Assembly (NCBI GenBank): GCA_964360175.1
Contig: CAYHUI010000002.1
Coordinates: forward strand, 1 to 60,028
DNA length: 60,028 nucleotides
Reading direction: 5' to 3'
Source of the DNA: Candidatus Woesearchaeota archaeon
GTDB taxonomy: Archaea; Nanobdellota; Nanobdellia; SCGC-AAA011-G17; CAYHUI01
Part shown: in pieces, positions 1-60,028 of the stretch
How the letters are laid out: every line of letters begins with the position of its first letter
Position numbering within the stretch: position 1 is the stretch's first letter
Made by a program: the position numbers and the translations under genes
The notes under the pieces: model-generated
Database searches by the model: none
Told to the model about the DNA's origin: nothing
The model's input: the letters and a program-made list of their open reading frames with translations, nothing else

Positions 1-188
1 GGTTCTTCTGCTGGTTCGGGAGCTTTTTGATGTGCATCCCTCAATTCATCATATTGCTGCTGACATGGCTCGACATTTGGACGCAGACGCTCATAGCAGT
101 CAGTCTGCTGATACCACTCGGTATGTCCTGCTTGTACTAAAGAAACAAAAAGAATCGCAATAAACATGGATATTATGACTTTGCGCAT
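1..188 (-). CDS. Partial CDS (first 62 codons; continues past the window edge): small secreted cysteine-containing protein, function unknown
   Basis: ATG at 188. My own reverse-complement translation is MRKVIISMFIAILFVSLVQAGHTEWYQQTDCYERLRPNVEPCQQQYDELRDAHQKAPEPAEEP, and it stays open to base 1. The N-terminus is hydrophobic and signal-peptide-like. It is absent from the ORF track because it is truncated. The mature part is conspicuously GC-rich with CAG/CTG/GAC/CGT codons. Confidence 0.45.
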   Translation of the reverse strand, partial: MRKVIISMFIAILFVSLVQAGHTEWYQQTDCYERLRPNVEPCQQQYDELRDAHQKAPEPAEE

Positions 189-326
189 TTTATTATTATG
201 CTATTCCATTTTATATAACTTTTCCCATATTAATTTATTTCCTCTTTTCCTTTTTTGATAAAATTTTTTACAGTTCTTTTTTATTTTTACAAAAATATAC
301 TAAACATAAAATCAAAAGCTTTAAAT

Positions 327-344
327 ATTATAATATATTATAAT
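327..344. promoter_or_regulatory. 18-bp perfect palindrome ATTATAATATATTATAAT just upstream of the antitoxin start; candidate operator/TATA region of the vapBC module
   Basis: The palindrome was read directly. It ends 5 nt before the ATG at 350. AbrB-type antitoxins usually autoregulate through palindromic operators. Confidence 0.35.
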
Positions 345-349
345 CTTAT

Positions 350-571
350 ATGGGAGAGATGTTTGAAGTAAAAGTTAGGAAAGTTGGAACTTCTTTAGGG
401 ATTTTGTTACCAAAAGAAGTTGTTGTAAGAGAACAAATTAAAGAAGGAGAAAAAGTGGAAGTTGGTTTACTAAAAAAAAGAAGATTGGAACTTATTGAAA
501 AAGCTTTTGGAATTGCAAAAAAAGCGAAACCTTTCAAAAGGAATTATTCTGATAGATTAGACAGATATTAA
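350..571 (+). CDS. vapB: AbrB/SpoVT-fold antitoxin (VapB-type)
   Basis: 73 aa. VKVRKVGTSLGILLPKEV is a typical swapped-hairpin AbrB/SpoVT motif. It ends 5 nt before a PIN gene. Confidence 0.7.
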   Translation: MGEMFEVKVRKVGTSLGILLPKEVVVREQIKEGEKVEVGLLKKRRLELIEKAFGIAKKAKPFKRNYSDRLDRY

Positions 572-576
572 TACAA

Positions 577-948
577 ATGCTAGTTGATACATCAGCTTGG
601 GTAGAACTTTTTATAAAAAGTGATAAAGGAAAAGTAGTTAGAGATACTTTAAAAAAAGAAAAATGCTATACGAGTATTGTATCTATTTCAGAAATTTCAA
701 ATTGGGCTTCAAAACAAAATTTATACAATAAAGATTTAATAAATATTATTGTAGCAACAACAGAAATAATAAACTTAAATTTAGATATATCAAAATTAGC
801 AGGAGAATTAAATTATAAGAGAAAAAAGAAAATTGAAAGATGGGGGATGTTAGATTCATTTATTTTAGCAACTTCTCTTCTTTATAATCTAAAGATTCTA
901 ACGAAAGATTCTCATTTTAAAGATCTAGAGAATGTTAAGATATTATAA
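577..948 (+). CDS. vapC: PIN-domain ribonuclease toxin (VapC-type)
   Basis: 123 aa. It has an N-terminal MLVDTS acidic motif plus later conserved D residues (MLDSFILAT, LTKDSHF), and pairs with the upstream AbrB gene. Confidence 0.8.
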   Translation: MLVDTSAWVELFIKSDKGKVVRDTLKKEKCYTSIVSISEISNWASKQNLYNKDLINIIVATTEIINLNLDISKLAGELNYKRKKKIERWGMLDSFILATSLLYNLKILTKDSHFKDLENVKIL

Positions 949-1003
949 AAATTAGGATTAATTAAAGAAAACCTTTTTATATTCAAAAAATTCATTAAAA
1001 ATT

Positions 1004-1756
1004 ATGAAAAATCAAGCATATACAATTCTTATTTTAGTTATAATAGTATTTTTAACAGGTGCATTTATAGGAAGATTTAGTATAAAAGAAAAAATTGAAA
1101 CCATTAAAGTTGATGATGCTAAATTTAAACAAATAACTATGAATTTACCTGCTGTAGATAGCAATCAACAAGGGGTTGTAGCTCAGTTAATAACAGAAGT
1201 TAGACCTGGGAGCGGATTGGTTTTAGTTAATATTAATGATATTCTAGCTGATTTTAACACGCAGTTTTCAGCTAGAACTGCAGCAGAAGTTGCAGGAAAT
1301 TATACTAATATAGATTTAAGTAATTTAAATATAATATATCAAATAAAAGCTGATGCTGGTATCATAGGTGGGCCTAGCGCAGGATCTGCTATGGCAATTT
1401 CAACAGTAGCTGCTTTACTAAATAAAGATGTAAACCAAGATGTAATGATAACTGGAACTATAGAACAAGATGGTAGTATTGGACAAGTTGGTGCTATTAC
1501 TGAAAAAGCAAAGGCTGCTAAAGAAGTTGGAGCGAAAAAATTTCTAGTTCCTGCTGGAAGCAAGGTAAGTAATACCAAAGGTTATGAGAGAGTTATTAGC
1601 TGTAACACTTATGATTCTGCTGAATATTGCCAGATTAATTATATCCCTAAAGAAGTTAGCTTTACAGAAGAGATAGGAATAGAAATCATAGAAGTAAAAA
1701 ATATAGATGAAGTTGTTAAACATTTTGTACAAGAAGAAGAAATTTTAATGGAATAA
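1004..1756 (+). CDS. Membrane-anchored Lon-type (S16) serine protease domain protein
   Basis: 250 aa with a single N-terminal TM helix (ILILVIIVFLTGAFIG). GGPSAGSAMAIS is the catalytic Ser motif and GAITEKAKAAKEVGAKKFLVPAG is the Lys motif typical of the Lon proteolytic domain. There is no AAA+ module. Confidence 0.7.
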   Translation: MKNQAYTILILVIIVFLTGAFIGRFSIKEKIETIKVDDAKFKQITMNLPAVDSNQQGVVAQLITEVRPGSGLVLVNINDILADFNTQFSARTAAEVAGNYTNIDLSNLNIIYQIKADAGIIGGPSAGSAMAISTVAALLNKDVNQDVMITGTIEQDGSIGQVGAITEKAKAAKEVGAKKFLVPAGSKVSNTKGYERVISCNTYDSAEYCQINYIPKEVSFTEEIGIEIIEVKNIDEVVKHFVQEEEILME

Positions 1757-1759
1757 AAT

Positions 1760-2323
1760 ATGAAGCAAATTAAAGAAAAACCGCAACATAAATTTAATAA
1801 GATCTATTTATTACTAATGATCATTTTAATAGCTCTGATTTTAACTAATATTTATTTAATTACTTTTAAACCAAAAGAAGAAATTAAAATTCCTGGGATT
1901 CAAGAAATAAAAGAAGAAGAAATTTTAAAAGCTTTGTCTGTTGATGATTATTACAAAACTGATGTTAATGTAACTGTAAATGGTTTGTTTTTAACAAATA
2001 ACTGCAAATCTCTCATTTTAAGCGTTGATGAATTTCAAGCTTATTCTATAGATAGGGGCATTAAAAAACATGTTGATTTCAGACCAACAGTTCACGATTT
2101 AATTGAAGATATTTTGCAAAGTTTTAAAGTAAAAGTTACAATGGCTAAAATATCTGAGATTGGAGAAGGAACTTATTATGCTAATTTAATTTTAAAGCAA
2201 GATGGTAAAGTTTTGAATTTAGATTCTAAACCAAGCGACGCTGTTGCAGTTGCAGTAAGAGAAGATGCTCCTATTTTTGTTAAGAAAAATTTGTTAGATG
2301 AATTTGGAGTTAAGAGTTGTTAA
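1760..2323 (+). CDS. Membrane-anchored bifunctional nuclease family (BFN/DUF151-like) protein
   Basis: 187 aa with a basic N-terminus plus a TM helix (IYLLLMIILIALILTNIYLI). The C-terminal RPTVHDLIEDIL...GTYYANLIL...LDSKPSDAVAVAVREDAPIFV resembles the DNase/RNase BFN domain. It starts 4 nt after the protease gene. Confidence 0.6.
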   Translation: MKQIKEKPQHKFNKIYLLLMIILIALILTNIYLITFKPKEEIKIPGIQEIKEEEILKALSVDDYYKTDVNVTVNGLFLTNNCKSLILSVDEFQAYSIDRGIKKHVDFRPTVHDLIEDILQSFKVKVTMAKISEIGEGTYYANLILKQDGKVLNLDSKPSDAVAVAVREDAPIFVKKNLLDEFGVKSC

Positions 2324-2460
2324 AAAGTTTTGTAATTTCTAATGTATTTAAAATTTTTACTTATTTAAGTAAAATAAGTAATATATGTATATAAACACGT
2401 CAATTATTTTAAGAGAGGATAGAAAGATTTAAATATTTTTCTGTATCTTAATAGATACAT

Positions 2461-3042
2461 ATGTATCAAAAAGGAAACAAGGAATTAATCATTTTAAGTT
2501 TATATTTAGGAGATTACTCTAGAAGGTTTTACCTTAGAGAGATAAGTAAATTATCTAGATTACCACTAAAAACAACTCAAAGAATTTTAGAAAATTTAAC
2601 TAAATCGAGAATTCTAAAATCAGAAATCCATGGAAAAAATAGATATTTTTTCTTAAATTTAGATAATATAGAAACTAAATTTTTACTTTTAAAATCAGAA
2701 ATCTACAAAACTATTATTTTCTTAAAAAAGTATACTTTTTTTAAGTCTTTCCTTAAAGAAATTAAAAATCTTTCAACTACGATTATTATTTTCGGAAGTT
2801 TTGCAAGATTTACAGCAAATAATAGTCCAGATATAGATATTTTATTGGTTTCTAAGAGAAAAATTAAATTACCTTATTATATTTTACCTAATAAATTTCA
2901 TGAAATACAAATTTCAGAAAGCAATATTGTTAAATCATTTAAAATGAAAGCAGCACTTATTAAAAAAATTCAAGAGAATCATGTTATTTTAAACGATCAT
3001 TCATTTTTTGTGAATTTAATGTGGAACCAGTATGAAAAATAA
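2461..3042 (+). CDS. wHTH plus minimal nucleotidyltransferase (MNT-type)
   Basis: 193 aa. FGSFARFTANNSPDIDILLVS is the GS...D.D nucleotidyltransferase motif. The N-terminus is wHTH-like. It overlaps the following HEPN gene by 11 nt. Confidence 0.7.
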   Translation: MYQKGNKELIILSLYLGDYSRRFYLREISKLSRLPLKTTQRILENLTKSRILKSEIHGKNRYFFLNLDNIETKFLLLKSEIYKTIIFLKKYTFFKSFLKEIKNLSTTIIIFGSFARFTANNSPDIDILLVSKRKIKLPYYILPNKFHEIQISESNIVKSFKMKAALIKKIQENHVILNDHSFFVNLMWNQYEK

Positions 3043-3523
3043 ACAAAATAGTTTAAAATGGTGTGTTAAATTAAAAGATGGTTTAAAAATAACTGAACCG
3101 GATGGGTCTCTAGCAAAATCTTATTTGAATGAAGCAAAATTATCTTTAAGAAGAGCTGAAAAAGATTTTAACGATAAAGATTTACTTTGGGCAACTGTTA
3201 TTACATATTACGCCGAGTATTATGCACTATATTCTTTCTTACAAAAAATCGGGATAAAATGTGAAAATCACTTTTGTTCTATACTTATAATTGAAAAACT
3301 ACTTGGAAAAGAAAGAGTAAAAACTATTAATAATCATAAAGAAAAAAGAATTGATGCTCAATATTATATGAGAATTGGAAAGGAAAATGAAGTGAAAATT
3401 ATGCTTCAAGAATCTAAAATTTTTGTTACAGAATTTGATAATTTTATATCTAATTTAATAAATGAAGAAGTTGAAGATTATAGAAAGAAATTTAAATCTC
3501 TTATAGAAGAACAAAAATTATAA
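3032..3523 (+). CDS. HEPN-domain protein (partner of the MNT)
   Basis: 163 aa. AKSYLNEAKLSLRRAEKDF...WATVITYYAEYYALYSFLQKIGIKCENH...KRIDAQYY follows the HEPN helical pattern. Classic MNT-HEPN gene order. Confidence 0.65.
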   Translation: MKNKQNSLKWCVKLKDGLKITEPDGSLAKSYLNEAKLSLRRAEKDFNDKDLLWATVITYYAEYYALYSFLQKIGIKCENHFCSILIIEKLLGKERVKTINNHKEKRIDAQYYMRIGKENEVKIMLQESKIFVTEFDNFISNLINEEVEDYRKKFKSLIEEQKL

Positions 3524-3580
3524 AAATCTTTATATCTAATAAATTTATCAATAAACTTATAAAACTTATTTCTATATGAG

Positions 3581-6187
3581 ATGATTATGATAGAATTTTT
3601 AAAACAACCTTATAAAGATCAAGATATAATTAAAATACTTAATCCTATAGTAAAAGAATGGTTTTTTAATACTTTTAAAGAGTTTAGTTTGCCTCAACTA
3701 TATGGGGTAATGGAAATTCATAAACAAAATAACATATTAATAAGCGCTCCTTCTGGAGGTACTAAAACATTAACTGCTTTTCTAAGCATAATTAATGAAT
3801 TAGTAAATTTAGCTGAAAAAGATCAATTAGAAAATAAAATTTATTGTGTTTATATCTCTCCTTTAAAGGCATTAAACAATGATATATTTAGAAACTTAGA
3901 ACAACCATTAAAAGAAATAATAGAAATTGCTAAGAAAAAAAATAAAGAGATTAAGATAAAAGTTGCTGTAAGAACAGGTGATACAACAGCTGCTGAAAAA
4001 CAAAAAATGTTAAGAGATGTTCCACATATTTTAATAACAACACCAGAATCATTAAGCATAATTTTAACGTCGATAAAATTTAAAGAACATTTAAAATATG
4101 TAAAGTACGTTATAGTAGATGAGATACATAGCTTAGCTGAAAATAAAAGAGGTGTTCAATTAAGTTTAAATTTAGAACGTTTACAAAATTTAAGTAATTT
4201 TAATATTACAAGAATTGGTTTATCTGCAACGATTGCTCCATTAGAAAATATTGCTGAGTTTTTAGTAGGTTTAAACAATGAAAAAATTAGAAATTGTAAA
4301 ATAGCAGATGTTAGATTTCCTAAAAAAATTGATTTAAAAGTTTTATGTCCTGTTAAAGATTTGATAAATACAAATCAAGAAGAAATTGAAACTAATTTAT
4401 ATAATTTATTAGATGATTTAATACAACAACATAGAACAACTTTAATTTTTACAAATACAAGAAGTGGTACAGAAAGAGTAGTTCATCATTTAAAAGAAAA
4501 ATTTCCTAAAAATTATACAGAGAATATAGGAGCTCATCATGGTAGTTTAAGTAAAACTCATCGATTAGATATAGAAAATAGATTAAAAAAAGGTGAGTTA
4601 AAAGTTTGTGTTACATCTACATCTTTAGAATTAGGCATTGATATAGGTTATATTGATTTGGTTATTTTAATTAGCAGTCCAAAATCCATTGCTAGAGGTT
4701 TGCAAAGATTTGCGAGATCTGGTCATAAATTATATGATGCAGTTAAAGGTAAAGTTATAGTTTTAGACAGAGATGATTTAGTAGAATGTGCTGTACTAAT
4801 AAAAAATTCTGTTGAAAGAAATATAGATAAGATACATATTCCTGAAAATTGTTTAGATGTTTTATCCCAAGAAATTATAGGCATTGCAATTTCTGATAGA
4901 ATACATATCGATGATTTACTGAAATTAATTAAGCAAAGTTATTGTTTTAGAAATTTAGATAAAGAAGATTTTTTATTAGTTATAGATTATTTAAGTGGAA
5001 AGTATGTTAGTTTAGAAGAACGCTATATTTATGCTAAAATATGGTATGATGAAGAAACTGGTTTTATAGGAAAAAAAGGAAAATTAACCAGAGTAATTTA
5101 TATGACTAATATTGGAACAATACCAGATGAAACTTTTGTTTTAGTTAAAATTGGAAATGAAGTCGTTGGAAAAATCGATGAAAATTTTTTAGAACGTTTA
5201 ACACCTAGTGATATTTTTGTTTTGGGTGGGCAAGTTTATAAATATAAATTTAGTAGAGGAATGGTTGCTCAAGTTGAAGCTTCTCCTCAAAGACCACCAA
5301 CAGTTCCATCCTGGTTTTCTGAAATGTTGCCATTAAATTTTGATTTAGCTTTAGAAATTCAAAAATTTAGAAAATATATGGAAGAAAAATTTAAGAAAAA
5401 CTTATCAAAAAAAGAAATTTTAGATTTCATTAATAATTATTTATATGTTGAAGATAATGCAGCTAATTCAATTTATGAATATTTTAAAGAACAATATTTA
5501 TACGCTAAAATACCAAATGAAAATAAAATTTTAGTAGAGTTTTATTATGATGAATACTTAGATAAAAAATATGTAATATTTCATAGTTTATATGGACGTA
5601 GAGTAAATAATGTATTAAGTAGAGCAATTGCATTTATAATTGCAAAACTTCAACATATAGATGTAGAAATTAGTGTAACTGATAATGGTTTTTATTTAAG
5701 TTCTAATAAAAAAATCCAGGTATTAAGGGCTTTTAAATTACTTAAATCAGAAAATTTAAGAAAAATTTTAGAACAATCTATTGAAGACGGTGAAATTTTA
5801 AAAAGAAGATTTAGACATTGTGCAGCTCGGTCATTAATGATTTTAAGAGAATATAAAGGTAATAAAAGAAGAGTTGGTAGGCAACAAGTTAGTTCAATGA
5901 TTTTAATGAGCGCTGTTAAACGCATTAGCAATAATTTTCCGATTTTAAAAGAAGCTAGACGTGAAGTTCTTGAAGATTTTATGGATATAAGGAATGCTGA
6001 ATTAGTTTTAAAAGATATAGAAAAAAACAAAATTAAAATAGAAGAAATTTCTACAGAAATTCCAAGCCCGTTTGCGTTTAATTTAATTTTAGAAGGTTAC
6101 ACTGATATAATGAAAATAGATGATAAAATAGAATTTGTAAAAAGAATGCATAATAAAGTTCTAGCTAAAATTAGTTTGAAGAAATAA
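3581..6187 (+). CDS. lhr: Lhr-type large SF2 (DEAD/DEAH) helicase
   Basis: 868 aa. Motif I is APSGGTKT (T where the usual G of GKT sits), motif II VDEIHS, motif III SAT, motif VI QRFARSGH. The long C-terminal region is typical of Lhr-core helicases. The start may be the second or third Met (3587). Confidence 0.85.
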   Translation: MIMIEFLKQPYKDQDIIKILNPIVKEWFFNTFKEFSLPQLYGVMEIHKQNNILISAPSGGTKTLTAFLSIINELVNLAEKDQLENKIYCVYISPLKALNNDIFRNLEQPLKEIIEIAKKKNKEIKIKVAVRTGDTTAAEKQKMLRDVPHILITTPESLSIILTSIKFKEHLKYVKYVIVDEIHSLAENKRGVQLSLNLERLQNLSNFNITRIGLSATIAPLENIAEFLVGLNNEKIRNCKIADVRFPKKIDLKVLCPVKDLINTNQEEIETNLYNLLDDLIQQHRTTLIFTNTRSGTERVVHHLKEKFPKNYTENIGAHHGSLSKTHRLDIENRLKKGELKVCVTSTSLELGIDIGYIDLVILISSPKSIARGLQRFARSGHKLYDAVKGKVIVLDRDDLVECAVLIKNSVERNIDKIHIPENCLDVLSQEIIGIAISDRIHIDDLLKLIKQSYCFRNLDKEDFLLVIDYLSGKYVSLEERYIYAKIWYDEETGFIGKKGKLTRVIYMTNIGTIPDETFVLVKIGNEVVGKIDENFLERLTPSDIFVLGGQVYKYKFSRGMVAQVEASPQRPPTVPSWFSEMLPLNFDLALEIQKFRKYMEEKFKKNLSKKEILDFINNYLYVEDNAANSIYEYFKEQYLYAKIPNENKILVEFYYDEYLDKKYVIFHSLYGRRVNNVLSRAIAFIIAKLQHIDVEISVTDNGFYLSSNKKIQVLRAFKLLKSENLRKILEQSIEDGEILKRRFRHCAARSLMILREYKGNKRRVGRQQVSSMILMSAVKRISNNFPILKEARREVLEDFMDIRNAELVLKDIEKNKIKIEEISTEIPSPFAFNLILEGYTDIMKIDDKIEFVKRMHNKVLAKISLKK

Positions 6188-6222
6188 GTCATTTTATAAA
6201 TTATAAAAATTTAAACAAAGAT

Positions 6223-6558
6223 GTGAAAGAAAAATCAAGTTTTTTGGAAGTTGTAGGTAGCAGCCCAAAATTAAAAGTACTAGATTTTTTACTAACATTT
6301 CAAGCTTTTGATTATAGTTTAACAGATATAGCAAAAAATACTAAAGTAAGTTATTCAAATTTAATGATTTTTTGGAAAGATTTAGTTAAAATTAGATTAG
6401 TAATACAAACAAGAACTGTTGGTAAAGCTAAAATGTATAGATTAAATGAAAAAAATCCAATAGTGCAAGAACTATCAAGGTTACAATGGTTTATTGCAAA
6501 ATCAATAGTTCATAAAAAATATAGATTAGAAGTAATAACCCAAAAAATTAAAGCTTAA
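6223..6558 (+). CDS. Small winged-helix DNA-binding protein (paralog of 48369-48692)
   Basis: 111 aa, GTG start. FLEVVGSSPKLKVLDFLL...DYSLTDIAKNTKVSYSNL...GKAKMYRLNEKNPIV aligns along its length with the protein at 48369-48692. Confidence 0.55.
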   Translation: MKEKSSFLEVVGSSPKLKVLDFLLTFQAFDYSLTDIAKNTKVSYSNLMIFWKDLVKIRLVIQTRTVGKAKMYRLNEKNPIVQELSRLQWFIAKSIVHKKYRLEVITQKIKA

Positions 6559-7256
6559 ATTTCAAATAAAATTTTTTCATCAACTTTTAATGGTTCTTCG
6601 CTTAAAAATCCTTCTCCAAATTTACAACCTATTAAAGATCCGTGTAAAGTTTTAAAAGATTTAATCACTGTAAATAAATTTTTTGTTTTATCTAAAGGTT
6701 TTATTTGACTTTCGTATATTTTTAAAGCTTTTTCCAATTTATTTATATAATTGGTTACATCTATAATAATATTAGGCAATTTATCTCTTGGTAACATATA
6801 ATAAAACAATCTTTTAACTAAATGTTCTTTTTCTTTTCTTTTAATGTTTTTAAATTTAGCATACCTTAAAGCAAATCTAACTAAATTACCAGTTGCTATA
6901 TGATCTGGATGAGCTGTTCCATCTTTATGTGAAAATCTATTATTATGATAAGGAGCAAAAACAATTTCTGGTTTATATTTTCTGATTACATCAACTATTT
7001 TCAATCTATTTTCATAATTGTCTTCTATTTCACAATCTCTAAAATCTAAAATTTCTCCACTAGCTTTAGTAAATTTTAAAAAGTTTTTAAATTCTTTTTC
7101 TCTTATTTCTGCATTGCCGTAAGTTCCTTTATCACCTTTAGTTAAATGCACTATTGCAACTTTTTTTCCAGAATCTATTAATTTTATTAATGTAGCTCCA
7201 ATTCCAATTTCTACATCATCAGGATGTGCACCAAAAGCTAAAACATCTACTTTCAT
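6555..7256 (-). CDS. PIG-L/LmbE family N-acetylglucosaminyl deacetylase
   Basis: 233 aa. Family signatures are AFGAHPDDVEIG, the HPDH motif and the KGDKGT region. Confidence 0.8.
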   Translation of the reverse strand: MKVDVLAFGAHPDDVEIGIGATLIKLIDSGKKVAIVHLTKGDKGTYGNAEIREKEFKNFLKFTKASGEILDFRDCEIEDNYENRLKIVDVIRKYKPEIVFAPYHNNRFSHKDGTAHPDHIATGNLVRFALRYAKFKNIKRKEKEHLVKRLFYYMLPRDKLPNIIIDVTNYINKLEKALKIYESQIKPLDKTKNLFTVIKSFKTLHGSLIGCKFGEGFLSEEPLKVDEKILFEI

Positions 7257-7280
7257 TTTAAATTTTAAAAGAATAGAAGT

Positions 7281-9008
7281 TTAAATATCTTTTGAACAAG
7301 CTTCTATAAAACCATAAAATAAAGGAGCAGGATTTCCTAGTCTAGATTTAAATTCAACATGAGCTTGAGTTGCAATAAAAAATTTATGTTCTGGTAATTC
7401 TATAAACTCCATTAATTTTGTATTATCCTCTCTTAAATGATAACCTGAAAAAACAATACCTTTACTTTCTAACAAATTAATAAATTTTGGGTTAACTTCA
7501 AATCTATGACGGTGTCTTTCTAAAATTAGATTTTCATTAGAATTTAAAATACCCAACCTAAATAATTGATCTTTATCTTTTTTAATATCTTCAATAATTT
7601 TCATATCTTCTTGTAATCTACTATTTTCTTTGTATAAATTTAAAACTTTACTATTTTCTTTTAGAATAGCAGAATAAGCTCCTAACCTCATTGTAGCTCC
7701 ATAATCATTTTTTTCAAGAATTTCTTTTTGTGTTGGTAATATATCAATAACAGGAAATTCTGTTTTTTGATTTATTTCAGTCGTATTAGCATTTTTTAAA
7801 TTACAAACATTTCTTGCAAATTCAACTACTGCTAACTGCAATCCATAGCACAATCCCAAATAAGGAATATTATTTAGTCTGCAAAAATTAATAGCTTTAA
7901 TTTTTCCTTCAACACCAGAAGCTCCAAATCCTCCTGGTACAATAACCCCATTATAATCTTTTAAAATATTAAGATCATTTTCATTATTTTCAAACATTTT
8001 TGAATCTAACCAATCAATTTTAATATCAACATTTAGAGAAGCTCCTGCATGTACTAAAGCATGATTAATACTAATATAACTATCTTGTAAACTATAATCT
8101 CCTATATCAACATACTTACCAACAATAGCAACTTTAACAGAGTTTTTTGGATTTTCTATGCTGTTAACTAATTCTTTCCATTTATTCCAATCAGGTTCAT
8201 TTTTTACAGATAATTTTAATTCTTTTAAAATTTTTAAACCTAAATTCTCTTTTTCTAAATCTAATGGGATAGAATAAATTGTTGTTTTTATATTAGGCTC
8301 TGAAATTACATAATCAGATGGAATGTTTCCATAAGTTTCTATTTTTTTCTTTCTTATTTTATCTAAAGCAACTTTTGCCCTACAAATGATAAAATCTGGG
8401 AATATACCATTTTCGCTTAAAAGTTTAATTGCCTGTTGAGTTGGTTTTGTTTTCATCTCCCCTATATGAACTGGAATTGGCAAATATGTTATTAAGATAT
8501 AAACTATGTTTTCTTTTCCAATTTCTCTTTCTAAACTTTTCATTGAGAATAGATAAGGTATATTTTCATAATCTCCAATTGTGCCTCCAATTTCAACTAT
8601 TACTATATCATAATCTTTACCTGCTTCTTTTATTCTACGTTTTACTTCATTAGGAACGTGTGGAATAAATTGAACTGTTTCTCCTAAATATTTTCCCTTT
8701 CTTTCATTATCAATAATTGTTTTATAGATTTGACCTGTGGTGATATTATTTATTTTAGGAATATTAACATTAAGAAATCTTTCATAATTACCTAAATCTT
8801 GATCTATTTCACCACCATCATCAGTAACCCAAACTTCTCCGTGTTCTGTTGGCCTTAAAGTTCCTGCATCATAATTAATATAAGGATCTATTTTTACAGA
8901 GGTTACTTTATATCCATAGTTTTTTAATATTAAACCTATTGCAGCTGTTGTAACACCTTTACCAACGCCAGACATTACCCCTCCTGCTATAACAATATAC
9001 TTAGTCAT
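7281..9008 (-). CDS. pyrG: CTP synthase
   Basis: N-terminal YIVIAGGVMSGVGKG. GATase domain with GLCYGLQ (Cys nucleophile) and ERHRHRFEVN. I prefer the ATG at 9008 (MTKYIV) over the TTG at 9020 used in the ORF track. Confidence 0.95.
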   Translation of the reverse strand: MTKYIVIAGGVMSGVGKGVTTAAIGLILKNYGYKVTSVKIDPYINYDAGTLRPTEHGEVWVTDDGGEIDQDLGNYERFLNVNIPKINNITTGQIYKTIIDNERKGKYLGETVQFIPHVPNEVKRRIKEAGKDYDIVIVEIGGTIGDYENIPYLFSMKSLEREIGKENIVYILITYLPIPVHIGEMKTKPTQQAIKLLSENGIFPDFIICRAKVALDKIRKKKIETYGNIPSDYVISEPNIKTTIYSIPLDLEKENLGLKILKELKLSVKNEPDWNKWKELVNSIENPKNSVKVAIVGKYVDIGDYSLQDSYISINHALVHAGASLNVDIKIDWLDSKMFENNENDLNILKDYNGVIVPGGFGASGVEGKIKAINFCRLNNIPYLGLCYGLQLAVVEFARNVCNLKNANTTEINQKTEFPVIDILPTQKEILEKNDYGATMRLGAYSAILKENSKVLNLYKENSRLQEDMKIIEDIKKDKDQLFRLGILNSNENLILERHRHRFEVNPKFINLLESKGIVFSGYHLREDNTKLMEFIELPEHKFFIATQAHVEFKSRLGNPAPLFYGFIEACSKDI

Positions 9009-9068
9009 GTTTAACCCCAAAAAATTTAAATCAGAAAAACTATTTATATCTTACTATTTTTTAATATT

Positions 9069-9770
9069 ATGGAAATTTATAAGAATATAGAAATAGTAGA
9101 TTTATCTTTGTATTTAAAAAAAGAAAAGATTCTAGTTTTATCAGATTTTCAAATAGGTCATGAAGAATATTTAAACAAACAAGGAATTTTATTACCTAGA
9201 CTTGAATTTAATGATGTGATAAAAAGGTTGGATAAAATCTTTAAAAAAGTTAATCCTGAAAAAATCATTATTAACGGAGATTTAAAACATGAGTTTGGTA
9301 CAATTTCAAAACAAGAATGGAGAAATACTTTAGATTTATTGGATTATTTACTAGAAAAAGCAGAAGTTATTTTAGTTAAAGGGAATCATGATGTAATTTT
9401 AGGCCCTATTGCAAATAAGAGAAATCTTGAGATAGTTGATTATTATAAAATAAATGATATTGCATTTCTACATGGAGATAAAATTTTGTTAGATGCTTTA
9501 AATTCAAAAATATTAATTATTGGGCATGAGCATCCTGCGATAAATTTAAAAGAAGGTGTAAGAAAAGAACTATACAAATGTTTCTTAAAAGGTAAATATA
9601 AAAATAAAATTTTAATAGTTCAACCTTCTTTTAATTTATTAACAGAAGGTTCTGATGTCTTAAAAGAAAAATTTTCAAGTCCTTTTTTAAATCAGAATTT
9701 AAATAATTTCGAAGTTTTTGTAGTAGCGGATAAAGTTTATTATTTTGGAAAAATAAAGAATTTAGCTTAA
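9069..9770 (+). CDS. Calcineurin-like metallophosphoesterase (MJ0037/PdeM-like)
   Basis: 233 aa with the phosphoesterase motifs GDLKHEF, GNHD and GHEHP. Confidence 0.75.
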   Translation: MEIYKNIEIVDLSLYLKKEKILVLSDFQIGHEEYLNKQGILLPRLEFNDVIKRLDKIFKKVNPEKIIINGDLKHEFGTISKQEWRNTLDLLDYLLEKAEVILVKGNHDVILGPIANKRNLEIVDYYKINDIAFLHGDKILLDALNSKILIIGHEHPAINLKEGVRKELYKCFLKGKYKNKILIVQPSFNLLTEGSDVLKEKFSSPFLNQNLNNFEVFVVADKVYYFGKIKNLA

Positions 9771-10204
9771 CCTATATATTCTTCTGCTTTTTTTCTTGGG
9801 ATAGGTTTTGGAATTATAGGTAAATGTGGGGGTAAGTTAACTTCTTGACACATAAGCAAAGCTTTTAAATGACATCTGTATAAAGCTGGTTGTATTATTT
9901 TAGATAATAATTCTTGATTAACTTTCTTATTTTTATTCCATTCGTCTAAAGCGGTTTTTATTAATTTTGATTTCTCTAAATATAATAAATAGCCGTCTAA
10001 AGAAATTTTTCCTATTTTCGGACTGTAATCAACAGTAAAATTAAAATCTATTCTAACCACTTCACCAGCGCCTTTTACAGGAGGTTCTCGATGTGAAATG
10101 TCAGTAATTTTAAATTTATTATTAATCTCTATTTTACTATCTTTAGTTATATTTGTATTTTTTTCTACATTTATTCTTATAAAGTGCAAACCCATTATCG
10201 GCAT
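9767..10204 (-). CDS. Hypothetical protein (tentative SecB-like chaperone fold)
   Basis: 145 aa. The pattern FIRINVEK...VRIDFNFTV...ISLDGYLLY...LPPHLP recalls SecB beta-sheet/helix organisation. The resemblance is weak and from memory only. Confidence 0.45.
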   Translation of the reverse strand: MPIMGLHFIRINVEKNTNITKDSKIEINNKFKITDISHREPPVKGAGEVVRIDFNFTVDYSPKIGKISLDGYLLYLEKSKLIKTALDEWNKNKKVNQELLSKIIQPALYRCHLKALLMCQEVNLPPHLPIIPKPIPRKKAEEYIG

Positions 10205-10244
10205 TTTGATTTTAGTATTCTATAAAGTTTTTAAATGTTTTGAT

Positions 10245-11933
10245 TTACATTTTCTCAGGAGTTTCTATACTTAATATATTTAGACCATTAGATAAAACTT
10301 GACTTACAGCTTTAACTAATCCTAATCTTGCATTTTTTAATCCTTCTTCAGCCTTTAACACTTGATATTTATGGTAAAATTCGTTAAACTTTTGAGCTAA
10401 TTCAAATAGATAATTACATAATAAATGAGGTTTTAGATCTAAAGCAGCTTTCTCTACAACTTCAATATATTTTAACAACTCATTGATTAAATAAATTTCT
10501 TCTTTTTCTTTTAAGTTAGAATAATTTACTTTGATAGGATTAAATTTGGATTTTTTTAAAATAGAATTTGCTCTTACATAAGTATACTGTAAATAAGGTC
10601 CAGTTTCACCTTCAAATGCAATTGATTCTTCTGGATTATATGTAAAATCTTTTAATGGATCAAATTTTAATATGAAAAATTTTAGTGCTGCTAAACCTAT
10701 TTGATTTGATCTTTTTTCTAATTCTTCTCTAGTTAAAGTTTGATCTCTTATTATTATTTCTTTTTTTGCTAGTATATTCACATCTTTTATTAAATTATCG
10801 GCATCAACAACCTTTCCTTCTCTTGATTTCATTTTTCCTTCAGGTAGATAAATCATTCCATAAGGCAAATGATAATAATTATTTACAAATTTATAATTCA
10901 TTAATTTTAATAATTTAAAAAGAACCCTAAAATGATAAATTTGTTCAGATCCAACTATATATATCATTTTATCCATTTTATAATCTTCATAACGCTGTAT
11001 AGCTAAATGTAAATCTTGAGTAATATAAATAGAAGTACCATCTTCTCTTAAAAGAACTTTTTCACCTAAATTGTCTTTAGTTAAATCTGCTACTATTGCC
11101 CCTAATTTGTTTTTCTTGAATAAGCCTTTTTTATAAAATTTTAAAATTATATCTTTGCCTTTTTCATAATACTGGCTTTCAAAATATGTTTTGTCTATTT
11201 TTACACCAAATGTTTTATATGTTTCTTTAATGCCTTTAATTGTCCAGTTATTCATTTTTTTCCATAACGAGATAACTTCTTTGTCTTTATTTTCCCATTT
11301 CAATAAAATTTCTTTAGCTTCTTCTTCCAATTCTGGATTATCTTTAGCTTGTTGAGAGAACATAACATAGTAATCGCCAACAAAATGATCTGATTTTTTG
11401 TTTGGCATTTTGTTTTTTGCAAATTTTTTATAAGCTAACATTGATTTGCAAATGTGAATACCTCTATCATTAACAATATCAACGTTAATTACTTTATAAC
11501 CAATTTCTTTTAGTAAATTAGAAATGGAAATACCTAAAGCCATGTTTCTTAAATGACCTAGATGTAGTGGTTTATTTGTATTTGGTCCAGGAGATTCAAT
11601 AACTACTTTCTTATTTTTTCCGTAATTTGATTTACCATAATTATTTTTTTCTTTTAATATCTTTTTTATAGTTTTATCTACTAACAATGATTTATTTATA
11701 AAAAAATTTAAATAAGGACCAACTGCTTGAACTTTTTCTATTTCTTTAGGTAGTTTTATTTTTTCTAATTGTAATGCTATTTCTATTGGAGATTTTTTAA
11801 AAATCTTAGCTAAACTAAAACAAGGAAAAGCATAATCTCCAAATTCTTGATTTGGTGGAATTTCTAAAATTATTTCTTTTAATTTTAATTTTTTTTTTAA
11901 TAAGTTAATTATGATTTGTTTAAATTCATTCAT
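10245..11933 (-). CDS. argS: Arginine--tRNA ligase
   Basis: 562 aa. HIGH-type motif PLHLGHLRN, an MKSREG (KMSK-like) loop, and a C-terminal DALR-type anticodon-binding region. Confidence 0.95.
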   Translation of the reverse strand: MNEFKQIIINLLKKKLKLKEIILEIPPNQEFGDYAFPCFSLAKIFKKSPIEIALQLEKIKLPKEIEKVQAVGPYLNFFINKSLLVDKTIKKILKEKNNYGKSNYGKNKKVVIESPGPNTNKPLHLGHLRNMALGISISNLLKEIGYKVINVDIVNDRGIHICKSMLAYKKFAKNKMPNKKSDHFVGDYYVMFSQQAKDNPELEEEAKEILLKWENKDKEVISLWKKMNNWTIKGIKETYKTFGVKIDKTYFESQYYEKGKDIILKFYKKGLFKKNKLGAIVADLTKDNLGEKVLLREDGTSIYITQDLHLAIQRYEDYKMDKMIYIVGSEQIYHFRVLFKLLKLMNYKFVNNYYHLPYGMIYLPEGKMKSREGKVVDADNLIKDVNILAKKEIIIRDQTLTREELEKRSNQIGLAALKFFILKFDPLKDFTYNPEESIAFEGETGPYLQYTYVRANSILKKSKFNPIKVNYSNLKEKEEIYLINELLKYIEVVEKAALDLKPHLLCNYLFELAQKFNEFYHKYQVLKAEEGLKNARLGLVKAVSQVLSNGLNILSIETPEKM

Positions 11934-12006
11934 ATAATCTTATAAGAATTAGTGTTTTTTAAATTTTGGGTTTTTGTAATTAAGTTGTAAAAAAATAATT
12001 ATTATC

Positions 12007-12537
12007 TTATTTTTTGACGACGTGCATCCTGCCGACGTCACCAGAGTTAGTCAAGTCAACTTCCCAAGTATGCAATCTCAAGCCCCTGAGACGGCACAAC
12101 CTACGGACACCACCTTGTGCAGTATATAAAGTTCTAGTATATAAATTTCTATCACCTTTTCTTAATATAGGAAAATTATAAACTCTTGTTAATCCATTCA
12201 AAATTCTTTTTAAACCACCTTCATCTTTAAATATATCATCTTTTTCAAGATCATATAAGCCTGTGACTATAAAAGGTGAGTCTGGATTAACATTAAAATG
12301 ATTATATTCAGATTTAACTTGATCTATTAAATATTTCCATGATATTAGATTAGCCCCTTTTTCAGGAGAAACTACAAAACCTAAATCTTCATAAGTTCTA
12401 TAAGGATCAGCAATGAGATTCTTATTTGCTAGAGCTATTTTACTTTCTCTAGGTATTAAAGGCATAATATCTTCATTAGTTATTTCACGATAAGCATTCG
12501 CTAAAGCAACTTTAGCATCATAAGTACATCCTATCAT
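12007..12537 (-). CDS. Hypothetical protein; the reading frame stays open a further 61 codons upstream (to 12720) without any ATG/GTG/TTG
   Basis: 176 aa from the first ATG. My translation of 12538-12720 is FFIYIKIEWTELIQPPVKFRYIALLTYDEVGREALKKVSDKYGGTAAYLPTFDLDPKATGP, in frame. The C-terminal 35 codons use atypical GC-rich codons. Confidence 0.45.
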   Translation of the reverse strand: MIGCTYDAKVALANAYREITNEDIMPLIPRESKIALANKNLIADPYRTYEDLGFVVSPEKGANLISWKYLIDQVKSEYNHFNVNPDSPFIVTGLYDLEKDDIFKDEGGLKRILNGLTRVYNFPILRKGDRNLYTRTLYTAQGGVRRLCRLRGLRLHTWEVDLTNSGDVGRMHVVKK

Positions 12538-12765
12538 AGGACCAGTAGCTTTAGGATCTAAATCGAAAGTAGGTAAATAAGCAGCTGTACCACCATATTT
12601 ATCTGATACTTTTTTTAATGCTTCTCTTCCTACTTCATCATAAGTTAATAAAGCTATATATCGAAATTTAACTGGTGGTTGTATTAATTCAGTCCATTCT
12701 ATTTTAATATAAATAAAGAACTAGTATATAAACTTTTTTGTTTGTTACCACTTTAAAATAGAAAT

Positions 12766-14649
12766 TTAACTTTTTTTACTAATCTTCTTTAAAATATTTT
12801 CATGACCTTTCCAAACCAAAGCTTCTTTTAAAACTTGTCTAATATTTTCTGCAGGAATTATTTTAATTAATTTTCTTTTTTCTTCAGGCAATATAATATC
12901 TTTTTCATTGGCTTTTGGTATTATTACTTGTTTAATGCCTGCGTCGATAGCTGCTTCTACTTTTTGCGTTATACCGCCAACAGCTAGAACTTCTCCCCTA
13001 ATAGACAACGATCCTGTTAAAGCTGTATCTTGCCTTACTGGTATTTTCTTCAATGCAGAAATAATAGCTGTTGCTACAGCAATTGAAGCTGAATCTCCTT
13101 CAACCCCTTCTGGTGTACTTAAAAATTGAACAAAAATATCATACTTTTCTTTAATATCTTCTCCAAAATATTTTAAGATGATAGCAGATACATTTTTTAT
13201 AGCTTCTTTTGCTATCTCTCCTAATTTACCAGTTGCAATAAATTCTGCTCTTTTACCCCCACCAGGAGCAACTTCAGATTCTATAGGTAAAGTTATACCT
13301 GAAAAAGAGCCTGGAGTTCCAATAACAGCTAAACCATTTACTCGTCCAATTCTTTGTCCTTCTACTACAATAACTTGGTATTTCTTTTTATCTATAATAT
13401 ATTTATCAGCTATTTGTTGTTCTAATGTTCTAGATAGTCTTTTGGTAGCAATAACATGTTTTTTTTCTACTAAATTAGCCCCTTCTTCTAAAGCTAAATC
13501 ACCTGCTGCTCTTACTAATCCTCCTAACTCTCTTAATCTTAAAGTTAGTTTTCCATACATGCCTGCTCTCTTTCTTGCTTCTTGTATAATTTCTAGAACA
13601 GCTTCTTTAGTAAAATGAGGGATTTTTTTATCTTTAGCAATTTCTTGTGCAACAAACTGAACTAGTTTAAATCTATTTTCAGGAGTATCATCTATTGTAT
13701 CTTCCATATAAACTTCATAACCATAACCTCTAATTCTAGATCTTAACGCTGGATGTGTTTTTTTAACAGTTTCTAAAGTACCTGCTGCAACTAAAACAAA
13801 ATCGCAGGGTACTGGATCACTGCGTACCATAGCACCAGAGCTTCTTTCACTTTGGCCTGTAATAGGATATTTCTTTTCTTGCATCGCAGTTAATAATTCT
13901 TGTTGTGAATGTGCTTGTAAATTACCAATCTCATCAATAAATAAAACCCCGCCGTTTGCTCTATGAATCATTCCTGGAACTAATCTTTCATAAGCAGGAG
14001 TTCCTAATCCTCCTGATTGCAATGGATCATGCAAACAATCTCCTAATAAAGCTCCGGTATGAGCTCCAGTACCATCAAAAAAAGGAGATTTTTCCCTATT
14101 TGAATTATCTATTAATAATTTCGGAATCTCTGCACTAGCTTTAAATCTTCTTCCAACATTTAAGAAGACTACAAAAGCTGCAACGAATATCATGCTACCT
14201 ATTAAAGAAGCAGCTGCCATTATATCTCCATACTGCTTTCTTATCCACCAAGGAGCTATCGCAGCAAGTATTACTAAAGCAAAAACTATAAAATTTTGAT
14301 TTTTTAAAGAACTTAATGATTGAAGCTTAGCCTTTGTTACTAAATCTTTACCTTTCCCTTTAGGCAATGTTTTTATTAGGGGTAGATTCTCATCTATTAA
14401 ATTTGGAAAAGAAAGCACATCAACTAATTTTTCTTTTGGTAATAACTCAGCTAAACCCTGACCTATTAAACTTTTTCCAGTGCCAGGCTCTCCGATTAAT
14501 AATAAATGACGTCTTTGTTTTGAGACTTTTTTGACTATCTCAATAGCTTGATCCTGGCCTATTACCTGGTCTATTATTCTTTTAGGTACTTCAATTTCTT
14601 TTGTTGTTTTAAAATTGAATATGTTTTTTTCTCTTGATTTTTTTATCAT
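12766..14649 (-). CDS. lonB: Archaeal membrane-bound Lon protease (LonB)
   Basis: 627 aa. Walker A GEPGTGKS, two TM helices inserted in the AAA+ module (FIVFALVILAAIAPWW, MIFVAAFVVFLNV), protease Ser motif EGDSASIA and the Lys region KVEAAIDAGIKQVIIP. Confidence 0.92.
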   Translation of the reverse strand: MIKKSREKNIFNFKTTKEIEVPKRIIDQVIGQDQAIEIVKKVSKQRRHLLLIGEPGTGKSLIGQGLAELLPKEKLVDVLSFPNLIDENLPLIKTLPKGKGKDLVTKAKLQSLSSLKNQNFIVFALVILAAIAPWWIRKQYGDIMAAASLIGSMIFVAAFVVFLNVGRRFKASAEIPKLLIDNSNREKSPFFDGTGAHTGALLGDCLHDPLQSGGLGTPAYERLVPGMIHRANGGVLFIDEIGNLQAHSQQELLTAMQEKKYPITGQSERSSGAMVRSDPVPCDFVLVAAGTLETVKKTHPALRSRIRGYGYEVYMEDTIDDTPENRFKLVQFVAQEIAKDKKIPHFTKEAVLEIIQEARKRAGMYGKLTLRLRELGGLVRAAGDLALEEGANLVEKKHVIATKRLSRTLEQQIADKYIIDKKKYQVIVVEGQRIGRVNGLAVIGTPGSFSGITLPIESEVAPGGGKRAEFIATGKLGEIAKEAIKNVSAIILKYFGEDIKEKYDIFVQFLSTPEGVEGDSASIAVATAIISALKKIPVRQDTALTGSLSIRGEVLAVGGITQKVEAAIDAGIKQVIIPKANEKDIILPEEKRKLIKIIPAENIRQVLKEALVWKGHENILKKISKKS

Positions 14650-14734
14650 TTTATATATAATTTTAAAAACTTATAAATAGAAAATATATTATAGATATAA
14701 AAAACTAACTGTTTTTATCCTGAAAAATTTAGGT

Positions 14735-14998
14735 TTAGATTATATCTTCTTCAGATACAACTACAAAGTCTCCGACAGCTATTACTGCACTATAAGGTAT
14801 TAAAAGGAAACCTTTAGTATCCTTCTCCAATTCTAGACCCTCTGCAAATGCTGTTGGGTTTCTAAGAGTGATTTGAAGTAACTCTCCTGTTCTGGTTTCA
14901 AAAGAAATACTACCTACATCTCCAAACCTTTTTCCCGTCTTTGTTACCACGGTTTTTCCTATTAATTGCTTAGAATATTTTTTATCTTCTTCTCCCAT
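14735..14998 (-). CDS. PRC-barrel domain protein
   Basis: 87 aa. LIGKTVVTKTGKRFGDVGSISFETRTGEL...IPYSAVIAVGDFVVV is the typical small archaeal PRC-barrel pattern. Confidence 0.7.
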   Translation of the reverse strand: MGEEDKKYSKQLIGKTVVTKTGKRFGDVGSISFETRTGELLQITLRNPTAFAEGLELEKDTKGFLLIPYSAVIAVGDFVVVSEEDII

Positions 14999-15148
14999 GT
15001 TAAAATAGGAATACTAACTTATTTATAAATTTTTCTACGTTGAAATAGTGTTTTATTTTTTCTAAAATTAAGGAAACTATAAAGAAATTTGAGATTTAAT
15101 ATAATTTGGGATTTCTTCAAAAGAGATTAAATTTTTATTATACCAATT

Positions 15149-15168
15149 TTGATATTTTAAAATATCAA
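15149..15168. repeat. 20-bp perfect AT palindrome TTGATATTTTAAAATATCAA
   Basis: Read directly. It lies in the 446-nt non-coding stretch between the PRC-barrel gene and the HTH gene. Confidence 0.8.
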
Positions 15169-15247
15169 TTTGAAGTTTTTTTAGTCTATTTAATTTCATT
15201 TTAAAATAAATAAATTTATTTTAATTTATTAATCTTTTTATAAGAAA

Positions 15248-15392
15248 TAAACATAAAGCTATCCATTAAACTAAACATAAAAGTAAGCAGTTTTATTTCA
15301 TATTTATATTAATATGTTTATCATTTTAATAAATATATATAAATATTTTAAAAAAAGAAATGTTTAGTAATATGTATATTAATATGTTTATC
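15248..15392. repeat. Cluster of five TAAACAT motifs (two forward, three inverted), including a 22-bp direct repeat with one mismatch
   Basis: TAAACAT at 15248-15254 and 15272-15278. ATGTTTA at 15314-15320, 15360-15366 and 15384-15390. TATATTAATATGTTTATC is perfectly repeated at 15305-15322 and 15375-15392. Confidence 0.85.
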
Positions 15393-15444
15393 TATATGTA
15401 TACTATATCGTTTAGAATTTAATAAGTTTTTATATCTTAAAATC

Positions 15445-15942
15445 TTAATCTAAAGCCTTCCCAGCCCTATATCTCATAATAAAATACTTTGTCAAGAACA
15501 TTAGATTTGGAAAATCATCCCTATTTAAAGCTAGTAAATTTTCATTAGTGGTAATACTAAATTCAGTATTAATATAAATCCAACTCAACCTTTTTAATTC
15601 ATCTACCCAATGGTAAATAGATTTTCTAGTTACTCTTAAATTTCTAGCAAGATGGGTAATATTAAAATTATATTTATAAAATTCAAGAAATATCTTACTA
15701 CAAAGCTTATTTCTTATAATCCTTAACCAAAATTTATAATTATTGATAATCCAACCGATTTCCTTTGGGGTAAATAATGTGGTATTTGAATTTACTTCTA
15801 TTAGTCTACGCAATTTACAAATATCTTCATAAGGAACTTGGTTAAATCTATAAATTACATTTAAGATGCTCCCAACTTCATCTCTATTGTAAGACTTTAA
15901 TTTCTCTAAATCTTCAACACCTTCAATAAAATCTAATTCCAC
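15445..15942 (-). CDS. Small helix-turn-helix protein, function unknown
   Basis: 165 aa. The GTG start is preceded by a GGGGGG Shine-Dalgarno-like run (15947-15952). NITHLARNLRVTRKSIYHWVDELKRL looks like a resolvase/IS-type HTH. Confidence 0.55.
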   Translation of the reverse strand: MELDFIEGVEDLEKLKSYNRDEVGSILNVIYRFNQVPYEDICKLRRLIEVNSNTTLFTPKEIGWIINNYKFWLRIIRNKLCSKIFLEFYKYNFNITHLARNLRVTRKSIYHWVDELKRLSWIYINTEFSITTNENLLALNRDDFPNLMFLTKYFIMRYRAGKALD

Positions 15943-16189
15943 TTTACCCCCCTAAAAATACTACCATCTACCGTAAAATTTTCGGTTGGAAGAAAACAAA
16001 CACAAGACAGGTTTAATATACTTTTATGAATTATAGTATATATTATTTTTTATGATATATTCAAAAACCCATTTTATAATAAATAATTGACTAAAAATGT
16101 ATACCTTTAGTAAAAATATTTATTAACCCCTATTAACTACTCCTATTTTACTAGGGGGATCTTAAAAATAAAGGGTTTTGTTATAAAAA

Positions 16190-17893
16190 ATGGCTGAAAA
16201 TTTAATTTTAAATAGTCTTTCAAAAGAGGAGTCTAAAAAATTGATTGGACAGTTTATTAAAAATGGTTATTTATTCAGTCCTGATATTTTTGAAGACTTA
16301 CCTAAAAATTTTAATAAACAGGGGATATTAGAATTAATCAAAAATAAAGTTAAATCAACTAAAGAAAAACCACTTATCTTAAATAAAGACCTAATTTTAG
16401 CTATCAAAGACACAAAAGCTAACTTAGATATGAACTGGCTTGAATTTGAGAGATCCAAAGCTTTCCTTGAAAAAGGTAAAAATGGTTTAGTTTATAACAC
16501 TTTTTTAGATATCTTAACTTATGGTGCCTCTAAAGAAAAAACATCCAGCATAAATTTAATTTTAGATGAGATCAAAAGACCAGAACCTATAAAACCAAAA
16601 CTGTTATTGGAAGAAAAAGAACCCTACATCAATACAGTAATAGTCTCTAAATACTATAAAGAAAAAGTTAAGAAAAGAGAAGTACAAGATTTTATTTCAC
16701 ATTATAGTTTAAGATATAATCAGTTAAAAAAAATTTTATTACAAAGGCCTGATTTACAAAATACAACATCCATCAACAAAATTATGAACAACTATTCAAG
16801 GGAAGAAGTTACTTTGATAGGGATAGTTGCAAATAAAATCTATACTAAAAATGGAAATATCTTGTTTAGATTAGAAGATCCAACAACAAATGTTAATATA
16901 ATGGCAAGTAAAAATAAAAGTTTTTTTGAATTAGCTAAAGATATAATGCTTGATGAGGTAATCGGAGTTAAAGGAATTTTAGCTGATAAAATCATTTTTG
17001 CAAACGACTTGTTTTTACCAGATATACCTAATGATCATCAACTTAAAAAGTCGAAAGACGAAGCTTATGTAGTTTTTACTTCTGATGTAGAGGTAGGTTC
17101 AAAATTTTTTTATGAAAAAGATTTTCTAAGATTTATCGACTGGCTAAATGGAAATTTTGGTAATGAAACCCAAAAAAATATCTCTAAAAAAGTAAAATAC
17201 TTATTTATCGTCGGAGACACCGTTGCTGGCGTTGGTATTTATCCAAATCAAGATAAGGAATTAGTAATTCAAGATATTTATAAGCAATATGAAAAATTTG
17301 CAGAACTTATTTCAATGATAAGAAAAGACATTAAAATTATAATTTGTGGGGGGAATCACGACGCTTTAAGACTTGCAGAGCCCCAGCCAGTTCTGGACCT
17401 AAAAATTGCAAAACCTTTATGGGAATTGCCTAATGTAGTTATTACAACAAATCCTTCTTTAATAAATATCCATTCTTCTAAAGATTTTTCTGGCTTCGAT
17501 GTTTTAATGTATCACGGTTACAGTTATCCTTATATTGCAGACAATGTAGAAAGTATAAGGAAAAATGGAAGATTAGAAAGAGGAGATTTAATTATGAGAT
17601 ATGTATTGCAAAGGAGACATTTAGCTCCGACATATTCTTCAAATTTATTTATCCCAGACACAACAGAAGACCTATTTGTTATAGAAAAAGTTCCAGACTT
17701 TTTAACATCAGGCCATTTACATAGAATAACTATTTTAAACTACAGAAATGTAACAGCAATCGGTTGCGGATGCTGGACCGGACAAACACAAGACCAAGAA
17801 AAAAGAGGTATTAAACCAGATCCTTCAAGGGTTATCCTGGTTAATTTAAAAACAAGAGATACAAAAATTTTAAATTTTTTAAGTAAAGAATAA
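16190..17893 (+). CDS. dp1: DNA polymerase D small subunit (DP1, Mre11-like 3'-5' exonuclease)
   Basis: 567 aa. OB-fold region plus calcineurin-like phosphoesterase motifs (VFTSDVEVGS, IVGDTVAGVG, GGNHDA, GHLH). It lies immediately upstream of DP2. Confidence 0.9.
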   Translation: MAENLILNSLSKEESKKLIGQFIKNGYLFSPDIFEDLPKNFNKQGILELIKNKVKSTKEKPLILNKDLILAIKDTKANLDMNWLEFERSKAFLEKGKNGLVYNTFLDILTYGASKEKTSSINLILDEIKRPEPIKPKLLLEEKEPYINTVIVSKYYKEKVKKREVQDFISHYSLRYNQLKKILLQRPDLQNTTSINKIMNNYSREEVTLIGIVANKIYTKNGNILFRLEDPTTNVNIMASKNKSFFELAKDIMLDEVIGVKGILADKIIFANDLFLPDIPNDHQLKKSKDEAYVVFTSDVEVGSKFFYEKDFLRFIDWLNGNFGNETQKNISKKVKYLFIVGDTVAGVGIYPNQDKELVIQDIYKQYEKFAELISMIRKDIKIIICGGNHDALRLAEPQPVLDLKIAKPLWELPNVVITTNPSLINIHSSKDFSGFDVLMYHGYSYPYIADNVESIRKNGRLERGDLIMRYVLQRRHLAPTYSSNLFIPDTTEDLFVIEKVPDFLTSGHLHRITILNYRNVTAIGCGCWTGQTQDQEKRGIKPDPSRVILVNLKTRDTKILNFLSKE

Positions 17894-17979
17894 ACTTTTA
17901 AAAAAAGTTTAATCAAAATAAGCTTTTAGAAAAAGCTTAAGCAAAAATAAAAAATAAAAAACTTAACTAAAAAAGAAGA

Positions 17980-20900
17980 ATGCAAGAACTCCAAGAATAT
18001 TTTGATGAAATTGAAACAAAATTAAAAGAAGCTTATGAAACTGCAAATAAAGCCAGAAGTCTAGGCTATGACCCTAGTGAAAAGGTAGAGGTTGTTTTAG
18101 CAAAAAATATGGCTGAAAGAGTTGTAGGATTAATAAGCACAATCGCCCCGCAAATATCTAATACAAAAATTCCAGATAGACTACAAGAACTTGAAAAACA
18201 ATATGGAAAATTAGACTGGAGAGTAGCTTTAACTATAAGTTTGGAAGTAGCGCAACAAAAATTTTGTAATTTTAAAGATGAAAGAGAAGCTATGGAAGTC
18301 GGAATAAGAGTTGGTCTGGCTTATTTATCTTTAGGTGTTGTTACATCCCCCTTAGATGGTTTTACAAGATTAGAACTCAAAAATACAAGAGATGGAAAAA
18401 AATATTTTTGTTTATATTTTTCAGGCCCTATAAGAAGTTCTGGTACAACTGTTGTTTGTGGGAGTATAGCAGTTGCAGATTACATAAGACAAAAAATGGG
18501 ATATGTACCTTATGATCCGACAGAAGCAGAAATAAAAAGAATGATTACTGAATTAATAGATTACCATGAAAGAATAACCAATTTGCAGTATTTTCCTAGC
18601 GAAGAAGAATGTGATTTCATGTTAAGACACTTACCCCTACAAATAAATGGTGATCCTTCTGAAGATTTGCAAGTTTCAAATTATAAAGATTTACCGAGAA
18701 TAGAAACTAATTTTCTTAGAAACGGCCCATGTTTGGTTTTAGGTGAAGCACTAACGCAAAAAGCTCCAAAAGTCTGGGCCCAAATTTCCAAATGGGGAAA
18801 AGATTTTGGTTTAGATAATTGGAATTTCTTAGAAGATTTTATAAAATTACAAAAAAAAGTTAGAGCAGCAGGGAAAGTTGAAAAAGTAGAAAAAGAAATC
18901 ACCCCTGATTATAATTATATTAAAGATTTGGTTGCAGGCAGACCGATATTAACTCATCCGTTAGCAGTAGGTGGATTTAGATTAAGATATGGTAGAAGCA
19001 GAACTTCTGGATTAGCTTCTTTAAGCATACATCCAGCTACCATGTTGGTATTAAATAATTTTATTGCAACTGGTACTCAATTAAAATATGAACGTCCAGG
19101 AAAATCAACAGCAATAGCACCTTGCGATACCATTGAAGGCCCTATTATCAAATTAAAAAACAGCGACGTGGTATTTTTAGATAGCATAGATGATGCACAA
19201 AAAATAGTAAATGAAATTGAAGAGATTATTTTTTTAGGAGATATTCTAATAAACTATGGAGAATTTTTTAACCGAGCACATAAATTAGTCCCTCCTGGAT
19301 ATTGTGAAGAATGGTGGTTGCAAGAACTAAAAAATGCTGAAAGTAATCCAGAAAAACTTTCCAAAATTACAAATATGGATCAATTATATTTCGAGGAGCT
19401 TTTTAAAAATCCAACTAAAAAAATAAGCTTAGATGAATCTATTACTCTCTCGCAAAAATTAAAAATCCCTTTACATCCAAGATACACTTTTCACTGGAAA
19501 GATATTTCTCAAAAACAATTCTTGAGTTTAGCTGAATGGTTAGATAAGGGTAAAATAGAAAAAGAAAAAATCATTTTACCTATGGGTTCTAATGTTAAAG
19601 AGATTTTAGAAGACGCAGACGGTAAAAGAGTTTTAGAACTGCTGGGAATACCTCATAAATTAATTAATAAAGAACATGTTTTAATAGAAAAAGATTGGGC
19701 AAAAGCACTTATGCTAAGCTTTGGTTTTTTAAATAAGAATTTAGATATTAAAAAAATTATTAACCAAGTTTCTGAAAAAGACGATATTTTAACTACAATT
19801 AATAAATTATCAGAAATAAAATTAAGGGATAAATCAGGAACTTTTATTGGAGCTAGGATGGGCAGACCAGAAAAAGCAAAGTTAAGAAAATTAACAGGCA
19901 GCCCCCATATATTATTTCCAGTGGGTGAAGAAGGAGGCAGGCTAAGATCTTTCCAATCAGCTTTGAATGCTAAAAGAATAACAGGAGATTTTCCAATATA
20001 TTATTGTAATTATTGCACCAACAAAACAATTTATCCTATCTGTGAAAACTGCAATAAAAAAACAGAGAGAAAATATTATTGCAATAAATGTAATAAAGAT
20101 ATCCCTCAAGAAATTTGTCCAAGACACGGAAAATCATCTACATTTGAACAACAAGAAATTGATATAAATCATTATTTTGAAAAAGCTTTAAAGATGTTAA
20201 AATTAAAAAATCCCCCTTCTTTAATCAAAGGGGTAAGGGGAACTTCTAATAAAGATCACGTTCCTGAAAATTTAGCAAAGGGAATATTAAGATCTGTTAA
20301 TGAATTGTACGTTAATAAAGACGGCACTATTAGATACGATATGACAGAAATGCCAATAACCCATTTTAAACCTAAGGAGATTGGAACTTCTATCAAAAGA
20401 TTGAAAGAACTTGGTTATATAAATGATATTCATGGAGAGATTTTAGAAAATGAAGACCAACTTTTAGAAATAAAACCGCAAGATGTTATACTACCTAATT
20501 GTTCTGCTTCTCAAGAAGAGGGGGCAGATATCATATTATCAAGAATAGCAAATTTTATAGATGATTTGCTGGAAAATTTTTACAAACTTAAAAGATTTTA
20601 CAATATTAAATCAAAAGAAGATTTAATTGGACATTTAATTATAGGATTAGCACCACATACTTCGGCAGGAATTATAGGAAGGATAATAGGTTTTTCTAAA
20701 ACCCAAGTCTGCTATGCCCATCCATTTTGGCACTCTGCTCAACGTCGAGACTGTGAAGGTGACGAAGATTGCGTTATGTTATTAATGGATACATTATTAA
20801 ATTTCTCTCGACATTATTTACCTACACATCGAGGATCAACACAAGATGCAACTTTAGTATTGACATCTAAATTAATCCCCTCAGAAGTAGATGATATGGT

Positions 20901-21501
20901 CTTTGATTTAGATATAGTTTGGGAATATCCATTAAGTTTTTATGAAGCAGCTTTAAATTATAAAAATCCATGGGATATTAAATTAGAACAAATAGATGAT
21001 AGGTTAAGTACAGATAAACAATATACTGGTTTTGGATTTACAAATAATGTAGAAGATATAAATATGGGGGCAAAATGCAGCGCTTATAAATCACTGCCTA
21101 CTATGATGGATAAAGTAAGGGGCCAAATGTTGTTAGCAAATAAGATAAGGGCAGTTGATGAAAACGATGTTGCAAAATTAGTTATAGAGAGACACTTTCT
21201 TAGGGATATAAAAGGGAATTTAAGAAAATTTTCAATGCAAGAATTTAGGTGCGTTGCTTGTAATGCAAAATATAGAAGGCCATTTTTAAATGAAGGTTGT
21301 TTAAAATGTGGGGGTAGATTGATATTTACCGTATCTGAAGGAAGTGTAATCAAATATTTACAACCTTCCATAGAGTTAGCTAATAAATACAATTTATCTC
21401 CTTACTTAAAACAAACGTTAGAATTAACAAAACATAGTATTGAGAGCGTCTTTGGTAAAGAAAGTGAAAGACAAGAGGGGTTGGGTAAGTGGTTCTCTTG
21501 A
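17980..21501 (+). CDS. dp2: DNA polymerase D large catalytic subunit (DP2)
   Basis: 1173 aa. Conserved AHPFWHSAQRRDCEGDEDCVMLLMD catalytic region, Cys clusters CNYCTNK...CENCNKK and CVACNAKYRR...CLKCGG. The length gives no sign of an intein. Confidence 0.95.
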   Translation: MQELQEYFDEIETKLKEAYETANKARSLGYDPSEKVEVVLAKNMAERVVGLISTIAPQISNTKIPDRLQELEKQYGKLDWRVALTISLEVAQQKFCNFKDEREAMEVGIRVGLAYLSLGVVTSPLDGFTRLELKNTRDGKKYFCLYFSGPIRSSGTTVVCGSIAVADYIRQKMGYVPYDPTEAEIKRMITELIDYHERITNLQYFPSEEECDFMLRHLPLQINGDPSEDLQVSNYKDLPRIETNFLRNGPCLVLGEALTQKAPKVWAQISKWGKDFGLDNWNFLEDFIKLQKKVRAAGKVEKVEKEITPDYNYIKDLVAGRPILTHPLAVGGFRLRYGRSRTSGLASLSIHPATMLVLNNFIATGTQLKYERPGKSTAIAPCDTIEGPIIKLKNSDVVFLDSIDDAQKIVNEIEEIIFLGDILINYGEFFNRAHKLVPPGYCEEWWLQELKNAESNPEKLSKITNMDQLYFEELFKNPTKKISLDESITLSQKLKIPLHPRYTFHWKDISQKQFLSLAEWLDKGKIEKEKIILPMGSNVKEILEDADGKRVLELLGIPHKLINKEHVLIEKDWAKALMLSFGFLNKNLDIKKIINQVSEKDDILTTINKLSEIKLRDKSGTFIGARMGRPEKAKLRKLTGSPHILFPVGEEGGRLRSFQSALNAKRITGDFPIYYCNYCTNKTIYPICENCNKKTERKYYCNKCNKDIPQEICPRHGKSSTFEQQEIDINHYFEKALKMLKLKNPPSLIKGVRGTSNKDHVPENLAKGILRSVNELYVNKDGTIRYDMTEMPITHFKPKEIGTSIKRLKELGYINDIHGEILENEDQLLEIKPQDVILPNCSASQEEGADIILSRIANFIDDLLENFYKLKRFYNIKSKEDLIGHLIIGLAPHTSAGIIGRIIGFSKTQVCYAHPFWHSAQRRDCEGDEDCVMLLMDTLLNFSRHYLPTHRGSTQDATLVLTSKLIPSEVDDMVFDLDIVWEYPLSFYEAALNYKNPWDIKLEQIDDRLSTDKQYTGFGFTNNVEDINMGAKCSAYKSLPTMMDKVRGQMLLANKIRAVDENDVAKLVIERHFLRDIKGNLRKFSMQEFRCVACNAKYRRPFLNEGCLKCGGRLIFTVSEGSVIKYLQPSIELANKYNLSPYLKQTLELTKHSIESVFGKESERQEGLGKWFS

Positions 21502-21512
21502 AATTTATCAAA

Positions 21513-22949
21513 TTAAACTTGTTTTGATTTTAAAATTTTTACATCAAGATCTCTTAAAAATTTTCCAGGAGTTAAAGCCAAAATCTTTTCTTTTGCTTCT
21601 TTAATCCCAAATTTTTTAACCTGTCTCACATCCTTAATTTTTACGTTCATAATCAAAGCCACAATTAAACGAGCAATTCCACTAAGTAAGAAAACAAAAA
21701 GAATTGGATTTAAACTAAAAAATATAAAGGATCTAGAAGTAATTAACCCACCAATAAGGGTAGCCCCGATAAAAACACCAATACCCTCGATGATATTATA
21801 ATAAGATACACATAAAGCCATTCTCTGCCTTGTAACAGCGTCGTAAACAAAGTTACTTGAAGAGAGATTAAAACCAGCCCAAGCAAAACCAGAGAACACT
21901 TCTACTAATATCAAGTAAGGAAGCAGTATAAACGGAAAATATTTTATGATCAAAGGGGAGGCCAACCACAACAGAGGTATAAAAGAAATAAGAAAACTAC
22001 AAATTTTAATCACTTTTATATTACCATAAGAATCTGCAAATTTACCCCACACTGGCATAAATAATAAAGAGACTAAAGAAGAACTTACTATCATAATAGT
22101 ATAAGTTATATAATTAAAGTTGAGATGCTTTAACATATAAACTGCAAAGAAAGGAGAGGCTATTGTAGTTGCAAGCTGCATTAGGGAAGTAAAAATAACA
22201 AATCTGCCAAAATTTGTATAAGGCATCTTTTTTGAAAATTCTAAAAAACTAAAATAATACTCCTTTTCAGGTTTAAATTCTGGCTCGTATTTTTTTAAGA
22301 AAAACATTGAGGATATTGCTCTAGAAACAAAAGCCAAAGTAAATAAAATTGCAAAACCGATGAAAATTTTTGTGTTTCTAAAATAATCAAGAATAAAACC
22401 TGCGATAAGCATACTTACTAAGGTTACTGTTCCAATAATCCTATTTCTTCTACCAAAATACCTTCCGCTTTCTCTTGTTACAATATCCTTCATCCAAGAA
22501 TTCCATGCAGGCCCATAAAATGCTCCACAAACAACTAATATTGAATAGATTAAAATTAGAAATATATGGGTCATAGTAGAATTTAAATTAATAACAGAAA
22601 ACATAAAACCAACTAAAATTATAAGTAACCATGTAAAAGCTTGCGATAAAGATCCTAAAAAAGCAATTTTTTTCCTCTTAGTTTTCCACATCACTTTGAT
22701 AGTATAAAGTTTAGAAAAATTTCCCAATAATGAAGGTAAAGAATTTAAAAAACCAATATAAATATTATTAGCACCAAGAGCTAATGCATAAGGTGTGATA
22801 TATCTCGATCCAAAACCTTCACTTATTCCATTTGCAGAACCTTCTTTTATACTAATTTCTCTTGCCTTTTTCTTAAATTCTTCTTCTTTCTGCAGATCTT
22901 GTTTTTCGGTTATTATATCCTCTTTTTTCTCTATATTTTCTTGATCCAT
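21513..22949 (-). CDS. MFS-type transporter
   Basis: 478 aa with about 12 predicted TM segments and an acidic/basic cytoplasmic N-terminal tail. The GRRNRI loop between early TM helices is MFS-like. Confidence 0.65.
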   Translation of the reverse strand: MDQENIEKKEDIITEKQDLQKEEEFKKKAREISIKEGSANGISEGFGSRYITPYALALGANNIYIGFLNSLPSLLGNFSKLYTIKVMWKTKRKKIAFLGSLSQAFTWLLIILVGFMFSVINLNSTMTHIFLILIYSILVVCGAFYGPAWNSWMKDIVTRESGRYFGRRNRIIGTVTLVSMLIAGFILDYFRNTKIFIGFAILFTLAFVSRAISSMFFLKKYEPEFKPEKEYYFSFLEFSKKMPYTNFGRFVIFTSLMQLATTIASPFFAVYMLKHLNFNYITYTIMIVSSSLVSLLFMPVWGKFADSYGNIKVIKICSFLISFIPLLWLASPLIIKYFPFILLPYLILVEVFSGFAWAGFNLSSSNFVYDAVTRQRMALCVSYYNIIEGIGVFIGATLIGGLITSRSFIFFSLNPILFVFLLSGIARLIVALIMNVKIKDVRQVKKFGIKEAKEKILALTPGKFLRDLDVKILKSKQV

Positions 22950-23100
22950 GTTCTACATTTTCATAAATTTTATTTTTAAATCTTTCGTTGATATCCTAAA
23001 GAACATAGACTACTTGTTTTGCGAGATTTTTTAATTATTCTGAATCATTCATAATAAATCTGATTTAAATAAAAATATAAAATTTACTAATAATCTCCTA

Positions 23101-24303
23101 TTAAAACAAATAGAAGAAAATAACAGGTAATAATAAACAACCCATCAAATGACTCCTTTTTATACCTTTGATATTAGGTATTAATCCGATAAAAGTTGCA
23201 ATTACTAAAACGAGTAATCCTATAAATTTGGAAAAAATAAAAACCAAAACAATGATAAAAATTATAACCGCTAAACACAATACACTATAATTTAATTTAT
23301 TAATCAATTTTCCAAAAACTTTTGCTAAATACAAAGCTAAAAAAGTTGCAATACCCGCTACTATCAAAGAACTTCCTAAAAATAAGATTAAATAATTTAA
23401 ATTAAAACTTTCCATAATTTTAGAAATTGCTACAATTGCTCCGCTTCTTGCCTTGTCTATTATATATAAAGCTGCGATACTTAAAACCATATTTAAAGTA
23501 TTTATACCACTAACTAAAATTAAAAATCCCTTATCACCTATATTTTTAAATAACTGCAAACCAAGAACAGCTCCTTGTGCAGGTCCTAATCCAGGTAAAA
23601 AACTGCACAAAATTCCTGCTATAGTACAACCACTTAAAGATTTTAATATCGTAAAGTTACTAATATCATCAATTTTGTTTTCTTGTGCTGGAATTTTAAC
23701 TTTATCTAAAAAACTTAATACCAACATACTAATCCCAAATAAACCGCTTAACATTGGAAGTAAAGGTTCATTTAATATATGCAAATTCAAAACACCAAAT
23801 CCAAAAACACCAGCCATTAAAAAAATAATAAAAGCCCAAAGTCTAGATTTTTTCTCTATTAAAATTAAATAGACTGAAGCTATAATCAAGATAAAAGCCA
23901 TATTCTTTTTAATAAATGGATACGCTATTTTTACCGTCGGTATCAAAATAGGAACTAATAAAATAGCTGTAATCAATGCAAATAAACTTCCAAGTACAGT
24001 TAAGAAAATAGCTTCGTATGCTCTCCCCTCTAATAACATCTTATGTCCAGGTAATATACTTAATGCTGTTGCTGGTTCTGGTGCTCCAAGATAGATACTA
24101 GGTAAAAAATCAAGAAAAGTATGTGTAATAGCTACACTTATAATAAAAATACTAATTACAACTACATTTGTATATTGTAATAAAAAAGGAGATAAAGATA
24201 AAACTATTACAGCGACTAAATTTATATGCACTCCTGGGATTAAACCAGTAATTACTCCTATAAATATTCCGATTAAAATAGCTGAAAATATTTCTACTAA
24301 CAT
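23101..24303 (-). CDS. Polytopic membrane protein, TctA/DUF112-like
   Basis: 400 aa, hydrophobic throughout. GLIPGVHINLVA and LPGLGPAQGAVLG resemble the repeated TctA-family loop motifs. Confidence 0.55.
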   Translation of the reverse strand: MLVEIFSAILIGIFIGVITGLIPGVHINLVAVIVLSLSPFLLQYTNVVVISIFIISVAITHTFLDFLPSIYLGAPEPATALSILPGHKMLLEGRAYEAIFLTVLGSLFALITAILLVPILIPTVKIAYPFIKKNMAFILIIASVYLILIEKKSRLWAFIIFLMAGVFGFGVLNLHILNEPLLPMLSGLFGISMLVLSFLDKVKIPAQENKIDDISNFTILKSLSGCTIAGILCSFLPGLGPAQGAVLGLQLFKNIGDKGFLILVSGINTLNMVLSIAALYIIDKARSGAIVAISKIMESFNLNYLILFLGSSLIVAGIATFLALYLAKVFGKLINKLNYSVLCLAVIIFIIVLVFIFSKFIGLLVLVIATFIGLIPNIKGIKRSHLMGCLLLPVIFFYLF

Positions 24304-24396
24304 AAAATTAAGAATTAAAACTTGTTTATATTTGATGCTGATGAAATTCCGGAAAATTTTTGTTCTTACTTGTAGATTTTATAAAAAATATACCTA

Positions 24397-24744
24397 TTAA
24401 AATAATCTAATAGAATCAGTTTCAATTTCTAATTTTCCTTTGTATTCTTTTATTACACCATCAATCTCAATTAAATCTCCCTTCTTTAAATTAATATCAT
24501 CTTCTTTAAATAAGATAGCTGTGATATTCCCTGTATCATCCTTAACATTTAATATTAATAATCCAGGAGTTTCTTTTATAGAATTTATATAACCTTTAAC
24601 TTTTACTTTTTCATTTAAATCATCTTTGGTAATACTGGCTATATTTGATTCAGAAGCGTCTAATTTTTCCACTATTAATAATACAATAAAAATTCCAATT
24701 AAAGAACAAACAACAGCTATTTTTAGTAAAGTTTTTTCTTGCAT
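24397..24744 (-). CDS. Signal-anchored OB-fold (tRNA_anti-like) nucleic-acid-binding protein
   Basis: 115 aa. N-terminal TM helix LLKIAVVCSLIGIFIVLLIV, then VKVKGYINSIKETPGLLILNVKDDTGNITAILFKED...GDLIEIDGVIKEYKGKLEIE, a typical OB-fold pattern. Confidence 0.6.
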   Translation of the reverse strand: MQEKTLLKIAVVCSLIGIFIVLLIVEKLDASESNIASITKDDLNEKVKVKGYINSIKETPGLLILNVKDDTGNITAILFKEDDINLKKGDLIEIDGVIKEYKGKLEIETDSIRLF

Positions 24745-24861
24745 TTATATCTAATTTTATTTTAGATTTAAAAACTTTATTTAGAATTTTTCGGAAATCT
24801 TTTAAGTTTTAACTAATAAATCCCCGGATTTTTTTAGATTATAAAAATAAATATATTTATT

Positions 24862-25059
24862 ATGATGAAAAAGGAGATTATGATAGGAAAATCTAGAGCA
24901 AATTACGGAGAAGATGTAATAGAAGGTGTTACTCTTTTTAAAGATGAGAAAACAGATGAAGTTACTGGGGTTGGTATCTTAAATTTCAAAGAACGAATAA
25001 AAAACAAAGATATTAATTTACCTGTTGACATCAGTTTTATAAGTTCTAAAAACAGATAA
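24862..25059 (+). CDS. Small hypothetical protein (possibly DUF2283-like)
   Basis: 65-aa ORF in an otherwise empty intergenic space. Only weak family resemblance. Confidence 0.35.
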   Translation: MMKKEIMIGKSRANYGEDVIEGVTLFKDEKTDEVTGVGILNFKERIKNKDINLPVDISFISSKNR

Positions 25060-25092
25060 ATTTATATTATTAAAATATTTTCTTTATATAAA

Positions 25093-26166
25093 ATGGATGT
25101 TATGACTAAAGTTGATTTAATTAAAGATTTTGCTAAAGAGATTGTAACAGAGCAAGAACTAAAAAATTTATTTGAAACAAATTCTAAACCAATAGCTTAT
25201 GATGGATTTGAACCTTCTGGAATAGCACCAATACATTTTGGATTATTAAGAGCAACTAACTTAAAAAATATGTTAAAAGCAGGCGTAAAATTTAAATTAT
25301 ATTTAGCAGATTATTTTGCATTCATCAATAATAAATTAGATGGAGATATAGATAATATTAGAAAAGCAGGTGAATATTTTATAGAAGTTTGGAAATCTTG
25401 TGGTATCGATGTTAACAAAGTTGAGATTATATGGGCAAAAGATATTATGGACAGCATTGATTATTGGGATAAAACTTTAAGGATTGCTAAAGAAACTACA
25501 TTAAAAAGAACAATGAAATCTTTAACAATAATGGGGAGAAAAGAAGGGGATATTATCAGTACAGCCCAATTATTTTATCCAGCAATGCAAGTTACTGATA
25601 TATTTCATATGAACATAGATATTTGTCAATTAGGTATGGATCAAAGAAGAGCGAACATGTTAGCAAGAGATGTAGCTGAAAAATTGAAATGGAAAAAACC
25701 GATAGCAGCACATCATCACATAATCCTAGGATTAAAAGGTATTCAAAAAAAAGGAACAGAAGAAGAAACTTTAATATCATCTAAAATGTCTAAATCAGAT
25801 CCTGAAAGTTGTATCTATATGCACGAATCTTCAGAAGAAATAAAAAACAAAATAAACAAAGTTTTTTGTCCTGAAAAACAAGTTGAAGATAATCCTGTTT
25901 TAGAATACAATAAGCATATAATTTTCAAGAATTTTAAAGAAGTAAAATTTGAAAGAAATAAAAAATTTGGAGGGGATATCTCTTTTAATAATTATGAAGA
26001 GTTAGAGTCCGAATATAAAAAAGGTAGTCTACATCCTTCAGATTTAAAATCAAATACAGCATTATATTTAGATGAACTAATAAAACCAGCAAGAGAGTAT
26101 TTTGAAAAAAATAAAAAAGCTAAAGAGTTATACGAATCTGTTAAAAAATTTAAAATTACTAGATAA
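25093..26166 (+). CDS. tyrS: Tyrosine--tRNA ligase (archaeal type)
   Basis: 357 aa. AYDGFEPSG..IHFG, YPAMQVTDI, MDQRRANMLARD and KMSKS motifs. It is colinear with the Methanocaldococcus TyrRS sequence as I remember it. Confidence 0.9.
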   Translation: MDVMTKVDLIKDFAKEIVTEQELKNLFETNSKPIAYDGFEPSGIAPIHFGLLRATNLKNMLKAGVKFKLYLADYFAFINNKLDGDIDNIRKAGEYFIEVWKSCGIDVNKVEIIWAKDIMDSIDYWDKTLRIAKETTLKRTMKSLTIMGRKEGDIISTAQLFYPAMQVTDIFHMNIDICQLGMDQRRANMLARDVAEKLKWKKPIAAHHHIILGLKGIQKKGTEEETLISSKMSKSDPESCIYMHESSEEIKNKINKVFCPEKQVEDNPVLEYNKHIIFKNFKEVKFERNKKFGGDISFNNYEELESEYKKGSLHPSDLKSNTALYLDELIKPAREYFEKNKKAKELYESVKKFKITR

Positions 26167-26173
26167 TTCTAAA

Positions 26174-26713
26174 ATGAGAATTTTTATTGAAATTGATTTA
26201 CCAAATGAAATTAAAGACTATTTATTCAATATACAAAAACAAATAAGTAATAAATCAGCAAAGATTACATGGGTTGCTAAAAAATATCTTCATTTGAATT
26301 TAAAATTTATAGGAGAGATTTCAGAAGATAAGTTTAATATTTTAAAAGAAAAATTAAAAGAAATTGATTTTAATAAATTTAAAGTTAATTTAGATAAAAT
26401 TGGATTTTTTCCAGAAGAAGATAATATAAGAATAATTTGGATTGGATTAAAACCAGAACAAAATATTATAAAATTACAACAAAAAATCGATGAAAGTTTA
26501 TTAAGTTTATTTCATCAAGATCAAAGATTCAAATCTCATTTAACTTTAGGTAGAGTTAAATTCGTTAAAAATAAAAAAGATTTTATTGAAAAGTTTAAAA
26601 AAATTCAAGTTAATAATTTAGAATTCGAAATTAATGAATTTAAATTGATGAAAAGTACTCTAACAAAAGATGGTCCCATTTACGAAGTTCTAGAAGTTTA
26701 TAAATTAGAATGA
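26174..26713 (+). CDS. thpR: RNA 2',3'-cyclic phosphodiesterase / 2'-5' RNA ligase (LigT/ThpR family)
   Basis: Two H-x-T/S-x motifs (HLNLKF and HLTLGRV) at the expected spacing. I start it at MRIFIEIDLP (26174); the track's 26102 start overlaps tyrS. Confidence 0.8.
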   Translation: MRIFIEIDLPNEIKDYLFNIQKQISNKSAKITWVAKKYLHLNLKFIGEISEDKFNILKEKLKEIDFNKFKVNLDKIGFFPEEDNIRIIWIGLKPEQNIIKLQQKIDESLLSLFHQDQRFKSHLTLGRVKFVKNKKDFIEKFKKIQVNNLEFEINEFKLMKSTLTKDGPIYEVLEVYKLE

Positions 26714-26753
26714 AAAGATTTAAAAGCTTATCCAACCTATCTATTTTTTTAGT

Positions 26754-27137
26754 ATGAATAATGGAAAATTATATGGAGAATCTTTGATTCGTTTGGCATT
26801 TCTAGAATCTTTGAAATTCCCAGAAAGATGGAGTAGAATCTCTTTAGAAAACTATTTCCAGCAACTAATTCTCGAAAAATTTATTATCAACTTCAATACT
26901 AAATATGGTTCAGATATAAAGTGGAGTGCTCAAATTTTAGCCAGTGAATTTCATAATTTAAGATATATTGAATCACTTCCAGATTATTTTTCAATCCAAA
27001 CCAGGTGGTCAACTTTAGAAAAAATTGTTTCAAAAGAAGAGATAGAAAAGGTTGTTGGAATTGTTTATAATGTGATAGGTTATTATTTTGACGCTATTAT
27101 AACTAGCCAGAATAATCCTTCTCAATTACCTTCTTAA
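26754..27137 (+). CDS. Hypothetical protein
   Basis: 127-aa ORF with no recognisable motif. Its 3' end overlaps the convergent XPF gene by about 35 nt. Confidence 0.4.
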   Translation: MNNGKLYGESLIRLAFLESLKFPERWSRISLENYFQQLILEKFIINFNTKYGSDIKWSAQILASEFHNLRYIESLPDYFSIQTRWSTLEKIVSKEEIEKVVGIVYNVIGYYFDAIITSQNNPSQLPS

Positions 27138-27768
27138 TTTCAACAGCTTTTTTCTTACCAATCTTCTCAACTAATTGTAATTCTTTTTCATCAGCATTAA
27201 CAACATCTTTTACAGTTTTAAATCTTTTAAGTAAAGACTTTGCAATTATCGGACCAACTCCAGGTAGACTTTCTAAAATTAACTCTTGGTGTTCTGTTAA
27301 AGATAATGGTTTTCTCTTTCTGAGTAAACTAATTAATCTTTTTGGTTTTTCTAAACGTTTCGCAATTACAGATAATAAAGCAGCAGTATCTCTATAATTT
27401 CTAGTATGTATCATTGGAATTTGATAATCAACTGCAATAGAAGCTAACATTCCTCGAATAGCATTTGGATGAAACTTTCTAATTTCATAAATATTATCGC
27501 TACCTTCTATAATTAGCAAAGGTACTGTAAAATTTTCTTTTAAATTTCTCAACTGATTTATAATCCTTTTATCAATAATAGAATTTATAAAATCATTTTG
27601 TTTTTTACGTTCGACACCAACAGTTTGAATTTCATTATTCAAATCTTTAGTTTGAATTATAAAATCAGCTGTTATTAATTGTTGTTTCTCAACTTCTATA
27701 TCTTTTTTAATTAATTCTTTTATTATTCCAGAATTAGATTCACGATGATCAACAATTATTTTCGGCAT
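27103..27768 (-). CDS. XPF/ERCC4-type structure-specific nuclease with C-terminal (HhH)2 (Hef nuclease half)
   Basis: IVDHRE...GVERKKQNDFINSI is the ERK nuclease motif. C-terminal LPGVGPIIAKSLLKRF...IGKKKAVEI are HhH motifs. I prefer the ATG at 27768 (MPKIIVD), 1 nt after the helicase stop codon. Confidence 0.85.
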   Translation of the reverse strand: MPKIIVDHRESNSGIIKELIKKDIEVEKQQLITADFIIQTKDLNNEIQTVGVERKKQNDFINSIIDKRIINQLRNLKENFTVPLLIIEGSDNIYEIRKFHPNAIRGMLASIAVDYQIPMIHTRNYRDTAALLSVIAKRLEKPKRLISLLRKRKPLSLTEHQELILESLPGVGPIIAKSLLKRFKTVKDVVNADEKELQLVEKIGKKKAVEIKKVIEKDYSG

Positions 27769-27769
27769 T

Positions 27770-29281
27770 TTAAAATTTATCCAAACTTTTTTCCAATAAA
27801 TTTTCATCTCTCATCTTATAAATTATTTTTTTCATTGTATCTACATCCCTAGCCGATTTCCAATAAAATCCAGAATCCCTTGTTCCTTTGGTAATTAAAT
27901 AAATTATTCTTCCAGGTTGTATTCTGGCTATCCTCCCTCCACGTTGTATACGTCTTATTGCAGAACTTACATTATCATAAAATATTGCTAAATTTGCACT
28001 ACTAATATGAATTCCCTCTTCTGTAATACTTGTTCCAACTAAAATATTATAACTCCCTTTTTCAAATTCTTTAATTGTATTAAGTTGTTGTTTTTGGGTT
28101 ATACCATCTTTCTGCCCCATTAATTCTATCGGTTTTGCATTTGGAATTTTCCTTAACAAAGAAACTAAATATTTTACTGTATTTCTATAATTTGCAAATA
28201 TAATTATTTTAGAATTCGAATTTTTTCCCAATTCTTCCCTTATAATCTCACAAAGTTTATCCATTTTAGGGTGTTCAATGTTTTTTTCAATTAATTCTTT
28301 AGTTAAATAAACCGCTTTAGAAATTTCTTTATTATTTAAAATAATTTTAGCAGCTTTTGTTTCTTCTGTATTTAATTTTCCAAGAAATTGATACAAAGAA
28401 TTTATCCCCTGTGTTTCCAGTAACTCTAATGCATAATTGAGTTTGATGGCTTGTGCAGCTAAAGATATTGAAGCATAAGCACTTTGACTTCCTCTTTCTA
28501 AATCCTGTCTAAATCTAACTTGTAGTTTTAACAAATCAGTTTTGTTAATTAAAGATACTGGTTTAGATATTCCAAAATTTTTTAAATTATTAATTTTTTC
28601 TCTATAAACATTTTTAATTAAATTATGAATTATTTTAAAACTTTGAGGTAATTCAACATTCACCAATTCAATTTGTTTTTCTTGTAAATAAGGTTTAACA
28701 TCTTCATCTTCTTCTGTTCTTATTTCTATACCATCAATAAATAAATTTTCACAAATTTCATTTATTTTATCTTTTGTACTTCCAGGAGAAGCTGTTAATC
28801 CTAAAATTCTTGGAAATTTAGATTGCTCTATATATTTTTTAGCTACAAATGTATTAGCATATTTCATTTTAGATCTATGAGCTTCATCTACACATAACAT
28901 TGAAAAATTCTCTAAGTTTATTCTGTTATTAATTAAATCACTTTCAATAGTTTGGGGTGTTGCAACTATTACAATAGCATTTTCCCAAATTTCTTTTCTT
29001 TTTTTTGGATTAATCATCCCTGTTAATAAAATAATATCCTCTTCAGGAATAGTTGTATTATCTTTAAATGTTTTAATATGCTGACTACTTAAGGGTCTTG
29101 TTGGAGAACATACTAGAATTTTGGATCCTGGATGTTCATTTAATTGATTAACAGCTAATAAAATACAAATAGCAGTTTTTCCCATTCCTGTAGGCAACAC
29201 AACTAATGTATTCTTATCAATGCAAGTTTGTAAAATTGCTTCTTGATATTTTCTAGGAATAAAATCTTTTATTTCTATCAT
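27770..29281 (-). CDS. Hef/FANCM-type SF2 helicase (Hef helicase half)
   Basis: 503 aa. Motif I LPTGMGKT, motif II VDEAHR, TASPG, motif VI QRGGRIAR. An inserted helical domain lies between the RecA lobes, as in Hef. Confidence 0.85.
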   Translation of the reverse strand: MIEIKDFIPRKYQEAILQTCIDKNTLVVLPTGMGKTAICILLAVNQLNEHPGSKILVCSPTRPLSSQHIKTFKDNTTIPEEDIILLTGMINPKKRKEIWENAIVIVATPQTIESDLINNRINLENFSMLCVDEAHRSKMKYANTFVAKKYIEQSKFPRILGLTASPGSTKDKINEICENLFIDGIEIRTEEDEDVKPYLQEKQIELVNVELPQSFKIIHNLIKNVYREKINNLKNFGISKPVSLINKTDLLKLQVRFRQDLERGSQSAYASISLAAQAIKLNYALELLETQGINSLYQFLGKLNTEETKAAKIILNNKEISKAVYLTKELIEKNIEHPKMDKLCEIIREELGKNSNSKIIIFANYRNTVKYLVSLLRKIPNAKPIELMGQKDGITQKQQLNTIKEFEKGSYNILVGTSITEEGIHISSANLAIFYDNVSSAIRRIQRGGRIARIQPGRIIYLITKGTRDSGFYWKSARDVDTMKKIIYKMRDENLLEKSLDKF

Positions 29282-29333
29282 CTTAATTTATTAATAATAA
29301 GTTATATATTTAAACATTCTTAAAATATTAGAA

Positions 29334-29534
29334 TCAACTTACTTCACTAGTACATTCATATAAATGAGCATTACATTTACTACAATAAATATTATATCCA
29401 AGTCTACCACTAAGAGGAATATTATCATGAATAGAAGTATCATCTCTAATTTTTGGAGGTCCTAAAATAATTTTTTTACAACTATTGCATTCATAAGCTA
29501 TTTTAGTTGATAAACTCCAATTTCCTTTCTCCAC
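29334..29534 (-). CDS. Small zinc-ribbon protein
   Basis: 66 aa, GTG start, with two CxxC pairs (CNSCKK ... CSKCNAHLYEC). Confidence 0.4.
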   Translation of the reverse strand: MEKGNWSLSTKIAYECNSCKKIILGPPKIRDDTSIHDNIPLSGRLGYNIYCSKCNAHLYECTSEVS

Positions 29535-29557
29535 TTGACCATAAATTTGATACGTAT

Positions 29558-29719
29558 CTCAAATTTTTCTTACAACCCTTATTATCTCATATTTATTATT
29601 TTCTGGAAATAATTCCTTTAACTTTTCTTCTGAAACTATTATTCCAACTAAATCTTTATTTATAGGAAACCAACTTTCACGTTCAGAATCTCCAGGTTTT
29701 CTATTTGGTAAGAGGCTCA
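29558..29719 (-). CDS. Possible small ORF (53 aa), unknown function
   Basis: My own translation is MSLLPNRKPGDSERESWFPINKDLVGIIVSEEKLKELFPENNKYEIIRVVRKI. It falls below the ORF-track length cutoff and fills an otherwise empty gap. Confidence 0.25.
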
Positions 29720-29757
29720 TAAAAATAACAAGTTAAAAATATATATAAAACTATTTA

Positions 29758-30211
29758 TTATTTAATAAAAAAAAGTATGATAAAAATTATTACACTAATT
29801 AAATATGTAAAAAAGAAAATCCATCTTTTTTTAAACCAATTTTTATATTTCGGTTTTTGTTCTTCAAATATCCCTCTTGTATATTTAGTATAATAAGTTT
29901 TATAGAATTCTATTATTACTCTTTCTAAACCACCAGTGCTTAATAACAAGAAAATCGGAACCGCTGAGAATCTGATTAATAAAAATCCAGCAAATGCTCC
30001 GGTAATAGGACTTCTAATAAATTTCTTAAATTTAAAACCCTCACGTTGAGAATCTTTAATACCCCCACCTGTAGCAATAAGCATACCCCTCCATCAAACC
30101 TATTAATAAACCTGCTAAATTAATATTTATTGAAGAATCTAAAATTCTTTTTGTTGTGATAACAACTGTAGTTATTAATAATATAGCAATAATCCCAAAT
30201 AATATCCCCAT
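29758..30211 (-). pseudogene. Frameshifted membrane-protein gene (51-aa N-terminal piece plus 108-aa C-terminal piece)
   Basis: The ATG at 30211 gives MGILFGIIAILLITTVVITTKRILDSSININLAGLLIGLMEGYAYCYRWGY*. The 108-aa ORF (30084-29758) continues in another frame from within the overlap. The two pieces together resemble the neighbouring gene 30220-30555. Confidence 0.4.
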
Positions 30212-30219
30212 TATAATTT

Positions 30220-30555
30220 TTATAAAATGGTTTTTATAAGGAACACCGAATCTAATAAATACTGTCTCAAATTCAATATGATTTCTTTTTCTAAAAAAAC
30301 CTTTATAAATCTCTCAATCAATCTTTCTAAAGGGATAATAGCAAGAAGTAATATTCCTAAATTATCAACAATAAATACGTTTGATTTTTCTAAATAAAAT
30401 ATTATTATACCAATTAATCCTCCCACAACTAAACTACGAAAAAACTTTGACTATAAAAAATTTTCCCAAGGTGAATCCTTATAAGAATTTATGCTAGAAG
30501 CTATCAAACCACTTATTATTCCTATAAAAGTATATATTATAATCTTATATACCAT
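30220..30555 (-). pseudogene. Paralogous membrane-protein gene interrupted by an in-frame TAG (30451-30453)
   Basis: The ATG at 30555 gives MVYKIIIYTFIGIISGLIASSINSYKDSPWENFL, then TAG, then in frame SKFFRSLVVGGLIGIIIFYLEKS...LKTIL. It shares the motifs KDS..E.F...KF.RS...G and (P/G)LER.I.(E/R)F.K with 29758-30211. Confidence 0.4.
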
Positions 30556-30586
30556 ACTAAAATTGTTAAAATATGATTATTTAAAA

Positions 30587-31327
30587 CTATCTAAATTCTC
30601 TATAATAAAAATAAATTATAGTTAGTACAACCGCAGTTAAAACTGCCAGTATTAAAACTAAAAATATGTTTAAACCTTGCGTTAAAAGTACTGCAAATGC
30701 TAATAAAAAAATAGCAGTTAAAACAAATAAAGTTCTAGATGCTATAAAAACTTTTAATCCATCTAAATGAGACAAAGGGATCATATTGTATAAAGCTAGT
30801 AATAAATTCATCGTAGTAAAAACACCAAAATCTATGTTAAATAATTTTAATGTTGTAAATATAAAAACCAGTATTATAGCAGTTAAAGGTCCGACAACAG
30901 CAATTTTGCCTAATTCAACGTCTGTTAATCTTGGAAATATCCTCCCTATTTTATGCGCAACATGCGTTCTAATTACAGCGAATGAACCTACAGCTAGAAA
31001 TATAAAAACACCATTTGTTAAAAATATCAAAATTAAAGCTAAAATTATCCCAATAGGTAATTTAAAATTTAAATCGTTAGTAAACCAAATCTTTTTTATA
31101 TTCCAAATTCTATATTCTACATCAACGTTAAATCTTTTTGCTATAAGTTTTTGAGCGATTATATAAATAAGCAAAGCTATCAATCCTAGTAAACTGTAAC
31201 CAACCCAATTAAGGATACTTGTAGAAAAACTTGCACTAAACAATTTAAAAGAAAATAGAAAACCGATTACTATTGAAGATATTACAAGATTTATAAATTC
31301 AGTTTGGCTAAATTTTATTTTTTTCAT
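30587..31327 (-). CDS. Polytopic membrane protein, site-2-protease (M50)-like but lacking HExxH
   Basis: 246 aa. YNMIPLSHLDGLKVF matches the M50 NxxPxxxLDG motif. The position expected for HELGHALVARRYGV reads YIIAQKLIAKRFNV. Confidence 0.5.
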   Translation of the reverse strand: MKKIKFSQTEFINLVISSIVIGFLFSFKLFSASFSTSILNWVGYSLLGLIALLIYIIAQKLIAKRFNVDVEYRIWNIKKIWFTNDLNFKLPIGIILALILIFLTNGVFIFLAVGSFAVIRTHVAHKIGRIFPRLTDVELGKIAVVGPLTAIILVFIFTTLKLFNIDFGVFTTMNLLLALYNMIPLSHLDGLKVFIASRTLFVLTAIFLLAFAVLLTQGLNIFLVLILAVLTAVVLTIIYFYYREFR

Positions 31328-31985
31328 ATTGTTTAATCTTATTTATTATGGCTGATTCATGGCCGGCTCCGACTATAGCCACTATCTGCTTATTAGTGTT
31401 AAGCATTATCCTATATATATTTTTTGCCATTACCTCATCACGCTCTTTTATCAAAATTTTGTAAAAAGAGGGATATCTGTTTTTTACTTTGTCGATCAAT
31501 TCATTAATTATTTTTTCATCAGGAACTTTTCTTAAATCAAATTTAATTTTAGTTCTTATAAAAATACTTTTAAATATGTCTATTAGAAATCTAAGCTTTT
31601 CTTTTTGTGTTAGTTCTCTTGATAATTTATTTAAAGTTGTCTTTATATCCTGGTCTATTAAAACAATTTCAGCGTTTATTTTTGCAGCTGTTTCAATAGC
31701 TTTTTTCATTTCACTTCCAGGGGTGGTTCCAACTAATTTTCCTAATTTTCTTTCTAGCCATGCTCCTATTATACCTAATAACCAACCTTTAAAACCAAAT
31801 TTTTTTATATCAGAAAATTTAATTTCTCTTTTCAGACCTTTACTTAATATATAGAATCTTTTTTTATCTAATTCTAAAGCGATTATTTTCGGCTTTTTTT
31901 CAAGCAAAACTGCCTCAACTTCTTTAATGCTTTCAATTGCAATATGAGATGTTCCTATAATAATCAAATTTTTGTAGATTAGCAT
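31308..31985 (-). CDS. TraB/PrgY-family protein
   Basis: 225 aa with GTSHIA, ALELD and VGAGHES motifs typical of TraB/GumN. It overlaps the downstream membrane gene by 20 nt. Confidence 0.75.
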   Translation of the reverse strand: MLIYKNLIIIGTSHIAIESIKEVEAVLLEKKPKIIALELDKKRFYILSKGLKREIKFSDIKKFGFKGWLLGIIGAWLERKLGKLVGTTPGSEMKKAIETAAKINAEIVLIDQDIKTTLNKLSRELTQKEKLRFLIDIFKSIFIRTKIKFDLRKVPDEKIINELIDKVKNRYPSFYKILIKERDEVMAKNIYRIMLNTNKQIVAIVGAGHESAIINKIKQYEKNKI

Positions 31986-32058
31986 AAAAAAAGAAAGATA
32001 TATAAACTTTAAAAATATTTGGATAAATGTTATAATTAATGACCGGAGGTTTATAAAG

Positions 32059-32343
32059 ATGTTAAAAACAAAAAATATTGAAGATGTTTATGATATGGAT
32101 GTCTTTACAGACTCAGGTGAATTCTTTGGAGTAGTAGAGGAATGCGTATTAGTTAACAACAGGGTATCTGGTTGGAGAGTAAAGGCAACAAAGAATTCTT
32201 ATTTAAACAAAGTTTTGGGTGGAGCAAAAGGAGTTGTTGTACCTCATAACTTAGTTAAGTCTATTGGGGATGTAATGTTGATATCTAGGGCAGCTATTCC
32301 GACAGCTCAAGAAGCAGAAGAAGAAATGGTTGCTGAAGAATAA
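32059..32343 (+). CDS. PRC-barrel domain protein
   Basis: 94 aa. VYDMDVFTDSGEFFGVVEECVL...VVPHNLVKSIGDVMLI is a PRC-barrel pattern, followed by an acidic tail. Confidence 0.7.
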   Translation: MLKTKNIEDVYDMDVFTDSGEFFGVVEECVLVNNRVSGWRVKATKNSYLNKVLGGAKGVVVPHNLVKSIGDVMLISRAAIPTAQEAEEEMVAEE

Positions 32344-32417
32344 ACTAATTTTTTTATCTTTATTTTCTAATAAAAACCACAACTTTTAAATATATATGAA
32401 TTCTTTATTTTCTTATT

Positions 32418-32981
32418 ATGGCTTCACCTTTAAGTAATGCTATAGAATTTTTAAAAGATTTTGGTTTGTTTGATGTAGTATTACCTTTTCTACTTGTTTT
32501 CACATTTGTTTTCGCAATTTTAGAGAAAACTAAAATTTTAGGAACAGAGACTGATGGAAAAACTCCTAAAAAGAATTTAGATGCAATGGTTTCTTTCGTA
32601 TTTGCATTACTAGTAGTTGCTACAAATAAAATTGTCAGTGCTATAAATCAAGCATTACCGAATGTTGTATTATTAATTGTAATTTTCGTAACTTTTTTAT
32701 TAGTAATAGGTGTATTTTTTAAAACAGGCGAGATTGATTTTAGGAAAGAACATAAAGGATTGTACATCTCTTTTGTTATAGTTTCAATAATTTCACTTAT
32801 ATTAATATTTTTAGATGCAATTAAAACAAGTACAAATGAAAGCTGGTTAGACGTTGTAGTAAATTATGTAGTGAATAATATAGAAGGTTCTGTTATCTCA
32901 GGATTTGTCTTTTTAATAGTTGTAATATTTGCTATAGTTTATATAACCCATTCACCAACAGAAAAAACAGGGGAGGCTTAA
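32418..32981 (+). CDS. Uncharacterised polytopic membrane protein, paralog 1 of 3
   Basis: 187 aa. N-terminal FGLFDVVLPFLLVFTFVFAILEKTKILGTE is shared with the next two genes. Confidence 0.65.
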   Translation: MASPLSNAIEFLKDFGLFDVVLPFLLVFTFVFAILEKTKILGTETDGKTPKKNLDAMVSFVFALLVVATNKIVSAINQALPNVVLLIVIFVTFLLVIGVFFKTGEIDFRKEHKGLYISFVIVSIISLILIFLDAIKTSTNESWLDVVVNYVVNNIEGSVISGFVFLIVVIFAIVYITHSPTEKTGEA

Positions 32982-32985
32982 TTTT

Positions 32986-33564
32986 ATGTCACATACTTCT
33001 GGAATTTCATCAGGAAATTATTTAAATAATATTCTTGGTTCTGGTGGCATATATGATTTCTTTTTACCCTTTTTATTAATATTTACAATAATTTTTGCAG
33101 TGCTTGAGAAAGTTAAATTATTTGGAACAACTGCTTCAGGAAAATCGAGAACGAATATAAACATAATAGTCTCTTTAATAATCGCTTTAATAACAGTAGT
33201 ACAAACAGAAATTATTTTTATAATTAATAGTTATCTTTCAAGAGTTGGATTATTTATTGTAATAGCTTTAGCTTTTTTATTGATAATAGGTTTATTTGGA
33301 GCAGATGTGGAAGGAGGATTTAAAGGAGGCACTTTAGCTTTCTTTTTTATAGTAGCCATTATCGCTGTAATATGGGCGCTTGCTCCAACTTTAGGTTATG
33401 ATTTACCTTTCTGGGCATATGTAACTGGAACTGATTTTATAGCAATAGCTGGTTTAATAATTTTCATAATAGTTATTATCATGCTTGGAAAAGGAGAGGG
33501 AGGGGGTTCAGCAGAAAATCCATTTGTTAAATGGGGTAAAGAATTAGGAAAAGGAGGACATTAA
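32986..33564 (+). CDS. Uncharacterised polytopic membrane protein, paralog 2 of 3
   Basis: 192 aa. GGIYDFFLPFLLIFTIIFAVLEKVKLFGTT. GGGAGG Shine-Dalgarno about 9 nt upstream. 4-nt gap to paralog 1. Confidence 0.65.
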   Translation: MSHTSGISSGNYLNNILGSGGIYDFFLPFLLIFTIIFAVLEKVKLFGTTASGKSRTNINIIVSLIIALITVVQTEIIFIINSYLSRVGLFIVIALAFLLIIGLFGADVEGGFKGGTLAFFFIVAIIAVIWALAPTLGYDLPFWAYVTGTDFIAIAGLIIFIIVIIMLGKGEGGGSAENPFVKWGKELGKGGH

Positions 33565-33567
33565 AGA

Positions 33568-34089
33568 ATGGCAGTATTACAAACAAGTGTTTTAAGCTTT
33601 TTTTTACCAGCATTTACTTTTTTACTAATCTTAGTAGTTTTATTTGCTATTTTAAATAAAACAAAAATTTTGGGGGAAGATGCTAGAGTACAATGGGTTG
33701 CTGCATTTTCTATCGGTATGATAGTCTTATTCTCAGCGAAAACTGTTGAATTTATTAACTTTTTAACACCCTGGTTTGCCGTTATGGCGATATTTTTATT
33801 GTTCATATTTATGATTCCAATGTTTTTAGGAAAACAAACACAAGATATATGGTCTGCAATTGGCGGCCATTATATGGTCATAATAATTTCTATACTAATA
33901 GTTGTAATAGCCATTTCTGTTGTATTTGAACCAGTATTTACCCCTTTTAGAGATAGTAATGGAGAAGGCGGGAAAACTATTGGGGGTGAAGTTCTAAGAA
34001 CTTTATTTCATCCAAGAATATTAGGTGCAATATTTATTTTGATAATAGCATCATTTGCTATAAGAAACATTTCTCAAGTTGCTACATAA
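33568..34089 (+). CDS. Uncharacterised polytopic membrane protein, paralog 3 of 3 (more divergent)
   Basis: 173 aa. LSFFLPAFTFLLILVVLFAILNKTKILGED. AGGAGG Shine-Dalgarno about 10 nt upstream. 3-nt gap to paralog 2. Confidence 0.6.
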   Translation: MAVLQTSVLSFFLPAFTFLLILVVLFAILNKTKILGEDARVQWVAAFSIGMIVLFSAKTVEFINFLTPWFAVMAIFLLFIFMIPMFLGKQTQDIWSAIGGHYMVIIISILIVVIAISVVFEPVFTPFRDSNGEGGKTIGGEVLRTLFHPRILGAIFILIIASFAIRNISQVAT

Positions 34090-34106
34090 AAAATATATTT
34101 AGATAA

Positions 34107-34805
34107 TTATTTCTTTTTAAGTTCGTCTGTAATCTTAGATAGTTCTTTTACATTTCTTGTTAAAGGTTCTAGAATTTTTTCAAGTACTTTTTCCATTGCT
34201 TTTAGTTCAGCATTAACTCCCTCTATATTTCTACTATAATCTTGAACTTTACTTAAAATAGCATTTTGTAAATTTTCAAACCTCTCTTGAGTTCTAACTA
34301 TCTCCTGCTTTATTGAAACAAGTTCTAGTTTAACATTCTCTTTCCAAACCCTTATATCTCCAATGTCTTTTGTTAGATCATCCCATTTTTCTCTAATTAT
34401 AGATTCAGTCAATTCTTCTACTCTTTCTAAATCAGCACCTCTATTAATGCCAAAAGGTTGAGTAAAGGTTGGTTCCACTTCAGAACTTTCTTGATAAGAA
34501 GATGACGGTGTAAAACCATAATTAGTATAAGGCATAGGCTCATTTTCATAATCCTCTTGAGACGGTGTTGGCGGCATAGGCACGTTCAATGGAGAATAAC
34601 CTTCTGCATCAGCCGGAGCAGGTAATGGAACTTCAACACTTTTTTTAATATCAACCTGATTCATAGCATCTGAAATTTGTTGAGAACTAAAATTTTGCTG
34701 CTGTAAATTTCTGATAATTTCGGCATTAGACATGCCTCTTTTTCTCATATTTAAAATTAAATCTGTTGGAGTTTCTTGATTATTCATTATTTTCTTTCTT
34801 ACCAT
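34107..34805 (-). CDS. Coiled-coil protein with a small N-terminal helical domain and a Pro-rich linker
   Basis: 232 aa. N-terminal RKRGMSNAEIIRNLQQQNFSSQQISDAMNQ, a low-complexity P/E/S linker, and a C-terminal heptad-rich region. The start may be the internal Met at 34787. Confidence 0.55.
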   Translation of the reverse strand: MVRKKIMNNQETPTDLILNMRKRGMSNAEIIRNLQQQNFSSQQISDAMNQVDIKKSVEVPLPAPADAEGYSPLNVPMPPTPSQEDYENEPMPYTNYGFTPSSSYQESSEVEPTFTQPFGINRGADLERVEELTESIIREKWDDLTKDIGDIRVWKENVKLELVSIKQEIVRTQERFENLQNAILSKVQDYSRNIEGVNAELKAMEKVLEKILEPLTRNVKELSKITDELKKK

Positions 34806-35181
34806 TTTTATTATGTTTTTTAATTAAATCTACAACCTCTTTTTCTGTTACAAAATTTAAAGGATTCCAGAAATTAATATACTTTTCTAATACTTTTAAA
34901 TTTTCTTTTCTAGCAAAATTTTCACTGTCTTTGACCAGATTCTTTAAAATTTCTTTAAATCTAAATAAATCTTTTTTTATATCTTTTAAATCGGAATTGA
35001 TAAGTCTGATCTCTTCTGTAGATTTTTTATATTCATCAATCATGTTTTGATTTATTACAAACGTCCGTTCTCTAGACAAATTATATTTACTTTCTAAAAT
35101 TCTTACTCTATTATTTAAATCAGCTATTATAGAGTACGGATCCTCTGTAGAAATTTCTTGATTTAATTGCTCCATTTTCAA
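34780..35181 (-). CDS. Coiled-coil protein
   Basis: 133 aa, charged and heptad-like throughout. Same strand as and overlapping 34107-34805; divergent from the ATPase gene. Confidence 0.5.
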   Translation of the reverse strand: MKMEQLNQEISTEDPYSIIADLNNRVRILESKYNLSRERTFVINQNMIDEYKKSTEEIRLINSDLKDIKKDLFRFKEILKNLVKDSENFARKENLKVLEKYINFWNPLNFVTEKEVVDLIKKHNKNGKKENNE

Positions 35182-35283
35182 ATACCGAAAATTATTTTAA
35201 TAAAATAAATACCATAATATCATTATTTAAATCATATATTTTAATTTATCTTAAATGTTATGTGATTATATAAAAGTGGTAAT

Positions 35284-37581
35284 ATGGTATTGTTCGAAAA
35301 AAAAGTAGGTGTGGGGGAATTTGATATTGTAAGAGACGGTAATGAAGAGATTATGAAGATTAATTATGAAAACTATAATAGAACCCCTTCTGTTGAAGAC
35401 GATGAAAATTGCATGGCTTCTACGTTAGATAAATTGACTCAATCACCAGGTGTTACCAGAATCATATTTAATCAACGCAGAACTTATTCGTATGATTACG
35501 ATCAAACTTTAATATTAAAAGAAATCGCAAATATATTTAATTATCTGATAAAACAGAAAAAAGCATTAAGTTTTGGTTCAGATGTTTTGTCTGCCGAAAG
35601 TCTTACTTATTTTCCTTCTAGACAACAAGAATTACAATATTTAATTTCAGATTTGTTTAAAAAAGACCCTGTTGGTATGTATGTTGAGGTTAAAAGAATT
35701 CTAAGAGAGCAAAAAATTAGATTAAGTAAGATGAAAATTAAAGATCATGTTAAATGCCAACAATATTATATAGATTTACTGGAAGAAATTCTAAAATTAA
35801 TGGACAAAACAAAATTAATTAATACAGCTAAACCTTATCTAGATGGTTTAACTATAGGAGACAGATCTGTTTACAGATTAATATTCAGGCCTTCAATTAC
35901 ACCAGATTTTATTTATACTAGGTTAATATCAACACCACCTTTAACCGGCCAAGAATTAGATGCATATAATATAGATGAAGATACAGAAGTTATGATATTT
36001 AGAACTCCTGGTGATGTTAAAAACTTATATCATTTAATCCCCCCTGAATTTAAATTAGATGAAGATCAATACGAATTGCTAGATTTAGCTAGAAATGTCT
36101 TAGCATCTCACAAACCAAAAGCAGAAGAATTTATAGATCCGGAAAGAATGCGAACTAATTTCTTTAATATAGGTAAAGATCTGATAACAGAACTAGCTCA
36201 ACATAAAGGTTTTGATTTAGATTACGATGAGATAGAAAATTTAGCCAGAATTTTAGTTAGATATACCGTCGGTTTTGGTTTAATTGAGGTTCTGCTTAAA
36301 GATGAGAAAGTACAAGACATTACAGTTAATGGTCCTATAGGAGAGACTCCAATTTTTATTGTACATCAAGATTTCGGAGATTGTGTTACTAATATAATCC
36401 CGAGTCAAGAAGATGGTTTGAGCTGGGCAACTAAATTTAGATTATTAAGCGGTAGGCCTTTAGACGAAGCTAATCCTGTTTTAGATACTGAGTTGATTGT
36501 ACCTAATGCAAGAGCAAGAGTTGCGGTAATTTCTAGTCCTTTAAACCCAGAAGGTTTGGGTTATGCTTTACGCAGGCATAGAGATAAGCCATGGACTTTA
36601 CCTTTATTTATAAACAATAAAATGTTAACACCATTGGCCGCTGGTTTAATCTCTTTTTTAATAGATGGTTCAAGAACTTTTTTAGTAGCAGGTACAAGAA
36701 GTTCTGGGAAAACTTCTTTATTAGCAAGTTTAATTACAGAAATAATGGGGCGATATAGAATAGTAACTATGGAAGATACTTTAGAAATTCCTGTTAAGGC
36801 TTTTAGGGATTTAGGTTATAATATCCAACCTATGAAAGTAAGATCAGCTTTAACAACAGGGGGCACAGAATTAGCAGCTGAAGAAGGGATTAGAACAAGT
36901 TTAAGATTAGGGGATAGTTGTTTAATCGTCGGAGAAGTCAGATCCGTCGAGGCCAAAGCACTTTATGAGGCAATGAGGATAGGAGCACTAGCTAATGTTG
37001 TTGCTGGAACAATACATGGAGCAGACCCTTACGGGGTTTTTGATAGGGTTGTTAATGATTTGGGAGTTCCAAGAACAAGTTTTAAAGCAACAGATATTAT
37101 TATAGTAGCGAATCCAATTAAAACTGCAGATGGTTTGCATAGTGTAAGAAGAGTAACTCAAATAACAGAAGTTAGAAAACACTGGGAAAATGACCCATTA
37201 AGGGAAAATGGTTTTGTAGATTTAATGAAATACGATCCTAAACTAGATCAGCTAGTTCCTACTGAAGATTTGATTAATGGTGAAACTGAAATCATTAAAT
37301 CTATTGCAGGTAATATAAGAGAATTTGCAGGAAATTGGGATGCTGTTTGGAGTAATATCCAATTAAGAGCTGATATTAAAGAAACTTTAGTTAGTTATGC
37401 AAATAAAGCTGAAAGATTGGATTTGTTAGAAGCTGATTTCGTTGTAAAAAGCAATGATCAGTTCCATAGAATTTCTGATATGGTAAGAGAAGAAACCGGA
37501 AGTTTAGATAGTTCTAGAATCTTCTTAGAATGGCAAGATTGGTTAAAAAGAGAATTAAGGAAAAATATTATTAAAGTTTAG
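35284..37581 (+). CDS. Type II/IV secretion-family ATPase (FlaI/PilB/VirB11 class) with a long N-terminal extension
   Basis: 765 aa. Walker A AGTRSSGKTSLL, Walker B-like SCLIVGEVR, and the His-box region AGTIHGADP. The first roughly 330 aa have no motif I recognise. Confidence 0.85.
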   Translation: MVLFEKKVGVGEFDIVRDGNEEIMKINYENYNRTPSVEDDENCMASTLDKLTQSPGVTRIIFNQRRTYSYDYDQTLILKEIANIFNYLIKQKKALSFGSDVLSAESLTYFPSRQQELQYLISDLFKKDPVGMYVEVKRILREQKIRLSKMKIKDHVKCQQYYIDLLEEILKLMDKTKLINTAKPYLDGLTIGDRSVYRLIFRPSITPDFIYTRLISTPPLTGQELDAYNIDEDTEVMIFRTPGDVKNLYHLIPPEFKLDEDQYELLDLARNVLASHKPKAEEFIDPERMRTNFFNIGKDLITELAQHKGFDLDYDEIENLARILVRYTVGFGLIEVLLKDEKVQDITVNGPIGETPIFIVHQDFGDCVTNIIPSQEDGLSWATKFRLLSGRPLDEANPVLDTELIVPNARARVAVISSPLNPEGLGYALRRHRDKPWTLPLFINNKMLTPLAAGLISFLIDGSRTFLVAGTRSSGKTSLLASLITEIMGRYRIVTMEDTLEIPVKAFRDLGYNIQPMKVRSALTTGGTELAAEEGIRTSLRLGDSCLIVGEVRSVEAKALYEAMRIGALANVVAGTIHGADPYGVFDRVVNDLGVPRTSFKATDIIIVANPIKTADGLHSVRRVTQITEVRKHWENDPLRENGFVDLMKYDPKLDQLVPTEDLINGETEIIKSIAGNIREFAGNWDAVWSNIQLRADIKETLVSYANKAERLDLLEADFVVKSNDQFHRISDMVREETGSLDSSRIFLEWQDWLKRELRKNIIKV

Positions 37582-37651
37582 TTTAAATTTCCTTATTTGA
37601 AAAGACTTTGTTTCTTTTCAGAATTTTCTTTTAAAATAGAAAAGAATAAAT

Positions 37652-37924
37652 TTATTTTTTATAACCTTTTACCTCTTTATATAGTAGTCCAGAAGAAAGA
37701 ATAGAAAACATTAAACCTCCACCATAAAATCCCAATCCACCAGGTATAAGATTTCTTGAATATCTTTGTTGTTCATTTGTATGTATTCCAGCACATGCTT
37801 GCTGTATTCTATTAAGACCATTTTCTCTTGGTACTGTTAAATCAGCAAATCCAACAGTAGCTAGAAGTAATCCTCCCCAGACCAATTTTTCTAATTTATC
37901 CATTTTAATTTGTTTTTTTATCAT
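37652..37924 (-). CDS. Small two-TM membrane protein
   Basis: 90 aa with hydrophobic segments LVWGGLLLATVGF and GGLGFYGGGLMFSILSSGLL. 4-nt ATGA overlap with the upstream ORF. Confidence 0.45.
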   Translation of the reverse strand: MIKKQIKMDKLEKLVWGGLLLATVGFADLTVPRENGLNRIQQACAGIHTNEQQRYSRNLIPGGLGFYGGGLMFSILSSGLLYKEVKGYKK

Positions 37925-38184
37925 ATATGTTTTAATTGAACTTTTCCAACTAAACCTTCTACTTCTTCTCTATTAGCTGCTTCTAATATTGCTAATATAG
38001 GTATTCTACTTATAATTTCTCCTATTCTTGATCTTGGAACAGTTTTACCAGGACCAGAAATACGATGATGCTCATCAAAATGTTTTTCTGTAAATGTTCC
38101 GTTAGAATTTCTTCCATAAGTACTTTCTGCACACGTATAACCATTAACAACACAATAAGTTCTAACAGCCTTTACACGTCCCAT
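37921..38184 (-). CDS. Small hypothetical protein, possibly the frameshifted continuation of a gene starting at 38239
   Basis: 87-aa ORF without its own RBS. A 25-codon ORF (38239-38162, MVVKIHEFDVTPEIYYCKDGTCKGC) with a strong GGAGG (38247-38251, 7-nt spacer) overlaps it in another frame. Confidence 0.4.
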   Translation of the reverse strand: MGRVKAVRTYCVVNGYTCAESTYGRNSNGTFTEKHFDEHHRISGPGKTVPRSRIGEIISRIPILAILEAANREEVEGLVGKVQLKHI

Positions 38185-38304
38185 CTTTACAATAATAAAT
38201 TTCTGGTGTTACATCAAATTCATGAATTTTTACTACCATTTTTAAACCTCCTTAATATTTGTTACTACTTTATAATAAATAACTTATATATAAAGCTTTA
38301 GATT

Positions 38305-39165
38305 TCACTCTTTCAAATATTTTTTATGCATCTTTAAATATCTTCTAGAAAAATAATTAAAGAATTTATTTTCATCTTTTTGTAAAGCTTTATAATAATA
38401 TTTTCTTTTTTTGTATTCAGTTATCAACATAGGATATTTGTTATGCCATAAAATATAGTTCATTATTAATCTACCTATTCTACCATTACCATCTCCAAAA
38501 GGATGGATCATCTCAAATTTATAGTGTATTCTTGCTGCTAATTCAACTACATTCATATTTTTGTTTTTATTATAAAATTCAATTAACCCTTTCATTAGAG
38601 GTTTAACATCCTGCCAATCAGGAGCAATATAATCACCAACTCTAACTAAATATTCTCTAAATTTTCCAGCAATATCTTGCTTAGTATTCCTAAAAAGTAA
38701 TTCATGCCATTTTAAAATTAATTTATTATCTAATCTTTCTTTTTTCTCTAACATATCTAAAAAAACTTTTACATGAGACTCAGTTTCTTTTATATCCTTT
38801 AATGGTTTATTTGGAGCGATTTTATGTTCAATTAATTCTCTTGTTTCTTCTAAAGTAATTGTAGAACCTTCTATAGCATTTGTATTATAAGTGAAAGCTA
38901 TCGCAATTTGTTCTTTTAGTTTTTCTTTAACAGATTTTGGATACCTTTGCCATTCTTTTTGAAATCTATTTTTTATAGCATCAAATAATTCAAATAAACT
39001 AGCTTTATTACATTCTTCAAGAAATTTATTTTTTATATCTTCTATATTCAGCGGAATTTTTTTACCCAAATATCTTTCTTTAGTTATTACTTTACCTTGT
39101 TTTCTAAAAGAATGATGTAAATAGTAATACTCTTTATTTTGTTTTGTTCTTTTTAAAATTCTCAT
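38305..39165 (-). CDS. fic: Fic/DOC-family protein (AMPylase-type)
   Basis: 286 aa with the canonical HPFGDGNGRIGR (HxFx[DE]GNGRxxR) motif. Confidence 0.9.
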   Translation of the reverse strand: MRILKRTKQNKEYYYLHHSFRKQGKVITKERYLGKKIPLNIEDIKNKFLEECNKASLFELFDAIKNRFQKEWQRYPKSVKEKLKEQIAIAFTYNTNAIEGSTITLEETRELIEHKIAPNKPLKDIKETESHVKVFLDMLEKKERLDNKLILKWHELLFRNTKQDIAGKFREYLVRVGDYIAPDWQDVKPLMKGLIEFYNKNKNMNVVELAARIHYKFEMIHPFGDGNGRIGRLIMNYILWHNKYPMLITEYKKRKYYYKALQKDENKFFNYFSRRYLKMHKKYLKE

Positions 39166-39173
39166 AATATTTA

Positions 39174-39224
39174 TACACTTACAAAGTATTTAAATTTTCG
39201 CTTTTTGAGAAATTTGTAAGTGTA
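39174..39224. promoter_or_regulatory. 12-bp perfect inverted repeat (TACACTTACAAA / TTTGTAAGTGTA) bracketing a TTTAAATA box just upstream of fic
   Basis: The arms are at 39174-39185 and 39213-39224, with a 27-nt spacer containing a TATA-like TTTAAAT element about 30 nt from the fic ATG (39165). Confidence 0.45.
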
Positions 39225-39334
39225 ATTAATAGGTATTAGTTGCTAACAATAAAGTGTTTAAATAAACAGTAAAGAATTTGATGCAATAGTTGAATCTCTA
39301 GAGTTGATATCCAATAAAAAATAATATTAAAAAT

Positions 39335-39579
39335 TTATTTTAATTTTTCTTCAAGAACTTTCGGATCAAATTTTCTTTTTTGATTAGCTTTTTCGACATA
39401 ATCTGTGATTATCATAGATATATCAAAAAGATTAACTTCACTTCCATCTAATTTTACTTCTTTTACCTCTTTATATTTTATTTTATCTTTTCTCCCTCTA
39501 ATTAAAGATATATCTCTATTTACACCATATATAGTCTATACCTTGAATCATTTTGTAGAATCATATAAGATATTTCCAT
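39335..39579 (-). pseudogene. Possible decayed small gene (two pieces in different frames)
   Basis: My translation is MEISYMILQNDSRYRLYMV*, then in another frame TIYGVNRDISLIRGRKDKIKYKEVKEVKLDGSEVNLFDISMIITDYVEKANQKRKFDPKVLEEKLK*. The break is at an (AT)n run, and the total length is not a multiple of 3. Confidence 0.25.
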
Positions 39580-39704
39580 TTTTAATAATTATATTATGTT
39601 ACTCCTTTTAAGAAAAAAATTTATATATAAATCTTTCGATTTTTATTTAATAGAAAACTTTAATAAAAACAATATTTAAAATTAATATAAAAAAGAGGTG
39701 TATT

Positions 39705-41813
39705 ATGGAGATTAATGATCCAGAGATAAAAGATATTTTAAAAAAATATAAATCTAAATTAGAGAGTAATACATCTAAAAAGCTTGTTAGCGAATTTATC
39801 CCAGATCAAGCATTTACGAGGGAATATGAAAAATTCAGAGAAGAAGCTCTAACTCAAAATGTAAGTTCTTATGAACAATTTTGCAATGCTGCTGAAAAAA
39901 TTTTAAGAGTAAATCCTGGAAAGAAATTTGATGAACTTCAAAAAAATATAGAAATAGCTCATTTAAACGTAACCCCAATAGGAGCAGCTAGTTTTGCTAC
40001 ATTAATAGCTATATTTTTAGTCTTAATAGGCTTGATTATAGGAGCAGCTTCATTTTTCTTAGGAAATCCAATGATAATATTGCCTTTATTGTTGATATTA
40101 GGTGGTTTAATTATAGTAAAACCGTTGACAAATATTCCAAATTACATAGCAACTAGATGGAGATTGAAAGCAAGCAATCAAATGGTTTTATGTATTCTAT
40201 ATATTGTAATGTTTATGAGACATACTTCTAATCTAGAAAATGCAATTAAATTTTCTGCGCATCATATCAAAGAACCTTTATCTTTAGATTTAAGAAAAAT
40301 ATTTTGGGATATTGAAACTGGAAAATATTCTACATTAAAAGAAAGTTTAGATAATTATCTCGTGTCTTGGAGGGATTGGAATTTAGAATTTATAAATTCT
40401 TTTCATCTAATTGAGAGTAGTTTATACGAGCCTAATGAAACAAGAAGAGTTGAATTACTTGATAAATCATTAGAAGTTATTTTAGAAGGCATTTACGAAA
40501 GAATGTTGCATTATGCCCATGAATTAAACAATCCAATTACCATGTTGCATATGCTAGGTATTGTTTTGCCTATATTGGGTTTAGTTATATTTCCATTAAT
40601 GGGAAGCTTTTTAGGGGGTTTGATTAAATGGTGGCATTTGGCAATTTTATACAATATTTTATTACCTATTTTAGTTATTACTCTAGGAAATAATATTTTG
40701 ATAAAAAGACCAACTGGTTATGGAGAAAGTGAAATAGACTTAGAAGACAGAGGAAATCCATTTTTTGCTGCTTTTTTTATCGCATCTATATTTATTATAA
40801 TAGGTTTAATGCCTTTAATATTATATATTACAGATCCTGGATTTGACATCGAATTTGGGACTTTCGGGAAATTTTTAGATTATAAAGATAAAAGCGGACC
40901 TTATGGGGTTGGAGCTTTGATATTTAGTTTATTTATACCATTAGGATTAGCATTTGGAATAGGAACTTATTATAAATTAAAAACTAGGGGGCTAATGAAA
41001 CAAAGAAAAGAAACTAAAGATTTGGAAACAGAATTCGCCAGCAGTTTATTCCAATTAGGAAATAGAATAGGTGATGGAATCCCAGCAGAAATTGCATTTG
41101 AAAAAGTAGCAATTACCATGCATGGTACTCCATCTGGAAATTTTTTCAGCATAGTTTCAAGTAATATAAGGAATTTAGGTATGAACATAAAAGAAGCTGT
41201 TTTTAATAAGAAAAATGGAGCTATCCTCTATTACCCAAGCAGCTTAATTGAAAGTTCTATGAAAGTTCTAGTTGAAAGTTCTATGAAAGGGCCGCAGATA
41301 GTTGCAAGATCTTTAACTAGTATTTCTAATTATATTAAAAGAATTCATGAAGTGAATGAAAGATTAAGAGACTTATTGGCTGATATTGTTGCCAGTATGA
41401 AAGCCCAGATAAGTTTTTTAGCACCTGTAATCGCAGGTATTGTGGTAGGAATTGCTTCTATGATTGTAAATATAATTGGAAAACTAGGAGATATGCTAGC
41501 AAAAGTATCTGCTGAAGGAGAAGGTGCAGAAAGTCTTGGAAATTTAGGAGATATCGCATCTATTTTTAATATAAAAGATGTTATTCCGAGTTATTTTTTT
41601 CAATTAGTAGTAGGTATATATGTAGTAGAAATTGTTTTTATATTAACCAAATTATCCAATTCTATTGAGAACGGTGTTGATAGATTAGGTGAAGAAGATA
41701 GCTTAGCTAGAAATATGATTAGAAGTATTTTTATTTATATAATCGTCTCTTTAATTGTAATCTTGATATTTAATGCACTAGCTGCTACTATACTAACAGC
41801 AACTGAATTTTAA
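39705..41813 (+). CDS. Polytopic platform protein of the pilus/secretion system (GspF/TadC/FlaJ-like)
   Basis: 702 aa. Two soluble helical regions (AIKFSAHHIKEPLSLDLRKIFWDIETGK... and ETEFASSLFQLGNRIGDGIPAEIAFEKVA...) are each followed by TM bundles, the duplicated T2SS-F architecture. AGAGGTG RBS. Confidence 0.7.
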   Translation: MEINDPEIKDILKKYKSKLESNTSKKLVSEFIPDQAFTREYEKFREEALTQNVSSYEQFCNAAEKILRVNPGKKFDELQKNIEIAHLNVTPIGAASFATLIAIFLVLIGLIIGAASFFLGNPMIILPLLLILGGLIIVKPLTNIPNYIATRWRLKASNQMVLCILYIVMFMRHTSNLENAIKFSAHHIKEPLSLDLRKIFWDIETGKYSTLKESLDNYLVSWRDWNLEFINSFHLIESSLYEPNETRRVELLDKSLEVILEGIYERMLHYAHELNNPITMLHMLGIVLPILGLVIFPLMGSFLGGLIKWWHLAILYNILLPILVITLGNNILIKRPTGYGESEIDLEDRGNPFFAAFFIASIFIIIGLMPLILYITDPGFDIEFGTFGKFLDYKDKSGPYGVGALIFSLFIPLGLAFGIGTYYKLKTRGLMKQRKETKDLETEFASSLFQLGNRIGDGIPAEIAFEKVAITMHGTPSGNFFSIVSSNIRNLGMNIKEAVFNKKNGAILYYPSSLIESSMKVLVESSMKGPQIVARSLTSISNYIKRIHEVNERLRDLLADIVASMKAQISFLAPVIAGIVVGIASMIVNIIGKLGDMLAKVSAEGEGAESLGNLGDIASIFNIKDVIPSYFFQLVVGIYVVEIVFILTKLSNSIENGVDRLGEEDSLARNMIRSIFIYIIVSLIVILIFNALAATILTATEF

Positions 41814-41849
41814 AAATATTTATATAGTTAATAATCAAATTTTTTAGTA

Positions 41850-42002
41850 ATGGAAAAAAGAGGCTTAGTTTGGGATGAACTTGGTAAATTTATCATAGGT
41901 ATTGTTATTCTAATAATCCTAATATTGATAATCTATCTATTTAGGGATAAATTAAATCAACTCATTGAAACTTTTAAAAACATTGTAAGGTTTGGAAATT
42001 AA
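41850..42002 (+). CDS. Small (50 aa) membrane protein with a basic N-terminus (KRG) and one hydrophobic helix
   Basis: My translation is MEKRGLVWDELGKFIIGIVILIILILIIYLFRDKLNQLIETFKNIVRFGN. It is below the ORF-track cutoff, and its stop is 1 nt before the next start. Confidence 0.45.
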   Translation: MEKRGLVWDELGKFIIGIVILIILILIIYLFRDKLNQLIETFKNIVRFGN

Positions 42003-42003
42003 A

Positions 42004-42981
42004 ATGGTAGAATTTAATCAGATTTTATACGCTGTTCTTATGGTAGTAGTTGTACTTTTTGTAATAATATTTTTTACACCTGCTAAAAGTTTAGCTTATG
42101 GAATATTAGTAAAATTTGATATTATAACCCCAGCAATAGACTATTCAGAATTAACAGAAGAAACTGCATTAGCTGCATTTGAAAATATAACTAATATTTA
42201 TAACAATTGTATAGAAAGTAAAGATAATACTTGTACATGTACTAAAAAAACTTTAACAGGATTTGAGGAATTTCCCAGATTGAGATCAAATGATGTTATA
42301 AAAATTCAAGGTTCTGGTTTAAACACAATATTATGGTTTGAAAATAAAGAAGAAAAACAACTAGATCAATCTACTTTTAAAGGTGTTTTAAATTGTTTTA
42401 TGACAGCTAAAAAAGAAAACGGTGATTATAAAACTGTTATCGAAAAAAGTCCAGTGTTTATAAAATTTGATGATCCAAGAAGGATTTACATACAAAGACA
42501 AGCTAGACCAGAACCAGGAAATTATTTATATTTTATAGAAGGAGCTCCTGTTTTGTTTAAAGATGTTAATGGAAATATCTGCTTTGCAACAGAATTTTTT
42601 TTAACAGGTGGTATTACAAGCACTACTAAAACAGAGGCTAAAAATTATTTAAACAGCTTAAATTTTTGTTTTCCAAGCAATAAAGACGATGTAAAAAATG
42701 AATTAAACAGACTTAAAGGTTTTATCAACACCTGCAAAAATAATAACATTTGCGGGGAATTTATACTGAATTTACCAAACGATTATACATTGTTACATAA
42801 AAACAGTGGTTTTATTGGAGTTTATTATCTTGAATTAAGCAGTTTTAATTTAGCTTACAGCATTACAGAATTAGGAAGCTATTGTTATAATGATAATGAA
42901 ATTCAAAAAAAATATGTTAATGGAGATACTTTAAAATTGGAAAAAAAAGACAACAAGATTTGTTTAAATTTAGTTGAGTAA
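42004..42981 (+). CDS. N-terminally anchored, cysteine-rich (10 Cys) extracellular protein of the pilus locus
   Basis: MVEFNQILYAVLMVVVVLFVIIFF anchor. I prefer the ATG at 42004 over the TTG at 41992. Confidence 0.6.
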   Translation: MVEFNQILYAVLMVVVVLFVIIFFTPAKSLAYGILVKFDIITPAIDYSELTEETALAAFENITNIYNNCIESKDNTCTCTKKTLTGFEEFPRLRSNDVIKIQGSGLNTILWFENKEEKQLDQSTFKGVLNCFMTAKKENGDYKTVIEKSPVFIKFDDPRRIYIQRQARPEPGNYLYFIEGAPVLFKDVNGNICFATEFFLTGGITSTTKTEAKNYLNSLNFCFPSNKDDVKNELNRLKGFINTCKNNNICGEFILNLPNDYTLLHKNSGFIGVYYLELSSFNLAYSITELGSYCYNDNEIQKKYVNGDTLKLEKKDNKICLNLVE

Positions 42982-43043
42982 TCTAAAGCTACCAAAAACC
43001 TTAAATAGTAATAAATAATTAAAATTTAAAAAGAGGAATTAAT

Positions 43044-43415
43044 ATGTTCAATAAAAAAAGAGGCCAGGGACTTTCTTTAAATGTTATAGTAATCACAATT
43101 TTAGTAATATTAGTCTTAGTAGTAGTTGCAGTTTTCTTTACAGGTGGTTTTGCTAACTTAGGAAGTCTTATCAGCAGATTATATGGATCCCAATTAGTTA
43201 GCGTTTCACAAGCTAAACTTCAATGTGATTCTTGGTGCAATCAATATGAATCTACAGAGAGTGAATTATGGAAAAATAAATGGTGTAATCTTGATGAGAA
43301 TTCTAATTTCGATCTAGATACAGACGGAGATAAAAAAGTTGATAGACCAGACGAAACTTGTAATGGTAATGTAATCAATTCACAATGTCCGGCTATAGGA
43401 AGTTGTGTTTCTTAA
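43044..43415 (+). CDS. Prepilin-like protein (class III signal peptide), 6 Cys
   Basis: MFNKKRG/QGLSLNVIVITILVILVLVVVAVFF: basic residues, Gly, then Gln and a hydrophobic helix, as in archaeal type IV pilins. AGAGGA RBS. Confidence 0.7.
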   Translation: MFNKKRGQGLSLNVIVITILVILVLVVVAVFFTGGFANLGSLISRLYGSQLVSVSQAKLQCDSWCNQYESTESELWKNKWCNLDENSNFDLDTDGDKKVDRPDETCNGNVINSQCPAIGSCVS

Positions 43416-43437
43416 TTTTTATTTCTTATAATCTAAA

Positions 43438-43617
43438 ATGATATTTAAAAACGGCCAAGGTATGCCTACTGAAACAATAATTATAATCCTCTTAGCAATA
43501 TTAGTTTTTGTCATCGTGTTAGTTATATTTCTTACACAAGGTGGTGATATATCAAAAGGTTTTAGTGGAATAATAAAGTCTGTAATTAATATATCTAAAA
43601 GTACTAAAATTGGTTAA
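43438..43617 (+). CDS. Small prepilin-like protein (59 aa)
   Basis: My translation is MIFKNG/QGMPTETIIIILLAILVFVIVLVIFLTQGGDISKGFSGIIKSVINISKSTKIG. It is below the ORF-track cutoff. Confidence 0.55.
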   Translation: MIFKNGQGMPTETIIIILLAILVFVIVLVIFLTQGGDISKGFSGIIKSVINISKSTKIG

Positions 43618-43618
43618 A

Positions 43619-44122
43619 ATGAATAAAAAAGCTGCAGTTAGATTAAGTTTAGCATTTATGATAGGAGTTCTTTTTACTGTAGTGGGTTTATTCGTTTTCT
43701 ACAATATATCAAACACATTTCTGGGTTTTTTAATAAAAGGCCAAGCAGTCTGTGATGATAATTTAGATTATTATAATAATATAGTTAATATTATCCAAAA
43801 TTTAGAGCCTCAAAAAGCTGTTAAAGAAGAACTTGTTGATATTAGAAATAATTGTGCTTTAATTGCATTTAGTTCAAAAAAAGAATCTTTTGTTTCAAAA
43901 CCAGATAAATGTTTCCAGAAAAGTTGTTTATGTATGTGTTATATAGGTGCAAAAATAGGCCAAAGCGATTGCGAAAAAGCTAAATACTGCGAATCATTCG
44001 AAGGTATAGAAGAGATTAACGGTGCTCAAAAAATAAATGGATTTGAAGAACAAGTTTATATAAATGAACTTAATAAATTAGAAATAAGTAGAATAGATAA
44101 TACTATTCAAATTTTAATTTAA
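43619..44122 (+). CDS. Prepilin-like / N-terminally anchored protein, 8 Cys
   Basis: MNKKA/AVRLSLAFMIGVLFTVVGLFVF. The ATG at 43619 is 1 nt after the preceding stop. Confidence 0.6.
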   Translation: MNKKAAVRLSLAFMIGVLFTVVGLFVFYNISNTFLGFLIKGQAVCDDNLDYYNNIVNIIQNLEPQKAVKEELVDIRNNCALIAFSSKKESFVSKPDKCFQKSCLCMCYIGAKIGQSDCEKAKYCESFEGIEEINGAQKINGFEEQVYINELNKLEISRIDNTIQILI

Positions 44123-44129
44123 AAATAAA

Positions 44130-44531
44130 ATGGAAGATAAACAAATAATTTGGACTTTTTATTTGCTTGTTGTAATGTTCGCAATGATTAGTTTATTTAT
44201 ATTTGTTAGAAATTCAGCTGATGATGAATTATTCAGACAAAAGGTTTTAGCTTTAGATTTATCTTTTTTAGAAGACGCAATAATTTCCAGTCCTGGAGAT
44301 ATAAAAATTAATTATGATCTAAAAGGAAATTATTTAGAAGGGTTTAACATAAAAACGGAAAAATGCAATGTTTTTATCCAATTAGAAGGTGATTTAATTT
44401 ATGATGTAAATGAAAAATGTTTTGATGATGAATTTTTAGAGAGGGATTCTGATATAATTTTATCAAATCCAGAAAAAATCAAATTTAAAAAAGAAAATAA
44501 TAAATTAATAATATTCGATAAAAATGAATAA
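44130..44531 (+). CDS. N-terminally anchored protein of the pilus locus, 2 Cys
   Basis: 133 aa with the MEDKQIIWTFYLLVVMFAMISLFIFV anchor. Confidence 0.55.
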   Translation: MEDKQIIWTFYLLVVMFAMISLFIFVRNSADDELFRQKVLALDLSFLEDAIISSPGDIKINYDLKGNYLEGFNIKTEKCNVFIQLEGDLIYDVNEKCFDDEFLERDSDIILSNPEKIKFKKENNKLIIFDKNE

Positions 44532-44640
44532 AAAAGCCATTTCAGAAGGTGTAAGATTTTTAGCAATACTCATCTTAATCATTTTATTTATCATTGGTGT
44601 TTGGTTAATAATAAACAGGGTGACAAATCTTGTTAAATAA
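44524..44640 (+). CDS. Very small (38 aa) prepilin-like membrane protein
   Basis: My translation is MNKKA/ISEGVRFLAILILIILFIIGVWLIINRVTNLVK. It overlaps both neighbours by a few nt. Confidence 0.4.
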   Translation: MNKKAISEGVRFLAILILIILFIIGVWLIINRVTNLVK

Positions 44641-45475
44641 AAAAGGACTTCATGTAGAAACTACTGTTGTTTTAATATTATTTTTACTTGTTGTTGTTTT
44701 TCTCGGAGTAGCTCAGTCTAATATATTTAAAACTACTACTTCTGCTGTAGATAGGGAAGCTTGTGCAGATAGTATTATCTTTAAAGCGAGATCTAAATTA
44801 GGATTAATATCTTCACCTGTAGATATAAAATGCAATACTAATAAAATAGAAATAAAAACTAAAAATTTAGATGAAATTAAAAAAACAATAGCAGAAGAAT
44901 TTGCATTATGCGCTAAACAATTTCATATAGGACAAATAGATTTTTTATCAGAGTTAGATTTTCATCCAGGTAAAGATGTTTTTTGTTTTATTTGTTCCAA
45001 CATAGAATTCTCAGAAGAGGTCAAGGAAAAACATCCAAAAATTGAAATTCGAGAATATCTTAATACTGAAAAAATAATAAATGGAAAAACAGTAGCACAT
45101 TTCATTTCTAATGATCCAGAATTTAAATTTACTGGAGAACAAGTAGCTAGTATTGACACCAGTAAAAATTTATATGCTTTATTTTACGCTCTTAAATATA
45201 ATACCTGGGGAGAAAAAATTGGATGGTCGACTGCAACAGCAGGTGGGGTAACAATAGCATTTTCAATTACAGGGGGAACTTTTGGTTTATTGGGAGGGCT
45301 TCCTGGTGCAATTAGTGGAGCAGTTTTAGGAGCTAAAATCGGAGCAGTTGTAGGCACTATAGCAGGAATTGGTGAGATTGCTACTGATACCGGAGTTAAA
45401 CCAGAATACCTTCCAGGTTTTTTATTAGTTTCTGGCGAAGGCGTTGAAAAAGAATGTACTGAATTAATAGCTTAA
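44630..45475 (+). CDS. Prepilin-like protein with a C-terminal glycine-zipper segment, 6 Cys
   Basis: TTG start gives MLNKKG/LHVETTVVLILFLLVVVFLGV. C-terminal GGVTIAFSITGGTFGLLGGLPGAISGAVLGAKIGAVVGTIAGIGEIA. Confidence 0.55.
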   Translation: MLNKKGLHVETTVVLILFLLVVVFLGVAQSNIFKTTTSAVDREACADSIIFKARSKLGLISSPVDIKCNTNKIEIKTKNLDEIKKTIAEEFALCAKQFHIGQIDFLSELDFHPGKDVFCFICSNIEFSEEVKEKHPKIEIREYLNTEKIINGKTVAHFISNDPEFKFTGEQVASIDTSKNLYALFYALKYNTWGEKIGWSTATAGGVTIAFSITGGTFGLLGGLPGAISGAVLGAKIGAVVGTIAGIGEIATDTGVKPEYLPGFLLVSGEGVEKECTELIA

Positions 45476-45513
45476 TGATAATATTTATATAGATTATTTA
45501 CAAATTCTAATAT

Positions 45514-46005
45514 GTGAAAAAAGGACAGTTAGGTATAGGTTCAGAAATTGTTCGTATGTTTGCAAATATAGTTTTACTTGTTATTGTAGTTATTTTTATA
45601 GCTGTTGTAGTAGACGTACATTTAAATAGAGAAATTAAGACCAATGAACTTGAAAGTCATTTATTAACTACAAGATTAATTTATTCACCCAATTGTTTTT
45701 TATACCAAAATGAAATAAGAAAATACCCCGGGATAATAGATTTAGATAAATTTGATAAAAATATAATAGAAAGATGTTTAATCAATAAAGAAAATACAGG
45801 TTTTATAATAGATCTTAAAGAAATTAACGGAACTTCTATCAAAACAATTAATATCAATGAAGACATATCTGATTTTTTAAAATTTTGTAATGTTAAAAGA
45901 AAAAGATTTGATTGTTATTTTGATGAAAAATATATTTTATTAGAAGAAAATAATGAGATTAAACCAGCTTTACTAAATATAAGTTTAGCTATAAAAAATG
46001 AATAA
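45514..46005 (+). CDS. Prepilin-like protein, 4 Cys
   Basis: GTG start gives MKKG/QLGIGSEIVRMFANIVLLVIVVIFIAVVV. Confidence 0.55.
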   Translation: MKKGQLGIGSEIVRMFANIVLLVIVVIFIAVVVDVHLNREIKTNELESHLLTTRLIYSPNCFLYQNEIRKYPGIIDLDKFDKNIIERCLINKENTGFIIDLKEINGTSIKTININEDISDFLKFCNVKRKRFDCYFDEKYILLEENNEIKPALLNISLAIKNE

Positions 46006-46525
46006 AAAAAGTCAATCTGAAATAATATTAAATGTATTTGCTTTAATAGTATTGTTTATTGTTATATTGATCTTTTGGTTTTTATTAGCTTTTGAAGTAG
46101 CTAAACCTGGTATAGAAAAACAAGTAATTAATGCTCAAGAAAATAACGAAGGTAATTTGATATTAATAAATTATTTAAGAACACCAGTTGAAGTTGAAAT
46201 TGATAAAAAAAATAAAACTATTAATATCGCAGATTTAATCATTTTATCTATACAAAAAAATAATTATGAAATTTTAGATAAAAAAACTAAAGAATTATTT
46301 AATCTAAATAACAATTATTGGTATATTTCCTTATGGAAAGATGATGGTTTAATATACGAATTTAATAGAGAAAACTTCCAACCAAGATTAGGTATAACAG
46401 AAGTAAAAGTTGAAACTTTTATTCCAAATTACAACAAAGAATTAATTAAAGTTTCTATGTTTGTACAAGAAGGTGTAGAAATAACTGAAATCCAAGAAGC
46501 ATTAAAAGAAGCTGGGGCCGTATAA
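45998..46525 (+). CDS. Prepilin-like / N-terminally anchored protein, no Cys
   Basis: MNKKS/QSEIILNVFALIVLFIVILIFWF. 8-nt overlap with the preceding gene. Confidence 0.55.
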   Translation: MNKKSQSEIILNVFALIVLFIVILIFWFLLAFEVAKPGIEKQVINAQENNEGNLILINYLRTPVEVEIDKKNKTINIADLIILSIQKNNYEILDKKTKELFNLNNNYWYISLWKDDGLIYEFNRENFQPRLGITEVKVETFIPNYNKELIKVSMFVQEGVEITEIQEALKEAGAV

Positions 46526-46526
46526 A

Positions 46527-47285
46527 ATGAATAAAAAAGGATTTTTCACAACAACATTAGTTTTAATGTTTGTAATTTTGATGGGTTATACAGCTGTTAT
46601 TTTTTTGAATTCAGAAAAAAAATCTAATGAAGTAACTATCGGTAAAATTCAAACTGATGTTATAAATGTTTTTCAAGATGCAGAAAAAACTTTATTTTAT
46701 TTAGATCAAAGTGCAAAATATTCAGCTTATAAAACTACTGAAGAAATAACATTAAAAGGAATTTCCAGCAATTGTGGTATAGAAGAAAATTATATTTTAT
46801 GGAAATCTGATAGGAAAGAATGTTATCCTGATGAAGAAACTTTAAAAAAATCTTTTATTGAATTATTTAGTAAAAATTTAGATATCTACTTAGAAGAATA
46901 TAATAAAATTAATAAAAATGATTTAACTTTAAATAATTATAATTTAGAACTAGAAGAAACTAATGAATTAAAAATTACTGGAAATGCAAAAGAAGATTTT
47001 AAAATCAAACAACAAGAAATAGATTATTCTAATATGCCTAATTTTATAACTAAAATAGATTATAATTTTACAGATCATTTAGATATAAGTAAAGACGTTA
47101 AAGAATTAATCAATAAATGCAATAATGATTTAACATGTTGGAAGTCTGATTCTAAAAGTATAAATTGGAAAATAAAACAAAAAGGAAACCTTTTTATGTT
47201 TGATGTAACCACAAATAGAAAAACCATATTTTCAGAAGAAAACATAATTATCAAATTCGGAATAAACTTTAATCAATTAATATAA
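46527..47285 (+). CDS. Prepilin-like protein, 4 Cys
   Basis: MNKKG/FFTTTLVLMFVILMGYTAVIF. It starts 1 nt after the preceding stop. Confidence 0.6.
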   Translation: MNKKGFFTTTLVLMFVILMGYTAVIFLNSEKKSNEVTIGKIQTDVINVFQDAEKTLFYLDQSAKYSAYKTTEEITLKGISSNCGIEENYILWKSDRKECYPDEETLKKSFIELFSKNLDIYLEEYNKINKNDLTLNNYNLELEETNELKITGNAKEDFKIKQQEIDYSNMPNFITKIDYNFTDHLDISKDVKELINKCNNDLTCWKSDSKSINWKIKQKGNLFMFDVTTNRKTIFSEENIIIKFGINFNQLI

Positions 47286-47286
47286 A

Positions 47287-48294
47287 ATGTTAAAAATAAG
47301 TTATGAAGAGATTATTGAAAGGATAATAAAAGAAAAAGGAGTAAGTAGAGAAGAAGTAGAAGATAAGATTAATAAGAGAATTAAACAACTCCAAGACTTA
47401 ATAAGTAGAGACGGAGCTGCACATATAGTAGCTAACGAATATAGTGTTAAATTATTTGAAGATTTAGAATTAAGAAAATTAAAAATTAAAAACTTAATTC
47501 CTGGAATGAATTCTGTTAATATTACAGGTAAAGTTTTAAGTATAAATGGAGTTAAAGAATTTAAAACCAGTAAAAGAGAAGGAAAACTTGCCTCTCTTTT
47601 GATAGGAGATGAAACTGGGACTATAAAAGTTGTTCTATGGGATATCAATTTAATCAAAGAAATAGAAAATAATAGTGTTAAAGAAAATGATATAATCAAA
47701 ATTAAAAATGCATATTCCAGAGATAACAATGGTTTCTTAGAATTACATATGGGAAATAAATCTCAATTATCAATAAATCCAGCAGGAGAAATTATTAAAG
47801 AAGTATCAACACAAACTCAAAGGAGGCTTAATAGAAAAACTATTGAAGAATTAAAAGAAAATGAAAATGTAGAAATTTTAGGTAGTGTTGTACAAATGTT
47901 CGAACCAAATTTTTATACAGTTTGTCCAGAATGTGGTAAAAGAACTTTGTTAGAAGAAACAGACTATATCTGTAAGGAACATGGAAAAGTTAATGAAAGT
48001 TTCGCTCCTGTTTTAAACATTTTTTTTGATGACGGAACTTCTAATATAAGGATTGTTTTCTTTAGAGATCTAGTAGAAAAATTATTAGGTCTGGATAGAA
48101 AAAAAGTTCTAGATTTAAAAGAAAATTTAGCTGATTTTGAAAATATAAAAAAAGAAATTTTAGGTAAACAAATTGCTATTTCTGGCAGGGTTGTTAAAAA
48201 TACGATGTTCGATAGATTAGAGTTAATTGCAAATGATGTCAAAGAAGTAAATGCTGTTGAAGTAGCAGAAGAACTTTTTAAAGATTTAGAATAA
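47287..48294 (+). CDS. RPA-like single-stranded-DNA-binding protein (OB folds plus zinc ribbon)
   Basis: 335 aa. N-terminal helical module ...ISRDGAAHIVANEY, an OB-fold pattern (VNITGKVLSINGVKEFKTSKREGKLASLLIGDETGTIKVVLWD), and zinc ribbon CPECGKR...CKEHG inside a second OB fold. Confidence 0.7.
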   Translation: MLKISYEEIIERIIKEKGVSREEVEDKINKRIKQLQDLISRDGAAHIVANEYSVKLFEDLELRKLKIKNLIPGMNSVNITGKVLSINGVKEFKTSKREGKLASLLIGDETGTIKVVLWDINLIKEIENNSVKENDIIKIKNAYSRDNNGFLELHMGNKSQLSINPAGEIIKEVSTQTQRRLNRKTIEELKENENVEILGSVVQMFEPNFYTVCPECGKRTLLEETDYICKEHGKVNESFAPVLNIFFDDGTSNIRIVFFRDLVEKLLGLDRKKVLDLKENLADFENIKKEILGKQIAISGRVVKNTMFDRLELIANDVKEVNAVEVAEELFKDLE

Positions 48295-48368
48295 ATTAAT
48301 TATTTATGGAAACAAGCAGTCAAACCTTCTAAATTGCATAAGAAAAAAACTTTGATAAAAGTAGGCGA

Positions 48369-48692
48369 CTAAACTTTTACTTTTAATTTATTAGCTATCT
48401 TACCTCTTTCTTGAGCTACTAAAAATTCATCTAATTCCATAAACTTTTCTACTATAGGATTTCCTCTATTTAATTTATACAACTTAGATTTACCCATTGT
48501 TCTTGTATATTTTATTATACCATTTTTTATAAATTCTGGGAATATTTTATATAATGTTCTCCAGCTCACTCCAGCTTTTCTAGCTATATCTGATAAACTA
48601 TAGTCAAACATACTTCCACTTAAGAAAAAGTCTAATATCCTTGTTTTAGGTGTATCTCCAACGTATTTTAAAAATATTGATTTTTCTACCAT
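48369..48692 (-). CDS. Small winged-helix DNA-binding protein (paralog of 6223-6558)
   Basis: FLKYVGDTPKTRILDFFL...DYSLSDIARKAGVSWRTL...GKSKLYKLNRGNPIV. I start it at the ATG at 48692 (MVEKS) rather than the TTG at 48752. Confidence 0.55.
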   Translation of the reverse strand: MVEKSIFLKYVGDTPKTRILDFFLSGSMFDYSLSDIARKAGVSWRTLYKIFPEFIKNGIIKYTRTMGKSKLYKLNRGNPIVEKFMELDEFLVAQERGKIANKLKVKV

Positions 48693-48814
48693 ATCATTTA
48701 TAACATTTCCTACACTAACTACACTAATAACTAATATATAAAACTTTCGCAAGTATACAATGTTATATCTTTAAGAAAGTAAAAATTTATATAGTAATTT
48801 ACATTTACAAATTA

Positions 48815-49141
48815 ATGGAACTAAAAGATTTAGCTATATATCATATTATCAAGAAATTAGATAGAATGGGGAAATGGGGTGGTTTAGATACAGGTCAGCA
48901 TACTGAAGAAAGAAATTTAATAAAAGGCATGCCAGATATTTTAATAAGAAGTAAGAAAGGTAAAAAATCTATAGAAAAAGCAAAAAAAGAGCTAGAAAAT
49001 AAAGGTTGGATAATCAAAAGAAAGAAAACAGGAGAATGGCATTATTGGTTAAATCTATCAAAAGAAAAAGAAATTTTAGAGTTTAAAAATAAAATGAATA
49101 GATTAGAGAATAACAATAAAAATAATTATGATTTAGAATAA
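48815..49141 (+). CDS. Hypothetical small basic protein (possibly wHTH-like)
   Basis: 108-aa ORF divergent from the wHTH gene, with no firm motif. Confidence 0.4.
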   Translation: MELKDLAIYHIIKKLDRMGKWGGLDTGQHTEERNLIKGMPDILIRSKKGKKSIEKAKKELENKGWIIKRKKTGEWHYWLNLSKEKEILEFKNKMNRLENNNKNNYDLE

Positions 49142-49143
49142 AA

Positions 49144-49542
49144 TTAATATCCCTCAACTTTAATACCTTTTATCCTTTCAAAATGCTGTTTATTTCTTGT
49201 AACTATTGTATTAATACCATTAGCTAAAGCAATTCCAGCTGTTAAACAATCAGTTGTTTGAATTTTACTTCCCTTTTTTTCTAATTCAACAGCCATTTTT
49301 GCTGATTTAAAAGTTGATTCTCCAGCTAAAGGGAGTACATTTAAAATATTTATAAAATCATTAAATATTAATATTTCTTTATTTAGATCTATATCTTTTC
49401 TTTTATAAATTCCAAATAAAACTTCAAATATATTTATTTCTGTAGTAAAAATCTTTTCATTTTCTATATCTTTAGCTTTATTAATAGCTCCTAAATCATT
49501 ATTCAAAAAATCAATTAAAAAAGTTGTATCTAAAAGCCTCAT
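49144..49542 (-). CDS. vapC: PIN-domain ribonuclease toxin (VapC-type)
   Basis: 132 aa. MRLLDTTFLIDFL N-terminal acidic motif, TTDCLTAGIAL and IVTRNKQHF motifs. 4-nt overlap with the upstream antitoxin. Confidence 0.8.
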   Translation of the reverse strand: MRLLDTTFLIDFLNNDLGAINKAKDIENEKIFTTEINIFEVLFGIYKRKDIDLNKEILIFNDFINILNVLPLAGESTFKSAKMAVELEKKGSKIQTTDCLTAGIALANGINTIVTRNKQHFERIKGIKVEGY

Positions 49543-49796
49543 TTTTCTTTTCCACTAATATTTTTTGATCTTTCTGTAATTTCTTTAGTAAATTTTTCTC
49601 TCATTTTTTTAATATCGTTCTTCATATCATCGATACTTTTATTACTTAAATGACTCCAAGCTCCAGCAAAATTACTTAATTTTTTTTCTTTTATAATCTC
49701 CCTTCTAATAACATCAGAAAAACTTTCTCCATCCATCTTATGTCTTTTTAAAATTTCATAAGCATCTTTCATTATAGTAATAGTTTTAGTTGTCAT
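49539..49796 (-). CDS. Antitoxin of the archaeal DUF217/VapB-like family
   Basis: TITIMKDAYEILKRHKMDGESFSDVIRREI matches the 'kTI.v.devy..L...K...ESFSdvi..L' pattern of PIN-associated archaeal antitoxins. There are three in-frame ATGs (49808, 49802, 49796), so the start is uncertain. Confidence 0.65.
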   Translation of the reverse strand: MTTKTITIMKDAYEILKRHKMDGESFSDVIRREIIKEKKLSNFAGAWSHLSNKSIDDMKNDIKKMREKFTKEITERSKNISGKEK

Positions 49797-49901
49797 ACAC
49801 ATACACATACATGTACATTTATAAATCTTTTGGTTAAAATTTCGTAAGATTTACAAAAAGGTTATAAGAAAATTTTTAAATATATTAATTAAATTAATAA
49901 T

Positions 49902-50360
49902 ATGTTATTCAGAACACATTTAACGTTTGCACTATTAATAGCGTTATTTACCTTTAACAAATTTAACATAAATAAAATTTTATTCTTTATAATAATTTTA
50001 TTTTCAGCTGCATTTCCAGACATAGATCAATATAAAAGCAAAATTGGAAGAAAATTTGGGATAATCTCAAGATTAATAAATTTTATTTTTGGGCATAGGG
50101 GGATAATACACAGTTTAGTTTTTTTAATACCTCTAACAATAGTAATTTGGATTATCTTTAAAAATTTATATATACCTTTTTTACTAGGTTTTTTATCGCA
50201 TTTAATTTTAGACGGTTTAACATTGCAAGGCATTAATTTTTTATACCCTGTTAGCAAATTAGAGACGAAAGGTTTTATAAGAACCGGAGGTTTGTTAGAA
50301 CAAATATTTTTTATACTATTAGTTATTATAGTCGTATCTAGAATTATTCAATTAATTTAA
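49902..50360 (+). CDS. Membrane-bound metal-dependent hydrolase, YdjM/DUF457-like
   Basis: 152 aa. [12 protein letters not shown] start, HRGIIHS and [10 protein letters not shown] motifs. Confidence 0.6.
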
Positions 50361-50367
50361 ATACAAA

Positions 50368-50781
50368 ATGAAATCTTATACAGAACATTTATGGTTTAAC
50401 ACTAAACAAAAAATAGAATTTATTAATATAACTGAAAAAATTATAGAGATAGTTAAAAAATCAAAAATAAAAGAAGGTTTATGTTTGGTAAATGCAATGC
50501 ACATTACATCTAGTATCTATATAAACGATGCTGAGCAAGGTTTAATAAATGATTTTCAAAAATGGTTAAAAGATTTAGTTCCAATGGATAAAAATTATCA
50601 ACATAACTTAACAGGCGAAGACAATGCTTACGCTCATTTAATGAGGACAATTATGGGCAGAGAAGTTGTTATAGCAATAACAAATAATGAATTAGATTTT
50701 GGACCATGGGAGCAAATTTACTATGCAGAATTTGACGGCCAGCGCAAAAAAAGAGTGATGGTTAAAATAATCGGAGAATAA
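50368..50781 (+). CDS. YjbQ/UPF0047 family protein (secondary thiamine-phosphate synthase-like)
   Basis: 137 aa. Family pattern [19 protein letters not shown]...NAYAHL...[17 protein letters not shown]. Confidence 0.75.
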
Positions 50782-50844
50782 AATAAATTAATATACTAAA
50801 TTATTTTTCTATTGGGATCTTAACTGCTTTTTCTAAGAATTTTA

Positions 50845-51234
50845 TTAAACTGGGGATTTCTGGTTCCACATCACCATCAAAATATTACTTAAATCATCTC
50901 CCACAACAATATAAGTTGGTAATCTCTGTATACTAAGTGATTTTCCCCTAAAAGGATTATCTTCTCCTTGTAAATCTTCTTCCCACTTTTTTCTTGAACC
51001 TACTGATACTAAATAAAATTCTATATATTTACCATCTTTATAATCTCTAACAAATTCTCTATATGTTGGAAGAGTAAGATTGCAACCTTCACACCAAGAA
51101 TGTCCATCTTTAATTTTACCCCCAACAACAGCCATAACATATACTATTCCTTTTCCCTCTGGACTATTTATTCTTTCAATTAAAGTTTTATAATTTTGTT
51201 TAGGAGAACCTTCTATAACTTGTAAAACTGCCAT
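50845..51234 (-). CDS. Thioredoxin-fold protein with WCxxC motif (TRP14/DUF953-like)
   Basis: SWCEGC redox motif in a thioredoxin-like context. I prefer the ATG at 51234 (MAVLQVIEG) over the TTG at 51279. Confidence 0.55.
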   Translation of the reverse strand: MAVLQVIEGSPKQNYKTLIERINSPEGKGIVYVMAVVGGKIKDGHSWCEGCNLTLPTYREFVRDYKDGKYIEFYLVSVGSRKKWEEDLQGEDNPFRGKSLSIQRLPTYIVVGDDLSNILMVMWNQKSPV

Positions 51235-51422
51235 AAAATAATTTAAATAAGAAAAATATTTAAATCTTTTCTTTATCAACGCGACAACACGACAATATAC
51301 ACGTAAGATTTATAAAGTTTTATTATAGTTATACAATTAAGTTAAAAAAACTACGAAAAATAAAGGGCTGGTTTTATTAATCTGAAAAAAAATCCGAATA
51401 GGAATTTAAGGAGGTATTTGAT

Positions 51423-51686
51423 ATGGCAAATAGACCTATAAAAAAATGGAGAGCTGGAAATCTAGAAGTTGCTATATGGCAAAATGAAAGAGAATTTGAT
51501 GGAAATACAATCGGTTTTAAGACAGTTAGCTTGAGCAGAACCTGGAAGAAAAAAGATGAAGAAGTATGGAGATCAGATGTTTTAAACTTAAGAAAAAATG
51601 ATATTTCTAAAGTTTTGGTTTTATTAAATAAAGCACAAGAAGAATTATTATTAACAGAATCTCAAAAAGGAGAGGAATTAAAATGA
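51423..51686 (+). CDS. Small conserved-looking protein, tentative PC4/YdbC-like ssDNA-binding fold, translationally coupled to radA
   Basis: 87 aa. Strong AAGGAGGT RBS (51408-51415, 7-nt spacer). Its stop overlaps the radA start (ATGA at 51683-51686). The beta-rich pattern LEVAIWQNE...[37 protein letters not shown] recalls PC4-like domains. Confidence 0.55.
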
Positions 51687-52675
51687 CTAAAGATGTGGAA
51701 AAAACTAAAGAGCTAAAAGAAGAACAAAAAAAAGAATTTACAATTGAGGATTTACCTGGAGTTGGAGCAGCTACAGCAGAAAAATTAAGAGAAGCTGGTT
51801 TTACTGATTTAATGAGTATTGCAATTGCAAGTCCTGCAGACATGATAGAAGTTGCAGGTGTTACAGAGGCTACTGCTAAAAAATTGATTAATGTTGCTAG
51901 AAATAGGTTAGATATCAGTTTTGAATCAGGCGAGCAATTATTAAAAAATAGAGAAAAAATAATTAGGATCACTACTGGAAGTAAAGCTTTTGATAGTTTA
52001 ATTGGCGGTGGTTTTGAAAGTAGTGCTGTTACAGAGTGCTACGGCCAATATGGCAGCGGTAAGACGGCATTAGCACATCAATTAGCTGTTAATGTGCAAT
52101 TACCTGTAGAACAAGGCGGTGCAAATGGTATTGCTGTTTGGATAGATACTGAAGGCACATTAAGACCAGAACGTATTAAACAAATTGCAGAATCGATGAA
52201 TCTAGATCATAAAAAAATTCTGAAAAATTTAAGAGCAATAAGAGCTTTTAACAGTGATCATCAAATGTTATTAGCAGAAAAAATAGAAGATTTGATTAAA
52301 AAAGAAAATTTACCTGTTAAATTAGTGATTGTAGATTCTTTAATGAGTCATTTTAGAAGTGAATTCCTTGGCAGAGGCCAATTAGCAGATAGACAACAAA
52401 AATTAAACAAACATATACATACTTTACTTAGATTAGCACAAAATTATAATATTGCGGTTTATGTAACAAATCAAGTTATGGCAAGACCAGATGTATTTTT
52501 TGGTGATCCGACAGAAGCTATCGGGGGCCATATAGTTGCACACGCCTCAACACTTCGGCTTTATTTAAGACGTGGGAAAAAAGGAACAAGAGTGGCTAAA
52601 TTAGTTGATTCTCCCAATCTACCAGATGGCGAATGTACTTTTATGGTTACTCAAAAAGGGATTGAAGATGTTTAA
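51683..52675 (+). CDS. radA: DNA repair and recombination protein RadA
   Basis: 330 aa. N-terminal HhH ([17 protein letters not shown]), Walker A GQYGSGKT, Walker B KLVIVDS, and conserved VYVTNQV and GGHIVAHAS segments. Confidence 0.95.
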
Positions 52676-52761
52676 TTTTATATTGATTTAATCATTTTTA
52701 GAAATAAAACAATAAAATATAAAAACTTTAACTTCTTATAATAAAGAGGAGGTTGATAAAA

Positions 52762-53367
52762 ATGAAACACGAATTACCAAACTTACCATATGATTATAAT
52801 GCATTAGAGCCTTATTTTGATACAGAGACTATGAGAATTCATCATACAAAACATCATCAAACTTATGTTGACAAGTTAAATGCAGCTTTGCAAAATCATG
52901 CTGAACTACAAAATAAAGAAGTTGAAGAATTGTTAAAAAATTTAAATAATATACCAGAAGATATTAGAACTGCAGTAAGAAATCATGGTGGAGGTCATTT
53001 TAATCATTCTTTTTGGTGGCCTATGTTAAAAAAGGATGTTGAGTGTAGTGGAAAGATTTTAAATGCTATTAACTCTAAGTTCGGCAATTTTGAAAACTTT
53101 AAAAAACTTTTCAGCGAAGCTGCAATGACAAGGTTTGGAAGTGGTTGGGCATGGCTTGTTGTAAATAATGGAGAGTTAGAAATAACAAGCACGTCAAATC
53201 AAGATTCTCCGTTAAGCGATGGCAAAGTACCAGTTTTAGGAATTGATGTTTGGGAGCATGCTTATTATTTGAAATACCAAAACAAAAGAAATGAATACGT
53301 TGAAACTTTTTTTAAAGTAATAAATTGGGATAAAGTTAATGAAAATTTTGAGAATGCTAAAGATTAA
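52762..53367 (+). CDS. sod: Fe/Mn superoxide dismutase
   Basis: [17 protein letters not shown] and DVWEHAYYL motifs. GGAGG RBS 9 nt upstream of the ATG at 52762. Confidence 0.92.
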
Positions 53368-54320
53368 TATTTCAACTTAGAAAATCTCTGCATTTCACTT
53401 ACTAATTTATCTATAATTTCTGGTTCTGAAGCAGCATGTCCTGCCAAAACTACATTTAAAACTGAATTTTTTAATTTTTTATGTAATTTAAATGCATTAA
53501 TAACAGGACATACTATATCATATCTTCCATGAACTATTGAAACTGGGATTTTAGCTATTTTATTAATATTATTTAAGATGTAATTATTTGGTAAAAAGCA
53601 ATTATTCCTCATGTAATATGCTTCTAACATTGACAAAGATTTATAATTATACTCTTTCATCATTTTTTCAATTTGTTTTTTATCAGACTTTATCTTAAGC
53701 AAAGACATTTCATAATAAGCCCACTCGTAAGTAAATTTATTCTTTATTTTATTATTTTCAGAATTCATTTGTTTAAAATAGTAATTGATTATATTATTTT
53801 GATATTTTTTAGGAACTATTTTAACAAATCTTTCCCATGCATCAGGAAAATGATTTTTTACTCCCCCTTTGTAAAAATAATCAATTTCTTCTTTACTAGC
53901 TAAAAAAATTCCCCTTAATAACATTCCTGCAATTTTTTCAGGATTTCTAATAGCATATACTAATGCTAATGTCGAACCCCAAGAACCACCGAATAAAAAT
54001 ACTTTCTTAATTTTTAGAACTTTTAATAATATATCTATATCTTGAACTAATTTTTGAGTTGTGTTCGCTTTAGTACTTGCAAAGGGTTTAGATTTACCAG
54101 CACCTCGTTGATCGAAAAGAATTATATTCCAAACTTTAGGATTAAAATAACATCTCATTTTCGCATTAATACCTGCCCCAGGACCGCCATGCAAAACTAA
54201 AACCGGTTTGCCTTTTGCATTACCACATAATTCGTAATATAATTTATGTCCGTCAGAAACTTTTAAATAACCTTTTTTATAAGGTTTAATCCTTCTAAAT
54301 ATCATGTTTAATTTTTTCAT
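53364..54320 (-). CDS. pip: Prolyl aminopeptidase (proline iminopeptidase, alpha/beta hydrolase)
   Basis: 318 aa. HGGPG oxyanion motif, GGSWGS nucleophile elbow and a C-terminal GHA catalytic His region. Confidence 0.85.
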
Positions 54321-54403
54321 AATGTAAAATTTATTTGCTTAATATTTAAATATTACTAAACAAAACTTTTTTAAATTTTATCGTTTTTATTAGATATATA
54401 AAA

Positions 54404-54820
54404 ATGAACAAAATAAAAAGAACATTTATGAATTATAATTTAAATAAAACAAAATTTAAAGATAGAATGCTTATCAAATTTGTAAGAGGATTTCATATAT
54501 CTATGATATTTTATTATCTCCCAACAGCTTTATTTTCTATAACTGGAGTATTAAGTAATTTCCCTTTATGGATCAAATTTAATTTTTATTCAGTAATTTC
54601 TATTCTTGGAGTAAGAGCATTTTCAATTAAAAAGTGTCCTATAACTCATTGGGAATATCAGTTTATTAAAAAGAGATATAAATTCAAAAAATTGAAATTA
54701 GAAGGTTACTATAAATATTTTTGTAAAAAATATTTTAAGTTTTCGCTCCCACATTTAATTTTTGATGGAATTCAAGTTTTAATTTTATTATTTATCTTAG
54801 TATCTTATTTTATATACTAA
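54404..54820 (+). CDS. Small membrane protein (possibly DUF2784-like, CP[IL]T motif)
   Basis: 138 aa with 3-4 hydrophobic segments. KKCPITHWEYQF resembles the CPLT motif family. Confidence 0.4.
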   Translation: MNKIKRTFMNYNLNKTKFKDRMLIKFVRGFHISMIFYYLPTALFSITGVLSNFPLWIKFNFYSVISILGVRAFSIKKCPITHWEYQFIKKRYKFKKLKLEGYYKYFCKKYFKFSLPHLIFDGIQVLILLFILVSYFIY

Positions 54821-54856
54821 AAACATTTATAAATTCTCTTACCTATAATCAAATTT

Positions 54857-57334
54857 ATGACACTAAAAATTCAATTCTTTCCGTTAGAATTCAGTTATGA
54901 AACTAATAACGAAGGAAAAGCGGTTATTGAAATATTTGGAAAAACAAAAGACAATAAAAAAATAATTGCAATAGATGACAACTTTGATCCGTATTTTTAT
55001 GCTGTATTAAATAAAAATATTAATCCAAATAAAATTATTGAAAGAATTAAAAAATTAAAATTCGAAAAGGAAGAAAAGGAAATTTACGTTAAAGATGTAA
55101 TTTTAGAGAAAAAAAATTTCTTAGCTAAACTAGTAGATGCTCTTAAAATCATCGTAAATCACCCGAGTAGTGTTATAGAAATGAGATATATCGTAAAAGA
55201 ATTAAATGGAATAGAAGATGTAAAAGAATCTGATATTTCATTTTATAAGAGATATTTAATAGATAAAAAATTAATTCCATTACAGATATGCAATATAGAA
55301 GGAGAACTTGCGGAAAATACTAAACAAGGGGTAGATTTTACAATAAAAATAAATAAGATAGAACAAGGTGATGAAACTTTTCACCCAAAAGTTCTAGCTT
55401 TTGATATTGAAGCTTATACCGAAGAGAAAAGATACCCAGTAGATATTAAAGATCCAATTATTATGGTAGCTTTTGCAGGAAGTGACGGTTTTAAAAAAGT
55501 TATAACATGGAAAAAATTTCCAAACGCAAAAGATTACATTGAATTTGTAGATGACGAAGAAGATTTAATAGATAAATTTTTAGATACAGTTAAAAAATAT
55601 GATCCTGATTATATTACTGGATATTTTTCAGACGGTTTTGATTTTCCTTATATTTATACAAGAGCAAAAAAATACAATACAAAATTAAATCTCAACACAG
55701 GAAGCTTAAAAGTTAATAAAAGAGGAAATAATACTACTGCAAAAATAGAAGGTTTAACTCATATTGATATTTTTAAATTTATTAGGAATATAATGAGTTC
55801 TGGTTTAAGATTAGAATCTTATGATTTAGGAGAAGTTGCAAAAGAATTACTCGGAGAAAAGAAAATTGAAACTGATTTAGCCACTATTAATGTGATTATG
55901 AACGATCAAACTGATAAAATTGCAGAATATTGTGAATATAATCTAAAAGATGCTGAATTAACTTTAAAGTTATGTGAAAAATTATTACCTAATATTAATG
56001 AGTTAGTTAAATTAATAGGTCAACCTATCTATGATATTAGTAGGATGACTTATGGCAGATTAGTTGAAAATTATTTAATGAGGCGAGCTCCAGAATTTAA
56101 TGAAATTTATCCTAATAAACCTACACAAGCTGAAATATCTGTAAGAAGATTGCATACTTACCAAGGAGCTTTTGTATTTGAACCAAAACCAGGATTATAT
56201 GAAAATGTAGTTGTTATGGATTATAGAAGTTTATACCCAAGCATAATCAGCGCTCATAATATTGATCCATCTAATTTAACTGATGATAGAAAAGAATCAA
56301 ATGCAACTCCTGAAATTACTTTAGAATCAGGTAAAAAAATCAGATATTATTTTAGTTATAAAAAGGAAGGTTTTATCCCAAATGTTGTAAGAGATGTAAT
56401 TTTAAGAAGGATAAGAATAAAAGAGTTAATTAAAAACGAAGCTGAAAAAAATCCAATTTTAGAAGCAAGATCTTATGCTTTAAAAACTACTGCAAATGCT
56501 ATGTATGGTTATTATGCTTTTTTTGGAGCAAGATGGTATTCCAGAGAATGTGCAGAATCAATAACTGCTTATGGTAGAGAATATGTGAAAGATGTTATTG
56601 ATAAAACAAATAAATTTGGTTTTGATGTTGTATATTCTGATACAGATGCTGTCGCTTTTACATTAGGTAATAAAACTAAAAAAGATGTTTTTGATTTTTT
56701 AGATTCTATCAATAGAGATTTACCGAGCTTGATGGAGCTTGAATTAGAAGATTTTTACAAGAGAGGAATTTTTGTCATGAAAAAAGGAGAAGAAAGAGGA
56801 GCAAAAAAGAAATACGCTTTGATTTCTGAGAAAGGCGATATTAAAGTAATTGGTTTTGAAACTGTACGGAGAGATTGGAGTTACATTGCTAGAGAAGTTC
56901 AAAGAAATGTTATCGAAATAATTTTAAGGGAAAATTCAAAAGAAAAAGCTTTTGATTATGTTAAAGAGATCATAGAAAAAATTAAAGCTAAAAAAATTAG
57001 ATTAGATAAAATGATAATACAAACCCAATTAAGAAAAAGCATTGAAAGTTATGATTTAGTTGGGCCCCATGTTATTATTGCTAAGAAAATGGTAGAAAAA
57101 GGCATGTTTGTTAGTCCTGGAGTTGTAGTTCAATATATAGTCACAGAAGGTAAAGGAATGATTAGAGATAAAGTAAAATTACCTGAAGACTGCAATAAAG
57201 ATGAATATGATGCTAATTATTATATAAATAATCAAGTTATTCCAAGTGTCAGCAGAATTTTTTCCGCTTTAGGCTATACTGAAAATGATTTGTTGGAAGA
57301 TAAAGAACAAAGTAAATTAAAAAGATTTTTATAA
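54857..57334 (+). CDS. polB: Family B DNA polymerase
   Basis: 825 aa. Exo I FDIEA, Pol A DYRSLYPSII, Pol B KTTANAMYGY, Pol C YSDTDA. The length is compatible with no intein. Confidence 0.95.
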   Translation: MTLKIQFFPLEFSYETNNEGKAVIEIFGKTKDNKKIIAIDDNFDPYFYAVLNKNINPNKIIERIKKLKFEKEEKEIYVKDVILEKKNFLAKLVDALKIIVNHPSSVIEMRYIVKELNGIEDVKESDISFYKRYLIDKKLIPLQICNIEGELAENTKQGVDFTIKINKIEQGDETFHPKVLAFDIEAYTEEKRYPVDIKDPIIMVAFAGSDGFKKVITWKKFPNAKDYIEFVDDEEDLIDKFLDTVKKYDPDYITGYFSDGFDFPYIYTRAKKYNTKLNLNTGSLKVNKRGNNTTAKIEGLTHIDIFKFIRNIMSSGLRLESYDLGEVAKELLGEKKIETDLATINVIMNDQTDKIAEYCEYNLKDAELTLKLCEKLLPNINELVKLIGQPIYDISRMTYGRLVENYLMRRAPEFNEIYPNKPTQAEISVRRLHTYQGAFVFEPKPGLYENVVVMDYRSLYPSIISAHNIDPSNLTDDRKESNATPEITLESGKKIRYYFSYKKEGFIPNVVRDVILRRIRIKELIKNEAEKNPILEARSYALKTTANAMYGYYAFFGARWYSRECAESITAYGREYVKDVIDKTNKFGFDVVYSDTDAVAFTLGNKTKKDVFDFLDSINRDLPSLMELELEDFYKRGIFVMKKGEERGAKKKYALISEKGDIKVIGFETVRRDWSYIAREVQRNVIEIILRENSKEKAFDYVKEIIEKIKAKKIRLDKMIIQTQLRKSIESYDLVGPHVIIAKKMVEKGMFVSPGVVVQYIVTEGKGMIRDKVKLPEDCNKDEYDANYYINNQVIPSVSRIFSALGYTENDLLEDKEQSKLKRFL

Positions 57335-57354
57335 AAGATTCTTTTTATTATAAT

Positions 57355-57633
57355 ATGAAAAATAAATATATTTTTATTTTATTAACTTTATTAATTGTTT
57401 TTATTAGTGGATGTTCTAGCTATAAAATAGAAAAAGAAGAATTTTGTGGTTGGTCTACAGAAGGCAGTTGTAATAATGATAATGATTGTGTAATTGGCGG
57501 TTGTTCTAATCAGGTTTGTCAGAGTAAAAATGAAGAACCTGCTATAACAACATGCGAATATAGAACTTGTTATGATGCTACAACTTATAATTTAAATTGT
57601 AATTGCGTTGAAAATAAATGTAAATGGATCTAG
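57355..57633 (+). CDS. Small cysteine-rich lipoprotein
   Basis: Signal peptide plus lipobox (LLIVFISGC), then 10 further Cys in about 65 aa (CGWSTEGSCNNDNDCVIGGCSNQVCQ...). Confidence 0.6.
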   Translation: MKNKYIFILLTLLIVFISGCSSYKIEKEEFCGWSTEGSCNNDNDCVIGGCSNQVCQSKNEEPAITTCEYRTCYDATTYNLNCNCVENKCKWI

Positions 57634-57791
57634 GTATTTATTCTAACTTATTTGGAAATTTTTTGTTCATATATTCTTCAATAGGTGTCTCTCTTCATGT
57701 AACAGGCTCTATAAAGGGGTTCTAAATCCCGACAACGCAATAATGCATAAAATTCAAAACAAATTTAAATAAATCTATTTCTTAAATTTAC

Positions 57792-58682
57792 ATGCAAGAA
57801 GAAGAATTAAAAAACTGGGAGAAAGCTGGAAAAATCGCAGCTGAAGTTAGGGAATACGCAAAAACTTTGGTTAAAAAAGACAAGTCTTTACTAGAAGTTA
57901 CTGAAAAGATTGAAGAAAAAATATTTCAGTTAAATGGCAAGCCTGCATTTCCAGTTCAAATTTCTTTAAATGAAATGGCAGCTCATTACAATGCTATAGT
58001 AAATGATTCAATAATATTTAAAGAAGATTTAGTTAAAGTAGATGTAGGAGTTCATGTTGATGGCTGCATTGGAGATACTGCAATCACAATAGATTTAACC
58101 AATGAAAATAAAGAATTAATCGAAGCTGCAGAAAAAGCTTTGCAAAACGCATTAGAAATTTTAAAAGAAAATATAAACATAAATGAAATCGGTAATATAA
58201 TTCAAAAAACTATTTCTAGTTATAATTTTTCCCCTATAAAAAATTTATCCGGCCATGGATTAAATAAATTTATTATTCATGACAAGCCAACAATCCCAAA
58301 TTATGATAATAATGATAAAACTAAATTAATCAAAGATCAAGTTATTGCAATAGAACCATTTGCAACCAAAGGTGTAGGTTTAGTAACAGAAGGCAAACCG
58401 TCTGAAATCTATCAGTTAACAAATAAAAAACCTGTTCGCGATAATAACACAAGAAAAATTTTAATCTTTATCGAACAAGAATATAAAGAATTACCTTTTG
58501 CAAAAAGATGGTTGTTAAAACATTTTAATCCATTTCAAGTTAGTATAGCTCTAAAAGTCTTAGAAAGAGAAAATATTTTACATCAATACACACAACTTCC
58601 AGAAAAAAGCAAAAATTTAGTCAGCCAGGCAGAGCATACAATTTTAATAAATGAAAAAATAAAAATCTTAACTAAAATTTAA
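57792..58682 (+). CDS. map: Methionine aminopeptidase, type 2 (archaeal)
   Basis: 296 aa. Metal-ligand regions VDVGVHVDGCIGDTA, SGHGL, IEPFAT and AEHTIL, with the inserted helical subdomain typical of type 2. Confidence 0.9.
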   Translation: MQEEELKNWEKAGKIAAEVREYAKTLVKKDKSLLEVTEKIEEKIFQLNGKPAFPVQISLNEMAAHYNAIVNDSIIFKEDLVKVDVGVHVDGCIGDTAITIDLTNENKELIEAAEKALQNALEILKENININEIGNIIQKTISSYNFSPIKNLSGHGLNKFIIHDKPTIPNYDNNDKTKLIKDQVIAIEPFATKGVGLVTEGKPSEIYQLTNKKPVRDNNTRKILIFIEQEYKELPFAKRWLLKHFNPFQVSIALKVLERENILHQYTQLPEKSKNLVSQAEHTILINEKIKILTKI

Positions 58683-58720
58683 AATGAAAAAAATTAATAA
58701 GATGGATTATAATATAAAAT

Positions 58721-60028
58721 TTAACCAAAGTAGCTAGGTGTTTTTATTGGAGCGCCCCTTGCTGCTTTTATATATTCTTCTTCAACAGCCTTGTATTTTT
58801 TAATGTCAACTTCTGTAACAGATGGCTTTACTTTCTTTAATGCAGCTTCAAAATGTTTCATACTTACTTCTTTTACATTAATATTTTCCCGTAAAGCTAG
58901 TATTGCTGACTCTCTGCATAAACTTTCTATATCAGATCCAACATAACCTTCTGTTCTTTCTACTAATCTAGTTAAATTAACATCTTTTGTGAGAGGCATT
59001 CCTTTTGTATGTACTTTGAATATTTCTAATCTGGATTTTTTATCAGGTATTACTGTTGAAATTATTCTGTCAAATCTTCCAGGTCTTAATAAAGCTGGAT
59101 CAATCAAATCAGGCCTATTAGTTGCAGCAATAACAACAACATCATTCAATTCTTCCAAGCCGTCTATCTCTGTTAGTAATTGATTAACAACCCTGTCTGT
59201 AACTCCAGAAGATGTATCATAACCTCTTCTTGCAGCAATTGCATCTATCTCATCAAAGAAAATTATTGTAGGAGCTGTTTGTCTTGCTCTTTCAAATACT
59301 TTAGCTATCCCTCTTTCACTTTCACCTACCCATTTTGATAGTAATTCAGGGCCTTTAACTAAAATAAAATTAGATTCTGATTCTGTTGCAACTGCCTTAG
59401 CTAATAAAGTTTTTCCAGTTCCAGGAGGTCCGTACAATAAGATTCCTCTCGGTGCTCTTATCCCTAATCTTTTAAAAGAACCAGGATGCTTTAATGGCCA
59501 TTCAACAGCTTCAATTAATTCTTGTTTTAAATCTTCCAAGCCCCCAACCTGATCCCATTTAACATTTGGAGTTTCAACAAGAACTTCACGCATTGCACTT
59601 GGTCTTACTAAACGTAAAGCTTCTTTAAAATCATTATTGGTTACTCTTAATTTTTGCAGTATTTCATCTGGTATAACCTCTAAATCTTTTTTAAGCTTTA
59701 ACTCAGGCAATATCTTTCTAAGAACATTCATAGCAGCTTCCTTGCATAAACCTTCCAAATCAGCTCCTACAAAACCGTGAGTAACATTTGCTATTTTAAT
59801 TAAATCAACATCTTTGTCCAATGGCATGTTTCTTGTATGAATTTTAAGAATATTCAACCTGCCTTTTTTAGATGGAACTCCAATAATAACTTCCCTGTCA
59901 AATCTTCCAGGTCTTCTTAATGCAGGATCAATTGCATTAGGTCTGTTAGTTGCAGCAATTACTACAACTTTACATCTAGATTTTAATCCATCCATTGTTG
60001 CTAAAAGCTGCCCGACAACTCTTCTTTC
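58721..60028 (-). CDS. cdc48: CDC48/VCP-type AAA+ ATPase (partial; N-terminus lies beyond the window end)
   Basis: The frame remains open upstream of the track's Met ([14 protein letters not shown]...). Complete D2 module with GPPGTGKT and IIFFDEIDA, plus the C-terminal part of D1 ([24 protein letters not shown]). Confidence 0.92.

Follow-up and report, generated by a model that had tools for sequence, protein, structure and literature searches.

The window, a 60,028-nucleotide stretch of a Candidatus Woesearchaeota genome, contains genes for a secretion ATPase, a polytopic platform protein and a run of small proteins, all on one strand (Table 1). Eleven small ORFs, named here by the length of their products (50, 329, 123, 59, 170, 133, 38, 281, 163, 175 and 252 aa), occupy positions 41850-47285. 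The initial annotation had counted twelve, and the interval leaves no room for a twelfth; its description of the spacing agrees with the ORF coordinates, the genes being packed as in an operon with overlaps, 1-nt gaps and a few gaps of tens of nucleotides.

Table 1. Features of the filament locus and its conserved upstream neighbours. A slash marks the putative cleavage site.
Feature	Position (nt)	Strand	Description
Three tandem paralogous 5-TM proteins, 187, 192 and 173 aa	32418..34089	+	Conserved neighbours, candidate members
Two coiled-coil proteins, 232 and 133 aa	34107..35181	-	Conserved neighbours transcribed divergently from the ATPase, candidate members
Secretion ATPase, 765 aa	35284..37581	+	GspE/FlaI/TadA class; PF00437 (T2SSE) match
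ATPase N-terminal extension, residues ~1-225	35284-35958	+	Lineage-specific
ATPase Walker A, residues 470-477	36691-36714	+	GTRSSGKT
ATPase Asp box, residues 494-502	36763-36789	+
ATPase Walker B, residues 547-553	36922-36942	+
ATPase His box, residues 576-579	37009-37020	+
Polytopic platform, 702 aa	39705..41813	+	Very divergent member of the GspF/PilC/TadC/FlaJ (T2SSF) superfamily
p50, 50 aa, helix-only, pilin-like	41850..42002	+	MEKRG/LVWDE...; class-III-like motif
p329, Cys-rich, 329 aa (325 aa from ATG 42004)	41992..42981	+	N-terminal TM, without K-G motif
p123	43044..43415	+	MFNKKRG/QGLSLNVIV...; motif, small C-terminal domain
p59, 59 aa, helix-only paralog of p123	43438..43617	+	MIFKNG/QGMPTE...; aligns with p123 N-terminus
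p170, Cys-rich, pilin-like	43610..44122 (probable start ATG 43619)	+	MNKKA/AV...; motif
p133, 133 aa	44130..44531	+	N-terminal TM, without motif in this genome
p38, 38 aa, helix-only	44524..44640	+	MNKKA/ISEG...; class-III-like motif
p281	44630..45475	+	K-K-G motif and N-terminal TM; conserved Cys-containing ectodomain; C-terminal glycine-zipper hydrophobic segment
p163, pilin-like	45514..46005	+	VKKG/QLG...; motif, also in 31/39 orthologs
p175, pilin-like	45998..46525	+	MNKKS/QSE...; motif, also in 30/32 orthologs
p252, pilin-like, last gene of the cluster	46527..47285	+	MNKKG/FF...; motif, also in 35/38 orthologs

The four catalytic motifs of the ATPase are all intact, and residues 446-610 match the PF00437 profile (Pfam, E 2.3e-13). 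In a PDB search, residues 226-658 align to residues 32-442 of afGspE (2oap, E 5.8e-29), and residues 228-661 align to the NCBIfam FlaI model. The Walker A/B core had been correctly recognized at the outset, but the unrecognized N-terminus put at ~330 aa shrinks by these alignments to an extra part of only ~195-225 aa. Residues 1-235 fold confidently in an AF2 model (pLDDT 84) that has no significant fold match in the PDB. Full-length orthologs number in the thousands, with 53-67% identity among the best-scoring matches listed; the best 120 listed are all full length and 61-67% identical. Motor parts of the length described as oversized are the norm of the lineage.

Among the NCBIfam models, the ATPase matches FlaI best (E 1.9e-35, 122.6 bits) and then TadA (E 2.4e-33, 115.8 bits), both far below their cut-offs. 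Such a match, together with orthologs annotated as 'archaeal flagellar protein FlaI' in the sources and fla genes reported in Woesearchaeota from KEGG annotation (PMC11606122), would be in keeping with a reduced archaellum used for swimming. We regard that reading as highly improbable, as the FlaI score compares with an equivalog cut-off of 550 bits and the closest solved relative of the ATPase is afGspE, not FlaI. The proteins scanned yielded no FlaH/KaiC-like ATPase and no FlaF/G or archaellin domain; archaellin and Fla-accessory families were absent from the Pfam results (10 of the 11 small ORFs and the locus flanks) and from the NCBIfam results (seven small ORFs, the ATPase and the platform). 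Non-archaellum ATPases typically carry extra N-terminal domains. That archaeal type IV filament (TFF) ATPases vary in their terminal domains has already been described, in a study that also supports extra N-terminal domains as a non-archaellum trait (bioRxiv 10.64898/2026.04.22.720090). The low FlaI score and the lack of archaellin or Fla-accessory matches uphold the original assignment to a TFF locus rather than an archaellum.

The platform protein has about nine TM segments by hydropathy. Of the two profiles proposed as a check, T2SS-E was matched by the ATPase, but the platform of this genome has no Pfam match, PF00482 included. PF00482 is, however, matched by 23 of 45 diverse members of the platform family (best E 1.1e-15), and the family profile matches the cytoplasmic domain of EpsF (2vma, E 0.0021). 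Foldseek comparison of an AF2 model (pLDDT 80) with the cytoplasmic domains of EpsF, OutF and PilC gave a probability of 1.00 (0.99 for one chain) and TM scores of 0.66-0.76, with the PilC model 3jc8_Ca as top match and no significant E-value. These profile and model comparisons show the protein to be a very divergent T2SSF-superfamily member, which bears out the earlier GspF/TadC/FlaJ-like call. The platform gene occurs in no fewer than 576 species-representative genomes, almost all of which bear the label Woesearchaeota, Nanoarchaeia, Nanoarchaeota or just archaeon. The ATPase and platform genes normally overlap or adjoin (in 33 of 43 loci the gap is between -20 and +25 nt). Here a 2.1-kb Fic insertion, peculiar to this genome, interrupts the locus between the two, so that ATPase-platform translational coupling is lost.

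All eleven small ORFs begin with the hydrophobic helix noted at first reading, and the nine motif strings quoted then were all found at the genes named. A class-III-like cleavage motif, [KRN][GAS], precedes the helix in nine of the eleven; eight pass a strict rule of [KR][GAS] before an uncharged TM, and the KNG variant adds one. Outside the locus, none of the 157 window ORFs that are 38 aa or longer passed the same rule. Across orthologs, G occupies position -1 in ~80% and A accounts for most of the remainder; the +1 Gln of several subunits is kept. The putative cleavage site and the uncharged core are, in many subunits, 5-12 mixed or polar residues apart; this predicted spacing is less canonical than in textbook archaeal class III signals and counts against a pilin reading.

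No curated pilin or archaellin model was matched above threshold by any of the eleven, and motif scan, tblastn and HMM searches found no A24 prepilin peptidase in the 60-kb window, in line with the initial annotation. Both results would suit membrane proteins with ordinary, uncleaved signal anchors that happen to be encoded beside a secretion ATPase. This explanation was already disfavoured, and we assign it next to no probability: the K/R-G/A/S motif stands at a fixed position in eight to nine families across dozens of genomes, is kept even as identity over the remainder of each protein falls to 35% or below, and is confined to the locus against the ORF background, and the genes follow the ATPase and platform in tight succession. 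A FlaK-like A24 protein is moreover encoded near the locus in five relatives (L013, L016, L028, L034 and L068), about 3 kb downstream and beyond the locus itself; it has both catalytic Asp motifs (SDIKTKEIPN and GGGDSK) and matches 3s0x (E 6.6e-7).

The subunits differ in how strongly these features are conserved. The N-terminus of p123 is the best conserved among the small proteins: all 55 orthologs have the motif, most commonly with Q at +1, and alignment reveals six conserved Cys and a DxDxDG loop in the C-terminal domain. We take p123 to be the probable major subunit; its family profile found no solved pilin. Its paralog p59 overlaps the next gene by 8 nt. The p50 gene overlaps the next by 11 nt; its [KR][GA] ahead of the TM is retained in 56 of 58 orthologs, where D/E follows at +1. 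The protein also matches Flp1_like (PF16982) weakly (E 0.002 here, 5.5e-6 in an ortholog). At the other extreme, p329 is a fast-evolving 'slot 2' protein with only eight detectable orthologs and the motif in 3/9, although the AR20 protein at this position has KKA. The motif missing from p133 occurs in 24 of its 40 orthologs (AR20, for example, has MHKKG/D). The p38 gene is absent from the public gene calls and shares 11 nt with p281; in 31 of 54 orthologous cases, the p281 start has a short class-III-like ORF ending no more than 40 nt away. The first gene 3' of the platform in most genomes is p281, with the motif in 55 of 57 orthologs. Its second hydrophobic segment would hinder extraction into a filament, a point against the filament reading; p281 is probably a membrane-retained assembly or anchor subunit.

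The cluster recurs almost gene for gene in hundreds of species of Woesearchaeota, which are tiny DPANN archaea. Dozens of Woesearchaeota genomes share about ten distinct ortholog families of the small proteins, arranged in near-constant order, and the median locus has nine class-III-like ORFs. The pilin-like complement, once considered unusually large, is therefore the lineage norm and not a local expansion. Upstream, the three 5-TM proteins (common motif FD..LPFLL.F...FAILEKT.ILG; no Pfam or PDB match) are all present in 44 of 47 loci. The coiled-coil pair, found in 44 of 47 loci with an upstream flank and absent beside a distant platform homolog, has generic coiled-coil Pfam matches only, apart from FlaC_arch in two members (E 0.0013), and possibly comprises cytoplasmic accessory or regulatory subunits.

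Directly 3' of p252, after a 1-nt gap, lies an RPA-like OB-fold gene (PF01336, 5.6e-12; Rep_fac-A_C, 7.9e-7). It is downstream in 30 of 43 loci, and 16 of 28 relatives have a gap of -13 to +6 nt at this junction. This proximity could indicate a competence-type DNA-uptake pilus that passes captured extracellular DNA to the ssDNA-binding protein and so supplies nucleotides to a biosynthesis-poor organism. The genes past RPA (YdjM and a 337-aa protein) are, however, equally syntenic, and with such general synteny the adjacency is not evidence of function. The locus showed no ComEC-like channel, DprA or nuclease, and the RPA-like protein is presumably an ordinary archaeal RPA. We judge DNA uptake very unlikely. 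The end first given for the locus, 48294, takes in the RPA-like gene, which probably lies outside the filament system.

Evidence on function comes from relatives, about one fifth of which have p170 or p252 orthologs with murein hydrolase modules. On p170 these are SLT (L053, L021 and L009), M23 (L031), Amidase_2 (L009) and M15-like modules (L003, L036 and L022); on p252 they are Amidase_2 or SLT (L036 and L066). The hydrolase-bearing proteins keep the K-K-G plus TM N-terminus. No such module occurs on the subunits in this window, where p170 is a short form of the family. From sequence, the modules hint at contact with bacterial cell walls, and the general job of the filament is probably contact with other cells, bacteria included. 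With the modules absent here, adhesion or host attachment is the default reading for this genome; host attachment is plausible, and attack on bacterial cell walls is offered as a hypothesis. The enzyme-bearing pilin-like subunits of some relatives hint at how Woesearchaeota cells engage bacteria.

We infer a mechanism in which the leaders would be removed by a FlaK-like A24 peptidase whose gene would lie elsewhere in the genome. The ATPase, as a hexamer, would dock on the cytoplasmic domains of the platform and drive membrane extraction of the processed subunits, followed by polymerization through their N-terminal helices. The likely major subunit would be p123, with its Q at +1, six Cys and DxDxDG loop. 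Minor, priming or tip roles may fall to p50, p59 and p38, which are helix-only, and to the larger p170, p163, p175 and p252; the positions of the minor subunits could serve as a display scaffold, while p281, by virtue of its glycine-zipper segment, would stay in the membrane for assembly or anchoring.

Collectively, the locus is a genuine type-IV-pilus-like surface-filament gene cluster, and a lineage-wide TFF machine of the Woesearchaeota is its best explanation, one that we hold with good though not full confidence. A rather unlikely alternative is a short, membrane-proximal display and secretion system that anchors or pushes class-III-signal-bearing enzymes and binding modules through the S-layer instead of forming a long adhesive pilus. 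The set of about ten single-copy subunit families, which keep a fixed order as GspG-K do and include no amplified major pilin, would fit such a pseudopilus, as would the enzyme domains fused to class-III-type N-termini, the C-terminal membrane segment of p281 and the match of the ATPase to the BasE model (E 1.6e-15). The DxDxDG loop of p123 also resembles the Ca site of GspG-type pseudopilins. The BasE score (56.9 bits, cut-off 1000) is nevertheless much weaker than those of FlaI and TadA, and most genomes, this one included, have no recognizable cargo enzyme at the locus. Such a system would resemble the pseudopilus of the T2SS or, in Sulfolobus, the Bas bindosome. With the preferred TFF assignment the kind of system is a known one, an archaeal type IV filament machine found throughout the clade, and what is new is the variant described here.

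The secretion ATPase, the polytopic platform protein and the row of small pilin-like proteins that follows them very probably form a machine of the type IV filament superfamily (TFF). In its mode of operation it corresponds to an archaeal type IV pilus: the defining features that could be tested were found, with the platform recognised by remote homology only and the requirement for a peptidase plausible. Our full explanation, a filament with a role in attachment or contact, is a probable one.

Features of the probable filament locus and of orthologous loci in relatives (positions in the window unless preceded by a locus number; L numbers are loci in relatives)
Feature	Position	Strand	Remarks
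Secretion ATPase, GspE/PilB/FlaI/TadA family	35284-37581	+	765 aa; PF00437 and four motifs
Fic-domain gene	38305-39165	-	PF02661, E 2.2e-23
Platform, GspF/PilC/TadC/FlaJ (T2SSF) superfamily	39705-41813	+	702 aa; remote homology
RPA-like gene	47287-48294		OB-fold and Rep_fac-A_C; starts 1 nt past last pilin-like gene
FlaK-like peptidase gene	L068:21245-22114	-	both Asp motifs
FlaK-like peptidase gene	L028:21302-22084	-	both Asp motifs
Module-bearing protein, p170 family	L053:10357-11952		SLT, 50.7 bits
Module-bearing protein, p170 family	L021:15183-17231		SLT
Module-bearing protein, p170 family	L009:14560-16242		SLT and Amidase_2 region (the latter by phmmer)
Module-bearing protein, p170 family	L031:14354-15475		M23, 33 bits
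Module-bearing protein, p170 family	L003:15415-17139		M15-like, 23.3 bits, below Pfam cut-off 27
Module-bearing protein, p170 family	L022:5757-7418		M15-like, solely by phmmer similarity to the L003 module
Module-bearing proteins, p170 and p252 families	L036:17223-18842 and 20220-21776		p170 family: M15-like, solely by phmmer similarity to the L003 module; p252 family: Amidase_2, 87.5 bits
Module-bearing protein, p252 family	L066:18791-20032		SLT
Module-bearing protein, same place, no family assigned	L064:10333-12072		SLT, 55.2 bits

The T2SS-E profile check proposed in the initial annotation was positive, as the ATPase matched PF00437 in a Pfam scan (E 2.3e-13, 50 bits against a cut-off of 24.9), and the Walker A, Asp box, Walker B and His box motifs were all located. 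Database labels on the protein vary between FlaI, TadA and VirB11. Its best matches among curated NCBIfam models were FlaI (NF058587, 122.6 bits against an equivalog cut-off of 550, residues 228-661 aligned) and TadA (TIGR03819, 115.8 bits against 373, E 2.4e-33), while the BasE model NF053672 gave 56.9 bits against a cut-off of 1000. Judged by these scores, the ATPase is a member of the FlaI/TadA class and the equivalog of neither. The closest solved relative in the PDB was Archaeoglobus GspE (2oap, E 5.8e-29), followed by CpaF (2e-20) and FlaI (9.8e-16). Residues 226-658 align with residues 32-442 of the 511-aa afGspE, so the truly additional N-terminal part amounts to about 195-225 aa. The claim of a 765-aa secretion ATPase with a Walker A/B core thus stands, and the extra N-terminus of roughly 330 aa shrinks accordingly; the C-terminus is longer by just a few tens of residues.

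We modelled residues 1-235 of the ATPase with AlphaFold2 from an alignment of 34 orthologs. The model is confident (pLDDT 84.3); in it, a small lobe of alpha/beta type spans residues 13-90 and a bundle of helices follows at 104-185. A Foldseek search against the PDB gave no significant match (best E 0.15, to Dicer fragments) and no fold was assigned. The region, 38-51% identical among orthologs, is a conserved domain without a recognisable structural relative in the PDB. A 2026 preprint already notes subsystem-specific terminal domains on archaeal TFF ATPases (bioRxiv 10.64898/2026.04.22.720090), and the extension as such is therefore unexceptional. Separately, six ATPase orthologs of about 1260-1280 aa (P0135, P0169, P0188, P0208, P0214 and P0218) carry inteins (PF14528 and PF14890); in P0135, the one examined, the intein lies in the Asp-box region just after the equivalent of residue ~500 of the window ATPase.

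The platform was harder to place. Pfam, NCBIfam and PDB sequence searches with the window protein gave no match, and the best 120 homologs listed in a word search were 53-65% identical, the named ones being labelled 'hypothetical protein' and having no Pfam domain. From 1.84 billion representatives, a profile search collected 1,310 family members. Distant platform homologs lie mostly on short contigs with uninformative gene context. A profile of close orthologs matched only GPCRs in the PDB, which we judged spurious, and this failure called for a more diverse alignment, built from 45 members that are 23-56% identical to the window protein and each reach E 1e-96 or better against the family profile. 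PF00482 (T2SSF) was matched by 23 of these 45 (best E 1.1e-15) and Spore_III_AB, which we take to be a GspF-like fold, by four; the diverse profile also matched the cytoplasmic domain of EpsF (2vma, E 0.0021). The AlphaFold2 model of the platform (pLDDT 80.3, pTM 0.76) has two cytoplasmic helical domains with TM segments between them, presumably an arrangement resembling FlaJ, and hhalign detected no internal duplication at the sequence level. The top Foldseek match of the model was PilC as it stands in 3jc8, a model of the T4aP machine, and the cytoplasmic domains of EpsF, OutF and PilC were matched with Foldseek probabilities of 0.99-1.00, target-normalised TM scores of 0.66-0.76 and rmsd of about 3 Å, at E-values that are not significant because of the length mismatch. 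On this remote and transitive evidence, from family PF00482 matches, the EpsF profile match and the structural comparison, the platform belongs to the GspF/PilC/TadC/FlaJ superfamily. The T2SS-F profile check was hence negative for the window sequence, which does not hit PF00482, and positive at the level of its family.

Between 41850 and 47285 lie eleven co-directional small ORFs of 50, 329, 123, 59, 170, 133, 38, 281, 163, 175 and 252 aa (p50 to p252, named by length), rather than the twelve first reported; the leftover gaps are too short for another, and the 38-aa p38 is missing from the public annotation. All nine leader motifs quoted in the initial annotation were recovered in these ORFs. 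We applied a strict rule that requires [KR][GAS] no later than residue 14 and, at most 13 residues further on, an uncharged hydrophobic window of 17 residues. It selects 8 of the 11 locus ORFs, or 9 of 11 when the K-N-G variant is admitted, and none of the 157 other window ORFs of at least 38 aa, 30 of which have an N-terminal hydrophobic segment. The class-III-like pattern is far beyond chance. At the level of the motif these nine locus subunits carry class III signal peptides, as defined by a short basic leader, a small residue at -1 and a hydrophobic helix of about 20 aa after it; their cleavage is putative.

Each small protein forms its own ortholog family in which the leader motif is conserved (8-9 families) and the remainder diverges. 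The motif is present in 55/55 orthologs of p123, 56/58 of p50, 55/57 of p281, 35/38 of p252, 30/32 of p175, 32/39 of p170, 31/39 of p163, 21/28 of p59, 24/40 of p133 and 3/9 of p329. The -1 residue is G in about 80% of orthologs and A in most others, and Q is the commonest +1 residue in p123, p59, p163 and p175. The small proteins are at most 35% identical or undetectable by BLAST, whereas for the motor proteins the best-scoring orthologs listed show 53-67% identity; such a contrast between a conserved motor and divergent small proteins is typical of pilins. The pilin complement had been thought unusually large, but across 29 loci the number of class-III-like ORFs between the platform and RPA-like genes has a median of 9 (range 4-11), so the window conforms to its lineage.

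The most conserved N-terminus is that of p123 (NKKG|Q.LSLNT...). In the alignment of p123 (gene at 43044-43415) with its orthologs, the small head combines a DxDxDG-type loop (DLDTDGDKKVD) with six conserved Cys, suggesting disulfides and a Ca-binding site. We infer that p123 is likely the major subunit. A word-seeded search with p123 found four proteins only, and its orthologs were therefore gathered through synteny; the family profile matched no solved pilin in the PDB, with two archaellins at a non-significant E of 1.4-1.6. Three proteins, p50, p59 and p38, are scarcely more than leader and helix. The end of each of their genes overlaps, by 8-11 nt, a larger downstream gene for a protein with an N-terminal TM segment (pairs 41850/41992, 43438/43610 and 44524/44630), suggesting translationally coupled partners, one short and one long. 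The p281 protein combines a conserved Cys-containing ectodomain with a second hydrophobic segment bearing a glycine zipper, features that make a membrane-retained assembly component more likely than a filament subunit. None of the small proteins scanned reached a curated pilin or archaellin model in Pfam or NCBIfam, PF04021 included in the Pfam scan. The sole hint of a pilin family was Flp1_like for p50 (E 0.002, 18 bits against a cut-off of 33.5), which reached 5.5e-6 in an ortholog.

As the initial annotation had observed, the 60-kb window holds no A24 prepilin peptidase detectable by motif scan, tblastn or HMM. The 5-TM paralogs and the 246-aa 7-TM protein upstream of the locus were considered as hidden prepilin peptidases and rejected, as they have no conserved Asp or GxGD motifs. 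Five relatives (L013, L016, L028, L034 and L068) encode a FlaK-like A24 protein about 3 kb past the YdjM gene on the opposite strand; this polytopic protein has the catalytic-Asp motifs SDIKTKEIPN and GGGDSK/GGGDAK and matches FlaK 3s0x (E 6.6e-7). The intervening 337-aa gene is kept in the window (51737-52669, 70% identical) and the peptidase is absent there. By KEGG annotation, flaK is also reported for the majority of the Woesearchaeota MAGs of one study (PMC11606122). Together with the genes in five relatives, this report makes a class III signal peptidase plausible for the window genome.

In the window the motor genes are separated. The Fic-domain gene and two small ORFs (90 and 87 aa), all on the minus strand, occupy a block at 37652-39476 between ATPase and platform, with an exact 17-nt direct repeat, CTTTTACCTCTTTATAT, on either side (37666 and 39460). 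All 83 related loci lack Fic and its two companions, and 33 of 43 loci have an ATPase/platform gap of -20 to +25 nt. The block is an insertion of about 2.1 kb in the window genome that splits genes which normally overlap or abut, and has the appearance of a small mobile or toxin islet set into the operon. A 46-nt direct repeat, 80% identical between its copies at 38260-38305 and 39597-39642, contains a TTTATATATAAA box, with one of the copies some 60 nt ahead of the platform start. Perhaps this repeat is a promoter duplication by which platform expression was restored after the insertion.

The window contig has a GC content of about 26%, and tRNA and Rfam scans of the window found nothing. The closest relatives of its proteins come from MAGs labelled Woesearchaeota, Nanoarchaeota or Nanoarchaeia, and the same sequence recurs in assembly Hain_H51_01um (ENA ERZ1292627), apparently from a 0.1-µm-filter groundwater sample. 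A distribution scan of one genome per GTDB species gave at least 599 pattern matches, at least 576 of which encode a relative of the platform. The 80 loci retrieved carry the labels Woesearchaeota, Nanoarchaeia, Nanoarchaeota or 'archaeon', save two uncultured Methanosarcinales, and include the closed genomes CP066683.1 and CP010426.1 (AR20).

When HMMs from the window proteins were run against 83 loci, a usual order emerged: a 7-TM protein and TraB (both minus strand), a small PRC-like gene, three 5-TM paralogs, two coiled-coil genes (minus strand), the ATPase and platform, then p281, p50, (p329), p123, p59, p170, p133, p163, p175 and p252, and after these the RPA-like gene and YdjM. The window is an exception in that its p38/p281 pair lies between p133 and p163 and not straight after the platform. 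In 44 of 47 cases the locus is accompanied by the coiled-coil pair and by all three tandem 5-TM paralogs (32418-34089), whose shared N-terminal motif, G.FD..LPFLL.F...FAILEKT.ILG, is strongly conserved. The paralogs have no Pfam or PDB relative; they, the coiled-coil pair and the 7-TM protein gave generic or weak Pfam/PDB matches only, such as a weak Peptidase_M50 match in orthologs of the 246-aa 7-TM protein. The unrelated RPA, YdjM, 337-aa and TraB genes are equally syntenic, and a distant platform homolog has no coiled-coil and 5-TM genes alongside; we therefore downgraded the conserved neighbours as functional evidence and treat the coiled-coil and 5-TM proteins as possible accessories. 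In the same upstream region, at 30587-31985, a TraB/PrgY/GumN-family gene (E 2e-16) overlaps the gene for the 7-TM protein, and a 94-aa ORF (~32059-32343), also a conserved neighbour, has the position of the gene weakly flagged as PRC-barrel in L002 and L003. Further out (27103-29281, minus strand), an ERCC4/XPF nuclease gene with HhH motifs (234 aa) beside a separate DEAD/Helicase_C helicase gene (503 aa) resembles a split Hef-like arrangement.

The RPA-like gene overlaps the last pilin-like gene or lies within 6 nt of it in 16 of 28 relatives. Such proximity would suit a system for DNA uptake of which the RPA-like gene is a part; given the equal synteny of unrelated genes, we hold that role to be highly improbable and consider the gene a housekeeping neighbour. 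Just downstream of the locus (49144-49808, minus strand), an 89-aa ORF comes before a 132-aa ORF and overlaps it; the latter appears PIN/VapC-like by eye, and the two are a probable toxin-antitoxin pair.

Pfam scans found murein-active domains in orthologs of the pilin-like proteins. Among the 70 largest proteins of the pilin-like rows, SLT occurred in six, Amidase_2, Peptidase_M23 and Peptidase_M15 in two each, and LysM in one. The modules map to the C-terminus of p170-family members and also occur in the p252 family (Table). All module proteins assigned to these two families have a leader ending in KKG, KRG, KKA or VKG, followed by a hydrophobic helix. Module-bearing loci number at least 9 of about 41 that are non-redundant, a lower bound since the scan covered the largest proteins only. 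The window p170 and p252 are short forms without modules, and an SLT HMM run on the window found nothing. Lytic transglycosylases have been noted in some Woesearchaeota, including AR20, and predation on bacteria has been proposed (PMC9723730; PMC12352652); the searched passages of these papers do not mention pili, and PMC12352652 is silent on pilins and on class III signals. We infer that the minor-subunit positions serve as a display scaffold and that the role of the filament involves contact with other cells, bacteria included.

A more specific proposal is tentative and, in our estimate, rather unlikely: that the machine is, clade-wide, an organelle for engaging murein-walled bacteria. In many species the p170 and p252 slots would then form an exchangeable tip scaffold for lytic transglycosylase, M23, amidase or M15 modules, a 'pilus-borne drill' with which the filament would attach and locally breach the wall. 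As lineage-specific adaptations of such a wall-breaching apparatus one would then count the divergent platform, the ATPase N-domain and perhaps the conserved coiled-coil and 5-TM neighbours. If this were true, the predation or 'vampirism' proposed for Woesearchaeota (PMC9723730) would gain a concrete, conserved apparatus.

Woesearchaeota are among the most widespread DPANN archaea. To our knowledge none is well cultivated and none has a known partner. The motor genes and about ten conserved pilin-like families now make up one type IV filament system in hundreds of species, which gives the clade a defined surface apparatus to seek in cryo-ET and metaproteomes. Murein hydrolase modules on orthologous subunits turn a vague 'host attachment' into a testable hypothesis on bacterial targets. 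Profiles from these families could also let TFF-finding pipelines that use PF00482-like models detect a system they may now miss. Our literature search found no published description of it. Woesearchaeota lie outside the 2016 census of archaeal TFF (PMC4858521) and are unnamed in passages of the 2026 preprint (bioRxiv 10.64898/2026.04.22.720090).

Similar to the adhesive archaeal type IV pili of Haloferax (PilB/PilC/PilA), Sulfolobus (Aap) and Methanococcus (Epd), the system has the core triad of ATPase, platform and class-III-signal subunits, within the archaeal TFF as classified by Makarova et al. 2016 (PMC4858521) and in bioRxiv 10.64898/2026.04.22.720090, where extra domains specific to a subsystem are a known theme of the ATPase. 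It differs in that the window platform is too divergent for PF00482, no structural relative of the ATPase N-domain is detectable, some ten distinct and conserved subunit families follow a fixed order and the locus has no peptidase. Several window subunits share the Gln +1 of Epd-type pilins, which are cleaved by EppA, but in Epd-type system 1 each locus has two platform (TadC-like) genes; we rejected this assignment for the single 702-aa platform and the unmatched PF04021 despite Gln +1 in p123, p59, p163 and p175.

The archaellum is likewise rejected, in agreement with the initial annotation. FlaI is the best NCBIfam match of the ATPase, but its score falls far below the equivalog cut-off. 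Neither FlaH, FlaF/G, FlaC/D/E nor archaellins were found by Pfam in 10 of the 11 small ORFs and the flanks or by NCBIfam in seven small ORFs, the ATPase and the platform, and the precomputed Pfam hits of orthologous loci include no archaellin or Fla-accessory family. In length the window ATPase exceeds FlaI (513 aa) by about 250 aa, and the platform presumably exceeds FlaJ by some 130-150 aa. The Tad/Flp pilus has in its favour the CpaF and TadA matches of the ATPase, the 38-59-aa helix-only subunits that resemble Flp-type pilins and the weak Flp1_like matches of p50. Where Tad/Flp systems have separate TadB and TadC, the locus has a single fused platform, and it lacks a secretin and the other Tad accessory proteins; the TadA score and the Flp1_like match both stay below their cut-offs, and we rejected this identity as well.

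The T2SS pseudopilus (GspE/F/G-K) and the Sulfolobus Bas system (BasEF/ABC) likewise have a fixed set of different pilin-like proteins with no single amplified pilin, and place class-III-type N-termini on proteins with enzymatic or binding modules. Contrary to these, no secretin or GspL/M was seen, the pilin-like proteins themselves bear the cargo modules as fusions, and the BasE match is weak. Judged by the specific criteria of each, the system is not an archaellum, a Tad/Flp pilus, an Epd-type system 1 or a Bas bindosome. The closest parallel to the modules is offered by modular pilins such as PilB and PilC of Streptococcus sanguinis, in which a functional module is grafted onto a pilin N-terminus, probably at the filament tip, and which are widespread in bacteria, including Candidatus Magasanikbacteria and Falkowbacteria (Raynaud et al. 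2021, PMC8179133). The words archaea and peptidoglycan do not occur in that paper; the modules described here, by contrast, are murein hydrolases (SLT, M23, Amidase_2, M15-like) in an archaeal host. The window p170 and p252 have no grafted module, whereas their orthologs in relatives combine the two parts and would carry the modular pilin concept, so far bacterial, over to archaea.
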